Shown piece by piece: positions 1-64,000 of a stretch of 64,000 bases of DNA. The stretch is from positions 143,617 through 207,616 of IMG/VR virus record IMGVR_UViG_3300046171_000252. One strand, written 5' to 3'. Below the pieces are notes generated by a model. The model was not told the origin of the DNA. It ran no database searches and saw nothing but the letters and a program-made list of their open reading frames with translations. Each line of letters begins with the position of its first letter. Within the stretch, counting starts at the first letter, position 1. The position numbers and the translations under genes are program-made.

Positions 1-19
1 GGATCACTACCCTTTATAT

Positions 20-286
20 GTGCCACCGCATATTTCGGGTACAGAAGAGGTGAAAATAACTATTATGAAACCGACTCCTACTCAGGAAATGGAACAGCGC
101 ATTAGAATGCGATTTGCATTCGCAATGTCTTCCTTTGGTAGAATGTTCATGCCAAATAAAATCACACATGAGATGAGAGCACTTTGTAATGAATGGTCTA
201 TGATTGAAGAGCAACCACCTCAAGGTGATTTATATAAAGTAGATAGATATTTTTTGGAATTGTGGAAAAGTCGTGGTGAAGACTAA
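20..286 (+). CDS. hypothetical protein
   Basis: 88-aa ORF co-oriented with neighbours; no recognisable motif. Confidence 0.6.
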   Translation: MPPHISGTEEVKITIMKPTPTQEMEQRIRMRFAFAMSSFGRMFMPNKITHEMRALCNEWSMIEEQPPQGDLYKVDRYFLELWKSRGED

Positions 287-299
287 ACTAATTATATTT

Positions 300-307
300 T
301 ATAAATA
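300..307 (+). promoter_or_regulatory. T4-type late promoter
   Basis: TATAAATA 34 nt upstream of the 342 ATG. Confidence 0.7.
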
Positions 308-341
308 TCTTTAGGAAAAGATTCTTGCGGGTACAAAAACA

Positions 342-1436
342 ATGTCTCTTTGGGGAAAAAATGACAATAAACTTTCAACAGGAACAGTTTCGGTAAATCA
401 TGCTAACCGAACTGTAGTTGGAAGCGGAACAACTTTTGGAGTAGCAGGTAATGGTGTAGTTGGTGATATTATCCGATTCGGTCAACCATTAAGTGGTGCT
501 GATGGATATTTTGGAGAAGCAGTTATCGTATCCGTTGCCAGTACTTTATCAATTAAAATTGATTCAGTAGAAGGATTGAGTGCGCGAGATATTACCGATA
601 AAGCTTATCAGGTGACACAATCTCCAAAATCTACTCCTACTGATGCTGCTTTTAATAAGTTTTCAAGAGCAGTTGAAGAGCGTGGTGATCTCAAAATAAC
701 AACGGCAGTCAGTGGTGATGTCGCGGTTGGTGGAACTTCTATCACTATTACGGGTGATGCATCGGCATCTAGTCTTTTAGATAGTGACGTTCTTATCATC
801 ACTCATGGTGAGAGAAGAAAGAGGAGACAATTTAGTGAAGTCTATGGTATTGTAAGTGGTGGAAGCACTATTCTTGTTAAGAATGGATTGAAAGGCGTAC
901 ATAATATTTACAAAACTGATGGTACGGAATATAACATTGGTGCTAGTTCTATCATCCTTAGAGAGGCACTTTTCCGTACTGCTTTTGATGGTGGCATCGA
1001 TGGAGCACATATAGACGAACTTTCTGTAGGTGATACATTTACTGCTGGAACCAACTCCATTGGAATTGGAACCATAAACGATAGAACTGAAACGAGTGCT
1101 ACGGTTGTATTAAATACTGGTCTTACACAAAAAATTGATGCAAGTATTTTTGGAGCAAAAGTCACTATAAAGAGGGGAGCACTTAGTGGTTCCTTAGTTG
1201 AAGTTCGTGGTAAAGAAACTGTATCAGGTGATGAGACACAAGTTCTTGGTGTTTCAACTGATGGTACTGCACATGCTAATGGCAGTGCTTGGGAAGTTCC
1301 TCATGCTGGATGGGTGGGTGTTACGACATACATGGACATGCATGGAAATCTAAGAGTTAAGAAAGAAACTCTTGTTGCCATGTCTGGCATTGCAACTGGT
1401 AATGCACCAATCTACGATTCGAACCCATTTGCATAA
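342..1436 (+). CDS. putative virion structural protein (T4-like cyanophage conserved)
   Basis: MSLWG N-terminus, C-terminal HAGWV...ETLVAMS motif, G/T/S-rich beta character, late promoter. Confidence 0.6.
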   Translation: MSLWGKNDNKLSTGTVSVNHANRTVVGSGTTFGVAGNGVVGDIIRFGQPLSGADGYFGEAVIVSVASTLSIKIDSVEGLSARDITDKAYQVTQSPKSTPTDAAFNKFSRAVEERGDLKITTAVSGDVAVGGTSITITGDASASSLLDSDVLIITHGERRKRRQFSEVYGIVSGGSTILVKNGLKGVHNIYKTDGTEYNIGASSIILREALFRTAFDGGIDGAHIDELSVGDTFTAGTNSIGIGTINDRTETSATVVLNTGLTQKIDASIFGAKVTIKRGALSGSLVEVRGKETVSGDETQVLGVSTDGTAHANGSAWEVPHAGWVGVTTYMDMHGNLRVKKETLVAMSGIATGNAPIYDSNPFA

Positions 1437-1452
1437 TTTGTAATAATATAAT

Positions 1453-1824
1453 ATGAGATTTGATGAATTGAACGAAAGTAATTATTTACTTTTTGCTATA
1501 AAATTTTATAACAACCCTCAATCTGTTACTAGAGAAGATTTTGAGGATGATTTGAAGCGAATAAAATATATTAAAAGACTTCTGAAACGGTATAAAAATA
1601 CTGGTGAATTAAAAATTCATCTAATTTTAAATCATTTGACTGTATTGTTTAATGTATTTGATGAGGCTGCCGTGCCTCTTTTATTTTATAACTTAGAAAG
1701 AGAACTTTGGCCTTTCATAAAAAGTTTCTTATTATATTTGAATAGATTACCAGAATACCCATACACTGAAATAAATAGTATACAAGAAGATCTAAATTGT
1801 TTATCATCTCTTAATTCGGTCTAA
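1453..1824 (+). CDS. conserved T4-like phage hypothetical protein
   Basis: MRFDELNESNYLLFAIKFYNNP...EDLKRIKYIKRLL motif typical of the gene upstream of primase. Confidence 0.75.
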   Translation: MRFDELNESNYLLFAIKFYNNPQSVTREDFEDDLKRIKYIKRLLKRYKNTGELKIHLILNHLTVLFNVFDEAAVPLLFYNLERELWPFIKSFLLYLNRLPEYPYTEINSIQEDLNCLSSLNSV

Positions 1825-2318
1825 TGGATAAAGTAGATACACTCATTACTAAAATTAGACAACTTAGAGAAGCAGCACCTACTAACTCTACTGGTGCTGG
1901 AATTGCTAGGTTTGATAAATTTCTATTTCCCATTGATGATGATACTTTAACTCAAGACTACCAAACTCCTGCTGAGGTTGGATTAGCAAAGGATGAGTTC
2001 ATGGGTGTATATCCTGTTATGAAGTTGCAACTCAATAAGAGTAGTGACGGACCTTCAATTGATTCTATGGTAGATGCGTCAAAGGAGTATATGAACGTGA
2101 TAGATGATAGAAGACTTAGTAATATTATGAATTTGTCCAGATCAATTAAAGAAGAGGTTGCAGCAGCACCTACGAATAATGTTGGTGGTGGTGCAATTGC
2201 CGGAACTGCACCTGCCGGTGATGATCCTCCGGTTAGGTTAAAGAAGAAAAGAAAACCAACACCAATTGGTCGCTATGGAACCCGTAGAACCTGGATGCAA
2301 AATCTCAGAAATGGATAA
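1824..2318 (+). CDS. hypothetical protein with duplicated E-x(0-3)-APTN motif
   Basis: 164-aa ORF coupled to upstream stop; EAAPTNSTGAGIA and EEVAAAPTNNVGGGAIA. Confidence 0.7.
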   Translation: MDKVDTLITKIRQLREAAPTNSTGAGIARFDKFLFPIDDDTLTQDYQTPAEVGLAKDEFMGVYPVMKLQLNKSSDGPSIDSMVDASKEYMNVIDDRRLSNIMNLSRSIKEEVAAAPTNNVGGGAIAGTAPAGDDPPVRLKKKRKPTPIGRYGTRRTWMQNLRNG

Positions 2319-2697
2319 AGATAGCGTTAATTCAGCAATACTAGAAAGAGTTGAGAGAGTTGTAGAAGCACTGCAAGATAACTCCATCAAGATGGGTGAG
2401 TTATTAGCAGTTCATAATGAGAAATTAGATAAGCAAGATCGTATTGATGCAGTTCTCTTTGAGAAAATAGAATCCTTGCATAAGGATATGGATCGTGCCA
2501 CGGATGAAATAAAGAAAGGATGTGAAAGGGATATAAGAAAGATTGATGATCGTCTTCGTCTTATGGAAAAGAAGATGTGGAGCATTGCTGGTTCTCTCAT
2601 TGTAATATCATTTTTGGTTAGCGTGCCGGGTCAAAGAATTATGGCAAACGTCTTGACACCAAACGCATCACCGACTATAATAAGAGAAGCAAAATAG
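2311..2697 (+). CDS. coiled-coil protein with C-terminal TM helix
   Basis: start moved to ATG 2311; heptad pattern then WSIAGSLIVISFLV. Confidence 0.7.
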   Translation: MDKDSVNSAILERVERVVEALQDNSIKMGELLAVHNEKLDKQDRIDAVLFEKIESLHKDMDRATDEIKKGCERDIRKIDDRLRLMEKKMWSIAGSLIVISFLVSVPGQRIMANVLTPNASPTIIREAK

Positions 2698-2710
2698 TAA
2701 ATTATTTGTA

Positions 2711-3682
2711 ATGGATTTGGTTGACGCCAAATATATTGGACTAGTTTCTTCACGACTTAAGAAATTTAAGAGAATCAAGGAAAACCTTTTTAATTTTCGT
2801 TGTCCTATTTGTGGAGACTCGCAGAAGCAAAAAAATAAAGCACGAGGATATTTCTATCGTGTAAAAAATAACGTCAACTTCAAGTGCCATAATTGTGGTG
2901 CCAGTTTATCGTTTAATAATTTTCTTAAGCAGATAGATGCGACTCTTCACAAACAATATACACTTGAGAAATTCAAAGAAGGTCATACAGGAAAAAACTT
3001 TGTAGTTCAAGAACCTAAGTTTGAATTTACCAAACCTGTATTCAAAAAATCTCTAGGGTTGCCAAAGGCATCTTCAAGTCCTATTTCGTCAGAATATCTC
3101 ACAAAACGTGGGATAGATCCTGACAAGTTTTATTTTGCCGACAAGTTCATGGAGTGGACAAATAGTCAGAAATCAACCTTTGATAATATCATTAGGGATG
3201 AGAATCGCATTGTAATCCCAATGTATGATGAGGATAAAAATCTTATTGGTTTTCAGGGTAGAGCACTGGGCAAATCATTCACTAAATACATCACCGTAAT
3301 GTTGAATGAGGATGCACCAAAAGTATATGGACTTGACACTATTGACAAAAAATCTACCGTTTACATTACAGAAGGACCATTCGACAGCACGTTCATTTGC
3401 AACTCAATTGCTATGTGCGGAGCTGATGTTGATGTCAGTGGTTGGGGTATTAGCAATCCTGTTTGGGTCTATGATAACGAACCACGCAATCGAGAAATCG
3501 TCAATCGAATCAGTAGAACAATCGATAATGGCAACTCCATAGTGATTTGGCCAAATAACATAATTGAGAAAGATATTAATGATATGGTTCTTTCTGGACA
3601 TGATGTCATGTCTATGGTAAAATCAAACACCTACTCGGGTTTAGAAGCAAAAATTAAATTTAACAATTGGAAAAAAATATGA
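2711..3682 (+). CDS. gp61: DNA primase (T4 gp61-like)
   Basis: Zn ribbon CPICGD...CHNC and TOPRIM motifs EGPFD, DNEPRN, KDIND. Confidence 0.95.
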   Translation: MDLVDAKYIGLVSSRLKKFKRIKENLFNFRCPICGDSQKQKNKARGYFYRVKNNVNFKCHNCGASLSFNNFLKQIDATLHKQYTLEKFKEGHTGKNFVVQEPKFEFTKPVFKKSLGLPKASSSPISSEYLTKRGIDPDKFYFADKFMEWTNSQKSTFDNIIRDENRIVIPMYDEDKNLIGFQGRALGKSFTKYITVMLNEDAPKVYGLDTIDKKSTVYITEGPFDSTFICNSIAMCGADVDVSGWGISNPVWVYDNEPRNREIVNRISRTIDNGNSIVIWPNNIIEKDINDMVLSGHDVMSMVKSNTYSGLEAKIKFNNWKKI

Positions 3683-5979
3683 CCAATGGAATCAATGTAA
3701 AAAAGCGCAACGGAAGAGGGAAGGAACCACTTCTTCTTGAGAAGATGCATAGAATGGTTGATGAGGCATGTACCGACCTTGCAGGAGTCTCTGCATCGCA
3801 GGTAGAGATGCAATCTGGTATTCAGTTCTATGATGGTATTACAACTGCAGAAATTCAAGAGATTTTGATTCGCTCTGCTTCAGACTTGATCGACTTAGAC
3901 CATCCTAATTATCAGTTTGTCGCTGCTCGTCTCTTATTGTTTTCTATCCGCAAGCAATTGTATGGACGTAGGCATGAAATTCCAAAGGTAAAGGACCATA
4001 TATCAAGTTGTGTAGAAAAGGGTGTATATGATCCAGAACTTTTAACTTTATATTCAGATGAGGAGTTTGATAAACTTCAGTCGTTTATCGACCATGATCG
4101 TGATTATTTGTTTACATTTGCCGGTCTTCGTCAGGTTGCGGATAAATACCTAGTGCAGGATAGAAGCAGCGGTGTTTTATATGAAACTCCACAGTTCATG
4201 TATATTTTGATTGCTGCTACAATTTTTTCAAAATATCCAAAAGAAACCCGTCTGGATTACGTTAAAAAATATTATGATGCAATCTCCAAACACAGACTCA
4301 ACATCCCCACGCCAATCATGGCAGGAGTTAGAACACCTCTTAGACAGTATGCCAGCTGTGTTCTTGTTGATGTTGATGACACCCTCGATAGTATCTTTAC
4401 TAGCGATATGGCTATTGGGAAATATGTTGCTCAACGTGCAGGCATCGGTATCAACGCAGGCAGAATCCGTGGCATCAACAGTAAGATCCGAGGTGGAGAA
4501 GTACAACACACAGGTGTTGTCCCGTTCCTTAAAAAGTTTGAATCAACTGTACGATGTTGCACTCAGAATGGGATTCGTGGTGGTTCCGCAACAGTCCACT
4601 TCCCAATCTGGCACATCGAAATCGAAGACATCCTAGTTCTTAAGAACAATAAGGGTACAGAAGACAACCGAGTGAGGAAACTTGACTACTCAATCCAAAT
4701 TTCAAAACTTTTCTACGAACGTTTCATTACGAATGGAGAGATTAGCTTATTCTCACCGAATGACGTACCAGGTCTCTATGATGCTTTTGGTACTGACGCA
4801 TTTGACGATTGCTATGTGGACTATGAATCAGATCAGTCTGTTCCAAGAAAGACTGTCAAGGCACAGGATCTCTTTCTAGACCTTTTAAAAGAAAGGGCAG
4901 AGACTGGTCGTCTTTACATTATGAATATTGACCACTGTAACTCTCATTCTTCTTTTATTGACAAAGTTGAGATGAGCAATCTATGTCAAGAAATTACTCT
5001 ACCTACGAAACCTTTACAACATATTGATGATGAAGATGGGGAAATTGCTTTGTGCATCCTTAGTGCTATTAACATTGGTAAAATTAGGGACCTTGAAGAT
5101 CTTGATGTTCTTTGTGATCTTGCTGTTAGGAGTCTTGATGAACTCATTGACTTTCAAGGATACCCCGTCAGAGCAGCAGAGATTGCCACTAAGGCACGTC
5201 GTTCGTTAGGAATCGGTTATATTGGTCTGGCACATTATCTTGCCAAACATGGAGTCAAATACGACCAACCAGATTCTTGGAAACTGGTTCATGATTTAAC
5301 TGAGGCATTCCAATACTATTTGATTCAGGCAACTGTCAACGTTGCAAAAGAAAAGGGTGCATGTGAATACAGTCATCGCACCAAGTACGGGAATGGAATT
5401 CTTCCGATTGATACATATAAACATGATGTAGATGAAATTGTGCCGAATGAGCTTCAGTACGATTGGGAGAGTCTTAGAACTCAGGTTTTGGAATACGGGG
5501 TACGGAACTCAACATTGTCCGCACAAATGCCTTCGGAGAGCAGTTCCGTTGTGTCAAACGCAACAAATGGAATTGAACCACCTAGAGGATACTTGTCCGT
5601 TAAGAAATCGAAGAAAGGTCCTTTGAAGCAAATAGTTCCACAATATGGAACCCTTAAAAATAATTATACGTTGCTTTGGGATATGCCTGGGAATACTGGG
5701 TATATTAATATTGTTGCAGTTATGCAGAAATTCTTCGATCAAGCAATTTCTGGAAACTGGTCCTATAATCCAGAGCATTATGAAAATTCTGAAGTTCCTG
5801 TTAGTGTAATGGCACAGGATCTTTTAACTACATATAAGTACGGTTGGAAGACCTCTTATTACCAAAATACATACGATAATAAAAACGATGAAGTAGAGGA
5901 ATCTACGGAGTCTCTTGATAGTTTAATTTCTCAATTAGAAAACGCGGAGGAGGAAGACTGTGAGTCTTGTACAATTTAA
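3679..5979 (+). CDS. nrdA: ribonucleotide reductase class Ia alpha subunit
   Basis: N-terminal ATP-cone, TPIMAG, SCVL, SNLCQEI, C-terminal CESC; no intein/intron seen. Confidence 0.98.
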   Translation: MTNGINVKKRNGRGKEPLLLEKMHRMVDEACTDLAGVSASQVEMQSGIQFYDGITTAEIQEILIRSASDLIDLDHPNYQFVAARLLLFSIRKQLYGRRHEIPKVKDHISSCVEKGVYDPELLTLYSDEEFDKLQSFIDHDRDYLFTFAGLRQVADKYLVQDRSSGVLYETPQFMYILIAATIFSKYPKETRLDYVKKYYDAISKHRLNIPTPIMAGVRTPLRQYASCVLVDVDDTLDSIFTSDMAIGKYVAQRAGIGINAGRIRGINSKIRGGEVQHTGVVPFLKKFESTVRCCTQNGIRGGSATVHFPIWHIEIEDILVLKNNKGTEDNRVRKLDYSIQISKLFYERFITNGEISLFSPNDVPGLYDAFGTDAFDDCYVDYESDQSVPRKTVKAQDLFLDLLKERAETGRLYIMNIDHCNSHSSFIDKVEMSNLCQEITLPTKPLQHIDDEDGEIALCILSAINIGKIRDLEDLDVLCDLAVRSLDELIDFQGYPVRAAEIATKARRSLGIGYIGLAHYLAKHGVKYDQPDSWKLVHDLTEAFQYYLIQATVNVAKEKGACEYSHRTKYGNGILPIDTYKHDVDEIVPNELQYDWESLRTQVLEYGVRNSTLSAQMPSESSSVVSNATNGIEPPRGYLSVKKSKKGPLKQIVPQYGTLKNNYTLLWDMPGNTGYINIVAVMQKFFDQAISGNWSYNPEHYENSEVPVSVMAQDLLTTYKYGWKTSYYQNTYDNKNDEVEESTESLDSLISQLENAEEEDCESCTI

Positions 5980-7144
5980 GATAAACAAAGAAAAAAAACC
6001 AGTGGTTGAATCCATGACTGTTTTTAACTCTGAGGAAGTTGACACTAAAAAGCAACCAATGTTTTTTGGTAAACCACTGGGTATTCAGAGATACGATTCT
6101 TATAAGTATCCAATTTTTGACAAACTCACAACGCAGCAGTTGGGATATTTCTGGAGACCAGAGGAAGTTTCTCTTCAGAAAGATCGTGCTGATTATCAAA
6201 CACTACGTCCAGAACAAAAGCATATTTTTACTTCTAACTTGAAGTATCAGATTATGCTTGATTCGGTTCAGGGTCGTGGTCCTGGTATGGCATTTATCCC
6301 ATATTGCTCTCTTCCTGAATTAGAGGCATGTATGGAGGTCTGGGGGTTCATGGAGATGATCCATAGTCGTTCATATACTCATATCATCAAGAACATTTAT
6401 CCTGACCCCTCTGATGTATTTGATCACATTCTGAATGATGATCGCATTGTTGAACGTGCCATGACGGTTACTCAGGCATATAATGAGTTTATTAATGCAG
6501 CACATCATTATGATAATTCTAATGATTGGCAACATGCATTGGAGCAAGTTCCTTATGCATTAGAATCCAGATATGAACTCAAGCGCAAACTCTTTAGAGC
6601 AGTTGCGAATGTTAATATCCTTGAAGGTATTCGCTTTTACGTATCATTTGCTTGTAGTTTTGCTTTTGGTGAACTCAAACTTATGGAAGGAAGTGCAAAG
6701 ATCATCTCACTGATTGCTAGAGATGAGAATCAGCATCTTGCTATTACTCAGAATATTCTGAAGAAGTGGAGAGAAGGTGATGATCCTGATATGAAAAAAA
6801 TCTTTAAAGAAGAAGAACAATGGTTGATTGGTGCATTTGAAAACTGTGTTAATCAAGAAAAACTTTGGGCAGAATATCTGTTCAAGAATGGTTCAATGAT
6901 TGGTTTGAATGATAAATTGCTTCAGCAATATGTAGAATGGATTGCCAATCGTAGAATGAAAGCAATTGGACTAAAACCAATCTATGACATACCCGCAAAG
7001 AATAACCCACTCCCCTGGACGGAACATTGGATTTCGTCGAAGGGTCTTCAAGTTGCTCCTCAAGAAACTGAGGTTGAGTCTTACATCGTCGGAGGAATCA
7101 AACAAGATGTCACCGAAAACACATTCGCAGGATTTAGTCTCTGA
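5960..7144 (+). CDS. nrdB: ribonucleotide reductase class Ia beta subunit
   Basis: FWRPEEV, EMIHSRSY, LEGIRFY, DENQH diiron motifs; C-terminal APQETEVESY; GTG start. Confidence 0.97.
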   Translation: MSLVQFKINKEKKPVVESMTVFNSEEVDTKKQPMFFGKPLGIQRYDSYKYPIFDKLTTQQLGYFWRPEEVSLQKDRADYQTLRPEQKHIFTSNLKYQIMLDSVQGRGPGMAFIPYCSLPELEACMEVWGFMEMIHSRSYTHIIKNIYPDPSDVFDHILNDDRIVERAMTVTQAYNEFINAAHHYDNSNDWQHALEQVPYALESRYELKRKLFRAVANVNILEGIRFYVSFACSFAFGELKLMEGSAKIISLIARDENQHLAITQNILKKWREGDDPDMKKIFKEEEQWLIGAFENCVNQEKLWAEYLFKNGSMIGLNDKLLQQYVEWIANRRMKAIGLKPIYDIPAKNNPLPWTEHWISSKGLQVAPQETEVESYIVGGIKQDVTENTFAGFSL

Positions 7145-7250
7145 TTCTGAAGAAGAAAAATCTTTAGAGGCATACAGAGAGGCAGCAAAATCGGATGCCT
7201 TTCTGTTTGGTGACTATGATGGATACTCTGCTTTTACTGAAGATAAATAA
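7107..7250 (+). CDS. small acidic hypothetical protein overlapping nrdB 3' end
   Basis: ATG 7107 with GGAGGA at 7091-7096; 47 aa MSPKTHSQDLV...FTEDK. Confidence 0.5.
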   Translation: MSPKTHSQDLVSDSEEEKSLEAYREAAKSDAFLFGDYDGYSAFTEDK

Positions 7251-7270
7251 ATTCCAGATGATGGAGTGAT

Positions 7271-7711
7271 TTGACAGATTATGAAAATCCCTGGAAGTTT
7301 AAGGGAACCGATTTTTTATCTGAGAATATTGACGATAACTTCGGTTTTGTCTATCTCATTACAAATCTCAAAAACGGTCGCCAGTATATTGGAAGAAAAT
7401 ACTTCTGGTCAAATAGAAAGCCTAGAGGTAAATCTAGGAGAGTTAAATCTGAAAGCGACTGGAAAAAATACTACGGCAGTTCTGATGAACTTAACAAAGA
7501 CCGTAAAGAGATTGGAAACGAATTTTTTACAAGAGAAATTTTAAGTCTACATAAGACCAAAGGAAAGGTCAATTATGAAGAGACGAAACAACTTTTCATC
7601 AATAACGTTCTAACCGAAGCCCTTGACGACGGAGGACCTCTCTACTATAATAGCAATATTCTAGGAAGGTACATGAAGAAAAATTATGGTAACTTTGGAA
7701 CAAACTCTTGA
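7271..7711 (+). CDS. GIY-YIG endonuclease (T4 endonuclease II/DenA-like)
   Basis: GFVYLITN...YIGRK motif, Y(Y)GSS, terminal YN; sits after nrdB like T4 denA. Confidence 0.8.
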   Translation: MTDYENPWKFKGTDFLSENIDDNFGFVYLITNLKNGRQYIGRKYFWSNRKPRGKSRRVKSESDWKKYYGSSDELNKDRKEIGNEFFTREILSLHKTKGKVNYEETKQLFINNVLTEALDDGGPLYYNSNILGRYMKKNYGNFGTNS

Positions 7712-7901
7712 ACGCAATTACCATTGGGTCATAGATCGTATTCATTATCTTTGTGAAATTGATAAGGAAAAAACATTAACTTTGGATGCTTTAGATGATG
7801 CTTATGCTATTCAAAAAGAATTCTCTGAATGGTTGGACCCAAACATAGATGATCATGATGTATTTTCTCTTGAATACATAGGAGATGACTCCTTGTCTTG
7901 A
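7686..7901 (+). CDS. hypothetical protein
   Basis: 71-aa acidic ORF overlapping upstream gene end. Confidence 0.6.
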   Translation: MVTLEQTLERNYHWVIDRIHYLCEIDKEKTLTLDALDDAYAIQKEFSEWLDPNIDDHDVFSLEYIGDDSLS

Positions 7902-7926
7902 CAACCTTGAAATGATGTCCTATAAT
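7898..7926 (+). promoter_or_regulatory. sigma70-type early promoter
   Basis: TTGACA-N17-TATAAT, perfect consensus. Confidence 0.85.
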
Positions 7927-7960
7927 ACGAAAGCACTGAAGAGGTTCCTTTTTTAATGGT

Positions 7961-8359
7961 ATGATTTTAGAAACACTCCTGGCACTAACGCCCATTGACT
8001 ACGACCATTTGGCAAGAGCAGTCAAGGTTGAAGCAGCCCCTAACACTATGGATGAATACTGTGTAGCAGTGTCTATCCTTAATCGTGTCAGATCTCCTCT
8101 TTACCCAAATACTGTTGCTGGCGTAGTTTATGCTCCCGGACAATATGAAGGATTTCGTTATTGGAGACCAGTTGCTTCTACAACTTTAGTGAATGAATTC
8201 AAATCTGATAAGGGAAGAGAAAACTTTCTCAAAGCATACAGTATCATTGGGGACCGAACAAGTTTCAAAGGACAGCGGATGCTACCGTATCGTGTTGTAT
8301 CAGAAGATCCAATGTGCGATTCAAAAGGCAATTTCTTCCATTATCACTGGCAGTCATGA
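7961..8359 (+). CDS. cell wall hydrolase (SleB/Hydrolase_2 family)
   Basis: VEA...AVSILNRVRSPLYPNTVAGVVYAPGQY pattern. Confidence 0.85.
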   Translation: MILETLLALTPIDYDHLARAVKVEAAPNTMDEYCVAVSILNRVRSPLYPNTVAGVVYAPGQYEGFRYWRPVASTTLVNEFKSDKGRENFLKAYSIIGDRTSFKGQRMLPYRVVSEDPMCDSKGNFFHYHWQS

Positions 8360-8643
8360 CCTATCCAGCACCAATTATTGCACCTTATGATGAGTGGTTC
8401 AGTGAACCAATTTTAACAGAAACTCAAATGGAGTATCAAAAACTAATGAAAGAATCTGGCGACGACATTATTGTAAATATGGATGGTGGAGTTGGTGGTT
8501 CTTGGAAAGTCGAAACTGAACCTGTCAATATTCATGAAGTGATGTATGATATGGCAACCAAAACTGGCAAGACTACAACTCAATTAGACCCTATTGGCGC
8601 ATCGGAAAATTTTCAAGGAGGTTCGGAAAATCTATATGGATAA
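8356..8643 (+). CDS. hypothetical protein
   Basis: start at ATG 8356 overlapping upstream TGA. Confidence 0.6.
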   Translation: MTYPAPIIAPYDEWFSEPILTETQMEYQKLMKESGDDIIVNMDGGVGGSWKVETEPVNIHEVMYDMATKTGKTTTQLDPIGASENFQGGSENLYG

Positions 8644-8857
8644 TGATTGGCGTTATAGTGAAGATAAATTAAAAATTCGTCAACAAGCACTTAGTATTCT
8701 TTTGAAAAAATATGGTTCTGAACTTAATTCAACAAGAGAATCTAAATACAAATCCCAATCTATATACGAATGTGCCCATGATTGGGTATCCCAAGGTAAT
8801 GTAAATTGTAATGGCATTGCCAAATACTACGAGGCTTATTATGCAAAAAGTAATTAA
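8636..8857 (+). CDS. hypothetical protein
   Basis: start at ATG 8636 with GGAGG upstream. Confidence 0.65.
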   Translation: MDNDWRYSEDKLKIRQQALSILLKKYGSELNSTRESKYKSQSIYECAHDWVSQGNVNCNGIAKYYEAYYAKSN

Positions 8858-9095
8858 TGTTTTAGCAGTCCTATCATTTGTAGGAACTGCAGGTATCGTC
8901 GGTGGCGGTACTGCACTATATCTCAATAAGGATTCTATTATTGAGAACGCAAAGAACCAAATTGCAGCAGCTGCCGGAGAAGCAATTGCTGGTGCTCTTC
9001 CTGGAATGATGGATTCTGCAATGCCAGAACTTCCTAGTGCCACTGGTGGTGCTCTACCACTTCCTACAACTACTGGACCCGCTCTACCTTTCTGA
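8841..9095 (+). CDS. membrane-anchored hypothetical protein
   Basis: N-terminal hydrophobic helix, P/T/A-rich tail. Confidence 0.65.
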   Translation: MQKVINVLAVLSFVGTAGIVGGGTALYLNKDSIIENAKNQIAAAAGEAIAGALPGMMDSAMPELPSATGGALPLPTTTGPALPF

Positions 9096-9096
9096 T

Positions 9097-9768
9097 ATGA
9101 AAAAGATTATTATGGCCTTGATGGCAGCATGTCTTGCTGTCCCTGCTGCAATTGCAGATCCTCTTAAAGATGAAGATTACTTCACCATGCATTCTATGGG
9201 ATGTATGATTCTTCAAGAGTGTACTGATGATGTAGATGAAGTGTCCTCTCTTCTGGATGTTTCTTCTCAGTATAATAACACTGAAGCATTTACTCCAGTA
9301 GCAAATGAGTTTAACAATATGCTTATGTCATTGAACCAAGTGGGAGTGAATGTATATCTTGCGGATGAGAAGTATTTTCCAGTAGGGCATCGTGGTGTCT
9401 ATCATACTGTTTCTAATAACTTCTTTTTAAATAGAAGGTTCATGAATCGTCCTGGTACACTGATGTCCGTGATGCGTCATGAAGGATGGCACGCTGCACA
9501 AGATTGTATGGCAGGGACTATTGATAATAGTTTGATTGCTATCATCAAACCTGAAGATCAAGTTCCACCACTATGGAAAGAGATTGTGGAACGTACATAT
9601 CCACCTTCAGCACAACCCTGGGAAGCAGAAGCAACCTGGGCAGGTAAGACTGAGGGTATGACTATGGCAGCACTGAGTGCATGTGCAACTGGTGAGATGT
9701 GGAATGTATATCCTCCTACACCACTGACTAGAGAGTATCTAGTCAAAGAAGGTTATATTTCTAAATAA
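9097..9768 (+). CDS. putative secreted zinc metallopeptidase
   Basis: signal peptide MKKIIMALMAACLAVPAAIA; HEGWH (HExxH) and downstream EAEA. Confidence 0.7.
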   Translation: MKKIIMALMAACLAVPAAIADPLKDEDYFTMHSMGCMILQECTDDVDEVSSLLDVSSQYNNTEAFTPVANEFNNMLMSLNQVGVNVYLADEKYFPVGHRGVYHTVSNNFFLNRRFMNRPGTLMSVMRHEGWHAAQDCMAGTIDNSLIAIIKPEDQVPPLWKEIVERTYPPSAQPWEAEATWAGKTEGMTMAALSACATGEMWNVYPPTPLTREYLVKEGYISK

Positions 9769-9789
9769 AGGTGCGTTGCTCCATACGGA

Positions 9790-10233
9790 ATGCCGGAAGA
9801 AGTTAAGAAGGAAGATACCAAGAAAAAAGGTATTCTTGGAAAGATGAAGGAGGCAGCAAGTGACAAAGAAGAGCAGCTTGATATTCTTTCTACTTTTGTT
9901 AGGCTTGGCATCCTTGTTTGGAGCGGCGGAATACTCACGCTGGCGTACATCCAGTTACCACCTGTACTCGGTATTCCCGAGCAAAAACTAGATCCAACTT
10001 TTATCGCGAGTGTCTTTACTGGGGTGCTCGCGACTTTTGGTGTTCAGGCAGCAAAGAAAGGTGGCAATGGAAATGGTAATGGATCTTCCACTGGTGGTAT
10101 CAGTAAAGCAGATATGGAAAGATTGATTGCTGCTGCAGCACAAACTGCACCTGCTCAAACCATTCGTGTAGAGCAAGCACCAATCAAGTTCATCACTAAG
10201 GATGATGAACCACCCGTAAAACCTACCGTATAA
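9790..10233 (+). CDS. two-TM membrane protein
   Basis: two hydrophobic segments flanked by charged termini. Confidence 0.7.
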   Translation: MPEEVKKEDTKKKGILGKMKEAASDKEEQLDILSTFVRLGILVWSGGILTLAYIQLPPVLGIPEQKLDPTFIASVFTGVLATFGVQAAKKGGNGNGNGSSTGGISKADMERLIAAAAQTAPAQTIRVEQAPIKFITKDDEPPVKPTV

Positions 10234-10237
10234 TCTT

Positions 10238-10806
10238 ATGACCTTCTTTAAATGGACTGCATTAGGAGTTGGTGGTGTTGTTGCCGTAGCACACATCGGT
10301 GTTTTGGGACACATCATTACATCAACCAAAGTGCCAGAAGCACCAGTTATTAATTTTCCTAGGGGAGATTATTCCTCATATAAAATTGAGGCAGATAAAG
10401 AAGGTTATAGTGTAGAGTATAAAGCAAACGACCCTGCTGTTCTTGAGTCCCAAAAATCTTATCTTTAGATAAAAATAAGAGCGGATTCTTCGGCGGAAAA
10501 ACTAATGAAGTTAGAAGAGAGTGGCGTAAAGATCAATTTACTATGGATGGCACTAGAAATATAGGAGGTGCCGTTGGAGACGGCGAGGGAAAGTCTGCAA
10601 AAGAAATAGAGTGTATCGTGGCGGACGCTGGAGCACGGTCACAAGGTGCGATGGCAGGAAGTAGTATTGCTGCTGGAGTCGGTGTTCCTGCTGTGATTGG
10701 AATCCCATATGTTGGATGGTTAGCAGCTGGTTGGGTAGCACTTTTGGGTGGTAGAGTAGGTTCTAATATTGGTTCTACTGTTGGTTCTGTGTTTAACGAT
10801 TGTTAG
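10238..10806 (+). CDS. glycine-zipper membrane protein (apparent 1-nt frameshift near 10460)
   Basis: ORFs 10238..10468 and 10543..10806 join if one T is restored in AAATCTTATCTTTAG; C-terminal GxxxG zipper. Confidence 0.6.
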
Positions 10807-10889
10807 TATTTTAAGGTCATGAAGTCATAACAAAAGGGGTAAAAATAAACGCTAATTGAATAGATAAGATATACTACGAAGTATATAAA

Positions 10890-11021
10890 ATGATCCCTCA
10901 ATTTGCACACTGGATCGGACAAAACCCTTTGTTAATTGAGTGTGGGAGCGTATTAATGCTTGCTCCCATAGCATACTACTGTAATGATTCTCTCAAGAAT
11001 CCTCAAAAATATAAAGAATAA
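10890..11021 (+). CDS. 43-aa hydrophobic microprotein
   Basis: manual translation MIPQFAHWIG...PQKYKE; below ORF track cut-off. Confidence 0.45.
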   Translation: MIPQFAHWIGQNPLLIECGSVLMLAPIAYYCNDSLKNPQKYKE

Positions 11022-11033
11022 TAATATAGAATT

Positions 11034-11129
11034 ATGAGCGCAATATTCGTGTTTTCCTTTGTTTCATTGCTGTGTTTTGCAATGCATATTACTTGGCCCC
11101 TACCACATAGGAGTGGGTTTAAAAAATGA
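11034..11129 (+). CDS. 31-aa TM microprotein
   Basis: MSAIFVFSFVSLLCFAMHITWPLPHRSGFKK; ATGA overlap with next gene. Confidence 0.5.
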   Translation: MSAIFVFSFVSLLCFAMHITWPLPHRSGFKK

Positions 11130-11323
11130 ATTTACTACTAAGTCCTCATGTCAACCCAAATGATCCTGTGTGGTCGGTGATTCTATGCGTAATCATTGGT
11201 GTCGGATTGACACTGGGTTATGTTATATACATATTAAAGATATCATACATGGAGTTAGAAGATGGGCGCTATGGTTCCACCCAGCAGAAAAAGCTGCTAC
11301 AACTTCCGAGTGACGGAGATTAA
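11126..11323 (+). CDS. single-TM hypothetical protein
   Basis: hydrophobic VWSVILCVIIGVGLTLGYVIYIL. Confidence 0.55.
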   Translation: MNLLLSPHVNPNDPVWSVILCVIIGVGLTLGYVIYILKISYMELEDGRYGSTQQKKLLQLPSDGD

Positions 11324-11723
11324 TCGTGTTCTTGACGGGGATACTATTGATGTCACCATTGATCTTGGGTTTGATCTATACAAGAAAGAAAGAGTTAGAG
11401 TTGCAGGAGTTGATACGCCGGAGAAGAGAACTAGAAACTTAGAGGAGAAGGCACTTGGAATCGACGCAACCAACTGGCTCGAAGCGAAACTGGAAAGTAC
11501 TTTGGCTGGTGATGATGAGTTGTCTGTTAGGACTGAACTTGTTGGTGGCACTGGGAAATACGGGCGTCTTCTGGGTTGGCTTTACATTGGGGACGCAGAT
11601 GTGTCCCTCAACGAACAAATGATTGAGCAAGGTTATGCTCATCCATATGATGGAGGAACAAAGGACATGAACTTAGAAGCACTTAGAGAAATTAGGAGGG
11701 CACATGGTACGCTTGTTGACTAA
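11262..11723 (+). CDS. thermonuclease (staphylococcal nuclease-like)
   Basis: VLDGDTID, RVAGVDTPE, GKYGRLLG, LNEQMIEQGYA. Confidence 0.92.
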   Translation: MGAMVPPSRKSCYNFRVTEINRVLDGDTIDVTIDLGFDLYKKERVRVAGVDTPEKRTRNLEEKALGIDATNWLEAKLESTLAGDDELSVRTELVGGTGKYGRLLGWLYIGDADVSLNEQMIEQGYAHPYDGGTKDMNLEALREIRRAHGTLVD

Positions 11724-11844
11724 AATTAAAGATTGGGATAAGGCAATGGCAAATAAAATTCAGGACAAGTTTAACTTGACTGATTATCAGATGCTTTGTC
11801 TTGCATTTGGAAAAGGATTTATTATTGGAGCAATTCTATTATGA
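11704..11844 (+). CDS. 46-aa microprotein
   Basis: MVRLLTKIKDWDK...GFIIGAILL; ATGA overlap with next gene. Confidence 0.55.
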   Translation: MVRLLTKIKDWDKAMANKIQDKFNLTDYQMLCLAFGKGFIIGAILL

Positions 11845-12044
11845 GAAGAGAAATGTTAGATGCTCTCAAGGCACTTGCTATTGGGAACATTAAAAAAGCA
11901 AAGATGAATATTGAAATTTATCTTGTCAATCCAGTTGGCATTGGTGAGCACCCAGATGTGCTTGGTGCAATCCAGGATCAAATTGATGCGATTGCAAAGG
12001 AAGAAGAACGTCTGGAAGTTATTAAAAAGTATTTGGAAGATTAA
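11841..12044 (+). CDS. conserved hypothetical protein
   Basis: NIEIYLVNPVGIGEHPD motif recognised from marine phages. Confidence 0.7.
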   Translation: MRREMLDALKALAIGNIKKAKMNIEIYLVNPVGIGEHPDVLGAIQDQIDAIAKEEERLEVIKKYLED

Positions 12045-12047
12045 CTA

Positions 12048-12272
12048 GTGGACACATCTGACCTGGATGATTATTCCCTTGGAGATGGTGAATGGTACAC
12101 AGAAATGACACTTGGCATAGATGAGGTTCGTGCATTATATGAACATTTTTCTTTTGCTTTAGAAACTTGGCCGGGGTCTCCTAGAAGACCCACACATGAA
12201 CAAGAACTGCTTATGGTAATGAAAATGAGATTTTTTGCAATGCTACAGGATTATAATTTTTATAATAACTAA
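12048..12272 (+). CDS. hypothetical protein
   Basis: 74-aa ORF, GTG start. Confidence 0.6.
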   Translation: MDTSDLDDYSLGDGEWYTEMTLGIDEVRALYEHFSFALETWPGSPRRPTHEQELLMVMKMRFFAMLQDYNFYNN

Positions 12273-12281
12273 GAACTTATA

Positions 12282-13082
12282 ATGATTCCAGAAATCCAGT
12301 TAGGTAATATTGATATTGGAGTTAATCAAGTTAGTAATTTGATTATTAATGATACACCTGACTGGTTAAAAACTCCGCCTGCAGCAATGCCAATATACCC
12401 ACCCGTGACTACACAGGTGGGTGTTCCTATTGTTAATATACCTGGATGTGTTGAGTCTCACAGAGATAGTAGTGAGAATCAAACACTCAAAGAAGAAGAT
12501 AGAGATGGCGTCCAAGTATTCTGTGATGCAGGAACACCTAGCTATAGTCCAATAGATTATGATCCACGCAGACTAGAGATAACAACAACATCTCCGCCAC
12601 CCCCACCATACAAAGCACCTGATACAAAACCACCAGAGACACCCAAATCTCCTACACCACCACCTCCACCTGCGAAGGCAGAGTGTCCGAGTAGAGCACA
12701 AGAATTAAAAAACCCTGTAGGAAAGATCCTAGAGGGTAATAAAAAGATTACTAGGTATGAGACAGTCGGAAAAGAATGTCTTCCTGTATTTGAAAATTTA
12801 AATATACCGGATCAGATTGTCCAGAACATACCATCAGCAGGTGCAGTAACTGTTACCGCATCTATCGCTGTGGTGGCAACGACCTCGGCACTGCTTGCAA
12901 AACCTCTTGCTGATCTTTTGTTAAAAGTGGTGAAACCTGTGACGAAGAAAGTGGTGAAGAAGATTGCTGCCTTACGGGGTAAGAAACCCCCGGTACTGTC
13001 TGAGTCTGAGAGGAAGGCGGAGCAACGTGATCGGAACCGTGCGATAAAGGTCCTACGTTCGGCACTGAAACCGAAGGGATAG
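12282..13082 (+). CDS. cyanophage conserved Pro-rich membrane protein
   Basis: Cys pairs (PGCVE, FCDAG, ECP, ECLP), Pro-rich linker, TM helix, basic tail. Confidence 0.75.
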   Translation: MIPEIQLGNIDIGVNQVSNLIINDTPDWLKTPPAAMPIYPPVTTQVGVPIVNIPGCVESHRDSSENQTLKEEDRDGVQVFCDAGTPSYSPIDYDPRRLEITTTSPPPPPYKAPDTKPPETPKSPTPPPPPAKAECPSRAQELKNPVGKILEGNKKITRYETVGKECLPVFENLNIPDQIVQNIPSAGAVTVTASIAVVATTSALLAKPLADLLLKVVKPVTKKVVKKIAALRGKKPPVLSESERKAEQRDRNRAIKVLRSALKPKG

Positions 13083-13875
13083 TATGACGATGTTGCTTGA
13101 CGGTATTAACATTTTGTACTACGACATCGGCACATATTTTAAAATAAGGACTTCTGGGATGGAAACTGATTCCTCTCTGCATTAATTCTCCACAATTCTT
13201 AAGTCTCGCAATCTCAAAATCTAATCTCTTATTGGCAACCAATTGTTGTTGCATTTGGATCTGAGTATCTGCTGCTTGTTTACAACGTTCTTGTAGTCCA
13301 CCATCAAGTGGGAAAGAAAGTGTTGCAGATAAACCAAGACTGGTACTGTAATTTCTACTATCACCAGTTCTCACTGGTTTTTGCCAGAGTTCACGGCCTG
13401 GATTATCGGGGACACCATCACCCTGCATTTCCATAACAATGATAGTCATGTCTGCACCATCTTCATAGGCACGAACAGTTTCTCCAGCAGTATTCGTATA
13501 TGTTCTATTATCATAGTGTGGTTCCCACGGCCAATTCTTTACTACCTTTTGAGTCTCTACTAACTGACCATTAAAATCTCTATTGTCATATTGAGGTTCC
13601 ATGTAGTGTGTTTCAAATGGATCCTTTTCATTACGAGCATGAGTAATGAATGGTGTGATGTTAGCAGTCGGACCTTGACAAGCAATACCCCCACCATATT
13701 GGTTAGTGATATATGGTCCTTGTAAGACCTGAATAGCTTGGTTCGTAACTGAGCCTGAACTATTAGCTATTGGGTTTGCTGTCGCACTTACACCCCCGAC
13801 ATCTGCCGCCAGTGTGGCAGGGACAGTCGCAAGTTGAGTTAGACATAGTACTATTGGGTAAAGATACTTGTTGTG
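12862..13875 (-). CDS. secreted beta-rich protein (start uncertain; full ORF extends to 14142)
   Basis: translation matches the reverse strand (stop TAG = cta at 12862); signal-like segment then GGVSATANPIANSSGSVTNQAIQV; C-terminal helical Cys region. Confidence 0.7.
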   Translation of the reverse strand, partial: HNKYLYPIVLCLTQLATVPATLAADVGGVSATANPIANSSGSVTNQAIQVLQGPYITNQYGGGIACQGPTANITPFITHARNEKDPFETHYMEPQYDNRDFNGQLVETQKVVKNWPWEPHYDNRTYTNTAGETVRAYEDGADMTIIVMEMQGDGVPDNPGRELWQKPVRTGDSRNYSTSLGLSATLSFPLDGGLQERCKQAADTQIQMQQQLVANKRLDFEIARLKNCGELMQRGISFHPRSPYFKICADVVVQNVNTVKQHRHTIPSVSVPNVGPLSHGSDHVAPPSSQTQTVPGVSYPVRQQSSSPLSSSQVSPLLTKDQQEVLQAVPRSLPPQR

Positions 13876-14321
13876 TCGGTTACGCTGGTAACTTCTGTTG
13901 TTCTTTGAATCACAGTTTGATTTGTCACTCCTGGTCCCATGTAGGTCTGAGTGAACTGAAATGCTGCTCCTGGTTCTGCGATTGTGAAATTCTGTCCATT
14001 TAAATCGAGACCAGAGTTGGCACTTGTTACTTGCCCCTCTGTTCCTCCTAATGGATTCACTATCACTGAATTTGTTGTTGGGTTCGGACTCAGGGATTGT
14101 CCCCCGTTGGTCACGTTTGTTCCCGATACTGAATATTGCCATCCTGTTGCATAATCTATAGAGTTAATCGTCTCAGTCACTTTACTTGTCGTTTCCGTGT
14201 GACTCGTCATACTTCCCTGTGTGAAATTTGGGACCACGGGGACCGCCAGGGCAGCGGCAGGAATAAGACTTACTCCCACCGCAGACATCACAATATATAT
14301 GATTGTCTTTCCAGAAGTCAT
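13851..14321 (-). CDS. secreted beta-rich protein
   Basis: signal peptide ending AAALA, then VPVVPNFTQGSMTS, T/S-rich. Confidence 0.8.
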   Translation of the reverse strand: MTSGKTIIYIVMSAVGVSLIPAAALAVPVVPNFTQGSMTSHTETTSKVTETINSIDYATGWQYSVSGTNVTNGGQSLSPNPTTNSVIVNPLGGTEGQVTSANSGLDLNGQNFTIAEPGAAFQFTQTYMGPGVTNQTVIQRTTEVTSVTDTTSIFTQ

Positions 14322-14341
14322 GTTTTCTGACCTCCATTTAT

Positions 14342-14833
14342 TTAGTGTAGAATTGAGAGCTCACTTACGAATTGGCCAGTAGCATTCGTACCAGCTCCAC
14401 CAGCTGTCAAAGTAATTGCACCAGCAGTAGAGAGAGTACCTGCAAGAGAACCAGCAGCTCCTGCAGTTGTAGATGTAACATTACCAAAGTTTGCTACATC
14501 ACCAACAGTGACTGCACTAGTTGGAATCGCATCAGCCTGTGTGTAAGACTGAGAGAAACTAAAAGCACTACCAGGATTATCTTGAGTGGCAGCAATTGTA
14601 CCAGGAGCATAAACTCCACTACTAATTGCACCAGTAGAAATTGTATTAACTGTTGTTCCGTCAGTAGTATCTACACCGCTGCCTGAAATTGAAAATGTAC
14701 TGCCAAGTCTTGTGACATTAGAAGCAGCAGCATCAACGGTTAACTGAACACTAGAAGATATTTTATGAGTAAGAGCACCTGCATTTGCTGCTGGTGCGGT
14801 CATCAATAACATTATGAAAGGTAGAAACCGTTT
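14342..14833 (-). CDS. secreted beta-rich protein
   Basis: MKRFLPFIMLLMTAPAANA signal peptide; A/G/T/S-rich body. Confidence 0.8.
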   Translation of the reverse strand, partial: KRFLPFIMLLMTAPAANAGALTHKISSSVQLTVDAAASNVTRLGSTFSISGSGVDTTDGTTVNTISTGAISSGVYAPGTIAATQDNPGSAFSFSQSYTQADAIPTSAVTVGDVANFGNVTSTTAGAAGSLAGTLSTAGAITLTAGGAGTNATGQFVSELSILH

Positions 14834-14876
14834 CATACTTTTTACCAAAAATGGTGTATAGGTATTTTTATTTAGC

Positions 14877-14905
14877 TTGACCTTTTTTTAATTTGGTGTT
14901 ATAGT
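14877..14905 (+). promoter_or_regulatory. sigma70-type promoter for tRNA-Arg
   Basis: TTGACC-N17-TATAGT. Confidence 0.6.
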
Positions 14906-14924
14906 ACCTAAAGATACAACAAAT

Positions 14925-14998
<74 letters not shown>

Positions 14999-15017
14999 TT
15001 GTCCTTTTCTATTTCTT

Positions 15018-15221
15018 ATGGGCAAATATGATTTTGGTGGGCAACCACCAATAGCAGTCAACATCCTCAGACTCATTAGTGAGTTAGAAGGTTCTTCCCA
15101 AATGCTTAAATATATGGGATTTGAAGAAGATATGAATGCGATCAATGAAATGAAGAAGAGATACTATAAACTCTACTTCAAGACCAATAAGGAAGAAAAG
15201 GCAAAAAACAATCCTCTGTAG
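15018..15221 (+). CDS. hypothetical protein between tRNAs
   Basis: 67-aa ORF whose stop lies 10 nt inside tRNA-Asn. Confidence 0.65.
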   Translation: MGKYDFGGQPPIAVNILRLISELEGSSQMLKYMGFEEDMNAINEMKKRYYKLYFKTNKEEKAKNNPL

Positions 15222-15283
15222 CTCAGCGGTAGAGCCGACGACTGTTAATCGTCTGGTCGCAGGTTCGAATCCTGCCGGGGGAG
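15212..15283 (+). tRNA. tRNA-Asn (GTT)
   Basis: cloverleaf, anticodon loop CTGTTAA, TTCGAAT. Confidence 0.95.
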
Positions 15284-15312
15284 TTGACAGGATATTCATC
15301 TTGTCGTATACT
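15284..15312 (+). promoter_or_regulatory. sigma70-type promoter
   Basis: TTGACA-N17-TATACT. Confidence 0.75.
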
Positions 15313-15363
15313 ATGCTTGTCCGTGTGAAGGAAGTGTTTGAGGGATTTTTCTCTCACCACTCT

Positions 15364-15434
15364 GCGGGTTTAGTTTAGAGGTAAAACTAAAGGTTTCCAA
15401 CCTTTCGTCAGGAGTTCGATTCTCCTAACCCGCT
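15364..15434 (+). tRNA. tRNA-Gly (TCC)
   Basis: GCGGGTT/AACCCGC acceptor stem, loop TTTCCAA. Confidence 0.95.
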
Positions 15435-15460
15435 TTCGGATTCCCGTAATCCGAGCATAG

Positions 15461-15468
15461 TATAAATA
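15461..15468 (+). promoter_or_regulatory. T4-type late promoter
   Basis: TATAAATA upstream of the beta-barrel gene. Confidence 0.6.
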
Positions 15469-15582
15469 CTTAACCATTTGTCTTTCAGTAATTAAAGTAA
15501 CAAATGGTGATATTAACACGGGACAGTCGAGTCCCTATTCATCTGCGGGTATCCATTCCGCAAGTAACTAAAGGTAAAACAA

Positions 15583-15952
15583 ATGTTTAAAACGACTATC
15601 GCTGCAGCTGCCGCTGCAATTGCTCTTGCTCCAGCTGCTGCCCTAGCCGGTCCCTACGTCAACGTAGAGACAAATGCAGGTTGGGTTGGCGACGATTATA
15701 CTGCTGCCACGACAGATCTTCACGTAGGATTTGAAGGCGAAGTAGGTGCTGCTTCTTACTACGTCCAGGCTGGTCCTGCAATCGTCGCTGTTGACGGTGA
15801 AGAGACTGACACCCAGTTCTCTGGTAAAGGCAGGAGTTGGCGTCCCCGTTTCCGATGCTATCGGAGTATACGGTGAGCTCTCCTTCTTGACCGCAGAAGA
15901 CGATGATGATTTCGGTGTTGGTGGTAAGTTGGGCGTCAAGTACAACTTCTGA
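15583..15952 (+). CDS. small outer-membrane beta-barrel protein (apparent +1 frameshift near 15827)
   Basis: Ala-rich signal peptide, amphipathic beta strands, C-terminal GVKYNF; halves join if one A is removed from GGTAAAGGCA. Confidence 0.75.
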
Positions 15953-15990
15953 TCTTCAATATAGACACATAAACATCTAGATGTTATACT

Positions 15991-16018
15991 GGGGGTGCGA
16001 CGGCATCCCCTTTTTTTT
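15991..16018 (+). terminator. intrinsic terminator
   Basis: GGGGGTGC-GACG-GCATCCCC followed by T8. Confidence 0.85.
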
Positions 16019-16227
16019 ATGAAAAAATATTTATAACTTTCATAACGAATCCAGGAACGCTGACCTCCCTTCTGTTACTGGGAATGATAGCACTGATAGG
16101 GACACTGCATAACCATGCTCACTATGCAATGACTATGGATGCAGATTCTTACGTTAGACAATGGTGTAGAGCATCAGCAGAAAACAAAAAGACCTGCATT
16201 CGTTATGGTGGAGACATGGACTATTGA
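16019..16227 (+). CDS. hypothetical membrane protein (apparent -1 error in A6 run at 16022)
   Basis: adding one A gives 69 aa MKKIFITFITNPGTLTSLLLLGMIALIG...GGDMDY. Confidence 0.5.
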
Positions 16228-16252
16228 CAAAACTTTATCTTTCCTATATAAT
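16224..16252 (+). promoter_or_regulatory. sigma70-type promoter of hli operon
   Basis: TTGACA-N17-TATAAT. Confidence 0.85.
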
Positions 16253-16279
16253 ATGTAAAGAAACATTACGGAGTGTATC

Positions 16280-16498
16280 GTGACTGTAACAACCAATGAT
16301 CGTGGACAACAGAATCTGTTTGCCAAAGAACCCCAGATGTACGTCTCTCAGACTGATGCAGAGCGTTACGGTTATGAGTCATATGCAGAACGTGCAGAGA
16401 AATTGAATGGACGCACTGCTATGCTTGGATTTGTTGCTGCTGTCATCTCTTATGCTACTTCCGGTAGTGTATTTTTCTTTGGTGTCTTCGGATTCTGA
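16280..16498 (+). CDS. hli: high-light inducible protein
   Basis: AEKLNGRTAMLGF chlorophyll-binding motif. Confidence 0.92.
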   Translation: MTVTTNDRGQQNLFAKEPQMYVSQTDAERYGYESYAERAEKLNGRTAMLGFVAAVISYATSGSVFFFGVFGF

Positions 16499-16584
16499 TG
16501 ACTGAAGTTATTTTCACCGTCACGACAGTTGCTTTTTTCTGTCTTCTCGGTTATACTGTGGAACAACTTTCAGAAACCTACTGA
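16498..16584 (+). CDS. 28-aa TM microprotein
   Basis: MTEVIFTVTTVAFFCLLGYTVEQLSETY; TGATG coupling at both ends. Confidence 0.6.
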   Translation: MTEVIFTVTTVAFFCLLGYTVEQLSETY

Positions 16585-16811
16585 TGGAAAACTCTCTACT
16601 TGAAATTCTGACTTATTATGTAATTGGAGGAGCACTGCTTGTCGGTGCGCCAGCAGTATTCTTTTTCGTAGTCTTCATGTCAGCTCTTCAAAATACGAAG
16701 GGTCGCATGGTAGGATACAAAGACCACAAACAGTATGGTGACATTTCATCTTATGAGAATGCACCAGTAGACCAAAGCAAATTTTATTTTACACTAGGAG
16801 AAAACACATGA
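16584..16811 (+). CDS. single-TM hypothetical protein
   Basis: 75 aa with hydrophobic N-half, coupled. Confidence 0.7.
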   Translation: MENSLLEILTYYVIGGALLVGAPAVFFFVVFMSALQNTKGRMVGYKDHKQYGDISSYENAPVDQSKFYFTLGENT

Positions 16812-16915
16812 ACGAAAACGCAGAACGCATCAATGGTTGGGCAGCAATGATCGGAGTCATTGCCGCAATGGGTAGTTATGCAACAACAGGACAAATCATT
16901 CCAGGTATTTGGTGA
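16808..16915 (+). CDS. hli: high-light inducible protein (35 aa)
   Basis: MNENAERINGWAAMIGVIAAMGSYATTGQIIPGIW; missed by ORF track. Confidence 0.92.
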   Translation: MNENAERINGWAAMIGVIAAMGSYATTGQIIPGIW

Positions 16916-16983
16916 TGGGATTTGTAGTAGCAGCACTGCTGTTTCTTATTCCAATTGGTGCAGCAGTTAGGAAATCATCATGA
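16915..16983 (+). CDS. 22-aa TM microprotein
   Basis: MGFVVAALLFLIPIGAAVRKSS; coupled at both ends. Confidence 0.5.
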   Translation: MGFVVAALLFLIPIGAAVRKSS

Positions 16984-17123
16984 GTATAGAATGGGCACAG
17001 GCAATTATTTTTTTCTTGGCACCCCTATTCTTTATGCTCCTCTTCATAGAAACTAATGAAGATGATGATGGACCACCAGATGGTGGAATGATGACGCCAG
17101 TATATGCACCAAACCCTGTGTAG
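16980..17123 (+). CDS. 47-aa TM protein with DDDGPPDGGMMTP tail
   Basis: TM helix plus acidic/GG motif resembling small marine picocyanobacterial proteins. Confidence 0.65.
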   Translation: MSIEWAQAIIFFLAPLFFMLLFIETNEDDDGPPDGGMMTPVYAPNPV

Positions 17124-17189
17124 TAACCAACACATTTAATTGACAGATAATAATCTTACTGCTTAAATAAAGGCAGTAGGATTATTTTT

Positions 17190-17345
17190 ATGCCTCGCAA
17201 TTCAATAACAAAAGAACAATTAAAATGTGATGTTCTTAAATTAAAAAATCAATTGAAAGATGAGTTTTGTTCTGAATCTAAAAAAGAAATTGCAGACATG
17301 TATTTAAATTTAGTTCTTGACAAAATTAATGAGTATAGATTATAA
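17190..17345 (+). CDS. 51-aa hypothetical protein
   Basis: MPRNSITKEQLKCDVLKLK...KINEYRL. Confidence 0.55.
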   Translation: MPRNSITKEQLKCDVLKLKNQLKDEFCSESKKEIADMYLNLVLDKINEYRL

Positions 17346-17356
17346 TATTGTCATGG

Positions 17357-17428
17357 GGGCGATTAGCGCAGCGGTAGCGCAGTTGCTTTACACGCAATTG
17401 GTCGGCGGTTCGAATCCGTCATCGCCCA
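17357..17428 (+). tRNA. tRNA-Val (TAC)
   Basis: GGGCGAT/ATCGCCC, loop TTTACAC; TTGACA-N18-TATAAT at 17317-17346 upstream. Confidence 0.95.
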
Positions 17429-17436
17429 TATAAATA
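17429..17436 (+). promoter_or_regulatory. T4-type late promoter
   Basis: TATAAATA immediately after tRNA-Val. Confidence 0.55.
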
Positions 17437-17474
17437 AATGAAATACTGAAGAAGTAAGATTTCATTATAAACCA

Positions 17475-17723
17475 ATGATTAAAATTAGGTGTCTCTCCTG
17501 CAACACGGAGTTAGTAAGCACTAGTAAAGTGCAATTTTGTGGATGTTCAAATCAAATGAGTATTGTAGATAATAAAATTGGTGCCAAAGATTTGGATAAA
17601 GTTGTAATGGTATCTAATAATATAGAAAGAAAAATTGATAGTCATTTTTCTAGAGATGAACTTTGCTATCAAGAAGAAAGGCGCAAACGTAAAATTCGTA
17701 AATTAGATTTTGAAATAAGATAA
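17475..17723 (+). CDS. putative Zn-binding hypothetical protein
   Basis: CLSC...CGC motif. Confidence 0.7.
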   Translation: MIKIRCLSCNTELVSTSKVQFCGCSNQMSIVDNKIGAKDLDKVVMVSNNIERKIDSHFSRDELCYQEERRKRKIRKLDFEIR

Positions 17724-17798
17724 ATAATAATACTTAAATCCACAACTTACCGTGTAGCTTTTGGTGAGGAGGTTTAAGAGAAGCATTTTAAAATCAAA

Positions 17799-17939
17799 AT
17801 GACAGATAGATCTATTGGGTCTGAACTAAATGAGGTTCGCAAAAAACTCAATGATATAGAAAAGAAACAAGAGTTTCTTGAGAAAGTTATTCAATTAGAA
17901 AGAGAGAGGCAACAACGAAGAGGTGAAATACCTTCATAA
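17799..17939 (+). CDS. 46-aa coiled-coil microprotein
   Basis: MTDRSIGSELNEVRKKL...GEIPS. Confidence 0.45.
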   Translation: MTDRSIGSELNEVRKKLNDIEKKQEFLEKVIQLERERQQRRGEIPS

Positions 17940-17994
17940 AATATAGTCGTTGCCGAAAAGTAAATAACATGCTATACTCAACAAGTTGAGAAAT

Positions 17995-18046
17995 CAACTG
18001 CGGTAATCCCCTTGGCAGTTTAGGATTAGCGGCGATAGGAACTGCC
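17995..18046 (+). ncRNA. unidentified H-type pseudoknot RNA
   Basis: TAATCC/GGATTA stem whose loop GGCAGTT pairs with downstream AACTGCC; promoter TTGCCG-N17-TATACT at 17950-17978. Confidence 0.55.
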
Positions 18047-18072
18047 GAGTGCCAGAATTAAAACTGGCACTC

Positions 18073-18101
18073 TTGACTACATAATTACTATACCGTATAA
18101 T
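18073..18101 (+). promoter_or_regulatory. sigma70-type promoter preceded by 9-bp hairpin
   Basis: TTGACT-N17-TATAAT; GAGTGCCAG/CTGGCACTC at 18047-18072. Confidence 0.8.
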
Positions 18102-18123
18102 ACACAGGTAAACAAACAGGACA

Positions 18124-18342
18124 ATGGTACTGACTGAAAAATTCAAGAAAGACATTCAAACTCTTTGGGGAGCAGTGAATGGCGATTTTTATCTTGATGT
18201 AAAGAATCCAAAACTTTTCAAAAAAGTTCGTCGTTTTTATGAATCTCAGGGAGTCATCTTTTCTGATGATGCTCTTGATAATTATGAAATTTTGATTGAT
18301 TGTATTATTCAGGATCTAGAAACTAGTGAGGTTTCACGATGA
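18124..18342 (+). CDS. conserved cyanophage hypothetical protein
   Basis: 72 aa, LDVKNPKLFKKVRRFY. Confidence 0.7.
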   Translation: MVLTEKFKKDIQTLWGAVNGDFYLDVKNPKLFKKVRRFYESQGVIFSDDALDNYEILIDCIIQDLETSEVSR

Positions 18343-18620
18343 ACGATCTAGATCCCAAGTCTGTTGTTTCAACAAAGACTACTGTCATTCACGAGAGGTT
18401 TCCCTATCGTTTTGTACAGAGAGGTTACATTCAATTGAATGGTAAACCTGACTTCCGTTTGCAAAAAGCAAATGAGTATACTAAGAAGTATTCTGACATT
18501 TATCTGTTTGACAATGGAGATCAGATGCTCCTTGCTATTGAAGACCCTGAGTACCCTAAATGGTTAGATCCAGATGGTGTTCCTTGTTATGTTAAAGACT
18601 CTGTGTCATTTGAAAACTAA
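18339..18620 (+). CDS. conserved cyanophage hypothetical protein
   Basis: 93 aa, ERFPYRFV...GKPDFRLQK. Confidence 0.7.
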   Translation: MNDLDPKSVVSTKTTVIHERFPYRFVQRGYIQLNGKPDFRLQKANEYTKKYSDIYLFDNGDQMLLAIEDPEYPKWLDPDGVPCYVKDSVSFEN

Positions 18621-18670
18621 GTCAACCCCCTGAGAGTTTCTTGCTTCTCTCAAGAGCAAGTGGCGTGCAT
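18612..18670 (+). ncRNA. manA/wcaG-type cyanophage cis-regulatory RNA-like pseudoknot module
   Basis: TGAGAG/CTCTCA and CTTGCT/AGCAAG interlocking stems then TGGCG, upstream of sugar-nucleotide genes; family assignment from memory. Confidence 0.5.
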
Positions 18671-18684
18671 GTAAAGACCTTCAG

Positions 18685-18711
18685 GGAGAGTTGCATAAAC
18701 TCTCCTTTTTT
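18685..18711 (+). terminator. intrinsic terminator overlapping next promoter
   Basis: GGAGAGTT-GCATA-AACTCTCC + T6; TTGCAT-N17-TATAAT at 18691-18719. Confidence 0.75.
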
Positions 18712-18748
18712 GGTATAATCTAAATATACGGACTAACAATATTTAAAT

Positions 18749-19770
18749 ATGAAAAGAGCATTGATTACTGGTGGTGCGGGGTTCATCGCACACCATTTGA
18801 TTTCCCAAATTTTAAAGAATACTGACTGGGAAGTTGTGACTCTTGATCGTCTTGATTTTAGTGGCAATCTGAACCGCCTTCAGGATGTTCTCCAAGAGTT
18901 TTCTCCAGAAGATCGCTCTCGTGTGAGAGTTGTATTTCATGATTTGAAAGCAGCAGTCAATCCACTTATTGCTGCCGATATTGGTAGAGTGGATTATATT
19001 CTGCATCTTGCTGCTGGTTCTCATGTCGATCGTAGTATTGATTATCCCATGGAATTTGTCATGGATAATGTTGTGGAACTTGCAACATCCTTGACTATGC
19101 TCGTGGTCTTGACCACATTGAGAGGTTTGTATACTTCAGCACTGATGAAGTATTTGGTCCTGCTCCTAATGGAATCAACTATGGTGAGTATGATAGGTAC
19201 AATTCTACCAACCCATATAGTGCAGCTAAGGCAGGTGGAGAAGAACTGGCAGTAGCATTTGAGAATACTTACGGACTTCCTGTATACATTACTCACACGA
19301 TGAATGTATTCGGTCAGCGTCAGCATCCAGAAAAGTTCATTCCGATGTGTATCAAGCGTGTTCGTGATGGTGAAGCAATCACCATTCATAGTGATGAGAC
19401 CAAAACAATTCCTGGTTCTCGTCATTATATTCATGCGGAGGATGTTTCTGATGCTCTGCTCTTCCTTCTGGCACAAGACACTGTGGTTGAAAATGGAAAC
19501 TATGGTGGTGCCAAGTGTCCTAAATTCAACATTGTTGGTGCCGAGGAACTAAACAACCTGCAACTGGCACAGATCATTGCAGATGTTCAGGGTAAAGAAC
19601 TCAAGTATGATATGGTTGATTTCCATTCCACACGTCCGGGACATGATCTTCGCTATGCACTTTCGGGTGAAAAAATGCGTAAGATGGGATGGGAACCAGA
19701 AAACATTCGTGATCGTATTCGTGAAGTTGTTGAGTGGACACTTGCCAATGAGCGTTGGATCAAACTATAA
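18749..19770 (+). CDS. rfbB: dTDP-glucose 4,6-dehydratase-like SDR (apparent -1 frameshift near 19074)
   Basis: GGAGFIA, AAGSHVDRS; shifted frame gives STDEVFG, YSAAK, RPGHDLRY. Confidence 0.85.
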
Positions 19771-19795
19771 TAGATAAAGGAGGTTTATTACTAAC

Positions 19796-20839
19796 ATGTC
19801 TGAATATACAAAGACGGCACTAGTTCTTGGTGCTGGTGGTTTTATCGGAAGTCACATGGTTAAGCAACTTCGTTCCGAAGGATACTGGGTTCGTGGTGTT
19901 GATTTAAAGCGTCCTGAGTTCTCTGACACGGAAGCAAATGAATTCATTCAAGGTGACTTGCGTGATAGAAGTTTTGTTCGCCGTTGCATTCGTACCACTG
20001 GCGTTAATGGTGGGTTCTATGCACAGATCGTAGATAAGTTTCTTTCACCTTTTGATGAGATTTATCAGTTTGCTGCTGATATGGGTGGTGCAGGTTTCGT
20101 ATTCACTGGTGAGAATGATGCAGACATCATGCACAATTCTGTGTCTATCAATCTGAATGTTCTTGAGGAACAACATCTACTTAATTTGGATAAGGATGTA
20201 AATAAAACTAAAATTTTCTATTCTGGTTCAGCATGTATGTATCCAGAACACAATCAACTAGACCCCGATAACCCCGACTGCCGTGAAGAATCAGCATATC
20301 CAGCAAACCCTGATTCGGAATATGGGTGGGAGAAATTATTTTCTGAGAGATTATACTTTGCTTATAATCGCAATCATGGTATTCCTGTCAGGGTGGCACG
20401 TTACCACAATATTTTTGGTCCCGAAGGAACCTGGGACGGTGGAAGGGAGAAGGCACCAGCTGCAATCTGCCGTAAAGTTGCTTACCTCCCGGAGTCAGGT
20501 GGAGCAATCGAGGTGTGGGGAGATGGCCTACAAACTCGTTCCTTCCTGTTCGTTGACGAATGCGTTGAAGCAACTAGAAGACTGATGGACAGTGACTTTA
20601 TGGGTCCTGTGAATATTGGTTCCGAAGAGATGGTTACTATTAACCAACTTGTAGATACTGCTGCTAAGGTTGCTGACAAGGAAGTCACCAAGATTCATAT
20701 TGATGGACCTCTGGGAGTTCGTGGACGCAACTCTAATAATGATGTGATCCGTAAGGAACTTGGGTGGGACTATTCTCAAACTCTTGAGGAGGGTATTCGT
20801 AAGACTTATAATTGGATTCAGGAACAAATTCAAAAATGA
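19796..20839 (+). CDS. GDP-mannose 3,5-epimerase-like SDR
   Basis: GAGGFIG, AADMGGAGF, YGWEK, GREKAPAAICRKV. Confidence 0.85.
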   Translation: MSEYTKTALVLGAGGFIGSHMVKQLRSEGYWVRGVDLKRPEFSDTEANEFIQGDLRDRSFVRRCIRTTGVNGGFYAQIVDKFLSPFDEIYQFAADMGGAGFVFTGENDADIMHNSVSINLNVLEEQHLLNLDKDVNKTKIFYSGSACMYPEHNQLDPDNPDCREESAYPANPDSEYGWEKLFSERLYFAYNRNHGIPVRVARYHNIFGPEGTWDGGREKAPAAICRKVAYLPESGGAIEVWGDGLQTRSFLFVDECVEATRRLMDSDFMGPVNIGSEEMVTINQLVDTAAKVADKEVTKIHIDGPLGVRGRNSNNDVIRKELGWDYSQTLEEGIRKTYNWIQEQIQK

Positions 20840-21903
20840 TTAAAATTTATACTTATTCTCACAATAGACCCGACCTAATCAAACCTCAATACGAAAGTCT
20901 TAAAAGACATATTAAAGATGACTTTGAATTTATCGTATTCAATAATGAACGGGCAGGATCTAATCCATTTAGTGGATACTCACCTGATAGAGTTCAGGAG
21001 ATTTTTGATGTTTGTAATGAGATTGGTATAGAATGTATCAGAGTTGACCTAGACCCTCAGTATCAGTTCATTAATGGATACAAACAATTTGAAGGTGATT
21101 CATTTACTGGTGATGGAAGTCAAGTTTGTGGGTATGCATTCACATGGGGATGGCAACATTACATCTCCAAGAATGATTGTATCTCTTTGATAATTGATTC
21201 TGATATGTTCTTCATCAAAGACATATCAATTGCAGAAATGATTGAAGGATACAACCTGTCTATCATTCCATCCTATAGATATAGTAGAAAATATAGTGAT
21301 GGTGATCCTGGAGAGATTGCTTTGAAGTATCCTTGGAATGGTATTGTCATTGCTGATATTCCTAATCTTCCCAATCCTTCTGAACTTAAATGGGATCTTG
21401 GAATATTCAACGGACAACCATGTGATGTTGGTGGAGGAGGACATAAGTATCTTTCTGATTATGAGAATGAATTAAAAATTAAATACATGGATCAGGTAAG
21501 CGTTCAAAGGGATGCTGACTCTGGGGATAAGCATAGTCCTCCTCCTGGATATATTGAAATGGGATTTAATGGATGCTCTCCAATGCATGTCAATCTTGTA
21601 GAGAAAGAGTTTCACATTCTTGATTACCAACATTCCGATACTCAAACTTTTCCTCATCAAAAGGAAAGAGAGAACTACTGGCAGTATGTTTATGATTGCT
21701 TTACTTACATGGTTGACTATGGAAGTTATTATCAGTTTCCCAAACCAACATTTATTGACTTGATAAAATTTGAGGAAGATGATAGTATGGAGGATGCATT
21801 CGTTCTACATTATAAAAATGCAAGCAATGGAAATGCTTGGCAATCTGATGATTATAATGCATTGAAAACAAGATCACTCAATAGAGTTTTAGGTGTAAAT
21901 TAA
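20836..21903 (+). CDS. putative glycosyltransferase (GT-A fold)
   Basis: IIDSDMFF DxD motif; island context. Confidence 0.5.
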   Translation: MIKIYTYSHNRPDLIKPQYESLKRHIKDDFEFIVFNNERAGSNPFSGYSPDRVQEIFDVCNEIGIECIRVDLDPQYQFINGYKQFEGDSFTGDGSQVCGYAFTWGWQHYISKNDCISLIIDSDMFFIKDISIAEMIEGYNLSIIPSYRYSRKYSDGDPGEIALKYPWNGIVIADIPNLPNPSELKWDLGIFNGQPCDVGGGGHKYLSDYENELKIKYMDQVSVQRDADSGDKHSPPPGYIEMGFNGCSPMHVNLVEKEFHILDYQHSDTQTFPHQKERENYWQYVYDCFTYMVDYGSYYQFPKPTFIDLIKFEEDDSMEDAFVLHYKNASNGNAWQSDDYNALKTRSLNRVLGVN

Positions 21904-22761
21904 ATGAATATTGCTATTTTAGGATCTGCTGGACAGATCGGTGCTTATCTAGAAGAGTATCTAAAAGAGAAAGGGCACGATGTTATTGGTGTTGATATAG
22001 TTGAAGGTCCACAGAATGATCTTCGTGTAACACCAAACACTTATGTTGAAAGTATTATTAAGAATGCAGACTTTGTATTCTTTCTATCTTTTGATGTGGG
22101 TGGTTCTCGCTATTTGAAAAAGTATCAACATACTTTTCAGTTCATTAATAACAATACTCGTATGATGGCAAATACTTTTGCCTTACTTGAGAAGTATCGG
22201 AAGAGGTTTGTGTTCGCATCATCTCAGATGAGTAACATGACTTATTCACCTTATGGTGTCATGAAGCGTGTTGGTGAACTTCATACCACAGCATTGAACG
22301 GATTGATTGTTAAGTTCTGGAATGTGTATGGTATTGAAAAAGATATGGAGAAGGCTCATGTGATTACTGACTTCATCCGTAAGGGATTCGAAGAAGGAGA
22401 ATTTGAAATGATGACTGACGGCACAGAAGAGCGTCAGTTCCTGTATGCCGAGGACTGCTGTGAGGCACTGGAAACTGTAATGGAAAACTTTACAGATTTC
22501 AAACCAGAAGACCCACTTCACATTACATCATTCCACTCTAATACTGTTAGAGAGATTGCTAATATTATCCAGGGTTGTTTTGGATTAATTGATAAGTATG
22601 ATGTAAAGATCAACTCTGGACTTGCTAAAGACAGTGTTCAGATGGATAAAAGAAATGAGGCAGACAATTATATTTTAAACTGGTGGGTTCCCAAGACTAC
22701 TATTGATGTGGGCATCAGAAAAGTATTCAACGAAATGAAGAAGGACTATGAGAATATTTGA
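21904..22761 (+). CDS. NAD-dependent epimerase/dehydratase
   Basis: GSAGQIG, FASS, YGVMK, RQFLYAEDC. Confidence 0.85.
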   Translation: MNIAILGSAGQIGAYLEEYLKEKGHDVIGVDIVEGPQNDLRVTPNTYVESIIKNADFVFFLSFDVGGSRYLKKYQHTFQFINNNTRMMANTFALLEKYRKRFVFASSQMSNMTYSPYGVMKRVGELHTTALNGLIVKFWNVYGIEKDMEKAHVITDFIRKGFEEGEFEMMTDGTEERQFLYAEDCCEALETVMENFTDFKPEDPLHITSFHSNTVREIANIIQGCFGLIDKYDVKINSGLAKDSVQMDKRNEADNYILNWWVPKTTIDVGIRKVFNEMKKDYENI

Positions 22762-23524
22762 TTGTTTTATTTTCAATCATGAGGTAGAACTCTTAGAAAT
22801 AAGAATGAATATCTTAAATGATTATGTTGATAAGTTTGTTATTACTGAAGGTAATATGACTTTCTCTGGACTACCCAAAGAGAGTCATTTTTTGAATAAC
22901 AAAGATAGATTTGCCAAGTGGGAAGATAAGATTATCTTAAATCAGATTGAATTACCAGATCTTGAAGGTCCATGGCACAGAGAAATCTATTCACGAAATG
23001 CTATGGTAAGACCTGACATTTTTAATGATGATGATCTGATTTTGATGAGTGATGGTGATGAGATTCCTAATCCCGAAATCTTAGAACATGCATCCGAGTG
23101 GGTCTCTGATGATACTCACTTCACATTTGAACAGTCTTGCTATGCATATTGGATAAACAATCTATACTCCAATAAGTGGTTTGGTAGTAGAGCAGCTACT
23201 TATAAACACATCAAAAATACTACAGTTGATGATATACGAGAAGGAACAGAGGATGAAAATAAGATATCTGGATCTATTATAACTAATGGTGGATGGCACT
23301 TTACGTATTTGGGTAATGAGGAACACATCCGACAGAAGATAAATTCATTCTGTGATAGACAATTTGATATTCCGGAAGTAACAGAGAACATCTCTAAGAA
23401 TCTGGAAAGCGGTCAGGATGTTCTTAACAGGTCTCATATCTCTTATCAAAGAGTAGAACTTGATGAGTCATTCCCGCAACATATTATTGACAACCAAGAA
23501 AAATATTCGCACTTAATTAAATGA
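22748..23524 (+). CDS. glycosyltransferase family 17-like
   Basis: FDCFIFNHEVELLEIR, SDGDEIP, GWHFTY. Confidence 0.85.
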   Translation: MRIFDCFIFNHEVELLEIRMNILNDYVDKFVITEGNMTFSGLPKESHFLNNKDRFAKWEDKIILNQIELPDLEGPWHREIYSRNAMVRPDIFNDDDLILMSDGDEIPNPEILEHASEWVSDDTHFTFEQSCYAYWINNLYSNKWFGSRAATYKHIKNTTVDDIREGTEDENKISGSIITNGGWHFTYLGNEEHIRQKINSFCDRQFDIPEVTENISKNLESGQDVLNRSHISYQRVELDESFPQHIIDNQEKYSHLIK

Positions 23525-24564
23525 TTGTTTCTGAAATTTATAATGGTTCTGGTCTTGGAAACCAGTTGTGGAATATCGTAGCACCACGATGTATTGCCGA
23601 GCATCGTGGATTTAGATGGGGTGTGCGAAGAGACACTAATAATAGTGCTCAGGGTAGTAGTAAAGTTCCTTCGGTTGGATTGAAAACATTTAAAGGATGT
23701 CAGTTCCTACCAGACATTGATTTTGGTGATGAAGTAATCGGTGGTGTCACCACTGTTGAAGGTCAAGAACCAGATGTTCTTCCTGATGGTATTGAATATT
23801 ATGCCAGAGAAAGAGTTGATGAATATCCTTTAGGTCTTCATGCTCTGTCTGGCGAAGATGCTATGATTTATGATGAACTTCTTTATAATACGATTCCTGA
23901 TAATACTAAGGTTGATGGAACATTTCAGAGACTGAGATATATTAATGATCGTCGTGATGACATTATTCAGTGGTTGAAACCTAGTATTACAGTCACAGAA
24001 TATAGTAGTGATGATTTTTGTGTAATTCAGTTCAGGGGTGGTGAGTATCTTATCACCTCTGCCTGGTGCCCTCCTGAGTATTACAGAATGGCAGCAGATA
24101 GAATGTTGGAGATTAATCCTAACATGAAGTTTGGCGTGATTACAGACGACCCAGAGAATGCACGAAAGTTTATTCCTTGGGCTCCGATTATCGGTTCCTC
24201 TGCAACCAGTGAAGTTGATCCACTTGCTCATCTACAGGGTTCGGGATTCTATGAATACAAGGGTGGTCCAATCGGTATTGATTATTCCATTCTTAATAAT
24301 GCAGTCAACTCTATTATTACTTCATCCACCTTTGCTTTTTGGCCAGCATGGACTAATACTAAAGCAGAGATTATCATTGCTCCTAAGTATTGGAATGATT
24401 ACAAACGTTCTGATGGATACTGGAGAGGCGATGATAACATTGTAGATGACTGGGATTATATTGATATGAAAGGTGCTATGATGAGTGGTGTGGATTGTAA
24501 GGAAGAGTATAGGAAGTATAGAAAAAAACATGCTTTCTATTTTAATAAACCCGAAGTTGTGTAA
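23521..24564 (+). CDS. GT11-like (alpha-1,2-fucosyltransferase-like)
   Basis: GLGNQL, IQFRGGEY, STFAFWPAW. Confidence 0.75.
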   Translation: MIVSEIYNGSGLGNQLWNIVAPRCIAEHRGFRWGVRRDTNNSAQGSSKVPSVGLKTFKGCQFLPDIDFGDEVIGGVTTVEGQEPDVLPDGIEYYARERVDEYPLGLHALSGEDAMIYDELLYNTIPDNTKVDGTFQRLRYINDRRDDIIQWLKPSITVTEYSSDDFCVIQFRGGEYLITSAWCPPEYYRMAADRMLEINPNMKFGVITDDPENARKFIPWAPIIGSSATSEVDPLAHLQGSGFYEYKGGPIGIDYSILNNAVNSIITSSTFAFWPAWTNTKAEIIIAPKYWNDYKRSDGYWRGDDNIVDDWDYIDMKGAMMSGVDCKEEYRKYRKKHAFYFNKPEVV

Positions 24565-25244
24565 TGTTTAATACTGATAATATTCAGTCTGGTAATGACC
24601 CTTTTGACTATTGGATTCTTGATAACTTTTTAGATATTGAGGATGCAAAACAACTTAGTAAAGAATTCATTGACTATGATAGTCCTGCAGAGGACATCGT
24701 TCATTATCAAGGATGGATTGCCGAGAAGAAGACATGTAATAAGTGGGATAGATTTCCACCTTTAACTTACAAGGTCTTTACTAATTTACTGGCATCTAAT
24801 TTTATTTCTACACTTTCTGACATCACCGGAGTTAATCCTTTGTATCCTGACATTGGATTGCACGGTGGGGGTTGGCATATGCATGGAAAGGGTGGTAGAC
24901 TATCAGTTCACTTAGACTATTCTATTCATCCAAAATTGAACTTGCAGAGAAAACTAAATCTTATTCTATATCTTGAAGAAGATTATGATCCTGCATGGGG
25001 TGGCAGTCTTCAGTTCTGGTCTCATGACGAGAAGACGAAAAAACCAAAGGATAAGATAAGAGAAGTAGAACCAATCTTTAATAGAGCAGTTCTATTTGAC
25101 ACAACTCAAAACTCATGGCATGGATTTCCAGAACCAATCCATCCACCTGCAGGTAAGATGAGAAAAAGTTTCGCAGTATATTACATGACTGACATCACAC
25201 AAACTGCAGAAGAAAGATACAGAGCACATTATGTTGGAGTATAA
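24564..25244 (+). CDS. 2OG-Fe(II) oxygenase
   Basis: HLD, LNLILYL, FNRAVLF, WHG, R-x-S. Confidence 0.88.
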   Translation: MFNTDNIQSGNDPFDYWILDNFLDIEDAKQLSKEFIDYDSPAEDIVHYQGWIAEKKTCNKWDRFPPLTYKVFTNLLASNFISTLSDITGVNPLYPDIGLHGGGWHMHGKGGRLSVHLDYSIHPKLNLQRKLNLILYLEEDYDPAWGGSLQFWSHDEKTKKPKDKIREVEPIFNRAVLFDTTQNSWHGFPEPIHPPAGKMRKSFAVYYMTDITQTAEERYRAHYVGV

Positions 25245-26012
25245 ATGCTAGACCTAAGAAAAGTTACTTTATTTGCAATCTATGTTCCTTGGGACAAATC
25301 AAATATTTCTGCTGAAGATTTTCAGGATGGTGAACAAGAAAAATCAATTGACAACGGACTTCGGGATACAATCAAAGCAATCTATACATGCATGGAGAGC
25401 GCAAAGTTTGGTGCTGTTCGGTTAATAACATCAAAAGAAGTTATTAATGAATATGCTGGCAAACTCTCCTCAGATGGAATCAGCGTTGAACTACCGAATA
25501 TTCCCATATGTAATATGAAAGATTATGCCAGATACATGATCTATCATCTAACAGAACATGTGGATACTAAATTTGTTTTAACAATTCAACATGATGGGTT
25601 TATTCTAAATCCAAGTGCATGGAGAGATGACTTCTTTGATTATGATTACGTTGGTGCTCCATGGCCATGGCGAGAGCAAGGATTTGTGACTCCTTTCGGG
25701 GAGCACATTGCTGTTGGTAATGGTGGTTTCTCACTGAGAAGTAAGAAACTTTTAGATGTTCCTGGTAAGGTTGATGTTCCTTTTGATGTTGTTGCCATGA
25801 ATGACTTCTATAAGATGTTTGGTGGGGTCAATTGGAATGAGGATGGAAACATCTGTGTGCATAATAGGCACATTTTTGAAGAGCAGGGATGTAAGTTTGC
25901 ACCTGTGGAGGTTGCAAAAGACTTCTCCCATGAAAGTCCATTAGATGTTAATCGCGGTATTATACCCTTTGGATATCATGGCAATTTGCCTGCAGGCGTA
26001 GTAATTAATTAA
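25245..26012 (+). CDS. DUF5672-like putative glycosyltransferase
   Basis: IQHDGFI, YDYVGAPW, VGNGGFSLRS, NED. Confidence 0.8.
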   Translation: MLDLRKVTLFAIYVPWDKSNISAEDFQDGEQEKSIDNGLRDTIKAIYTCMESAKFGAVRLITSKEVINEYAGKLSSDGISVELPNIPICNMKDYARYMIYHLTEHVDTKFVLTIQHDGFILNPSAWRDDFFDYDYVGAPWPWREQGFVTPFGEHIAVGNGGFSLRSKKLLDVPGKVDVPFDVVAMNDFYKMFGGVNWNEDGNICVHNRHIFEEQGCKFAPVEVAKDFSHESPLDVNRGIIPFGYHGNLPAGVVIN

Positions 26013-26021
26013 GGAGTTCAA

Positions 26022-26810
26022 ATGAAATTTGACATAGATCATTCCACACCATACTTCATGGAAATCTTCCAGAATGTATCTGATGATGATATGACTGGTG
26101 GTTCTGAGGCAATCAAAGTCATCTCTGAGTATCATAAGAAGAATCATTATCTTTTGAATACTGGTGCTGTGGGGTATGACCCACCTTCCTGGTCTGAGGA
26201 GGATAATGTATTCCCATCTGATGCCCCCGTGCATCCTATGACTCACATTGAGTGGGCTGCAATTCTGAAGAGCATGAATCTTGAAGGTGATGTTCTTGAA
26301 TTTGGTGTTGCATGTGGAGGAACGATTAGAGACATTGCCTTTATCAATCCCGACAAGAGGATTCATGGATTTGATCACTTTCAAGGACTAGAGCAAACTT
26401 CACAATTCATTCCGGATTATGCTGGTTGGCACGAAGGTGCATTCTGTCTTAATGGTCCTGAATATCCTCAGACCTATGAGCGTGTGATTGAAGACCTTTC
26501 TCAGTGGGATAATATTGGTATTGTGGTTGAGGATGTTCATAAACTTACCGAACCCGAAGAGTTTGAAATTGGTAAGATTTGTGCAGTGCATATTGATGTT
26601 GACATCTATGAACCAACAGTTTCATCACTGAAGTTTGTTGATAAGTGTGAGTGGGATAAAATCTATATGAGGTTTGATGACTGGCACGGACACGAACCTG
26701 ATTATGATTCACATGAAAGACTTGCATGTAAGGAGTGGATTGAGAAGAACAACTATACATTTGAACTTCTACGAAACGGATTGCATGGTGAGATGATTGT
26801 TTCACGATGA
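26022..26810 (+). CDS. TylF/MycF-like SAM methyltransferase
   Basis: LEFGVACG, GFDHFQGL, HIDVDIYE, FDDW. Confidence 0.8.
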   Translation: MKFDIDHSTPYFMEIFQNVSDDDMTGGSEAIKVISEYHKKNHYLLNTGAVGYDPPSWSEEDNVFPSDAPVHPMTHIEWAAILKSMNLEGDVLEFGVACGGTIRDIAFINPDKRIHGFDHFQGLEQTSQFIPDYAGWHEGAFCLNGPEYPQTYERVIEDLSQWDNIGIVVEDVHKLTEPEEFEIGKICAVHIDVDIYEPTVSSLKFVDKCEWDKIYMRFDDWHGHEPDYDSHERLACKEWIEKNNYTFELLRNGLHGEMIVSR

Positions 26811-27607
26811 CTGTAGCATTTAATCATCTAGGTAAACTGGGGCAACTGGGAAACCAGATGTTTCAGTATGCTGCTACCAAGGGTATTGCATCTAAAGTAG
26901 GTGCTTCATTCATGATTCCCAATCATCAAGAAATTTTTGATGATGGCATAGGAAATCGATATACGATTCTATTGTTTGATGCATTCAAACTTACGAGTGC
27001 CACGAATCTTGGGACTCTGCAAACTGAAAAGTATGTCCAAGAACCAAAATTTGAATTTACCCCTGAATTTTTTGATCTTAACGGGTCAGAAGATTTTTCT
27101 TTGTGGGGATTCTTTCAGACTGAAAAATACTTCAAGCACATTGAAGATGAGATAAGAAATGACTTTGCTTTCCGTGATGAGATTGTGGAAGAGTGTAGTG
27201 CAATCATGGAGGGATTTGATAATCCAATAGCACTTCATGTTCGCAGAGGTGATTTTCTTCATAACTCTGGCAATCATCCCCCATTAGGACTTGAATATTA
27301 TGCCGAAGCATTAAAAAACTTTAATGATGATAGAGAGGTTATAATATTTTCTAATGACCCAGAGTGGTGTAAAGAGCAAGAGTTGTTTGAGAGTGATAGA
27401 TTTGCCGTGTCAGAAGGTGGCAATCAGTTCTATGATTTGTGCCTGATGTCTATGTGTAATGATTTTATTATTGCCAACTCATCATTCTCTTGGTGGGGTG
27501 CATGGTTAGCAAACAGGGGTAAGGTGATTGCTCCTAAGAAGTGGTTTGGACCTAATCTAAATCATGATACAAAAGATTTGTATTGTAACGACTGGAAAGT
27601 ATTATGA
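26807..27607 (+). CDS. GT11 alpha-1,2-fucosyltransferase-like
   Basis: GQLGNQMFQYA, HVRRGDF, NSSFSWWGAWL. Confidence 0.9.
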   Translation: MTVAFNHLGKLGQLGNQMFQYAATKGIASKVGASFMIPNHQEIFDDGIGNRYTILLFDAFKLTSATNLGTLQTEKYVQEPKFEFTPEFFDLNGSEDFSLWGFFQTEKYFKHIEDEIRNDFAFRDEIVEECSAIMEGFDNPIALHVRRGDFLHNSGNHPPLGLEYYAEALKNFNDDREVIIFSNDPEWCKEQELFESDRFAVSEGGNQFYDLCLMSMCNDFIIANSSFSWWGAWLANRGKVIAPKKWFGPNLNHDTKDLYCNDWKVL

Positions 27608-28311
27608 AAGTATCAATAGCATGTCCGACATTTGAATACTATGGTAGAGGTGTAGAAGTTCTGGATGATATGTTCAGGACTATTGCTGCTCAGACATTTA
27701 AGGATATTGAGGTTGTCATTTCAGATCACAGTAAAACCGATGTGATTGAAGATTACTGCAAAGAGAATGAGCACAACCTGAATATCAAATACATTCGCAA
27801 TGAGAATGGCAGAGGTAATCCTTCCATCAATACTAACAATGCGATTGATAATTGTAGTGGTGAGATTATTAAAATCTTTCAACAGGATGACTTCTTCTAT
27901 GATACAGAGGCAGTAGAGAAGATGTATGATGCCATGACAAACTCAGATGCTAAATGGTTTGTATGTGGTGCGGTCCATACTCGTGATGACGGACATACAT
28001 TCTTTAATCCCATGTATCCGAGATGGGATGATAAGATAATGCTAGAACCAGGTTATAACTTTATTGGTGGTGTATCTGTCACGGCAATCAAAAAAGAGGT
28101 GACTGTAAGGTATGACCCTGAACTCAGAATGTTACTGGATGTAGATTTTTACTATCAGAATGTGTTAAACTATGGTATGCCAATCTTCTATCGTGATACT
28201 TTGATTGTTAATAGAGTCCGAGATAATGATACTCTGATGGCAGAAGTGAGTGAAGAAGAGATTGAAGAAGAATTTCAGTATTGTTTCAAGAAGCATGGTA
28301 TTAGTAGATGA
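27604..28311 (+). CDS. glycosyltransferase family 2
   Basis: VVISDHS, QQDD, DVDFY. Confidence 0.85.
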   Translation: MKVSIACPTFEYYGRGVEVLDDMFRTIAAQTFKDIEVVISDHSKTDVIEDYCKENEHNLNIKYIRNENGRGNPSINTNNAIDNCSGEIIKIFQQDDFFYDTEAVEKMYDAMTNSDAKWFVCGAVHTRDDGHTFFNPMYPRWDDKIMLEPGYNFIGGVSVTAIKKEVTVRYDPELRMLLDVDFYYQNVLNYGMPIFYRDTLIVNRVRDNDTLMAEVSEEEIEEEFQYCFKKHGISR

Positions 28312-29141
28312 ATCATAAGTATTATTTTTCAGTTGCCGCAATGTTCAAGAATGAAAGTTGGACATTGAAGGAATGGGTTGAACACTATAAGTTGCATGGA
28401 GCAGATCATATCTATCTGGTAGATGACTTCAGTGATGATGATTATCTGCCTATCCTGCAACCTTATATTGATTCTGGATATGTGACTCTGTTTAAGAGTG
28501 ATGTAGATGAGAGATTTACGGGGCGACAAGTTCATGTCACGAATAAGTATTTCCTTCCTATTGCAAAAGAATCTAAGTGGATTGCACAGGTTGATGTAGA
28601 TGAGTTTCTGTATAGTCCAAAGGTTGTTGATATTAAAAAAATTCTAAAACAATATGAAGACTATGGTAGAGTAATTACTAACTGGGTATGGTTCAACTCT
28701 AATGATTTTATTGAACATCCTGAAGGTGGCATTGTCAATAACTTCAATAAGAGAGCAGAGTATAATGTAAGAGTCTGGGCTACATTGTATAGTCATGCCA
28801 ATCCAAAAGGACAGGATGAACCAGAGTGGCAGAACCTAGATGCTCCGAAGTGCATTGTGAATACTGACTTTGGTATTGAACATTTTGCAGTTCATGATGC
28901 ATTTAATAATGGAGAGACAATCAATCTATCATACAAGACAAATGAAAATGACCCAGAATTGCTTTTGAATCATTATCAATTACAATCTAGAGAGTATTGG
29001 GAAACTGTTAAGATGAATAGAGGTGATTGCAATCACTGGTATACTGGAAACAAAAGAGGATGGCACGCTTTCTATTCATTAGACGTTGGTAATATAATTG
29101 ATGACAGACTTAAAGAACAAAATATGGAGATAGTTCTATGA
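28308..29141 (+). CDS. GT92/GT2-like glycosyltransferase
   Basis: AMFKNE..LKEWVEH, LVDDFSDD, DVDEFL, LNHY. Confidence 0.8.
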   Translation: MNHKYYFSVAAMFKNESWTLKEWVEHYKLHGADHIYLVDDFSDDDYLPILQPYIDSGYVTLFKSDVDERFTGRQVHVTNKYFLPIAKESKWIAQVDVDEFLYSPKVVDIKKILKQYEDYGRVITNWVWFNSNDFIEHPEGGIVNNFNKRAEYNVRVWATLYSHANPKGQDEPEWQNLDAPKCIVNTDFGIEHFAVHDAFNNGETINLSYKTNENDPELLLNHYQLQSREYWETVKMNRGDCNHWYTGNKRGWHAFYSLDVGNIIDDRLKEQNMEIVL

Positions 29142-30004
29142 CAATTGGAATGAATAATCTAGGCACGAATGGGAGACTGGGAAACCAGATGTTTCAATAT
29201 GCCGCACTAGTAGGTATTGCCAAACAAGGTGGATTTGATTTTAGAATCCCCGACCATTCAAAGGCAACATACTTTGACCGCAAATCTGGTCCAAATATTA
29301 TTACGGAGTATCATCAATTGCAGCACTGCTTTGAGATGCTCCATTGTGGTGATAGGTATGGACTGGTGGATGGTGATGAGATTGAATTGCATGAATCTCA
29401 TGAGTTCTGTGAGGAGTTATTCAATGAGTGTCCAAATCATGTATCCCTGAACGGATACTTTCAAACAGAAAAGTATTTTAAGAATGCAGAGAAACTTATC
29501 CGACTGGACTTTAGATTCAAGAAGCATATCATTGAAGAGGTTCAATCGCACTTCAAGGAATATCTAGATCAAAAACCTGTATGTATTTTGGTAAGAGATT
29601 TCAACCCAGAATTTGATTATCCAAATTGTGAGAACAATCATATCAATGTCTCACTAGAGTTTTATGAGAAGGCAATTGAATCCTTAGGTAAGGACAGAAC
29701 TTATATTGTATGCTCTAATAGTATTGACCTTTGTAAGAAGCAAAAGTTATTTCAAGGAGACAATTTTATCTTCAATGAGGTTGTTCCCGAAGAGATATAT
29801 AAAGGACACTTTGACTTATGTTTAATGTCAATGTGTCAGGACTTCATCGTTTCCAATAGCACATTTGGATGGTGGGGTGCCTGGTTAGGAAATGGAGAAG
29901 GGAAGAGAGTTATACTACCGTCCCCTTGGTATGGACCCGGACTTTCTCATATTAGTGTTGATGATTTGTATCCAGATGGATGGGAGAAAATTGAATGGAA
30001 GTAA
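29138..30004 (+). CDS. GT11 alpha-1,2-fucosyltransferase-like
   Basis: GRLGNQMFQYA, NSTFGWWGAWL. Confidence 0.88.
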   Translation: MTIGMNNLGTNGRLGNQMFQYAALVGIAKQGGFDFRIPDHSKATYFDRKSGPNIITEYHQLQHCFEMLHCGDRYGLVDGDEIELHESHEFCEELFNECPNHVSLNGYFQTEKYFKNAEKLIRLDFRFKKHIIEEVQSHFKEYLDQKPVCILVRDFNPEFDYPNCENNHINVSLEFYEKAIESLGKDRTYIVCSNSIDLCKKQKLFQGDNFIFNEVVPEEIYKGHFDLCLMSMCQDFIVSNSTFGWWGAWLGNGEGKRVILPSPWYGPGLSHISVDDLYPDGWEKIEWK

Positions 30005-30768
30005 CAGTTGTAAGTCATGCCGGTATTGCCAATAGAATTAAGAATCTATTGAGTGCCATGGCACAACATGATAAAGTTTATACTCCACATGATACAATCT
30101 CATTTCTCTTTCCATCTATTTCTAAGGTAGATGAAGTTGTGAATCCTTATCCAGAGGATTGGAGATTGTATGTTGATCCTGAAGAAGAAAAATACATAGA
30201 CAACTACAAAACAATTGACCTGATGTATGAGAAGACTCCGCAGTATTTTGTGGATAAGTATCTCAATCTACTTGGAACTCTAGAAATCAATCAGGATATT
30301 CTTGATTATGTAAATGAGTTTACCGAATCTTGGGATGATATGGTTGGTGTTCATATTAGGTCATGGTATTGTGCCAAGAAAGTTTTTCATGATAATAGCA
30401 TCTTTGAAAGAGAGATAGATAGGTTAGCAGAAGACAAGAAATTCTTTTTCTGTTCTGACAACTCTGATGTCTATAAACATTTTGCAGACAGATATCCCGA
30501 CAGAGTAATTTTATACGATAGACAAATATTCAATGACCCCAAATTGGCTGAGTCCGGACATCATGATGATATTCAATTAACTACTGATGCCTTTATTGAG
30601 TTGTTGATACTATCCAAGTGTGCTACAATTGTTGGTACATATGCCAGTTCTTTTGATGAACTCGCATGGTGGATGAGTGGGTGTAAATCAAAAGTGATTA
30701 TACCAGAACCAATTAATTGTGAGCAAGAACTGAACAACTTTAACGATCTGATTTACGTAAAAAAATGA
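29995..30768 (+). CDS. fucosyltransferase-like (NodZ/O-FucT clan)
   Basis: GIANRIK, GVHIR, FFCSD, SSF..LAW. Confidence 0.65.
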   Translation: MEVTVVSHAGIANRIKNLLSAMAQHDKVYTPHDTISFLFPSISKVDEVVNPYPEDWRLYVDPEEEKYIDNYKTIDLMYEKTPQYFVDKYLNLLGTLEINQDILDYVNEFTESWDDMVGVHIRSWYCAKKVFHDNSIFEREIDRLAEDKKFFFCSDNSDVYKHFADRYPDRVILYDRQIFNDPKLAESGHHDDIQLTTDAFIELLILSKCATIVGTYASSFDELAWWMSGCKSKVIIPEPINCEQELNNFNDLIYVKK

Positions 30769-31523
30769 TTACATTAGAAGCAACGAAACAAGTGGCAGAT
30801 GATTCTCCGGATCATATCTGTCCGGTTGGTGCGATTAGAGATAACTTCACATCAGAGGGATTGATTGAAGAAGTCAAAGATGGATTTGAGAACGAACAAA
30901 TTTCCATGCTAGATCTTGGATGTGCCGGTGCTCAGTTTGTTGTTGATTTTATTAATAGAGGTGATATTGGTATAGGATTGGAGGGTAGTAGTAATTCTCT
31001 TGGTGGTATTGGTAAGGACAACTGGGATAAGTATCACAATAAAAATTTGTTCCTATGTGATATCACAAAAGATTATCAACTCTATGATGATGGAGAACCC
31101 ATGGAGTTTGATTTCATTCACTCGGAAGAAGTGTTTGAACACATTGCACCCGAAGATATTGACAACATGCTTATTAATATCTTTAAGCATCTGAAGGAGG
31201 GTGGTCTTTGTGTATTTGGAGTTTCTCTTGTTCCTGATGTAAGGAATGAGAAAGGTGAGGACATGGTGCCACCTTTTGCTCCAGAAGATAGAACTATCGG
31301 ATATGAAGGAGAACTCTTTACTCTTCATCAATCTGTGTTCCCTGCAACCTGGTGGAAAGAAAAAATTGAGTCAGCAGGGTTTAAAATTTTCGAGGAAGGA
31401 CTTCATGATGAGAACCACTTTGGATATCTTTTTAATCACATTGTTCGTGGTGCCGGATACTCTGGCAATGTTCCTGGTTATAAAGGATGGGATGAGTCCG
31501 CGTATTTCTGTTGCACAAAATGA
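30765..31523 (+). CDS. class I SAM-dependent methyltransferase
   Basis: LDLGCAGA, FDFIHSEEVFEHI. Confidence 0.85.
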   Translation: MITLEATKQVADDSPDHICPVGAIRDNFTSEGLIEEVKDGFENEQISMLDLGCAGAQFVVDFINRGDIGIGLEGSSNSLGGIGKDNWDKYHNKNLFLCDITKDYQLYDDGEPMEFDFIHSEEVFEHIAPEDIDNMLINIFKHLKEGGLCVFGVSLVPDVRNEKGEDMVPPFAPEDRTIGYEGELFTLHQSVFPATWWKEKIESAGFKIFEEGLHDENHFGYLFNHIVRGAGYSGNVPGYKGWDESAYFCCTK

Positions 31524-32347
31524 TTGATCTTAAGAATTGTACTTTTATCATTCCCGTAAGGATTGAGAGTGAAGATAGAATGCGTAATGTTATTACAGTT
31601 CTGTGTTATCTTCTTGAAAACTTTGATACTAAAGTTATTCTCAAAGAAGTGGATGTAGAGTCTGTATTTCAGGAAGCAGTTCTACCACAAATTAAAGAAT
31701 ATCTTGGTGATGCACTTAACAATCTAACGCATGTCTTTGAGAAATCTGATGACCCTGTGTTCTATAGGATGAAGATTCTTAATGAAATGATTGATATGGC
31801 AGACACTCCAGTCATTGCCAACTATGACTGTGATGTTCTGTTCAGACCAGAAACATATACAGAATCGGTTGAGATGGTCATGAATGGATGTGATATTGTA
31901 TATCCATATGGATTTGGTGAGTATCAGAGACAAGTCTTTGCCGATGATGAAGATGTGAGTGAGTTTCTTTCTAATGATTTTAACTTTGACATCCTTGATA
32001 ATAAGTCAAAGATGTATGATGCTCAGTATGGGCACGTTCAATTTGTAGATAGAAAATCCTATATTGATGCAGGTATGGAGAATGAAAACTTCCGAGGTTC
32101 TTCTCCTGAAGATAAGGAGAGATTCTATAGATTTGAAAAAATGGGTTATAATGTTGGTAGAATAGATCATCAGGTTTATCACCTAGAACATAGTAGAGGT
32201 AGAAACTCTTGGCCAAATTCAGTTCAAGGCAATCCATACATGAGAGAAAACTTTGAGGTATGGGAATCAATTCAGAACATGTCTGGTGAAGAGTTGAGAG
32301 AATACTATTCCAATCAAGAGTATCTGAAAAAGTATGTTAATTGCTAG
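31520..32347 (+). CDS. galactosyltransferase-like (GT2/GT7C)
   Basis: NYDCD, GMENENFRGSSPED, YHLEH. Confidence 0.8.
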   Translation: MIDLKNCTFIIPVRIESEDRMRNVITVLCYLLENFDTKVILKEVDVESVFQEAVLPQIKEYLGDALNNLTHVFEKSDDPVFYRMKILNEMIDMADTPVIANYDCDVLFRPETYTESVEMVMNGCDIVYPYGFGEYQRQVFADDEDVSEFLSNDFNFDILDNKSKMYDAQYGHVQFVDRKSYIDAGMENENFRGSSPEDKERFYRFEKMGYNVGRIDHQVYHLEHSRGRNSWPNSVQGNPYMRENFEVWESIQNMSGEELREYYSNQEYLKKYVNC

Positions 32348-33281
32348 TTGTCCATTAAGAATTTCCCTGTTCGGAGGTTCTACTGATAATCCATATTTCG
32401 TAGAGAAGTATGGGTATGGTTCTGTAATTAGTTTCACATGTGATCTTAAGACATATGTAACTATCAGTCAGGACAAAATTGGTTTCAATAAAGAACAACA
32501 CAAATATATCATCAACTATTCAAAGAGAGAGGAAGTCTCCAAGGTTGAGGATATACAGAATGAAGTTGTAAGAACTGTATTGGAGCATTTTAATATGCCA
32601 CCAGTACAGGTTACTCTTACCAGTGATGCTTATTCACAAGGAAGTGGATTGGCATCTTCGTCTTCTTATACAATAAGTCTTATCAAGGCATGTTCTTTGT
32701 TCTTGAAGATTACAATGACAGAAAGTGAGATATGTAAATTGGCATATCAACTTGAAAGAGTATATAATCCTTATTGTGGATATCAAGATCCGTATGGATG
32801 TGGTGTCGGTGGATTTAAAAGAATTGAATTCATGAATAATGATTGTATCAAGTATGAGTTTCTTCCAACAGAACTATTTGATAAGTATGATACTCATCTT
32901 ATCTTCACAGGTGTCACGAGAAACTCTAAGAAGATTCTTAAAAATGTAACTGATAATTTGGAGAAAGTAAAACCACTTCTTGACACAGTAGTCTGTGCAT
33001 ATCAAAGTCTTTCTCAAAATGACTATGAGTTGTTTTTCAAGTATCTAAATCATGGATGGCAACAAAAGAAAGAAACGAGTAGTTCAATATGTGAGAATGA
33101 ACTCATTAAAGAGATTGATTCTTCTTTGGAAAATAGTCCATCGGTCTTGTCGCATAAATTATGTGGGGCAGGTAATGGAGGATTTTTCTTAGTATTCTCT
33201 AATAAGGACAGCTTGAATATTCCTTATGAATCTGTTAGAATAAATGTATCGCCAAATGGGGTAACGGGTAGATGTCTTTGA
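32334..33281 (+). CDS. hddA: GHMP sugar kinase, HddA-like heptose-7-phosphate kinase
   Basis: PLRISLFGGSTD, GSGLASSS, GYQD, KLCGAGNGGF. Confidence 0.8.
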   Translation: MLIASCPLRISLFGGSTDNPYFVEKYGYGSVISFTCDLKTYVTISQDKIGFNKEQHKYIINYSKREEVSKVEDIQNEVVRTVLEHFNMPPVQVTLTSDAYSQGSGLASSSSYTISLIKACSLFLKITMTESEICKLAYQLERVYNPYCGYQDPYGCGVGGFKRIEFMNNDCIKYEFLPTELFDKYDTHLIFTGVTRNSKKILKNVTDNLEKVKPLLDTVVCAYQSLSQNDYELFFKYLNHGWQQKKETSSSICENELIKEIDSSLENSPSVLSHKLCGAGNGGFFLVFSNKDSLNIPYESVRINVSPNGVTGRCL

Positions 33282-34078
33282 TTACGTTAGAAACTGAAAA
33301 TCCTGTTGCGATTGATTCTCCCGATCATATTGCACCAGCAGGAACGATTGTAGATAATCGCACGAATGTTGATTATGTAAATGCAGTAAAGAATTACTTT
33401 GATAGACCATTCAAAGTATTGGATATGGGATGTGCTGGAGCACAGATGATTGCAGATTATATTGATGCTGGATATGTTGCCGTAGGACTTGAGGGTTCTA
33501 CGCATGTTCTTACGGGTGCAGGGTCTCACAACTGGGACAAGTATCATAATAAGAATCTATTCAATGTAGATTTGTCAAAACCATTTCAACTGAAAGAAGA
33601 TGGTGGGGACATGAAGTTTGACTTTATCCATAGTTGGGATGTTGTTGAGCATATTCATCCTGATGATCTGGGTGTCTGGTTTGATAATGTTAAGAATCAC
33701 CTGACAGATGATGGTGTGTTCTGTTGTGTTCTTGCAACTACTCCTGATTATGAAATGAAAGATGGTGAACTTGTAATTCGTCATCGGTCAATGTTCAACT
33801 CTGCGGAGTGGGTCAACATCTTCTTTGATAATGGATTTGAACTCTGCGTTGAGAATAATTGGCACTCTTATCCTGTGGGTAGAAACTATCCCGACAGTGT
33901 AAAACCACAATGCTATCATGAAGCAGCAGGTGTAGTCGGAACAGAAAATGGATTATACTTTGGTTATCTCTTTGGTGATGCTCAGTTCAGCAACCATGAC
34001 AACAAAGGTGCAAACATTTATTTCTGTGTAAGAAAAAAACAAAACCACGAACAGCGTATTCCATCTAACTGGGACTGA
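33272..34078 (+). CDS. class I SAM-dependent methyltransferase (paralog of 30765)
   Basis: LDMGCAGA, FDFIHSWDVVEHI; shared DSPDHI and NWDKYHNKNLF. Confidence 0.85.
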   Translation: MSLITLETENPVAIDSPDHIAPAGTIVDNRTNVDYVNAVKNYFDRPFKVLDMGCAGAQMIADYIDAGYVAVGLEGSTHVLTGAGSHNWDKYHNKNLFNVDLSKPFQLKEDGGDMKFDFIHSWDVVEHIHPDDLGVWFDNVKNHLTDDGVFCCVLATTPDYEMKDGELVIRHRSMFNSAEWVNIFFDNGFELCVENNWHSYPVGRNYPDSVKPQCYHEAAGVVGTENGLYFGYLFGDAQFSNHDNKGANIYFCVRKKQNHEQRIPSNWD

Positions 34079-34081
34079 ATT

Positions 34082-34585
34082 ATGAATCCATTTAAAGAGT
34101 ATATTGAAGTTCTTGAATGTGCCCACATGGGCAATGAGTTTGAGAAGTTTCAAGAAGCATTCAAAAATCACAGCAGAATTATCATCCTTGGCAACGGAGG
34201 TAGCAGTTCAGTTGCATCTCATATCTCTCAGGACTATATGAAGTTCAGGGGTAAGAAAGTTTCGATTCTTTCTGACCCATCCATGTTGACCATGCTTACA
34301 AATGATTTTGGGTATGAAAATGCATATCAAAAGTTTCTAGAGTATTATGTGGAGGATGAAACTCTTGTTGTTCTGATGAGTTCTGGTGGAGAATCAAAGA
34401 ATATTTTGAATTGTTTAACCTGGTGTGAAGAAAACAAGGTCAACTATGGTATTCTGACGGGGTTCTCTCCTGAAAATACTATTAGAACTAGGGCAACCAA
34501 TGCCCTTTGGAATTACTATATCTCTAGTCAAGACTATGGTGTGGTAGAATGTGTTCATCAGATTTTCCTGCACGGAGTCGTATGA
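34082..34585 (+). CDS. gmhA: phosphoheptose isomerase (SIS domain)
   Basis: GNGGSSS.ASH, TMLTNDFGY, SSGGESKNI, VECVH. Confidence 0.85.
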   Translation: MNPFKEYIEVLECAHMGNEFEKFQEAFKNHSRIIILGNGGSSSVASHISQDYMKFRGKKVSILSDPSMLTMLTNDFGYENAYQKFLEYYVEDETLVVLMSSGGESKNILNCLTWCEENKVNYGILTGFSPENTIRTRATNALWNYYISSQDYGVVECVHQIFLHGVV

Positions 34586-35334
34586 GATATTGCTTTGATA
34601 TTGATGGCACACTTTGCCATACTCCTTGCAATCCAGATGGACATGGTATGAGGTATGAAGAAGCAACTTCATTTCCATGGATGGTTGGTCATGTTAATCG
34701 TCTTTATGATGAAGGACATTACATTATTATGATGACTGCTCGTGGAAGAGGGTCTGGAATTGATCATGGTGATTTGACTCGCAATCAACTTGCAATGTGG
34801 GGATACAAGTATCATGAACTTGAACCTATGTTTCATAAACCAACTGCGGACCTTTTTATTGATGATAAGGGTATTGATGTAAATGAGTGGTTAAAACAAC
34901 AACCACAAACTAAAGGTGTTATTGCCGGTGCATTTGATGTTATTCATCCTGGATACATTAGAATGTTTTCTGAAGCAAAACAATACTGTAATCATTTAAC
35001 TGTTGCTCTTCATGTTGACCCATCCACCGAAAGGTCTCATAAACTTTCACCGGTCCAATCTGCCGATGAGCGTAAAGAGATTCTTCTGGGAATGAAGAAC
35101 ATTGATGATGTTGTTCTTTATAATAATGAGGAAGAATATCTGTCCTATCTCAAGAGTGGTGATTATGAGATTCGTTTTCTTGGCACAGACTATAAGGATG
35201 GAACATATTCAGGTAAAGAAATAGACATTGATATTGTTTGGTTGGATAGAGAAAATCATAATTACTCTACTACAAAACTAAAAACAGATATTTTTAAATC
35301 AATTTTACCAAGGGCATCTGAGAACTATGATTAA
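34582..35334 (+). CDS. HAD phosphatase fused to cytidylyltransferase-like nucleotidyltransferase
   Basis: N-terminal FDIDGT...KP..D..IDD; C-terminal GAFDVIHPGY (HIGH-type) and STT. Confidence 0.85.
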   Translation: MRYCFDIDGTLCHTPCNPDGHGMRYEEATSFPWMVGHVNRLYDEGHYIIMMTARGRGSGIDHGDLTRNQLAMWGYKYHELEPMFHKPTADLFIDDKGIDVNEWLKQQPQTKGVIAGAFDVIHPGYIRMFSEAKQYCNHLTVALHVDPSTERSHKLSPVQSADERKEILLGMKNIDDVVLYNNEEEYLSYLKSGDYEIRFLGTDYKDGTYSGKEIDIDIVWLDRENHNYSTTKLKTDIFKSILPRASENYD

Positions 35335-36223
35335 AAGTTTAGTAACTGGAGGAGCAGGATTCATCGGATCTAATCTGGTGGATGCATTACTTGAACAAGG
35401 ACACATGGTCGTATGTGTTGATAATGAAAGTGCAAGTAATGAAGAGTTCTATTGGAATAGAGATGCTATTAACATTAAGGCAGATGTAACTGATTATAAA
35501 ATAATGAGAAACTGCATGACAGACATTGATTATGTTTTTCATCTAGCAGCAGAGTCGCGTCTTCAACCTGCAATTGAGAATCCAATTGAAGCTATTGTAA
35601 AGAACTGCGTTGGAACTACAACTATTCTGCAGTGTGCCAGAGAAGCAGGTGTAAAGAAAGTTATGTATTCTTCCACTTCTTCTGGATATGGAATGAACTC
35701 ATATCCGAATGTTGAAACACAACCAGATGATTGTTTGAATCCTTACTCTGCATCTAAGGTTGCAGCAGAAAAATTCTGTAAGATGTATACAGATCTATAT
35801 GGACTTAAGACTGTTGTATTCAGATACTTTAATGTATATGGAGAAAGGTCTCCTGTCTTTGGTCAGTATGCTCCTGTCATTGGAATCTTCCTGAAGCAAA
35901 AGAACGAAGGTCAACCTCTTACTATTGTGGGTGATGGGTCTCAAAGGAGAGACTTTATTCATGTGAAAGATGTTGCTGCCGCAAATATTCTTGCCGCAAC
36001 TGCTGATATTCCTGAGGAGTATTATGGTCAGGTGTTTAATATTGGTAGTAGTGACAGCATTTCTATTCAGGAGATTGCAAATCTAATTTCAGATGATCAG
36101 GTTTATATTCCGAAGAGAGAAGGTGAAATGGAGACTACTTTTGCTAATATAGATAAGGCAAAAGAAATTCTTGGTTGGACTCCCAAGATTAATGTTTCGG
36201 ATTGGATTCGTGAAAACCTATGA
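35327..36223 (+). CDS. NAD-dependent epimerase/dehydratase
   Basis: TGGAGFIGS, YSASK, RYFNVYG, RDFIHV. Confidence 0.92.
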   Translation: MIKSLVTGGAGFIGSNLVDALLEQGHMVVCVDNESASNEEFYWNRDAINIKADVTDYKIMRNCMTDIDYVFHLAAESRLQPAIENPIEAIVKNCVGTTTILQCAREAGVKKVMYSSTSSGYGMNSYPNVETQPDDCLNPYSASKVAAEKFCKMYTDLYGLKTVVFRYFNVYGERSPVFGQYAPVIGIFLKQKNEGQPLTIVGDGSQRRDFIHVKDVAAANILAATADIPEEYYGQVFNIGSSDSISIQEIANLISDDQVYIPKREGEMETTFANIDKAKEILGWTPKINVSDWIRENL

Positions 36224-37131
36224 GCAAGTTTGTAGTATTGAAGTCTGCGGGACTGGGTAATAGAATTAAGTTATATGTGTCTTACCTGCAGAGGTATGAC
36301 GAACTTTTGATTGAAAAGGAACCTGACTTATATCTCTTTGAGAATTTCAAGTTATGTAATAAGGAAGAGGATATCAAAATCTATCCTTGGACTCATTCTG
36401 GATGGAGACTTCTAGTTAATGAAGATGAGGTTCAATACTGCGACAAATACAAAACTATAGATCAACTCTATAATGATACTCCACAATACTTTATTGATAA
36501 GTATCTTCCTGTATGGCAGAAGTTAAGAATTCAACCAGACATTCAAAAGATTATTGACGACTTTACGCAGGACTGGGACAAGGAAGATATGGTTGGAATC
36601 CATGTTAGAACTAATCTGCCACCAGTTGATGACGGAAGTCGTAGTGTCTGGATGGACTATGAAGGATTTGAGAAAGAGATTGAGAAGTATCCATCTACTC
36701 AGAAGTTTTTCCTTGCCACAGACCATGAACCAATAGTCGGATATTACAAGTCTAGATATCCTGGACAGATTATTACATTCCCTAGGAACGATATTGTTAG
36801 GCACGACAATCATACTGATAATGTGAGTCAGACAATCGGTGCATTTCTTGATATGTATTTGTTGTCTCAATGCTATAAGAAGTTGATTCTTACATGGGGA
36901 ACTTCTTTCTCGGAATGTTCCTGGTGGTTTGGTGGATGTAGAGCTGAAGTGGTGATGCCAACACTTTGGGACAAAATTCCAACAGACTTTTACGATATCA
37001 TTTACAATAAGAAGAATGTGTCCTATAATCTAGGAGGAGAATCAGTCTTTGCTGAGGGTTGTCGCACGTATGCTCCTCTCAGTTTCGGAAATAACTACAC
37101 TATCAAAAATTGGATGGTCCATCATGAATAG
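36220..37131 (+). CDS. fucosyltransferase-like (paralog of 29995)
   Basis: GLGNRIK, GIHVR, FLATD; shared WRL.V...YKTID..Y..TPQYF.DKYL. Confidence 0.65.
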   Translation: MSKFVVLKSAGLGNRIKLYVSYLQRYDELLIEKEPDLYLFENFKLCNKEEDIKIYPWTHSGWRLLVNEDEVQYCDKYKTIDQLYNDTPQYFIDKYLPVWQKLRIQPDIQKIIDDFTQDWDKEDMVGIHVRTNLPPVDDGSRSVWMDYEGFEKEIEKYPSTQKFFLATDHEPIVGYYKSRYPGQIITFPRNDIVRHDNHTDNVSQTIGAFLDMYLLSQCYKKLILTWGTSFSECSWWFGGCRAEVVMPTLWDKIPTDFYDIIYNKKNVSYNLGGESVFAEGCRTYAPLSFGNNYTIKNWMVHHE

Positions 37132-37879
37132 GATAGAAGACTACAACAAATTAAAAATAGGTATTGTAACCTGGATTAAAGATTATGTTGAAAAGAATGA
37201 GATTAAATCCCTTGTTATAGGAGTATCTGGAGGAATTGATTCTGCAGTAGTCTCTACCTTATGTGCAGAAACAGGACTACCAACCTATGTGGTTGCCATG
37301 CCTCTGCATTCTAAAATTGAAAATAGTACATTATCAAGTGATCATTGTAAATTTTTGCAAGAGAGATACGCCAACATCAGGCATAACCGAGTAGAACTGT
37401 CGGGTGTTTATGATCAGTTCATGCACAGTTTAACTTGGTGGACTGGTGATAAATTTAATGGCAATGAACTCTCCAATGCAAATACAAAGTCTCGTCTTCG
37501 TATGGTGACTCTGTATCAAATTGCCGGATCTGTTGGTGGCATCGTTGTCGGCACCGGTAATAAGGTTGAAGATTATGGTGTAGGATTCTACACTAAATAT
37601 GGTGATGGCGGTGTTGATATAGCACCCATCGCAGACTTATACAAAACTGAAGTATGGGAACTTGGAAAGCATCTTAATATAGATAAACGAATTATAGATG
37701 CAAAACCAACGGATGGTCTGTGGAATGATGGACGAACTGATGAAGATCAAATTGGTGCATCCTATGAGGACTTAGAACATGCCATGGAATATGGTAATGG
37801 TCCTGCCGTAAGAATCTTGCATGATTATAACTGCAAGAACAAGCATAAGATGAACCCTATTCCGACTTTTAAATTATGA
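37124..37879 (+). CDS. nadE: NH3-dependent NAD+ synthetase
   Basis: SGGIDS, N.KSRLRM, GTGNKVE, GFYTKYGDG, PTDGL, DEDQIG; no glutaminase domain. Confidence 0.93.
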   Translation: MNRIEDYNKLKIGIVTWIKDYVEKNEIKSLVIGVSGGIDSAVVSTLCAETGLPTYVVAMPLHSKIENSTLSSDHCKFLQERYANIRHNRVELSGVYDQFMHSLTWWTGDKFNGNELSNANTKSRLRMVTLYQIAGSVGGIVVGTGNKVEDYGVGFYTKYGDGGVDIAPIADLYKTEVWELGKHLNIDKRIIDAKPTDGLWNDGRTDEDQIGASYEDLEHAMEYGNGPAVRILHDYNCKNKHKMNPIPTFKL

Positions 37880-38988
37880 AAATTGGACTTATTGGTGCAG
37901 GAAGACTTGGTATCTGTCTTGCTCTCTTGATTGAAAGAGCAGGATATGATGTCTTAGTGTCTGATATCAGAGAAGACTACGTTTCTAATCTGAATAAAAA
38001 GAGAATTAATACCAATGAACCGGGGGTCGGATGGTATCTCAAACAAACTGAAAGATTTGAAGCAACCACCGACAATCAACGTGTCATCAATGAGTGTGAT
38101 ATTATAATTTGTCTTGTTGCAACTCCTTCTCTTGATGATGGTTCTTATGATGTAAGTTCTGTCTGGAAAGTTGTTGAAGACTTCAAGAGTTCATCTGCAA
38201 AACTAAGTGGTAAAACTTTTATAGTTGGTTGCACGACAAATCCAGGTGACTGCGAACAATTTGCAGAACAATTAGATTCCTTTGGTATTGATGTTTTCTA
38301 TAATCCAGAGTTTATTGCTCAGGGTTCTGTCATCAAAGATTTGCAGAATGCAGACATGGTTCTGATTGGTGGTGAAGGTAAGTATCTTGAAGAGATTAAA
38401 CAGATCTACTTTAAGATTCAAGTCAGTGCACCAAAAATTTATACGATGAGCACTACTGCTGCCGAACTTGTAAAGTTGGCAGTCAATTGTTATTTGACTA
38501 CTAAGATTTCATATGCCAATATGGTGGGCGAGGTCATGTCTCTGTCCGGAATGGGAGATGAAATAGAAGATGTTTTATCTGCTATTGGTGCTGATAGTCG
38601 TGTCGGGTCTAAGTATCTTAAGTTTGGATATGGGTATGGTGGTCCTTGTCTTCCTAGGGACAATCGTGCCTTTGCTGCTCATGCTAAAAAACTTGGATTG
38701 GAATATAATCTTGGGTCAACCACAGATAAATTTAATACCGAACACAATAAGTTTTTGGTTGACTGGGTAGTTCGCAATAATGAAAAAGAACTTCCTTTTG
38801 CTTTTTCATATGTTTCATACAAAGAAGGAACCGATATTGTAGAAGAAAGTCAACAATATCGTCTATGTCTTGAATTATTAAATCTTGGTTATAAAGTTTA
38901 TGTTGTGGATGATCTTGTAGAATCCCAATGTGATGATAGAATTATTTGGGGAATCCCTTCTGAAGAAGTATTTTGGATTGAATTATGA
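37876..38988 (+). CDS. ugd: UDP-glucose/GDP-mannose dehydrogenase family
   Basis: GAGRLG, YNPEF, AELVKLAVN, GYGGPCLPRD. Confidence 0.88.
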   Translation: MKIGLIGAGRLGICLALLIERAGYDVLVSDIREDYVSNLNKKRINTNEPGVGWYLKQTERFEATTDNQRVINECDIIICLVATPSLDDGSYDVSSVWKVVEDFKSSSAKLSGKTFIVGCTTNPGDCEQFAEQLDSFGIDVFYNPEFIAQGSVIKDLQNADMVLIGGEGKYLEEIKQIYFKIQVSAPKIYTMSTTAAELVKLAVNCYLTTKISYANMVGEVMSLSGMGDEIEDVLSAIGADSRVGSKYLKFGYGYGGPCLPRDNRAFAAHAKKLGLEYNLGSTTDKFNTEHNKFLVDWVVRNNEKELPFAFSYVSYKEGTDIVEESQQYRLCLELLNLGYKVYVVDDLVESQCDDRIIWGIPSEEVFWIEL

Positions 38989-39787
38989 ATGATATCGGAG
39001 ACAAAAATAAAGCAATACATAAACTCAAAGGACTTCCTCACATCTACTGCATCAATCTAGATGACAAGGTAGATAGATGGGAATCAATGGAGTCTCAGTT
39101 TAAGTATTGGGAGATTGAAAATTATACTCGTGTGTCTGCTTATGATGGTCGTGAGGATGATCTTGGTTCAATGTTGAAGGGACGTTATCCTGATAATATG
39201 TCTTCTGGCGAGGTGGGGTGTGTTACATCTCATCTCAAAGCACTCAAAGAATTTTTGGATTCTGATGAAAAATGTGCTCTTATTATGGAAGATGATTGTG
39301 ATATCAATACTGTTAGTTACTGGCCTTTTTCTTGGAAGAACTTCTTTTGCAAAGTTCCTTATGATTATGATGTAGTTCAACTTGCAATCATTAATCCTGC
39401 ACAGGTTAATGTAAAAATGCATAGAAGGTTTGTCAATGATTTTTCTACAGGCATGTTATTTAATTAATCGTCGGTATGCTCAGAAGTTGCTTGATCTTCA
39501 TACCAGAGGCGATAAATACAAACTTGACAATGGAGTTAAACCTCGTGCTGTTGCCGATGATTTGATTTACAATTCTGGTAATACTTTTGCCATTCCACTC
39601 TTTCTTTATAAGATAGAGTTGGGTTCAGACATTCATGATGCTCATGTTGATGTATTTCATAAAAGCAGTTATGAAGGGTCTATGGAACTTCTGGAAAAAT
39701 GATGCATCATCTATTGAGGACTGGGATGGTCTGTTTGACTATGACCCATACTTTGGAACACTTCCTCCTGGATGGGAGGGCAAATGA
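38985..39787 (+). CDS. glycosyltransferase family 25 (apparent +1 errors near 39451 and 39677)
   Basis: INLDDKVDR, GEVGCVTSH, MEDD; STACYLI continues in shifted frame. Confidence 0.8.
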
Positions 39788-39960
39788 TGAATGATGATAG
39801 TGTAAATGATCTATGGGAAGATATGGCACGACTCAATATGCTTTATGAAGAGTTGTGCTGGGATCACGATGATGTCCTTGAATTTGTTCCTGACTATAAT
39901 GAGGACGTAATTGTCATCCGGAACAAAAGCAGGAAAAAATCATCCAGGCACAGGGGTTGA
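39784..39960 (+). CDS. hypothetical protein
   Basis: MMNDDSVNDLWEDMARLNMLYEELCW; ATGA overlap. Confidence 0.6.
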   Translation: MMNDDSVNDLWEDMARLNMLYEELCWDHDDVLEFVPDYNEDVIVIRNKSRKKSSRHRG

Positions 39961-39990
39961 CAGAGACCCAAAACAGTGGTATTATAAATA
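39957..39990 (+). promoter_or_regulatory. composite sigma70 + T4 late promoter of psbA
   Basis: TTGACA-N17-TATTAT overlapping TATAAATA at 39983. Confidence 0.8.
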
Positions 39991-40045
39991 AGTCAGCAGG
40001 TTAAGGAACCAACACATTTCTTAACAAGTCTTCACACCCCTCAAA

Positions 40046-40139
40046 CCAAGACCTATAGGGTGTATAAAAACGTCTTTCATACCTGTATCTAAGGGTGATA
40101 CAGGAATAGTAAAACCATCATTTCCCTGATGATCTTACT
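40046..40139 (+). ncRNA. PhotoRC-II RNA motif
   Basis: psbA leader with CCTGTATC/GATACAGG and ATCA-TTTCCC-TGAT hairpins; resembles recalled PhotoRC-II consensus. Confidence 0.75.
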
Positions 40140-40153
40140 TTTTTTTCAGTACA

Positions 40154-41239
40154 ATGGCTAACGCTACACTTCAACAAAATCAATCCCAATCGTCATGGAA
40201 TAACTTCTGTGATTGGGTCACAAGCACTGACAACCGTCTGTATGTCGGTTGGTTCGGAGTCCTCATGATTCCAACTCTGCTTGCTGCTACAAAATTTGCT
40301 TCATCGTTGCATTCGTTGCTGCTCCTCCTGTGGACATTGACGGCATTCGCGAACCAGTTGCTGGTTCACTCATGTATGGAAACAACATCATTTCTGGTGC
40401 TGTCGTCCCCTCTAGCAACGCAATCGGTCTCCACTTCTACCCCATCTGGGAAGCTGCATCTTTGGATGAATGGCTTTACAATGGCGGTCCTTTCCAACTG
40501 GTTATCTTCCACTTCCTTATCGGCATCTATGCATATATGGGACGTGAGTGGGAACTCTCTTACCGTTTAGGTATGCGTCCATGGATCTGTGTTGCATACT
40601 CTGCACCAGTCGCTGCTGCGAGTGCAGTATTCCTCGTCTATCCTTTCGGTCAAGGTTCTTTCTCTGATGCTATGCCTCTTGGTATCTCTGGTACTTTTAA
40701 CTACATGCTTGTATTCCAAGCAGAACACAATATCCTTATGCACCCGTTCCACATGCTCGGTGTTGCTGGGGTATTCGGTGGATCTTTGTTCTCTGCTATG
40801 CACGGAAGTCTCGTTACTTCCTCGCTTGTTCGTGAAACGACTGAAACTGAGTCACAGAACTATGGTTATAAGTTCGGTCAAGAGGAAGAGACCGTACAAC
40901 ATCGTTGCTGCCCACGGGTACTTCGGTCGCTTGATCTTCCAATACGCATCATTCAACAACTCCCGTTCCTTGCACTTCTTCCTTGCTGCATGGCCTGTTG
41001 TCGGCATCTGGTTCACCGCACTTGGCGTCTCCACGATGGCATTCAACCTGAACGGTTTCAACTTCAACCAGTCCATCCTTGATGGTCAGGGTCGTGTGTT
41101 GAACACCTGGGCAGACGTTCTGAATCGTGCTGGTCTTGGTATGGAAGTTATGCATGAGCGTAACGCACACAACTTCCCACTCGACCTTGCTGCTGCTGAG
41201 TCAACTCCTGTTGCACTCACCGCACCCACAGTCGGTTGA
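40154..41239 (+). CDS. psbA: photosystem II D1 (apparent indels near 40292 and 40894)
   Basis: [36 protein letters not shown]; 1086 nt = 360 codons + stop + 3 extra bases; no intron. Confidence 0.97.
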
Positions 41240-41266
41240 TATATCTGCTATAATTAATAGGAAGCA

Positions 41267-41295
41267 AGGGGGGTCTTCGGATCCCCTCTTTTTTT
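41267..41295 (+). terminator. intrinsic terminator after psbA
   Basis: GGGGGGTC-TTCG-GATCCCCT + T-run. Confidence 0.85.
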
Positions 41296-41328
41296 ACTTA
41301 CAAATGTTAAGTTTAATTACTTATTCTC

Positions 41329-41592
41329 ATGAACGGAAAATTAGATCCAGAAGAAAGAATCTTGGATGATGTCTTACCAGAACCACCGAAATGGTTTTCT
41401 CAAACTTCTGACGAACCATATGATAGACATCACTATCGATTTGTGTATTCAGACGGTCAAAGTAAAATCTTTGAGAGTTATGAACGAGCACAACAAGAAT
41501 GGTTCAATCTTCCAACAGTATTCAAATCTCATATAGAAGTTTTGGATATTAAAAACAAAAAACAAAAAAATTTAAAAGGAGGTTTTAAATAG
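41329..41592 (+). CDS. hypothetical protein between psbA and psbD
   Basis: 87 aa, [11 protein letters not shown]; no nuclease motif. Confidence 0.65.
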
Positions 41593-42658
41593 TGACAACA
41601 TCAACATTAGTACAACAACAGGGGAGGGGATGGTTTGATGTACTCGACGACTGGCTTAAGCGGGATCGTTTCGTTTTTATTGGCTGGTCTGGACTTCTTC
41701 TTCTACCCACTGCTTATCTTGCTATTGGCGGTTGGCTTACTGGCACGACTTTCGTTACGAGCTGGTATACCCATGGTCTCGCTAGTTCCTATCTTGAGGG
41801 TGCAAACTTTCTTACAGCGTCAGTTAGCACTCCAGCTGACGCTATGGGTCATTCTCTTCTTCTTCTCTGGGGTCCTGAGGCTCAGGGGGATTTCGTCCGC
41901 TGGATCCAACTTGGGGGACTCTGGAATTTTGTGGCACTACACGGAGCATTTCGCCCTCATTGGTTTCATGCTTCGTCAATTCGAGTTGGCTAGGTTAATT
42001 GGAATCCGTCCCGTACAATGCTATTGCTTTCTCTGGGCCTATCGCTGTATTCGTGTCAGTGTGTTTCCTCATCTATCCTCTCGGACAGTCCAGCTTGGTT
42101 CTTTGCGCCGACGTTTCGGTGTCGCGGCGATATTCAGGTTCCTTCTCTTCCTACAGGGCTTTCCATAACTGGACGCTCAACCCATTCCATATGATGGGAG
42201 TTGCTGGTATACTGGGAGGAGCACTACTCAGTGCTATTCATGGCGTAACTGTAGAGAATACATTGTATGAAGATGGAGAGCAAGCAAATACCTTTAAGGC
42301 GTTTGATTCAACTCAGGAAGAGGAAACTTATTCTATGGTCACTGCAAACCGCTTCTGGTCGCAGATCTTCGGCATTGCGTTTTCTAACAAGCGTTGGCTT
42401 CATTTCTTCATGTTGTTTGTGCCTGTTATGGGTCTATGGACATCCAGTATTGGCATTATTGGTCTTGCTCTCAATCTTCGTGCTTACGATTTCGTGAGTC
42501 AAGAGATCAGAGCAGCAGAAGATCCTGAGTTTGAGACATTCTATACAAAGAATATCCTACTCAATGAAGGACTTCGTGCATGGTTGGCACCAGTTGATCA
42601 ACCACATGAGTCATTCGTTTTTCCAGAGGAAGTTCTTCCTCGTGGTAATGCTTTATAA
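41592..42658 (+). CDS. psbD: photosystem II D2 (about 8 inserted bases in 41948-42165)
   Basis: [41 protein letters not shown]. Confidence 0.97.
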
Positions 42659-42670
42659 TATTTTTATATC

Positions 42671-42702
42671 GTGAAGCGATTAGAATTTTTTAATCGCTTC
42701 AT
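42671..42702. terminator. hairpin after psbD
   Basis: TGAAGCGATTA/TAATCGCTTCA 11-bp inverted repeat. Confidence 0.6.
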
Positions 42703-42759
42703 TTATCCTTTAATAGGGATTCTTCTCATTAAAACTTCAACCTTAAACTTAAATAAGAT

Positions 42760-43014
42760 ATGATTAAATCACTCTTTAGTTTCATGTTTGCTGCTCTAAT
42801 GTGGGTGCAAGTTCCGCAGTGGAGTGACGACTGGTCTAAGTGTTCAGTTGATGTGCCAGACACAGCATGTCATTGGTATATCACTGCCCCTGATAGCACG
42901 ATGGGTGAAGGGTTCAGTTGGGCAAATGCTCCCTGGTTTAGTGTTGAAGGTCTCAGAGATATTGGAGAACTTCATGACACTATGGCATCAATTCAAAAAA
43001 GTTCCGAACTATGA
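42760..43014 (+). CDS. Trp-rich hypothetical protein
   Basis: WVQVPQWSDDWSKCSVDVPD. Confidence 0.7.
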   Translation: MIKSLFSFMFAALMWVQVPQWSDDWSKCSVDVPDTACHWYITAPDSTMGEGFSWANAPWFSVEGLRDIGELHDTMASIQKSSEL

Positions 43015-43226
43015 ATCACTATCTAGTATTTGTTTATGGTGTTTGCTTCGCACTTATTGGTGGTGCTGCATTCGCAATGATGTGGGCAAATATCATGTCA
43101 ATTGATATGAAACCCAGACCAATCAGACCAATCAAATCTAAACATCCTGAAGCACCTGAACCAGGTGAAGAGTTGATGTATGTAGATTTGACCAGAGAAA
43201 AACTTGAGGATTTGTATAATGATTAA
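43011..43226 (+). CDS. single-TM hypothetical protein
   Basis: TM helix then HPEAPEPGEELMYVDL. Confidence 0.65.
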   Translation: MNHYLVFVYGVCFALIGGAAFAMMWANIMSIDMKPRPIRPIKSKHPEAPEPGEELMYVDLTREKLEDLYND

Positions 43227-43617
43227 GTCATTGGGATTTTTACTTCTTCGTTTATCAATAGGCATCATGCTTATTCATCATGGATACGAGAAACTAGAGA
43301 ACATTGAAAACTTTGCGGATGCATTTGTAAGACCATTACATCTTCCATTCCCAGTTTTCTTCTCATATATCGCAGCATTCTCTGAGATTGTGGGAAGTTG
43401 GTTTGTTATCTTTGGACTTGCTACTCGGTTCGGTGCCTTGGCAATCTTGGGCACTGTATCATTTGGAATCTATCATGCCTTAGTTACAGCAGGATTCAAT
43501 ATCTATTTGTTAGAACTTCTGGTTCTTTATTGGGGAGGTGCAGCATGTATCGTTCTCAATGGTGGTGGTAAGTTCTCAATAGATCATCTAATAGTAAGAC
43601 AATTTAATTCATTGTAG
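43219..43617 (+). CDS. DoxX family membrane protein
   Basis: LLLRLSIGIMLIHHGYEKL, EIVG...G..TR, GGGKFSID. Confidence 0.88.
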   Translation: MIKSLGFLLLRLSIGIMLIHHGYEKLENIENFADAFVRPLHLPFPVFFSYIAAFSEIVGSWFVIFGLATRFGALAILGTVSFGIYHALVTAGFNIYLLELLVLYWGGAACIVLNGGGKFSIDHLIVRQFNSL

Positions 43618-43626
43618 AAAAACTGT

Positions 43627-43704
43627 ATGAAGAAAAATAGAGGATGTTGCGGAGCAGGATGTTATGACTGTCCATTCAAACCACCTCCTAGACCATCCTC
43701 TTGA
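43627..43704 (+). CDS. 25-aa Cys-rich peptide
   Basis: MKKNRGCCGAGCYDCPFKPPPRPSS. Confidence 0.4.
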   Translation: MKKNRGCCGAGCYDCPFKPPPRPSS

Positions 43705-43729
43705 CGGGGGTGGTTTCTTATTGTATAAT
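43701..43729 (+). promoter_or_regulatory. sigma70-type promoter of purC
   Basis: TTGACG-N17-TATAAT, then hairpin GAGGGT/ACCCTC + T5. Confidence 0.8.
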
Positions 43730-43754
43730 ATGAGGGTTAAACACCCTCTTTTTA

Positions 43755-44453
43755 ATGGAAGTAATTACAGAAGGCAAGGTTAAAACTGTTTATCGGGGTG
43801 ATGATGCACAGCAAGTCATTATTGAGTATCATGATAAAGTGACTGCTGGTAATGGAGAGAAGGAAGATCATCCTTTAGGAAAAGGATCTCTCTGTTGCAG
43901 CATCTCATCAATTATCTTTGAGAAACTTGCCAAAGAAAATATTCCAACACATTATATTAATATGGTTGGTGCTAATAAGATGGTATGTAAGAAGGTAGAA
44001 ATTGTCCCATTAGAAGTTATCTGTAGAAATCGTGCTGCCGGATCTATTGTTCGTGAGACAACTCTGGTAGAAGGTGCTCCACTACCACAACCGATTGTTG
44101 AGTTCTTTCTGAAAGATGATAGCAAACACGATCCTCTCCTAACACCAGACCGAGTGCGTCTGATGGGATATGATCCCGAACCTTTCATTGAGATGACCCT
44201 ACGGATTAACGATTATCTCAGGCAGATGTTCTACATCATGGGTATTGATCTGGTTGATTTTAAAGTTGAGTATGGTTATGATGCTCATGGTGATTTGTAT
44301 CTTGCCGATGAGATTAGTCCTGATAGTATGAGACTGTGGAAGATTGGTAGTGATGAGAGATTTGATAAAGACTTATTCAGGAATGACGAAGGTGATATTG
44401 TTCCTGCTTATCGTGAGATCCTTGACCGACTGCAACCACTTGCTATTCAATGA
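43755..44453 (+). CDS. purC: SAICAR synthetase
   Basis: EGKVKTVY, PLEVICRNRAAGS, LVDFKVEYG, LADEISPDSMRLW, FDKD. Confidence 0.96.
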   Translation: MEVITEGKVKTVYRGDDAQQVIIEYHDKVTAGNGEKEDHPLGKGSLCCSISSIIFEKLAKENIPTHYINMVGANKMVCKKVEIVPLEVICRNRAAGSIVRETTLVEGAPLPQPIVEFFLKDDSKHDPLLTPDRVRLMGYDPEPFIEMTLRINDYLRQMFYIMGIDLVDFKVEYGYDAHGDLYLADEISPDSMRLWKIGSDERFDKDLFRNDEGDIVPAYREILDRLQPLAIQ

Positions 44454-44902
44454 AACCTATTGTATGGATGGGCAAAGAACTTACCAACTATCTTATTAAA
44501 GAAGATGGTTCTGTCTTCAATGTAAAATTAAATCGTTGGTTGAAATCAAAAGTTCCAGATACTTATGGATATATGAGATATGGACTTCATGTTCCTTTGG
44601 ATTTCTATGAAGATTATAATTATAAAATCAATAATCCTAACGGAAGGACTAGGTGTGTGACAATTAGAACTCATAAAGCATTGATGAATACATTTCGTCC
44701 AGTAGATGAGTATCCTCCAATTCCAAAGGAGGATTGGGATAAATGTCCAGAATGTGCGAAACAATGGATTAGAGATACTGTTTATGTTGATCACATTAAC
44801 GGTGTGAGAACAGACAATCGTTTAGAAAATCTTTGTTATGTAACTCCTAGACAAAATTCAAATCATTATAAAAACAAACTAAATGAAACACAAAATCCCT
44901 GA
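44450..44902 (+). mobile_element. free-standing HNH homing endonuclease
   Basis: NUMOD4-like N-terminus; VDHINGVRTDNRLENL..VT..QN. Confidence 0.82.
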
Positions 44903-45152
44903 TGAGATTAGAAAGAATGCTTTTGATTGCTTCAAGAGTTTGAATGCTGCTGAAAGAGCAGTTGTTATGTATGGTGAGGATGAGTATCGTAAATCATTGG
45001 ATCTTGAGAATGATGATGCTCCCTGTTGGAAGATTCCAAGTAAGGAATCCACAACATTTGTAGGTTGGAATCCTATGTGTATTCCCACAATGGATTACAT
45101 AGTATGGAAATTAAAACGTCGTGAACAAATTGCAAAAGGAGAAATTCACTAA
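44883..45152 (+). CDS. hypothetical protein
   Basis: 89-aa ORF coupled to purM. Confidence 0.65.
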   Translation: MKHKIPDEIRKNAFDCFKSLNAAERAVVMYGEDEYRKSLDLENDDAPCWKIPSKESTTFVGWNPMCIPTMDYIVWKLKRREQIAKGEIH

Positions 45153-46084
45153 TGGATTATAAAACTTCTGGTGTTGATATTATTAAAGGTAGATCTTTTG
45201 TAGAGTATATTAAAGCACTATCACCTAACATTGGTGGGTTCAGTGGAATGATGGAGATCTCACCAGGATATGAGAAACCTGTTCTAGTATCTGGTGCTGA
45301 TGGTGTTGGAACCAAAATTAATATTTGTAGGATTGCTGATGATTACACTACTATTGGTCAGGACCTTGTTGCTATGTGCGTTAATGACGTTATATGTTCT
45401 GGCGCTAAACCATTATATTTTCTAGACTATATCTCTACCAAATCACTTGATGATAATGTTCGTGATATTGTTGATGGAGTTGCCACTGGTTGTGTGATGG
45501 CTGGAATGGAATTGTTAGGTGGAGAAACGGCAGAGCATTTTAGGCAAACTGATTATGACCTTGCCGGTTTCTGTACTGGTATTGTAGAGAAGAATGAGAT
45601 TATTGATGGTAGTAATATCCGGGCAGGTGATGTAGTTATTGGTATTGAGAGTAGTGGTCTTCATAGTAATGGATATACACTCATCAATGATATGCTATGG
45701 AGAAATAAAATCTTTTACAAAGAGATGCCTGAGTTGTTGGTGCCAACCACCATCTATGCTCGTCTCATTCAGCGCCTGTTGGACGAAGTTCCTATTCTAG
45801 GCATGGCACACATCACAGGTGGAGGACTGCCTGAGAATCTTCCTAGATGTATTCCTAAGGGTTTAGGTGTAGATTTTGACTATGATGCTTGGGAACGACC
45901 AGAACTGTTTAACAAGATTCAGGAGGCAGGAGACATTGCCGAGGAAGAGATGCGTAATGTATTCAATCTTGGTATTGGATTCTGTTTGGTAGTGCCACAA
46001 GAGGTGGCAGAATTAACTCAGGGTTTGATTGCTGATACTCCATTTGGTATGCGATCATGGATAATTGGGAGCATAAAAGATTGA
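45152..46084 (+). CDS. purM: AIR synthetase
   Basis: YKTSGVDI, DGVGTK, GQDLVAMCVND, GGETAEH, SSGLHSNGY, HITGGG. Confidence 0.96.
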   Translation: MDYKTSGVDIIKGRSFVEYIKALSPNIGGFSGMMEISPGYEKPVLVSGADGVGTKINICRIADDYTTIGQDLVAMCVNDVICSGAKPLYFLDYISTKSLDDNVRDIVDGVATGCVMAGMELLGGETAEHFRQTDYDLAGFCTGIVEKNEIIDGSNIRAGDVVIGIESSGLHSNGYTLINDMLWRNKIFYKEMPELLVPTTIYARLIQRLLDEVPILGMAHITGGGLPENLPRCIPKGLGVDFDYDAWERPELFNKIQEAGDIAEEEMRNVFNLGIGFCLVVPQEVAELTQGLIADTPFGMRSWIIGSIKD

Positions 46085-46109
46085 CAAATATTACTGTGTG
46101 ATATATAAT
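46081..46109 (+). promoter_or_regulatory. sigma70-type promoter of petF
   Basis: TTGACA-N17-TATAAT. Confidence 0.85.
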
Positions 46110-46132
46110 ATTCACAACAAACAAAACGATAC

Positions 46133-46426
46133 ATGAACTATTCCATTACACTTAAAGCACCTGACGGCACCGAAAGTGTTATTGATTGTCCTGATGATTC
46201 TTACATCCTAGATGCTGCCGAAGAAGCAGGTATTGACCTCCCCTATTCCTGTCGTGCAGGTGCATGTTCTTCTTGTGCAGGTAAAATTCTAAGTGGTACT
46301 GTAGATCAAAGCGACCAATCGTTCTTGGATGATGATCAGATTGAGGCAGGATTTGCATTGCTGTGTGTATCGTATCCTACTAGTGATTGTGTGGTAGAGG
46401 CAGAAAAAGAAGAGGAACTTTACTGA
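46133..46426 (+). CDS. petF: plant-type [2Fe-2S] ferredoxin
   Basis: [13 protein letters not shown]...LLCV. Confidence 0.97.
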
Positions 46427-46433
46427 TAGGTTC

Positions 46434-46462
46434 TTGACAAATATTCTAATACCTTATATAAT
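46434..46462 (+). promoter_or_regulatory. sigma70-type promoter
   Basis: TTGACA-N17-TATAAT; shares TTGACAAATATT with the petF promoter. Confidence 0.85.
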
Positions 46463-46486
46463 TAATCATATGAGAGACCAACAAGA

Positions 46487-46735
46487 ATGAATGATCAATT
46501 TGAAGATGGACTGGAAAGATACAAAAAAAGAATGAACAATATCAAGGAAGAAAAACTTGATTTTGAAGATATGGAACTTCTTCAACTGGAGTTCTATGTA
46601 AGTGAAATGGAGAAAAATTGTTCGATGGGCGGAGAGATTCGTCGTCATGAATCCATCTACAATAAAATCAAAAAAGAACAATCACGACGAATTCTTGTTA
46701 AACTTGAAGAAGAAGCACTCGGTAAATTTAAATGA
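46487..46735 (+). CDS. hypothetical protein
   Basis: 82-aa charged helical ORF. Confidence 0.6.
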   Translation: MNDQFEDGLERYKKRMNNIKEEKLDFEDMELLQLEFYVSEMEKNCSMGGEIRRHESIYNKIKKEQSRRILVKLEEEALGKFK

Positions 46736-46956
46736 AAGATCAACCAATCACAGTTGAAGACTACAAAGAGCACAGTCAAGAGTTCTTTGATAAGTATTTC
46801 TATGTTGCCAAAGAACTTGGTGAAGGTGCTAAGGCAGAAGACATCCTTAAAATTATGGAGTCTCTTGCTGGTGTTATTATGAAGAAAAGGTCTGAAACTA
46901 AAGTAGGACCTTTTGGATTTAATAAAAAAACTTCCGAGGAATCTGAGGAGGAGTGA
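46732..46956 (+). CDS. conserved hypothetical protein
   Basis: 74 aa, ATGA-coupled, GPFGF. Confidence 0.65.
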   Translation: MKDQPITVEDYKEHSQEFFDKYFYVAKELGEGAKAEDILKIMESLAGVIMKKRSETKVGPFGFNKKTSEESEEE

Positions 46957-47129
46957 TGGAAATATTCAGTATTGAAGAATGGGAAAAGAATTTTGATGAA
47001 CTCTTCAAGAGAGTAGAAGACGGAGAGACAATAGGTATAGTTAAAGAAGATGGTAAGGCAGCAGTGATGATGCCTGCCGATGATGAACTAGTGCGAATAC
47101 ACACTGAGAACAATAACGACGCTCAGTAG
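46956..47129 (+). CDS. Phd/YefM-like antitoxin-domain protein (57 aa)
   Basis: NFDELFKRVEDGETIGIVKEDGKAAVMMP matches Phd N-terminal pattern; TGATG-coupled. Confidence 0.6.
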   Translation: MEIFSIEEWEKNFDELFKRVEDGETIGIVKEDGKAAVMMPADDELVRIHTENNNDAQ

Positions 47130-47139
47130 TTCATCATCT

Positions 47140-47227
47140 GCTCGTGAGACTTGGTAGTCAGAGAGGTTTTATAAACCTTTTCCTCCAGATTAGAGGCTTT
47201 GAGATGGTTCAAATCCATCCACGAGTA
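47140..47227 (+). tRNA. atypical long-variable-arm tRNA, anticodon TAT (Ile AUA?)
   Basis: GCTCGTG/CACGAGT acceptor, GATGG-TTCAAAT-CCATC T-arm, GAGGT-TTTATAA-ACCTT anticodon arm; non-canonical D region. Confidence 0.6.
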
Positions 47228-47230
47228 TTT

Positions 47231-47303
47231 GCTTCCTTAGCAATCTGGTGAATGCAGCAAACTCATAATTTGCCTAAGGAGAGTTCGATCCTCTCAGGAA
47301 GCA
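47231..47303 (+). tRNA. tRNA-Met (elongator) or tRNA-Ile2 (CAT)
   Basis: GCTTCCT/AGGAAGC, loop CTCATAA; G1-C72 so not initiator. Confidence 0.9.
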
Positions 47304-47306
47304 TCC

Positions 47307-47391
47307 GCGAGTATGGCGGAATCGGTAGACGCACCAGACTTAAAATCTGTTGAGCATTGTGCTCGTGGGAGTTCAAGTCTCCCTACTCGCA
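47307..47391 (+). tRNA. tRNA-Leu (TAA)
   Basis: class II cloverleaf, loop CTTAAAA. Confidence 0.95.
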
Positions 47392-47423
47392 TTTCTATAT
47401 AAATTTACAAACATTTTTTTAAG

Positions 47424-48077
47424 ATGAAAATTTTTCTGGACACAGCAGACACAGAACTGATTCAAAAATATAATAATACTGGTTTGATTGATGGCATCAC
47501 CACCAATCCCACTTTGATTATGAAGAGTGGTAGAGATCCTGAGGATGTTTATCAAGAAATCAAGGACATGGGAATCAGAGACATTAGCATGGAAGTTGTT
47601 GGTAGTGCTGATGAAATGATTACCGAAGGAGTTCGTCTATTTGAGAAGTTTGGTTTCTGCACCACAGTTAAAGTTCCCATGACTCGTGATGGACTTGTGG
47701 CATGTAGTAAATTAACTGAAAAAGGTATTCGTGTTAATGTAACTCTTATCTTCTCTGCTGCACAGGCAGTTCTTGCTGCTCGTGCTGGTGCATATTATGT
47801 CTCACCTTTTGTTGGAAGACTTGATGACCAATCTATTGCCGGACTGGAAGTTGTAAGGTCTATCTCAGAACTCTATCGCATTCAAGGTGCTCCTACTCAG
47901 GTTCTTTCTGCATCTATTCGGAGTGTTCAGCGTGCAGTGAGGTCATGGTATAATGGTGCAAATGTTGTAACGATGCCACCAAGTATATTTGATCAGATGT
48001 ATGACCATATTCTAACCGATAAAGGTCTTGAAATTTTTGACCGTGATTGTGAAACAATCAAATCTAATATTGGGTAA
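47424..48077 (+). CDS. talC: transaldolase (TalC/MipB type)
   Basis: FLDTAD, TTNPTL, VKVP, VNVTLIFS, YVSPFVGRLDD, LSASIR. Confidence 0.96.
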   Translation: MKIFLDTADTELIQKYNNTGLIDGITTNPTLIMKSGRDPEDVYQEIKDMGIRDISMEVVGSADEMITEGVRLFEKFGFCTTVKVPMTRDGLVACSKLTEKGIRVNVTLIFSAAQAVLAARAGAYYVSPFVGRLDDQSIAGLEVVRSISELYRIQGAPTQVLSASIRSVQRAVRSWYNGANVVTMPPSIFDQMYDHILTDKGLEIFDRDCETIKSNIG

Positions 48078-48103
48078 TAAATAAATGTAAGACGCAATCT
48101 TTT

Positions 48104-48475
48104 ATGCCTCTCTACAATACCTTTCAAGCCTATGTTTTCAATCTCCATACAGCAAAATCATCAGAGGCAAAAAGGTTATGGAGGCAACAGATAAAGGAAG
48201 AATGGGGTTATGAGTGTGCTTATTGTGGGTCTACACATCATCTTACAATAGATCACATCGTTCCAAGAGCCAAAGGTGGCACAGACTTTACTAAAAATTG
48301 TTTGTGTGCCTGTCACAAATGCAATCAAGATAAATCATATTCTCCTATGGAAGATTGGTATCTTTCACAGGAGTTTTTTGATGTTGATAGATATGAAAGG
48401 ATTAAAAACTGGATGAAACCAGAGGACCCTATGAATCTTTATCGTTATGGTTCTAGAACAAATAAGGTCTCTTGA
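48104..48475 (+). CDS. HNH endonuclease (McrA-like)
   Basis: CAYCG...TIDHIVPRAKGG...NCLCACHKCNQDK. Confidence 0.88.
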   Translation: MPLYNTFQAYVFNLHTAKSSEAKRLWRQQIKEEWGYECAYCGSTHHLTIDHIVPRAKGGTDFTKNCLCACHKCNQDKSYSPMEDWYLSQEFFDVDRYERIKNWMKPEDPMNLYRYGSRTNKVS

Positions 48476-48481
48476 ATTTTT

Positions 48482-48489
48482 TATAAATA
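48482..48489 (+). promoter_or_regulatory. T4-type late promoter of the fibre module
   Basis: TATAAATA 46 nt before 48536. Confidence 0.75.
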
Positions 48490-48535
48490 AATCAGCAGTA
48501 TATACTGCTGTCCATGGTAAATACCGAATATTCGA

Positions 48536-50762
48536 ATGGCAACACCTATTAGAATTAAAAGGTCAGCTGTTGCTGGCAAGAAACCTACTACCTCAGACTT
48601 ACAGTTAGGCGAATTAGCTGTAAACTTTAATGATGGTAAAGTATTTCTCAAACAGGATACTAGCGGTGTCGGTGTTGGCACAAGAATTGTAGAAGTTGGA
48701 GCAGGAACTACAACTTTTGCCGGTAAGACTTTATTCGTTACTGAGAATGGTAATGATGATAATGATGGACTGAATGAAGGCAATGCAAAAGCAACGATTA
48801 AATCTGCTGTTGCCGCTGCTTCTGAGGGAGATACGGTTAAAGTATTTCCAGGAACATATGTAGAAAATAACCCAATTAATTTACCGGATAATGTTTCCGT
48901 AGAGGGAACTGAACTTCGTCGTTGTGTTGTCACACCACAAAATGGCGGACAAGATTTATTTTATGTTAGTCAAGGATGCCATCTAACAGACCTGAGTTTT
49001 GTTGGTGCTGCCGCAACTAATAATTCTGCTGCTGTTTCTTTCAGACCACTTGCTGGAGTATCATCTGATAGATTCTTTGATGCTGCCAGACTCATCCGTG
49101 AGAATATTGAATTTATTGCAGATGAAACTATTGGATATCTTGAGAGCACTGACTATCAGAATCCTGCAATCAGTGTAGATAATGCTTCTTTCAGAACAAA
49201 CATCAACCACGCAATGCGTTCCACTTGCCACGACATTACAAGAGGTGGCAACTCTAAATCTATTGGTGCTGGTCAATCATACTTCACTGGTGATAGTTTA
49301 ACCTCTGGAATTGGTGCAACACATATTGCTGCTCTGGAGTATTCGGTTGGTATTGCCAGATCATGTATCAACAATATTGGATTCTCAAAAACAAGTGGCG
49401 GAAACTATCAGACAAACTATACTCAGGTCAAGGACTTAAGTATTCAGAGTGATGGTGCATCCTATGATATTGGTAATTGTGCCAATGTTCTTTCGGCAGT
49501 CACTGTCTGTGTCGGTATTGTAACTGGTATTATTCAGAATGGTATTAATGGAGTTGCAGCAGCCACAGGATTCACCACAAACTTCCCTGGCAATAGTGGA
49601 ACAATCAACTCTGGCATTCTGACCGCATCACTGAGTCCTTTACAGGGAACTGGTATTATTACCAAAGGTCCTTACGTTAGAAACTGCACTAACTTTATTC
49701 CTGATAGTATCGGAGCAAGAATAGATGGATTCAATGCTGATGAAGGAGACCAAATAAACAGAATTGGTGTTCAAGGTTCATTCAACGTTGATTCTTATAC
49801 TCAATATAATCAAGGTGGTATCGGAGTTTCGGTAAGTAACGGAGCATATTGTCAGTTAGTTTCGCTCTTCACCATCTGTAATGACATTGCAGTTTCTGCC
49901 AGTGGCGGTGGTCAGTTAGATTTAACTAACTCAAACTCATCTTTCGGATCTCGGGGTCTTATTGCATTTGGTAGATCTGATGAAACATCCAAGGGCATTG
50001 ATCGTTATACAGGAATCGTCACTTCAACTGCCGCAGTAAGTCAGAGTCAGATTGTTGTTAGTGGTGTTGGAAGTAATAGACCCTATGATGGTCAGGCAAT
50101 TTTCTTTGATAGAAAATATAATGTAGTCAGAAAGATTGATATTACGAATGGTGGGTCTGGATATACTTCGGCACCAACTGTGACGGTTGCTGCACCTACT
50201 GGACCCGGAGTTGCCGTTCGTGCAACTGCGAGCGCAACAGTTGAGAATGGTGTTGTTACTGCAGTCAGAATATTAAGTAATGGTTCACAATATGAAGTTG
50301 TTCCTGCCGTCACTTTCTCTGGGGGGTGGTGCAGATGCTGCTGCCACGGCAGTGCTTGATCCAATTTATTATGAAGTTTCCTCGTCAACTGAACCATCTG
50401 CCGGTATCTCAACACTTACTTTGGTTCAGAATCTAAATAATGAAGTTGGAGTTGGATCAACAGCATTCTTTGCCAGACAGAGTTTACAAATTGTAAGTTC
50501 GCATTCATTCCAATACATCGGTGCAGGAAACACTATTGAACTAGCATATCCATCTCAAGGCGGAGTTGTTATTCAAGATAATGAAGTAATTGAAACTGAT
50601 GGTGCAAGAGTTGTATACACGAGCACCGACCAATCTGGTAATTTCAGAATTGGTGATGGTGTTGAAATCAATCAATCAACCGGAACAATATCCGGAAGCA
50701 TTTATGTCAAGAGTTTATTCACACAAGTAACACCATTCATTCTTGCATTAGGAGGAGATTAA
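48536..50762 (+). CDS. tailspike/fibre with beta-helix (pectin-lyase-like) region (apparent +1 error in G6 at 50321)
   Basis: IRIKRS...GELAVN fibre N-terminus; FVTENGND...TIKSA...VFPGTY; second ORF continues GGGADAAAT in shifted frame. Confidence 0.75.
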
Positions 50763-50766
50763 TCAA

Positions 50767-51108
50767 ATGGCAGTCGCAGCAGCAGCAGTAAACCAGTTCC
50801 AGACAATCACACACGTTGTTGGTATTAATACTGTTGGAATATACACAGCACCAACTGGATATACTGGTGTTGTTCTTTTAGCACAGGTGACAAACACCGA
50901 CTCAGTAACTAAGACTGTAAGTTTTGGTCATCGCAGAAGTGGAACTGATACAGAAATTGTTAAGAACTTGGCAATTCCTGCAAGTGATACTGCCAATCTT
51001 CTTCCGGGAAAGTTGGTTGTAGAAACTGGTGACACATTGACTATGGTTGGTAGCACTACCTCAACTTTGAAAGTTATTACTAGTGTTTTAGAAACATCAA
51101 ATCTCTAA
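50767..51108 (+). CDS. small beta-sandwich structural protein
   Basis: YTAP...VTN...IVKNLAIP...KLVVETGD; in late operon. Confidence 0.7.
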   Translation: MAVAAAAVNQFQTITHVVGINTVGIYTAPTGYTGVVLLAQVTNTDSVTKTVSFGHRRSGTDTEIVKNLAIPASDTANLLPGKLVVETGDTLTMVGSTTSTLKVITSVLETSNL

Positions 51109-51128
51109 TATTTTAATAAGTAGGTAAA

Positions 51129-54100
51129 ATGGCAGCACCAATTAGATTCCTTAGTGGAAGACAACAACAACAAAAAATTGGTATAGAAGGAAGTACTGAT
51201 AACCAAAAGGTATTAGAGGTTGTTGGTCAGGTTGGTATTGGCACAACAGTTTTTGAACCTTCCGTACAACTAGAAGTTCGCGGTGATGCATCAGTAAGTG
51301 GTGTTCTCACAGCAGGTAGTTTAAATATTACTGGAGATGGTGGTGTTCCTGCCAGTCTGACTGTTGAAACTTTAAATGCTACTGGTGTTTCTACATTTGG
51401 TGGTGCTGTTGATGTAAATGCCGGACTAGATGTAGATGGACAGTCTGATTTAGACGAATTGGTTGTTGCCGGTGTTGCAACCTTTAGTAATGCTGTAGAT
51501 ATTAATAGCACACTAGATGTAGATGGAGATACTCAATTAGATGATCTGAATGTTGCCGGTGTTTCCACATTCAGTTCTGTTGTCAATGCGACAGCTGCCG
51601 TCAATGCGACAGATATAATTAAAGGATACAAATATACTGCTGTTCCTTATGGAAGCACGGTTACACTTGCTGTCACTGTTGCAAGTAAGGATTCCACTCA
51701 CAGATATAATGGAACGGGAAGTGGAAATGGTTATGTAATTGATGGCATTCAGGCTCCATTTCTAACCCTAACACCTGGAAGAACATATAGATTCACGAAC
51801 AATAATACTGGGAGTCATCCTCTTAAGTTTTATCTTGAAGCAGATAAGACGACACTATATGAAACGAATGTTAATTTTCAGGATACATATACTGAAATAA
51901 CAGTAACTGATGAGACTCCAATAGTTCTCCATTATCAATGCACTGCTCATGGATACATGGGTAATGCGGTTCAGACAAATGCAAATGTTGTCAATACAAA
52001 CTATCCGGCAACAATTAGAAGCACCTTAGATGTTTCTGGTGTTTCAACCTTTACACAATTAGATGTCAGCACTGGTGGATTAGATGTTGATGGACTCACT
52101 AATTTAGATGAAGTCGTCGTTGCTGGTGTATCTACCTTTACTGGAAATATCGTTGCTGTTTCGGCAGAATTCAGTGGTAATGTAACGATTGCAGGAACCT
52201 TAACTGCGGAAGATAAGACCAATATAGATTCACTTGGAATTGTAACTGCAAGAACAGGAGTTAGAGTCGATGCTGGTGGTTTAATTGTAACTGCCGGTGT
52301 ATCTACATTCACTGATTCTGTAGACATTAATAATGGTGTTGGTGTAGTTGGTGGATTAACCGCAGATTCTTTAACTATCTCTGGAGTCACCACAGGAATT
52401 AATGCTGCCGGCATTTCATCATTCGTCAGAATAGATGTAGATGGTCAGGCTGATTTAGATGAACTGGTTGTTGCCGGTGTTGCTACATTCCAAGGTGCCG
52501 TTAATTTTGATGTTAATAGTGAAATTAATATTGGAACTGGCGTCACTATACTTGCTAATAACTTACATGTAACTGGTATTGTTTCTGCGGCACAGTTCAT
52601 CGGTGATGGTTCTGGTATTACGAATCTCCCTGGTATTAGTACCGTTGGTTCTTCATCTCTTACTGATGTTAATGTTTCTGGAACAACCACGACTGTTCAG
52701 TTAAGAGTCAGTGGTGTTGGAACTGCAGAAAAATTCTCTGTTAGTACAGGTGGATTTGACGTTGATGGTCAATCAGATCTTGATGAACTGGTTGTTGCCG
52801 GTGTATCAACCTTTAGTGCAAATACTTTTATCAATGCAGACCTTTCTGTCACCGGAGACATTGGTGCATCAGGAATCATTACTGCCACAGGAATTCAGTT
52901 AGTTGCCGGTAGTGGACTTGATGTTGGTGCCGTTGGTGTTCTGACTGCACTTTCAGTAGATGTCAGCACTGGTGGTATTGATGTAGATGGACAAGCAACC
53001 TTAGATGAAGTTGTAGTTGCTGGTGTTGCTACATTCAGTGCTCTTGCAGATGTTAATAATAGATTAGATGTTGCTGGTGGTGCTAATATTGATCAGTTAA
53101 ATGTTGCTGGTATTGCATCCTTCACTCAGTTAGATGTAAGCACTGGTGGTATTGATGTAGATGGACAGGCAACCTTAGATGAAGTTGTAGTTTCCGGTGC
53201 TTCAACATTTACTGGCACAGTTAAGATTGATGGAGCATTAGACATTGGTGTTGCCGGTGTTGATGTAGAGGGACTTACCAACTTAGATGAACTGATTGTT
53301 GCTGGTGTATCCACCTTTAGTAGCACTATTAATGGTAATGTAACTGGTAATCTAACTGGAACTGCATCAAATGCATCAGGTGCAACTGGAGACTTCTCAA
53401 TTGCAGATAAGATTGTTCATACTGGTGACACTAATACTGCTATCAGATTCCCTGCTGCCGATACATTCACTGTAGAGACTGGTGGTAGTGAAAGAGTTCG
53501 TGTAACTTCTGCCGGTAATGTTAATTTCTTAGGAAGTCTTGTTAATGTTAATGCGACTGGAGTTTCATCATTCGTCCAATTAGATGTTAGTACCGGTGGT
53601 TTAGATGTTGATGGACAAACTGATTTAGATGAACTTCAGGTTGCTGGTGTCTCCACATTCTCTGCCAAGGCAGTATTTAATACCGCATACCCATCCATAG
53701 ATGCCGACAATGAAATTCAAGTCGGCACTGCGATTCAACTGGGTAAAGCAGGTGTTATAACTGCAACATCATTCTCTGGTTCTGGTGCTAACCTGACTGG
53801 TATTGCCGCAACGGATCATGTATCCACATTTGACCTGGTTGTTGCCGGTGTCTCTACATTCGTTGGTTTTGCAACCTTTAGAGATGGATTACATGTTACT
53901 GGTGTATCTACCTTCGCTAATGCTGAATTCAATAATGTAACCACAGACTTCAATCTCACTGTTACAGGTTCAGCAGCTCTTAATGGACCTGTTACCCTAG
54001 GTTCGGATACATCAAATAGTATTCACTTCGGGGGTCGCGTTGACACTGGTATTACCCCTAAAGAAGATGATAAATACGATTTAGGTTCTTCCTCCTTGAA

Positions 54101-56594
54101 ATGGAAAGATCTTTATCTTGATGGGACTGCAAATATTGATGGACTAAATGTAACTGGTGTCTCTACATTCAATGATGATGTAAGAATACTTGCTGGTGGA
54201 TTAGATGTTACTGGTGTTGTTACTGCCACATCATTCTCTGGTTCTGGTGCAAACTTAACTGGTATTGGAACTCAAGCTACTAATGTTCAGGCACAATCAT
54301 TAACTGTTGCCGGTATTTCTACATTCAATAATGATGTAATCTTCAATAGTAGTGCAAACATTGTATTTGACAAGTCTGCTGATGCACTTGAGTTTGCGGA
54401 TACTGCAAAGGCAGTCTTTGGTGATAGTGATGACCTACAGATTTATCATAATAGTCATAGTTACATAGACCATGTAGGTGCAAATAACCTTCATATTAGA
54501 AATCAGACTGCTGACCAAGATATAACCATTCAGACTGATGATGGTTCTGGTAATCTTGCCACTTACTTCCAAGCTGAAGGTGCTAGTGGTAAAGCTTCAC
54601 TTCATTTCTACGGTGCTAAAAAACTTGCTACCAATACTGGTGGAATAGATGTTACTGGTGGCGTTAATGCAACTGGTGTCATAACTGCCACATCATTTGC
54701 TGGTGATGGTTCTGCACTGACCGGTATTGCCGCAACGGCCCATGTATCCACATTTGACCTAGTTGTTGCCGGTATATCCACATTCAATGATGATGTAAGA
54801 ATTACTGCTGGTGGCATTAATGCTGCAGGTGTTGTAACTGCCACCTCATTCTCTGGTTCTGGTGCAAACTTAACTAGTGTTGATGCCGCCACTCTGGATG
54901 GTGTTGACTCTACTTCCTTCCTTCGCAGTGATGCTGCTGACATTAAGACCTCTGGTAATCTAACATTTAATGATAATATTAAAGCTAGATTTGGTACTAG
55001 TAGTGACCTTGAGATTTACCATAATGGTACTGACTCTCACATCTCGAACACTAACGGTACTTTATACATCGATCAGGGCGTTGATGACACTGAGCTCGTT
55101 CTGAGATGCGACAATGGTTCTGGTGGATTAACGCAGTATATCCAATTGAATGGCGGTAATGGTGAAGTAAGACTTTATCATAACACTGGAGGTTTTGATG
55201 CAAAATTATCAACCAAATCTAGTGGAATAGATGTTAATGGTGGCGTTAATGCAACTGGTGTTATAACTGCCACATCATTCTCTGGTTCTGGTGCTAACCT
55301 GACTGGTATTGGAACGCAAGCTACTAATGTTCAGGCACAATCATTAACTGTTGCCGGTGTATCTACATTCAATGATGATGTAAGAATTACTGCTGGTGGT
55401 ATTAATGTTAGTGGTGTTTCAACATTCTCTGGAATTGCGACTCACATTGATACTTTACATGGACAAACATTAAAGATTGCCGGTGTTTCTACATTCCATG
55501 ATGCGGTTACAATAACAAAAGCATTAAATGCTTTAAATGTTAATGTTTTAACCACAAATCCCGCTATTAACATACAAAGAGATGGAACTACAAAAGGAAG
55601 TATTACGCCAGCATATGGTGAGTTTAGAGTACAAACAAGCAGTTCTGAAGATTTAGCACTTCAAGTAAATTCTTCTGGTGGAACTACTGGTGAAATATTT
55701 TTGAAGAGCAGTTCTCGCGAAATTCTTAAGGCGAGTCATAATGGTGGAGTTGCAGTTTCTGGAATTATTACCGCAACGGCAATTAATGTAGTTGCAGGTA
55801 GTGGACTAGATGCTGGTAATACTGGTGTTATTACTGCCACATCATTTGTTGGTGATGGTTCTGCACTGACCGGTATTGCTGCTGGTGGATCAGGAGAGTT
55901 TAATACTGGAATTACAAGTTCTAGGCAAATTGTTCCACTATCTTTTGAGTCAACGGTATTTACTTTCCCATCAACAGCAGGTAAACAATATGTAATTGAG
56001 TCTATTAATGTTGCGAATGTTGATGAGTCTGTTGGTGTCGGAACAACAGTTAATATTATCGCATCAATTCAGGATGCAACAGCAGGAGAACAAACTTATA
56101 TTGCTTATAATGTTCCTATCGTAACTGGTGGTTTGATTGAATTACTTAAGAATCCAATTGTTGCCGGTCCATCGGATGTAATTAGGATGTGGTCTACAAA
56201 TGATGCATATGTCGGAGTCAATAATGCCGCAGATGTTTATATGAATTTCACCGAACATAGTGATAGTACTGACTTTATTAGTAAGTTTGCCTCTACCGCA
56301 TCCGTTACTAGTACTGATACAACCACCCTATATACATCAACTTCTAATCCAACTGTAATTGAAAAAATTGGACTTGCAAATAGAACCGATATTGGTGATT
56401 TCCCAATTTCTATTAAAATTACAAACGGAACATCAACATCTTATCTTGCCAAAGATTTAATCATACCAAGATACTCTACTGTGGATATATTGGATAGACA
56501 AAAGAGAATTGAGACTGGTGCTAAAATTGAAGTTGAGGTTGGATCAACATCAACAATTGATATTATTATTGCCGGTAAGAAAATAACATCCTGA
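51129..56594 (+). CDS. long tail fibre-like protein (1821 aa)
   Basis: dozens of LxVAGVSTF / GVITATSFSGSG shaft repeats with inserted globular domains. Confidence 0.85.
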   Translation: MAAPIRFLSGRQQQQKIGIEGSTDNQKVLEVVGQVGIGTTVFEPSVQLEVRGDASVSGVLTAGSLNITGDGGVPASLTVETLNATGVSTFGGAVDVNAGLDVDGQSDLDELVVAGVATFSNAVDINSTLDVDGDTQLDDLNVAGVSTFSSVVNATAAVNATDIIKGYKYTAVPYGSTVTLAVTVASKDSTHRYNGTGSGNGYVIDGIQAPFLTLTPGRTYRFTNNNTGSHPLKFYLEADKTTLYETNVNFQDTYTEITVTDETPIVLHYQCTAHGYMGNAVQTNANVVNTNYPATIRSTLDVSGVSTFTQLDVSTGGLDVDGLTNLDEVVVAGVSTFTGNIVAVSAEFSGNVTIAGTLTAEDKTNIDSLGIVTARTGVRVDAGGLIVTAGVSTFTDSVDINNGVGVVGGLTADSLTISGVTTGINAAGISSFVRIDVDGQADLDELVVAGVATFQGAVNFDVNSEINIGTGVTILANNLHVTGIVSAAQFIGDGSGITNLPGISTVGSSSLTDVNVSGTTTTVQLRVSGVGTAEKFSVSTGGFDVDGQSDLDELVVAGVSTFSANTFINADLSVTGDIGASGIITATGIQLVAGSGLDVGAVGVLTALSVDVSTGGIDVDGQATLDEVVVAGVATFSALADVNNRLDVAGGANIDQLNVAGIASFTQLDVSTGGIDVDGQATLDEVVVSGASTFTGTVKIDGALDIGVAGVDVEGLTNLDELIVAGVSTFSSTINGNVTGNLTGTASNASGATGDFSIADKIVHTGDTNTAIRFPAADTFTVETGGSERVRVTSAGNVNFLGSLVNVNATGVSSFVQLDVSTGGLDVDGQTDLDELQVAGVSTFSAKAVFNTAYPSIDADNEIQVGTAIQLGKAGVITATSFSGSGANLTGIAATDHVSTFDLVVAGVSTFVGFATFRDGLHVTGVSTFANAEFNNVTTDFNLTVTGSAALNGPVTLGSDTSNSIHFGGRVDTGITPKEDDKYDLGSSSLKWKDLYLDGTANIDGLNVTGVSTFNDDVRILAGGLDVTGVVTATSFSGSGANLTGIGTQATNVQAQSLTVAGISTFNNDVIFNSSANIVFDKSADALEFADTAKAVFGDSDDLQIYHNSHSYIDHVGANNLHIRNQTADQDITIQTDDGSGNLATYFQAEGASGKASLHFYGAKKLATNTGGIDVTGGVNATGVITATSFAGDGSALTGIAATAHVSTFDLVVAGISTFNDDVRITAGGINAAGVVTATSFSGSGANLTSVDAATLDGVDSTSFLRSDAADIKTSGNLTFNDNIKARFGTSSDLEIYHNGTDSHISNTNGTLYIDQGVDDTELVLRCDNGSGGLTQYIQLNGGNGEVRLYHNTGGFDAKLSTKSSGIDVNGGVNATGVITATSFSGSGANLTGIGTQATNVQAQSLTVAGVSTFNDDVRITAGGINVSGVSTFSGIATHIDTLHGQTLKIAGVSTFHDAVTITKALNALNVNVLTTNPAINIQRDGTTKGSITPAYGEFRVQTSSSEDLALQVNSSGGTTGEIFLKSSSREILKASHNGGVAVSGIITATAINVVAGSGLDAGNTGVITATSFVGDGSALTGIAAGGSGEFNTGITSSRQIVPLSFESTVFTFPSTAGKQYVIESINVANVDESVGVGTTVNIIASIQDATAGEQTYIAYNVPIVTGGLIELLKNPIVAGPSDVIRMWSTNDAYVGVNNAADVYMNFTEHSDSTDFISKFASTASVTSTDTTTLYTSTSNPTVIEKIGLANRTDIGDFPISIKITNGTSTSYLAKDLIIPRYSTVDILDRQKRIETGAKIEVEVGSTSTIDIIIAGKKITS

Positions 56595-56606
56595 GGGTAG
56601 AGTAAA

Positions 56607-59600
56607 ATGGGAATAAGAAATGATGTATTTGGTTTAGAGCAGATTTACCAACTGCAGATAGAAGGGCAATGGTCCACGAAAGGAGATGTCTGGTTAACTC
56701 CGAGTCCTTTTGGTGCTCAGGCTCCTTTTGGTTACTTTAGTGGTGGTTCTAGTAATAGATCAGTAGTACAACGTATTGATTATTCTAATGATACAGCAAC
56801 GGCATCGGTAAGAGGGCCATTAAGTGCTGGTAGATATAATCATGCAGCAACAGGTAATGCTAATTTTGGATACCATAGTGGTGGTAGTCCTGCAAAATCA
56901 ACAGTAGAACGTATTGATTATGGTAATGATACTGCCACGTCATCACCAAAAGGGCCATTAAGTGCTGGTAGAAGAAACTTATCGGCAACAGGTAATGCTT
57001 CTTTTGGTTACTTTGGTGGTGGTAGTCCTGCTCCAAAAACAACAATAGATCGTATTGATTATTCTAATGACACCGCAACGGCAGCAGTCAAAGGACCATT
57101 AAGTTCTGCTAGATATTGGTCAGCGGCAGCAGGTAATGCTTCATTTGGTTACTTTGGTGGTGGATATATTGATAATACTCCTACAAAATCAACAGTAGAC
57201 CGTATTGATTATTCTAATGACACCGCAACAGCAGCAGTAAAAGGACCATTAAGTGTTGCTAGATATCGACTGGCAGCAACAGGCAATTCTTCTTTTGGAT
57301 ACTTTGGTGGTGGCAATGGTCCATTATCATCAGTAGACCGTATTGATTATAGTAATGACACCGCAACGGCAGCAGCAAAAGGACCATTGAGTGCTGCTAG
57401 ATATTCTATAGCAGCAACAGGTAATGCTTCCTTTGGATACTTTAGTGGTGGTTATGATAAAACATTAGTAGACCGTATTGATTATTCTAATGATACTGCA
57501 ACAGCAGCAGTCAAAGGACCGTTAAATTATGACTATATTAAAACTGCGGCATCAAGTCCTAAGGCAAATGCAGTCACAGGTTTAACAGTACTCTCAGCAT
57601 CATCACCAGCAAGAGAAAATGTAGTCCCACAAGGAACTGACTTTGGTTACTTTGGTGGTGGACGTAATCCAGCTGGATCTGGTACTGTATCAACAGTAAA
57701 CCGTATTGATTACTCAAATGATACAGCAACTGCATCAACAAAAGGACCATTAAGTAGTGCTAGATATAATGTTGCAGCAATAGGTAATGCTCCATTTGGA
57801 TACTTTGCTGGTGGTAATCCTTCAAGTGCAGTATCCACAGTAGACCGTATTGATTACTCTAATGACACCGCAACAGCAGCAGTCAAAGGACCATTAAGTG
57901 CTACTAGTGATGGTGCTGCTACTGTAGGCAATTCTGATTTTGGTTATTTTGCTGCTGCTGGTAATAAATCAACAGTAGACCGTATTGATTATACTAATGA
58001 CTCTGCAACGGCATTAGTCAGAGGACCATTAAGTTATTCAAGTTATGGTAGGGCAGGAACAGGTAATGCTGATTTTGGATATATTGGTGGAGGTGGTCCT
58101 ACATTATCAACAGTAAATCGTATTGATTATTCTAATGATACGGCAACGGCATCACCTAAAGGACCATTAAGTCTTGCTAGACGTACTATGGGAGCAACAG
58201 GTAATAGTTCTTTCGGATACTTTGGTGGTGCTTTCCCCGGTCCATATTCAACAGTAGACCGTATTGATTACTCCAATGATACTGCCACGGCATCAGTAAA
58301 AGGACCACTAAGTTCTGCTAGAGGTCAATTTGTAGCAACAGGTAATGCTTCCTTTGGTTACTTTGGTGGTGGATATGATGATAATCCCAATCAAACATCA
58401 ACAGTAGACCGTGTTGATTATTCTAATGACACCGCAACGGCAGTAGTCAAAGGACCATTAAGTGAAAAGATTCAGAACCATGCAGCATCAAGTTCCAGAG
58501 CAAATGCAATACCACTCAAAGGACCTGGTAGCTTAGAAGTTCCAATATCATTGGGTGCTTTTAGTCGTAATTTTGGACCACAAGGAACTGACTTTGGATA
58601 CTTTGGTGGTGGTGGTCCTGCTCCAAAATCAACAATAAACCGTATTGATTATTCTAATGACATGGCAACGACAGCAGTCAAAGGACCATTAGATGTTGCT
58701 AGAGCTTACTTAGCAGCAACCGGTAATCAAAACTTTGGTTACTTTGGTGGTAGTGTTGGTCCAAAATCATCAGTAGAACGTATTGATTATACTAATGATA
58801 CTGTAGAAGCATCACCAAAAGGACCATTGAGTGTTGCTAGATATTCTTTGGCAGCAACAAGTAATTCTTCCTTTGGTTACTTTGGTGGTGGAGGTCCTGG
58901 CCCATTCTCAACAGTAGATCGTATTGATTATTCTAATGATACTGCAACGGCATCAGTCAAAGGACCATTGAGTGTTGCTAGACATGGTTTGGCAGCAACA
59001 AGTAATTCTTCCTTTGGTTACTTTGGTGGAGGTATGCCTGGTAGTATTTCAACAGTAGATCGTATTGATTATTCAAATGATACCGGAACAACACCAACAA
59101 AAGGACCATTGAGTGCTGCTAGAAGATACTTGGGAGCAACGGGTAATGCCGACTTCGGTTACTTTGGTGGTGGAGGTCCTGGTAGTATTTCAACAGTAGA
59201 TCGTATTGATTATACTAATGATACTGCAACGGCATCAGTCAAAGGACCATTGAGTTATGGTAGAGATAACATAGCAGCAACGGGTAATGCTAATTTTGGT
59301 TATTTTGCTGCTGGTCCTAGTCCCAGTGCTGCATTATCAACAGTAGACCGTGTTGATTACTCTAATGACACCGCAACAGCATCAGTAAGAGGACCATTAA
59401 GTGTTAATAACTATGCTATGGGAGCAACAAGTTCCAGAGCCAATGGAATTCCGACTGAAAATATTGTAAATTATGCGGCAGGAACTCTAGGGACTCCTAA
59501 CACCGGTTACTTTGGTGGTGGTGAACCCGGATACATATCATTTGTAGAACGTATTGATTACTCTAATGACTCCGCATCGCCAGTAACAAAAGGACCATTA

Positions 59601-61376
59601 AGTGCTGGTAAATCTTTTATGGGAGCAACAAGTAGTGGTTCCTTTGGTTACTTTGGTGGTGGTTATGCAACATCAATTGGTAATCAATCAACAGTAGACC
59701 GTATTAGTTACCTAAACGATACTACAACGGCAGTAGTAAAAGGTCCATTGACTGGTGTTAAAGATGAATTAACAGCAACAGGCAATGCTTCCTTTGGATA
59801 CTTTGGTGGTGGACAATTGAATGGTTCTACTACACAAACAACAATAGACCGTGTTGATTTTTCTAATGATAGTGCCAATGCCGTAGCAAAAGGACCATTA
59901 AGTGTTGCTAGATATGGTTTGGCAGCAACCGGTAATCAAAACTTTGGTTACTTTGGTGGTGGTGGTCCTGGTTTTAAAAGCACAGTAGATCGTATTGATT
60001 ATTCCAATGATACGGCAAATGCATCACCAAAAGGGCCATTAAGTGCTGGTAGATATCGACTTGCAGCAACAGGTAATGCTTCCTTTGGTTATTTTGGTGG
60101 TGGTCGTAAATCACCTGGTGCGACAGTAGTATCAACAGTAGACCGTATTGATTATTCGAGTGATACTGAAACGGCAGTAGTAAAATCACCATTGCTTGTT
60201 GTTAAATTTGCTCATGCAGCAACTGGTAGTGCTGACTTTGGTTACTTCGGTGGTGGTGCTCCTGGACCATTATCAACAATAGACCGTATTGATTATTCTA
60301 ATGACACCGCAGCATTATCGGCAAAAGCGCCATTTACTTCTGGAAATGGTTATAGGAAGGAATTAACAGCAACAAGTGCCAGAGCAAACGGATTCGGTCA
60401 AATATCGGGTCAAATATTAGGTCCAGCACTGGTTTCTAATGCCGATGCAGTCGCAGGGTCATTTAATCCAACAACGTTTGGTTACTTTGGTGGTGGTCGC
60501 ACTACTCCTTCTGATATGTCAACAGTAGACCGTATTGATTACTCCAATGATACTGCCACGGCATCAGTCAAAGGACCATTAAGTCTTGCTAGAAAGCAAC
60601 TAGGTGCAGTAGGAAATTCATTTTTTGGATATTTTACGGGTGGTGAAACTCCTTCTGTAGTATCAAATGTAGACCGTATTGATTACTCCAATGACACCGC
60701 AACGGCAGTAGAAAAAGGACCATTAAGTGCTCCTAGAAGATATGGTGCCAATGCCGGTAATTCTGATCATGGATATTGGGTTGGTGGACTTACTCCTGGT
60801 ACTACATTAGCATCATTAGTAGATCGTATTGATTACTCTAATGACACTCCAACGACATTAGAAAGAGGACCATTGAGTCTTGCTAGAGCTATTCTAAGTG
60901 GAACTGGCAATGCTGACTTTGGTTACTTTGGTGGTGGTAATGTTCCTTCTCCTAGTGTCACATACTCTACAGTAGACCGTATTGATTATGCTAATGACAC
61001 TGCAACGGCAGTAGCAAAAGGACCATTAAGTGTTGGTAAATATGGTTCAGCAGCAACAGGTAATGCTTCATTTGGTTACTTTGCTGGTGGTTATACTCCT
61101 AGTGATCTTTCATCAGTAGATCGTATTGATTATTCTAACGACACCGCAACAGCATCACCAAAAGGACCATTGAGTCTTGCCAGAGATCAATTGGGAGCAA
61201 CAGGTAATGCTTCATTTGGTTACTTTGCTGCTGGTGCTACTTCTAGTGCAGTAACAACAGTAGACCGCATTGATTACTCTAATGACACTGCAACAGCACC
61301 GGCAAAAGGACCACTAAGTGTTGGTAGATGGACTCTAGCAGGAACCTCAGCAGCAGCAAATGCACTTCCACAATAG
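56607..61376 (+). CDS. Kelch-like multi-beta-propeller protein (1589 aa, 30 repeats)
   Basis: ~46-aa repeat GYFGGG-x-STVDRIDYSNDTATAxxKGPLSxxRxxxAATGN in five blocks of six. Confidence 0.85.
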   Translation: MGIRNDVFGLEQIYQLQIEGQWSTKGDVWLTPSPFGAQAPFGYFSGGSSNRSVVQRIDYSNDTATASVRGPLSAGRYNHAATGNANFGYHSGGSPAKSTVERIDYGNDTATSSPKGPLSAGRRNLSATGNASFGYFGGGSPAPKTTIDRIDYSNDTATAAVKGPLSSARYWSAAAGNASFGYFGGGYIDNTPTKSTVDRIDYSNDTATAAVKGPLSVARYRLAATGNSSFGYFGGGNGPLSSVDRIDYSNDTATAAAKGPLSAARYSIAATGNASFGYFSGGYDKTLVDRIDYSNDTATAAVKGPLNYDYIKTAASSPKANAVTGLTVLSASSPARENVVPQGTDFGYFGGGRNPAGSGTVSTVNRIDYSNDTATASTKGPLSSARYNVAAIGNAPFGYFAGGNPSSAVSTVDRIDYSNDTATAAVKGPLSATSDGAATVGNSDFGYFAAAGNKSTVDRIDYTNDSATALVRGPLSYSSYGRAGTGNADFGYIGGGGPTLSTVNRIDYSNDTATASPKGPLSLARRTMGATGNSSFGYFGGAFPGPYSTVDRIDYSNDTATASVKGPLSSARGQFVATGNASFGYFGGGYDDNPNQTSTVDRVDYSNDTATAVVKGPLSEKIQNHAASSSRANAIPLKGPGSLEVPISLGAFSRNFGPQGTDFGYFGGGGPAPKSTINRIDYSNDMATTAVKGPLDVARAYLAATGNQNFGYFGGSVGPKSSVERIDYTNDTVEASPKGPLSVARYSLAATSNSSFGYFGGGGPGPFSTVDRIDYSNDTATASVKGPLSVARHGLAATSNSSFGYFGGGMPGSISTVDRIDYSNDTGTTPTKGPLSAARRYLGATGNADFGYFGGGGPGSISTVDRIDYTNDTATASVKGPLSYGRDNIAATGNANFGYFAAGPSPSAALSTVDRVDYSNDTATASVRGPLSVNNYAMGATSSRANGIPTENIVNYAAGTLGTPNTGYFGGGEPGYISFVERIDYSNDSASPVTKGPLSAGKSFMGATSSGSFGYFGGGYATSIGNQSTVDRISYLNDTTTAVVKGPLTGVKDELTATGNASFGYFGGGQLNGSTTQTTIDRVDFSNDSANAVAKGPLSVARYGLAATGNQNFGYFGGGGPGFKSTVDRIDYSNDTANASPKGPLSAGRYRLAATGNASFGYFGGGRKSPGATVVSTVDRIDYSSDTETAVVKSPLLVVKFAHAATGSADFGYFGGGAPGPLSTIDRIDYSNDTAALSAKAPFTSGNGYRKELTATSARANGFGQISGQILGPALVSNADAVAGSFNPTTFGYFGGGRTTPSDMSTVDRIDYSNDTATASVKGPLSLARKQLGAVGNSFFGYFTGGETPSVVSNVDRIDYSNDTATAVEKGPLSAPRRYGANAGNSDHGYWVGGLTPGTTLASLVDRIDYSNDTPTTLERGPLSLARAILSGTGNADFGYFGGGNVPSPSVTYSTVDRIDYANDTATAVAKGPLSVGKYGSAATGNASFGYFAGGYTPSDLSSVDRIDYSNDTATASPKGPLSLARDQLGATGNASFGYFAAGATSSAVTTVDRIDYSNDTATAPAKGPLSVGRWTLAGTSAAANALPQ

Positions 61377-61410
61377 TATGCTATAATAAACAAAAGATTG
61401 ATTATATGAT

Positions 61411-62064
61411 ATGGGTATAATGATCGCACTCCCCTGTCACGGGGGAATTGTGAATGAAAAGACAACTATGAGTTTGTTTAATCTAGGCAAACTCTTAGTA
61501 AGAAATAATATTCCGCACGGTCTTCTCACTCAGGCAAACTCTTCCTTGATTACTCATGGAAGGTCTAAGTGTGCTAACTTTTTTATCAACAATACAGATC
61601 ATGAATATTTGTTTTTCCTTGATAGTGATATTGGATTTAATCCAGAAGATGTGCTAAGATTACTGAGTCATAATGAAAACATTGTTTCTGGCACATATCC
61701 AATGAAGACAATACCCATTCGGTATTGTGCTGATGTTCTTCAACCAGAAGAACGCAAGGGTGATTTACTCAAGGTTGGTGGAAATGGTATGGGATTTGTG
61801 ATGATTCATCGCAATGTCTTTGCCAATATCGCACAGAAGTTTCCATATCTTAAATACATACCATCAACTAAAGATAGTAATTATCCACCAACAGAAGCAG
61901 AGATGAATAACTCATATCATTACTTTGCAGAAGAAAAGATTGATGACAGTTTTGCATCAGAGGATAAAAGTTTCTTTTATCGTGCTAGAATGTCGGGGTA
62001 TACTCATTGGCTAGATACTACAATCAAATTACAACACGTCGGTTCACACGTCTTTACTGAATAA
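61411..62064 (+). CDS. GT-A fold glycosyltransferase-like
   Basis: IALPCHGG, FFLDSDIGF, GMGFVMIHR, SEDKSFF, LQHVG. Confidence 0.75.
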   Translation: MGIMIALPCHGGIVNEKTTMSLFNLGKLLVRNNIPHGLLTQANSSLITHGRSKCANFFINNTDHEYLFFLDSDIGFNPEDVLRLLSHNENIVSGTYPMKTIPIRYCADVLQPEERKGDLLKVGGNGMGFVMIHRNVFANIAQKFPYLKYIPSTKDSNYPPTEAEMNNSYHYFAEEKIDDSFASEDKSFFYRARMSGYTHWLDTTIKLQHVGSHVFTE

Positions 62065-62066
62065 TT

Positions 62067-63821
62067 ATGAAATCTGGTTCAACCGAAACTGCATATCATT
62101 TCCTTGCAGAACATTATCAATTTCCTGAAGATATTGAAGTAACTCATTTTCCAGAGGAACTGAAAAAATCTGACAAAAAATATAAAATTCTCTGGGCACA
62201 TCATGCATATGATCAACCAGTGTTTATTAATTTTGACCATAAAACAGTAGATCATATTGTTACGCCATCACACTGGGCAAAAGAAAATATTGTTAAATAT
62301 CACAATGTTCCGAAGGATAAAGTTACAGTAATTCCAACAGGTGTTTCTGACAAATTTACTTTCTCAGAAAATAAAACAAAAACTTTTATTCATACTTCTG
62401 TTCCTTATAAAGGTTTAGAATTAATGCCTGAAATTATTAGGAGAATTCATCAGAAACATCCAGATGCAAAGTTTAAAATCTTTTCATCAATGTCATTATA
62501 TGGTCAACAGAATGATCCTTATATTGAATTATATGAGGAGTTGAAGAAACTTCCTAATGTAGAATACTCTGCGGCAGTCGATCAAGAAGAATTGATTGAG
62601 TGCTATCAAGAATCTGCATTTTTTATTCATCCAAATATTTGGGAGGAAGTTTTCTGTGTTTCTATGGCAGAGGCAATGAAATGTGGTACATATCCAATTA
62701 TCACAAATATAGGAGCACTCTCCGAAGTTGCCGGTGATAACTTTGCTTCGGTTGTTCCTATTGATGGAACCCGAACACCCGCAAAATATGAAGTTACTGA
62801 AACCTTTCTAAATACATTTGCAGAGATTTGCTGTACTGCTTTAGATTATTTTGAGGGAGACAGAACATATTATAACCAAATCTCAAAATCTCTTTCTAAT
62901 CATATTTCACAGAAGTGTGACTGGAAAAAAATTGCACACCAGTGGAAAAAACTGATTACTAAAATTACAAGTGGAGAACCCATGACTACAGAAAACACTG
63001 AACTGTCTTATAATCCCGTCACTTCTGAGCAGGCAGTGATGGATGATGAATATCTTCAGCAAGCATTTGCCAATGTTCTGAGATGGGAAGATAGTGATAA
63101 GGAACTTGCACAGGGCAGAACTAATTTCCAGTTAGAAAAGTTTGCACTTCTTGATACTCATACCCTTCCTGTTGCCTTTGAGAACACTCTGAAGTCTCGT
63201 CGTCAGATGGCAGAGGGTTATATGTACAAACTCATTGAGATGAAAGAAAAGGTCCGTGAGTTTGACTTTAAGTGGGCAGATAAGGATAAAGCACAACCAA
63301 TTTTTTGGGAAGAAGGTGGACCCGGTGGTGGTTCCAAGAAACTGTGTTGGTTTGATTTAGATGAACTTACACTGTCTCATTATCTGAAGTCTTCTGAACT
63401 TGAGATTCGTGATCGTCTTCACCAGATGCAACATCTAGATAAGATTCTTGATAAATTGATGGAAAAGAATGATGGCAAACCAGTCACCCGAGAACAATTC
63501 CTTGATGCTGATGGGCAGTATTGGGAAAGAAGATTTGCCGATCAGGCTATGGATGAAATGATCGCGGCACAAACTGGCATCTCTATTGGTAACCTACACA
63601 GTATGCGTCGTGCTTCTGCACCTGCAATTGTTGATAAGAGAAATGAACTGCCAGAAGGTTATATGCCTCTGAATAAGATTCTTGAAAGTCCTCAAGGTAA
63701 GATGGACTTCCTGAATGATCTGCAGAAGAAAGTTCTCACAGGTATCCAAGAAGTTACTGGTGAAAATCTTGGTATGATTTCCGGTTCTCCAGAAGAGGAG
63801 CAAAAGAAACTCCAAGGTTGA
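62067..63821 (+). CDS. GT4-like glycosyltransferase fused to helical C-terminal domain
   Basis: HPNIWEEVFCVSMAEAMKCG...IGALSEV GT-B motif; helical second half from M at 62982. Confidence 0.8.
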   Translation: MKSGSTETAYHFLAEHYQFPEDIEVTHFPEELKKSDKKYKILWAHHAYDQPVFINFDHKTVDHIVTPSHWAKENIVKYHNVPKDKVTVIPTGVSDKFTFSENKTKTFIHTSVPYKGLELMPEIIRRIHQKHPDAKFKIFSSMSLYGQQNDPYIELYEELKKLPNVEYSAAVDQEELIECYQESAFFIHPNIWEEVFCVSMAEAMKCGTYPIITNIGALSEVAGDNFASVVPIDGTRTPAKYEVTETFLNTFAEICCTALDYFEGDRTYYNQISKSLSNHISQKCDWKKIAHQWKKLITKITSGEPMTTENTELSYNPVTSEQAVMDDEYLQQAFANVLRWEDSDKELAQGRTNFQLEKFALLDTHTLPVAFENTLKSRRQMAEGYMYKLIEMKEKVREFDFKWADKDKAQPIFWEEGGPGGGSKKLCWFDLDELTLSHYLKSSELEIRDRLHQMQHLDKILDKLMEKNDGKPVTREQFLDADGQYWERRFADQAMDEMIAAQTGISIGNLHSMRRASAPAIVDKRNELPEGYMPLNKILESPQGKMDFLNDLQKKVLTGIQEVTGENLGMISGSPEEEQKKLQG

Positions 63822-63822
63822 T

Positions 63823-64000
63823 ATGAACCAGAAGATTATTGTTGCTGATGACTTTTATGATATGGCACATCCATATTATAAAGGCATCGTAGAAGGTGAA
63901 CCAATTTTTACTGATGAAGCACCCCAGAAAATTTCACATCTTCTGGGTCGTGAGATAAAAGTAGAGAACTTATTTAATGAAGTTGCTTCATCCAATACTC
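63823..64000 (+). CDS. partial ORF, possible DUF6445/2OG-Fe(II)-like protein
   Basis: MNQKIIVADDFYD N-terminus; runs off window. Confidence 0.45.
   Translation, partial: MNQKIIVADDFYDMAHPYYKGIVEGEPIFTDEAPQKISHLLGREIKVENLFNEVASSNT

What the first reader, a model, noticed from the sequence alone, without database searches (positions are those of the whole stretch)
61411..64000. Second glycosylation module welded to the fibre operon
A GT-A enzyme, a GT4-like enzyme and a probable oxygenase-like gene follow the propeller gene with very short spacers, separate from the main island. Hypothesis for an undescribed system: the 21-kb island supplies donors (heptose, deoxy-sugars) and this module installs them on fibres/propellers as a virion glycan coat.
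Basis: inference. Interest (0 to 1): 0.6.

Follow-up and report, generated by a model that had tools for sequence, protein, structure and literature searches.

The report
Glycosyltransferase pair inside cyanophage propeller-fibre cluster
Two sugar-adding enzymes and a degenerate oxygenase-like protein sit in a conserved marine cyanophage gene cluster that alternates giant Kelch-propeller proteins with tailoring enzymes, so the enzymes probably decorate those proteins, but no sugar on a virion has been shown.

Summary
Three co-directional ORFs follow the 1,589-aa repeat gene with spacers of 34, 2 and 1 nt:
- a 217-aa GT-A enzyme related to STIV A197, with an invariant DxD motif;
- a 584-aa protein made of a GT4 domain (EX7E present) fused to a 281-aa helical domain with no convincing known fold;
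- a short DUF6445 paralog that has lost the HxD motif. It runs off the window and continues at the genome start, because the record's two ends overlap by 814 nt.

The module is a slice of a larger cluster of about 30 kb. The genome is a T4-like cyanomyovirus near S-SKS1. Three ~1,580-aa proteins, each about five six-bladed Kelch propellers, alternate with GT-A, GT4, two DUF6445 proteins, a sulfotransferase, a P4H-like oxygenase and a carbamoyltransferase. In 48 IMG/VR loci that carry the helical domain, GT4 (48), Kelch (47), GT-A (45), DUF6445 (45) and sulfotransferase (43) co-occur.

The genome lacks lipid-carrier glycan machinery and a ThyA/gp42-family gene (the family of T4 dCMP hydroxymethylase). 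Decoration of the propeller proteins is therefore the best reading (about 0.4), ahead of host-surface remodelling (about 0.3).

The apparent N-D-T sequon is only the Kelch structural turn. The heptose-donor premise was not confirmed.

The parts
48482..48489 (+). T4-type late-promoter-like TATAAATA, 46 nt upstream of the first fibre gene. The next exact copy on this strand lies about 30 kb downstream, at genome position 14159.
   Evidence: The count of 6 in the window is not above chance (4.65 expected), so only its position is suggestive.
48536..50762 (+). Tail-fibre gene read as two overlapping ORFs (607 aa and 160 aa). They match successive parts of phrog_17885. The frame changes near a G6 run at 50321-50326.
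51129..56594 (+). Tail-fibre / baseplate-wedge-like protein, 1,821 aa (phrog_30742, E 1e-61).
56607..61376 (+). Kelch-repeat protein R1, 1,589 aa. It has a conserved N-terminal segment of about 35 aa and about 30 blades of about 47 aa. Linkers with an S-x-x-A-N-A-x-P-like motif group the blades into about five six-bladed propellers (phrog_19111).
   Evidence: Kelch homology of the paralog R3
61377..61410 (+). 34-nt spacer between R1 and the GT-A gene, the longest gap in the 16-ORF run.
61411..62064 (+). 217-aa GT-A-type glycosyltransferase (A197-like; phrog_1574). DxD at D71/D73, E184-D185 and H209 are invariant across distant phage homologs. No transmembrane segment.
62067..62975 (+). GT4 (Glycos_transf_1) catalytic part of the 584-aa protein, residues 1-303. 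EX7E motif at E194-E202. It is the only PF00534 match in the genome.
62976..63821 (+). C-terminal helical domain of the 584-aa protein, residues 304-584. It is a separate gene in S-SKS1 and in the L002-type relatives. Confident model, no convincing known fold. Its central helix / beta-hairpin / helix resembles prefoldin beta only weakly.
63823..64000 (+). 5' part of the 177-aa short DUF6445 paralog, which continues at genome 637-1170. A-N-L stands where the long paralogs have H-V-D.
63187..64000 (.). 814 nt that repeat the first 814 nt of the genome record with 6 mismatches. This is an end overlap of a circular or circularly permuted assembly.

Best explanation
The finding is a real slice of a conserved gene cluster in T4-like cyanomyoviruses of the S-SKS1 (Llyrvirus) lineage. 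The cluster is probably transcribed late. It starts at the fibre genes (48536) and runs through the record's end to about 14.2 kb of the genome start. Sixteen co-directional ORFs lie 34 nt or less apart. Three ~1,580-aa proteins, each about five six-bladed Kelch propellers, alternate with soluble tailoring enzymes: an A197-like GT-A, a GT4 fused to a helical domain of unknown fold, two DUF6445 proteins (the one in the window lacks the metal motif), a sulfotransferase, a P4H-type 2OG oxygenase and a carbamoyltransferase. The most likely mechanism is inferred, not shown. In the cytoplasm the GT4 and GT-A build a short glycan directly on the co-encoded propeller proteins, or on neighbouring fibres. 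The fused helical domain would act as a docking or holdase part that brings the GT4 to its substrate. The sulfo-, carbamoyl- and hydroxylating enzymes would then finish the decoration before the proteins join the virion. Shown: gene anatomy, family assignments, catalytic motifs, conserved linkage, and absence of the searched lipid-carrier and ThyA/gp42-family genes. Inferred: the acceptor, the order of reactions, the role of the helical domain, and virion location of the propeller proteins.
For: Anatomy and families. The genome is a T4-like cyanophage near S-SKS1. GT-A: profile hit to A197 at E 1.1e-7, with DxD, ED and H invariant down to 25% identity. GT4: 64 bits and EX7E present. The neighbours are Kelch propellers: designed Kelch SAKe6FR E 7.4e-10, KLHL12 E 2.8e-6. 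Linkage: the alternating order recurs in L002-L005 and in AG-345-L05, in a different order in the latter. All 8 of 8 IMG/VR loci with a GT-A at 56% identity or more also hold GT4, the helical domain and Kelch ORFs; 0 of 72 loci with distant GT-A homologs do. Of 48 helical-domain loci with at least 5 kb on both sides, 48 have GT4 (35 fused), 47 Kelch, 45 GT-A, 45 DUF6445, 43 sulfotransferase and 43 P4H-like. GT4 is the recurrent fusion partner of the helical domain down to 41% identity. Kelch genes occur only in this cluster of the genome, and the module's GT4 is the genome's only one. No phage-encoded PGT, WecA-type transferase, Wzx or Wzy/ligase. No transmembrane segments in the three proteins. 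A late-promoter-like motif sits before the fibre gene, with no other exact copy on the + strand for about 30 kb. Contigs from four RNA libraries cover the module and bridge the GT-A/GT4 and GT4/DUF6445 junctions. Precedent: Iyer et al. 2010 predicted hydroxylation then sulfation of co-encoded tail-collar and collagen-like proteins (PMC2938197). Glycans on mycobacteriophage capsid and tail-tube proteins are reported, as cited in PMC12619734.
Against: No direct evidence of glycan on any protein. Gene neighbourhood alone does not name an acceptor. The conserved N-D-T, G-P and D-Y of the repeats align with the ordinary Kelch signature (Y-D-P-x-T-x-x-W and P-M-x-x-x-R), and the Asn is replaced in AG-345-L05, so there is no sequon evidence. 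S-SKS1 keeps the Kelch genes, the helical domain and a sulfotransferase but gave no hit to either GT. One metatranscriptome contig joint skips exactly the two GT genes (weak). The GTs are therefore dispensable for propeller function. Distant GT-A homologs sit in replication or early modules in Cr30 and in a Manatee Springs phage. Virion location of the Kelch proteins is assumed from context. RNA-library contigs may derive from DNA and cannot show one transcript. The TATAAATA count is not above chance. The co-occurrence loci are the 80 best matches and include near-duplicate populations, so they are not independent. Published work reads such cyanophage and pelagiphage GT genes as host cell-wall modification (PMC7029224, PMC12801897).
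Confidence: 0.4

Rival explanations
1. Host-surface remodelling. The GT-A, GT4, sulfotransferase and carbamoyltransferase alter host lipopolysaccharide or another envelope glycan during infection, for example to block superinfection or stop progeny re-adsorbing. They use host lipid-carrier machinery. They sit in the host-recognition region only because that region is a hot spot for gene gain.
For: This is the published reading for glycosyltransferases in the host-recognition clusters of pelagimyophages and cyanomyophages and for cyanophage 'LPS / cell-wall' islands (PMC7029224; PMC12801897; PMC3037559). Sulfo- and carbamoyltransferases of these families typically act on sugars (NodH, NodU/NolO; my own knowledge). 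The GT pair is optional. The same genome carries a 20-kb island of sugar-nucleotide enzymes and at least seven GT families.
Against: The genome encodes none of the four lipid-carrier families searched: priming phosphoglycosyl transferase (PF02397), WecA-type transferase (PF00953), Wzx flippase (PF01943) and Wzy/ligase (PF04932). A hot-spot explanation does not predict the strict linkage of the orthologous GT-A, GT4 and helical domain to Kelch genes across relatives, nor its survival through rearrangement. It also does not predict the tight packing behind fibre genes or the repeated fusion of GT4 to a domain that stays with the Kelch genes even where the GTs are absent.
Confidence: 0.3
2. The enzymes make or modify another product. 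Candidates are a soluble or secreted glycoconjugate or secondary metabolite, or a different virion or host protein (capsid, other fibres). The Kelch proteins would then be sugar-binding receptor-binding proteins rather than substrates.
For: Cyanophage arrays of dioxygenases have been proposed to serve secondary-metabolite synthesis (PMC2938197). Beta-propellers often bind ligands (my own knowledge). The acceptor is unknown.
Against: No peptide-synthetase, polyketide or transporter genes turned up among the cluster ORFs scanned. The cluster consists only of giant structural-type proteins and tailoring enzymes. The linkage to Kelch genes remains unexplained unless they take part.
Confidence: 0.2
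3. DNA modification. The glycosyltransferases glycosylate hydroxymethylated bases in phage DNA, as in T4 and other phages.
For: The genome is T4-like. Distant homologs of the GT-A lie in replication or early modules of Cr30 and a Manatee Springs phage. Virus GTs that hypermodify DNA are known (Pyle et al. 2024, as cited in PMC12619734). This reading has been suggested for another cyanophage (PMC12801897).
Against: No thymidylate-synthase / dCMP-hydroxymethylase family (PF00303) match in the complete genome. The genes sit among fibre-type genes, not replication genes. Their strict partners are Kelch proteins, a sulfotransferase and protein-type oxygenases.
Confidence: 0.04

Closest known systems
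Mycobacteriophage virion glycosylation (Freeman et al. 2023, known to me through citations in PMC12619734 and PMC12801897; the paper itself is not held)
   Same: Phage-encoded glycosyltransferases lie beside structural genes, and the idea is a glycan coat on virion proteins.
   Different: There, glycans were detected on the C-termini of capsid and tail-tube subunits. Here nothing has been detected. The presumed acceptors are giant Kelch-propeller proteins, the host is a marine cyanobacterium, and extra sulfo-, carbamoyl- and oxygenase genes are present. Homology to those GTs was not tested.
STIV A197 and chlorovirus-type virus-encoded cytoplasmic protein glycosylation (background from my own knowledge)
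   Same: The 217-aa protein family is detectably homologous to A197, a solved viral GT-A enzyme (E 1.1e-7). The glycosylation toolkit is soluble and virus-encoded, with no lipid-carrier genes.
   Different: The match covers only residues 25-142. A197's own acceptor is not established. Chlorovirus enzymes act on the major capsid protein of a eukaryotic virus.
Serine-rich-repeat adhesin glycosylation by GtfA/GtfB in Gram-positive bacteria (my own knowledge)
   Same: This is a working analogy. A GT4-family enzyme pairs with a non-catalytic substrate-binding partner, starts glycosylation of a huge repetitive surface protein in the cytoplasm, and further GTs extend the glycan.
   Different: There is no sequence relationship between the helical domain and GtfB. 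The acceptors are Kelch propellers, not Ser-rich repeats. The analogy is untested.
Bacterial operons of 2OG dioxygenases and sulfotransferases with tail-collar or collagen-like proteins (Iyer, Abhiman, de Souza, Aravind 2010, PMC2938197)
   Same: Dioxygenase and sulfotransferase genes are co-encoded with phage-tail-type structural proteins. Those authors predicted hydroxylation followed by sulfation of these proteins. The distant helical-domain loci seen here include an APS kinase, echoing their PAPS synthetases.
   Different: That prediction is also untested. It involves no glycosyltransferases and no Kelch propellers, and it concerns mostly cellular operons.
Cyanophage and pelagiphage 'LPS / cell-wall modification' glycosyltransferase islands (PMC3037559, PMC7029224, PMC12801897)
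   Same: Marine T4-like phages carry many GTs and sugar-nucleotide enzymes, some within the host-recognition region.
   Different: Those islands are read as host-surface modification and are not described as interleaved with specific structural genes. The present module is locked to Kelch-propeller genes and a dedicated helical domain.
T4 alpha/beta-glucosyltransferases and other DNA-glycosylating phage GTs
   Same: Glycosyltransferases in a T4-like phage.
   Different: No PF00303-family (ThyA/dCMP hydroxymethylase) gene in the genome. The Pfam families and the gene context differ.

Membership tests
GT-A fold glycosyltransferase (A197-like / GT2-like) | Sequence homology to a solved GT-A enzyme | tested here: met
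   A profile of 12 family members hits STIV A197 (2c0n) at E 1.1e-7 over residues 25-142. The single sequence gives E 0.0018.
GT-A fold glycosyltransferase (A197-like / GT2-like) | DxD metal and nucleotide-sugar motif | tested here: met
   D71-S-D73 is invariant in homologs down to 25% identity. E184-D185 and H209 are also invariant.
GT-A fold glycosyltransferase (A197-like / GT2-like) | Pfam Glycos_transf_2 (PF00535) gathering score | tested here: not met
   14.9 bits against a cut-off of 23.3 (E 0.027), covering only the DxD region. It should therefore be called GT-A/A197-like, not a Pfam GT2 member.
GT-A fold glycosyltransferase (A197-like / GT2-like) | Three-dimensional GT-A fold; donor and acceptor | not tested
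Activity cannot be tested with these tools.
GT4 (Glycos_transf_1, retaining GT-B) | Pfam PF00534 above the gathering score | tested here: met
   64.0 bits against 26.4 (E 1.6e-17). PF13692 and PF13439 are also above their cut-offs. Six-frame genome search gives 66.5 bits.
GT4 (Glycos_transf_1, retaining GT-B) | EX7E motif in the C-terminal Rossmann domain | tested here: met
   E194-x7-E202. E193, E194 and E202 are nearly invariant in alignment A2.
GT4 (Glycos_transf_1, retaining GT-B) | Complete two-Rossmann GT-B architecture | tested here: inconclusive
   The N-domain model PF13439 matches only its last ~65 positions (residues 27-94). The full-length AF2 model was unusable (pLDDT 42.9).
DUF6445 / 2OG-Fe(II) oxygenase-like | Family membership by sequence | tested here: met
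   PF20043 scores 23.9 bits against a cut-off of 24, which is borderline. The protein is 30% identical (E 3e-22) to the neighbouring 205-aa paralog, which scores 46.8 bits.
DUF6445 / 2OG-Fe(II) oxygenase-like | HxD/E...H iron-binding triad | tested here: not met
   Where the four long paralogs have H-V-D, the window's protein has A-N-L. Its counterparts in relatives have A-N-T, H-L-E or H-L-S. A distal W-H-S is kept. A catalytic oxygenase role for this copy is doubtful. No PDB sequence match exists for the family profile.
Kelch beta-propeller (the neighbouring 'propeller' genes) | Homology to solved six-bladed Kelch domains and the Kelch blade signature | tested here: met
   The 321-aa member matches SAKe6FR at E 7.4e-10 (residues 45-314) and KLHL12 at E 2.8e-6. 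The blade period is about 47 aa, with a GG doublet and Y..T and R positions aligned.
Phage virion-glycosylation system | Glycosyltransferase genes embedded among structural genes | tested here: met
Phage virion-glycosylation system | Glycan demonstrated on a virion protein | not testable with these tools
   Needs virion glycoproteomics.
Phage DNA glycosylation (T4-type) | Enzyme that makes the hydroxymethylated base (ThyA/gp42 family) | tested here: not met
   No PF00303 match in the 100%-complete genome. The control rings in 10 of 14 reference genomes.
Lipid-carrier-dependent O-antigen / polysaccharide pathway encoded by the phage | Priming transferase, flippase, polymerase/ligase | tested here: not met
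   No PF02397, PF00953, PF01943 or PF04932 match. The host could still supply them.

The most novel reading that the evidence does not exclude
Abundant marine T4-like cyanophages carry a dedicated, self-contained system that glycosylates, sulfates and carbamoylates giant multi-propeller Kelch fibres on the virion. A previously undescribed helical, prefoldin-like docking domain would deliver the GT4 to its protein substrate. This would be the first virion glycan coat shown for a cyanophage, or for any phage of a Gram-negative-type host, and a new class of enzyme-targeting domain.
Probability: 0.3. Interest if true: 0.8.

Novelty: new variant of a known kind. Interest (0 to 1): 0.55.

Why it matters
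If the enzymes decorate virion propeller proteins, some of the ocean's commonest cyanophages wear a self-made, sulfated or carbamoylated glycan coat. Relatives of these genes occur in hundreds of marine and freshwater metagenome clusters.

- Such a coat would bear on host recognition, adsorption to particles or grazers, virion stability and escape from host defences.
- It would overturn the default annotation of cyanophage glycosyltransferases as 'LPS / host cell-wall' genes.
- It would give a first function to the cluster's oxygenase genes (the DUF6445 pair and the P4H-type enzyme), members of the 2OG-oxygenase families that are numerous and unexplained in cyanophages.
- It would define a new protein domain, the 281-aa helical module.

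Even if the acceptor proves to be the host surface, the strict coupling to Kelch-propeller genes is a concrete handle that can be tested.

Tried and rejected
1. N-glycosylation sequon idea. Each blade carries N-D-T, and N-x-S/T is enriched (47 observed against 19 ± 4 in shuffles of R1). I rejected it as evidence. The motif aligns with the ordinary Kelch Y-D-P-x-T-x-x-W turn, and the Asn is replaced by Thr in AG-345-L05. The same applies to G-P as a hydroxylation site and D-Y as a sulfation site.
2. Structure of the whole 584-aa protein from 11 close homologs: pLDDT 42.9, unusable.
3. Fold of the helical domain. The model is good (pLDDT 90.2), but there is no significant match:
   - Foldseek PDB best E 0.29.
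   - The prefoldin-beta match covers only about 105 residues.
   - VIA-align best Z 6.8, within the background for helical hairpins.
   - BFVD returns only the S-SKS1 orthologue.
   - The ESM Atlas gave nothing.
It was not run.
5. PDB profile search for DUF6445: no hit.
6. Late-promoter counting: TATAAATA is not enriched in the window. Sigma-70-like and terminator-like sites are at or below chance.
7. Co-transcription from public RNA libraries. Only assembled contigs were available. They show presence and bridging of two gene junctions, but not a single transcript or its timing.
8. Heptose premise: no GmhA-type SIS_2 match.
9. DNA-modification reading: no PF00303 match.
10. The paper by Freeman et al. 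2023 is not held.
Full report
**What is there**

The window is the last 64 kb of a single-contig virus record of 207,616 bp, 100% complete by CheckV. Its last 814 nt (window 63187-64000) repeat its first 814 nt with six mismatches. The record is therefore a circular or circularly permuted assembly, and genes cut by the window's end continue at the genome start (locus L001).

The core genes are about 80% identical in DNA to Synechococcus phage S-SKS1 (Llyrvirus) and about 70% to other T4-like cyanomyoviruses. The closest public record for the finding itself is the uncultured 'Marine virus AG-345-L05': 68% DNA identity, 59-65% protein identity.

**The three genes**

All three ORFs lie on the + strand, after the 1,589-aa repeat gene (56607-61376), with spacers of 34, 2 and 1 nt.

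- **61411-62064, 217 aa, GT-A type.**
  - Pfam GT2 is below threshold (E 0.027).
  - A profile of twelve family members hits the solved viral GT-A enzyme A197 of STIV at E 1.1e-7.
  - The DxD (D71, D73), E184-D185 and H209 are invariant in phage homologs down to 25% identity.
- **62067-63821, 584 aa, two parts.**
  - Residues 1-303 are a GT4 enzyme: PF00534 64 bits against a cut-off of 26.4, EX7E at E194-E202. It is the only GT4 in the genome.
  - Residues 304-584 are a separate domain. It is a stand-alone gene in S-SKS1 (39.5% identity) and in the L002-type relatives (63% identity). In those relatives the GT4 carries a different C-terminal half instead.
  - A search of 1.84 billion representatives found only 88 clusters with this domain. 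Most are stand-alone proteins of 250-340 aa. The recurrent fusion partner, down to 41% identity, is GT4.
  - With 33 diverse sequences AlphaFold gives a confident model (pLDDT 90.2, pTM 0.81): mostly helices around a long helix / beta-hairpin / helix element.
  - No library match is convincing. Foldseek PDB best E is 0.29. Prefoldin beta matches about 105 residues (TM 0.76 on the target, VIA Z 6.8), which is within the background for helical hairpins. BFVD returns only the S-SKS1 orthologue.
- **63823 onward, 177 aa, continuing at genome 637-1170.**
  - It is a short paralog (30% identity, E 3e-22) of a clear DUF6445 protein encoded 5 kb further on.
  - Where the long paralogs have H-V-D it has A-N-L. 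It is oxygenase-like by descent but probably not an active iron enzyme.

None of the three proteins has a transmembrane segment.

**The surroundings change the picture**

Reading across the record's end gives this order:

| Order | Gene product |
|---|---|
| 1 | tail fibre (48536-50762, split by a frameshift) |
| 2 | 113-aa ORF |
| 3 | 1,821-aa fibre |
| 4 | Kelch protein R1 |
| 5 | GT-A |
| 6 | GT4 + helical domain |
| 7 | short DUF6445 |
| 8 | Kelch protein R2 (1,568 aa) |
| 9 | long DUF6445 |
| 10 | sulfotransferase (split) |
| 11 | Kelch protein R3/R4 (321 + 1,271 aa, one gene broken by a frameshift) |
| 12 | P4H-type 2OG oxygenase |
| 13 | carbamoyltransferase |

These are sixteen co-directional ORFs with gaps of 34 nt or less. 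A T4-type late-promoter motif lies 46 nt before the first fibre gene, and the next exact copy is just after the carbamoyltransferase gene. The motif count is not above chance, so this is only suggestive.

The repeat proteins are Kelch beta-propellers. The 321-aa member matches a designed six-bladed Kelch protein at E 7.4e-10 and KLHL12 at E 2.8e-6. The blades have a period of about 47 aa, and linker motifs group them into about five propellers per protein. Kelch genes occur nowhere else in the genome. Among 50,697 phage records they are found only in S-SKS1 and AG-345-L05.

**Conservation**

The alternating arrangement recurs in metagenome contigs at 70-77% GT-A identity (L002-L005). It also recurs in AG-345-L05, in a permuted order.

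In IMG/VR, the 80 best loci holding a relative of the GT-A split cleanly:

| GT-A identity | Loci | With GT4, helical domain and Kelch ORFs within 10 kb |
|---|---|---|
| 56% or more | 8 | 8 |
| 27-37% | 72 | 0 |

Of 48 loci that hold the helical domain with at least 5 kb on both sides:

| Partner within 10 kb | Loci out of 48 |
|---|---|
| GT4 | 48 (fused in 35) |
| Kelch ORFs | 47 |
| GT-A | 45 |
| DUF6445 | 45 |
| sulfotransferase | 43 |
| P4H-like oxygenase | 43 |

These loci are the best matches and include near-duplicate populations, so the counts overstate independence.

S-SKS1 has the Kelch genes, the helical-domain gene and a sulfotransferase, but gave no hit to either glycosyltransferase. 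One metatranscriptome contig joins 61403 to 63821, skipping exactly the two GT genes (short flank, weak). The GT pair is thus an optional cassette within a more constant propeller / tailoring-enzyme cluster.

**Which acceptor?**

Three readings compete.

- **DNA glycosylation is unlikely.** The genome has no ThyA / dCMP-hydroxymethylase family gene, and the context is structural.
- **Host-surface remodelling is the published default** for cyanophage and pelagiphage glycosyltransferases (PMC7029224, PMC12801897, PMC3037559) and cannot be excluded. However, the phage encodes no priming transferase, WecA-type enzyme, flippase or polymerase/ligase. A hot-spot explanation also does not predict the tight, rearrangement-resistant linkage to Kelch genes, or the repeated fusion of GT4 to a domain that stays with those genes.
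- **Protein decoration fits best.** The linkage, the soluble enzymes and the placement behind fibre genes all point to cytoplasmic decoration of the co-encoded propeller proteins. The helical domain is a candidate docking or holdase part. The precedents for this reading:
  - A comparable prediction, hydroxylation then sulfation of co-encoded tail-collar or collagen-like proteins, was made for bacterial operons in 2010 (PMC2938197).
  - Virion glycosylation is established for mycobacteriophages (cited in PMC12619734).
  - A197-like GT-A enzymes occur in another virus whose capsid protein is glycosylated (my own knowledge).

I put this reading at about 0.4, host remodelling at about 0.3, another product or acceptor at about 0.2, and DNA at about 0.04.

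**What does not count as evidence**

The striking N-D-T in every blade is not a sequon signal. It aligns with the canonical Kelch Y-D-P-x-T-x-x-W turn, the G-P-L-S-x-A-R with the Kelch P-M-x-x-x-R, and the Asn is not conserved in AG-345-L05.

RNA-library contigs from four runs in three studies cover the module and bridge the GT-A/GT4 and GT4/DUF6445 junctions. They are assemblies that may include DNA, and they cannot show a single transcript or its timing.

**The link to the 21-kb island**

The island (19796-39467) holds the following:

- three epimerase/dehydratases;
- a UDP-glucose / GDP-mannose dehydrogenase;
- a GHMP kinase and a cytidylyltransferase-like protein;
- methyltransferases;
- glycosyltransferases of families GT2, GT11 (two), GT17, GT25 and GT92, plus DUF5672.

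It therefore has its own transferases and is not merely a donor factory. I found no GmhA-type isomerase in the genome, so the heptose premise is unconfirmed. Whether the island and the module act on the same acceptor is open.

**Limits**

- The full-length fold of the 584-aa protein failed.
- The GT-A and a propeller unit were not folded.

**Verdict**

This is a new variant of a known kind, virus-encoded tailoring of structural proteins. Its architecture is conserved and previously undescribed, and it contains a domain of unknown fold. The proposed function is still inferred.

Noticed in passing
window 63187-64000 and genome 1-814 (L001:1-814): The record's two ends overlap by 814 nt with 6 mismatches. 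IMG/VR classes the record as linear with no end repeats. The overlap duplicates the 3' part of the GT4-helical gene and the start of the DUF6445 gene.
   Followed up: yes
window 50280-50360 (G6 run at 50321-50326); L001:8270-8277; L001:6517-7349: Three genes of the cluster are split by frameshifts. The 607/160-aa tail fibre splits at a G6 run. The third Kelch gene splits at a 4-nt CAGT duplication that occurs once, against 7 normal copies of the same codon context. The sulfotransferase is split into 180 + 112 aa, whereas relatives have an intact gene of 265-275 aa. These may be assembly errors or real pseudogenes.
   Followed up: partly
window 40154-42658: psbA appears as three ORF fragments (phrog_182 positions 3-78, 242-359 and 141-349), with G+C rising to 45%. 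S-SKS1 has two psbA copies flanking endonuclease genes. Possible duplication, intron or homing-endonuclease disruption.
   Followed up: no
window 61403 -> 63821 (RNA run X18): One metatranscriptome contig joins the spacer just before the GT-A start to the stop codon of the GT4 gene, skipping exactly the two glycosyltransferase genes (2,417 nt). The flank is short (24 nt), so this is weak, but it fits a presence/absence cassette.
   Followed up: partly
proteins P0228, P0235, P0236: 800-aa relatives also carry an FkbM-type methyltransferase domain (PF05050) alongside the GT4 and helical-domain regions, which hints at O-methylation of the same product. The order of the domains was not examined.
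   Followed up: no
L002:10659-13262: In this relative the GT4 domain is fused to a different C-terminal half with a GT2-like E-D-T-D motif, and the helical domain is a separate 291-aa gene directly downstream. Domains are shuffled within the same operon position.
   Followed up: partly
contigs holding P0283: A distant helical-domain homolog (28% identity) lies directly downstream of an 842-aa ORF. Further upstream on the same contig are an APS-kinase gene and a Gly_transf_sug glycosyltransferase. This suggests a wider association of the domain with sulfation and glycosylation genes beside large proteins.
   Followed up: no
L009:6986-10533 (Synechococcus phage ACG-2014f_Syn7803C8): A distant GT-A homolog (26% identity) follows tail-collar fibre genes. 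It precedes a '26-residue repeat surface protein', another glycosyltransferase and a nucleotide-sugar epimerase: a similar theme with a different repeat protein.
   Followed up: no
L015:2289-7921 (Pelagibacter phage HTVC027P): The nearest cultured-phage homolog of the GT4 domain outside the lineage (27% identity) lies between tail / tail-collar genes and a 1,342-aa structural protein, near a 2OG-Fe(II) oxygenase gene.
   Followed up: no
window 19796-39467 and whole genome: The sugar island carries families more typical of eukaryote-like or LOS glycosylation (GT11 x2, GT17, GT92, GT25). No GmhA-type SIS_2 isomerase was detected, so a complete heptose pathway is not evident.
   Followed up: partly
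N-termini of window 56607-61376, L001:1163-5869, L001:7336-8301 and relatives: All Kelch-repeat proteins, including those of AG-345-L05 and S-SKS1, begin with a conserved segment of about 35 aa: R-G-x-F-x-L ... W ... D-V-W-x-T-P-S-P-like in the window's genome and its closer relatives, looser (V/I-W only) in AG-345-L05 and S-SKS1. Those of the window's genome and several relatives end with an A-A-N-x-L-P-like tail (not AG-345-L05 or S-SKS1). The N-terminal segment could be a virion-attachment or enzyme-recognition element.
   Followed up: no
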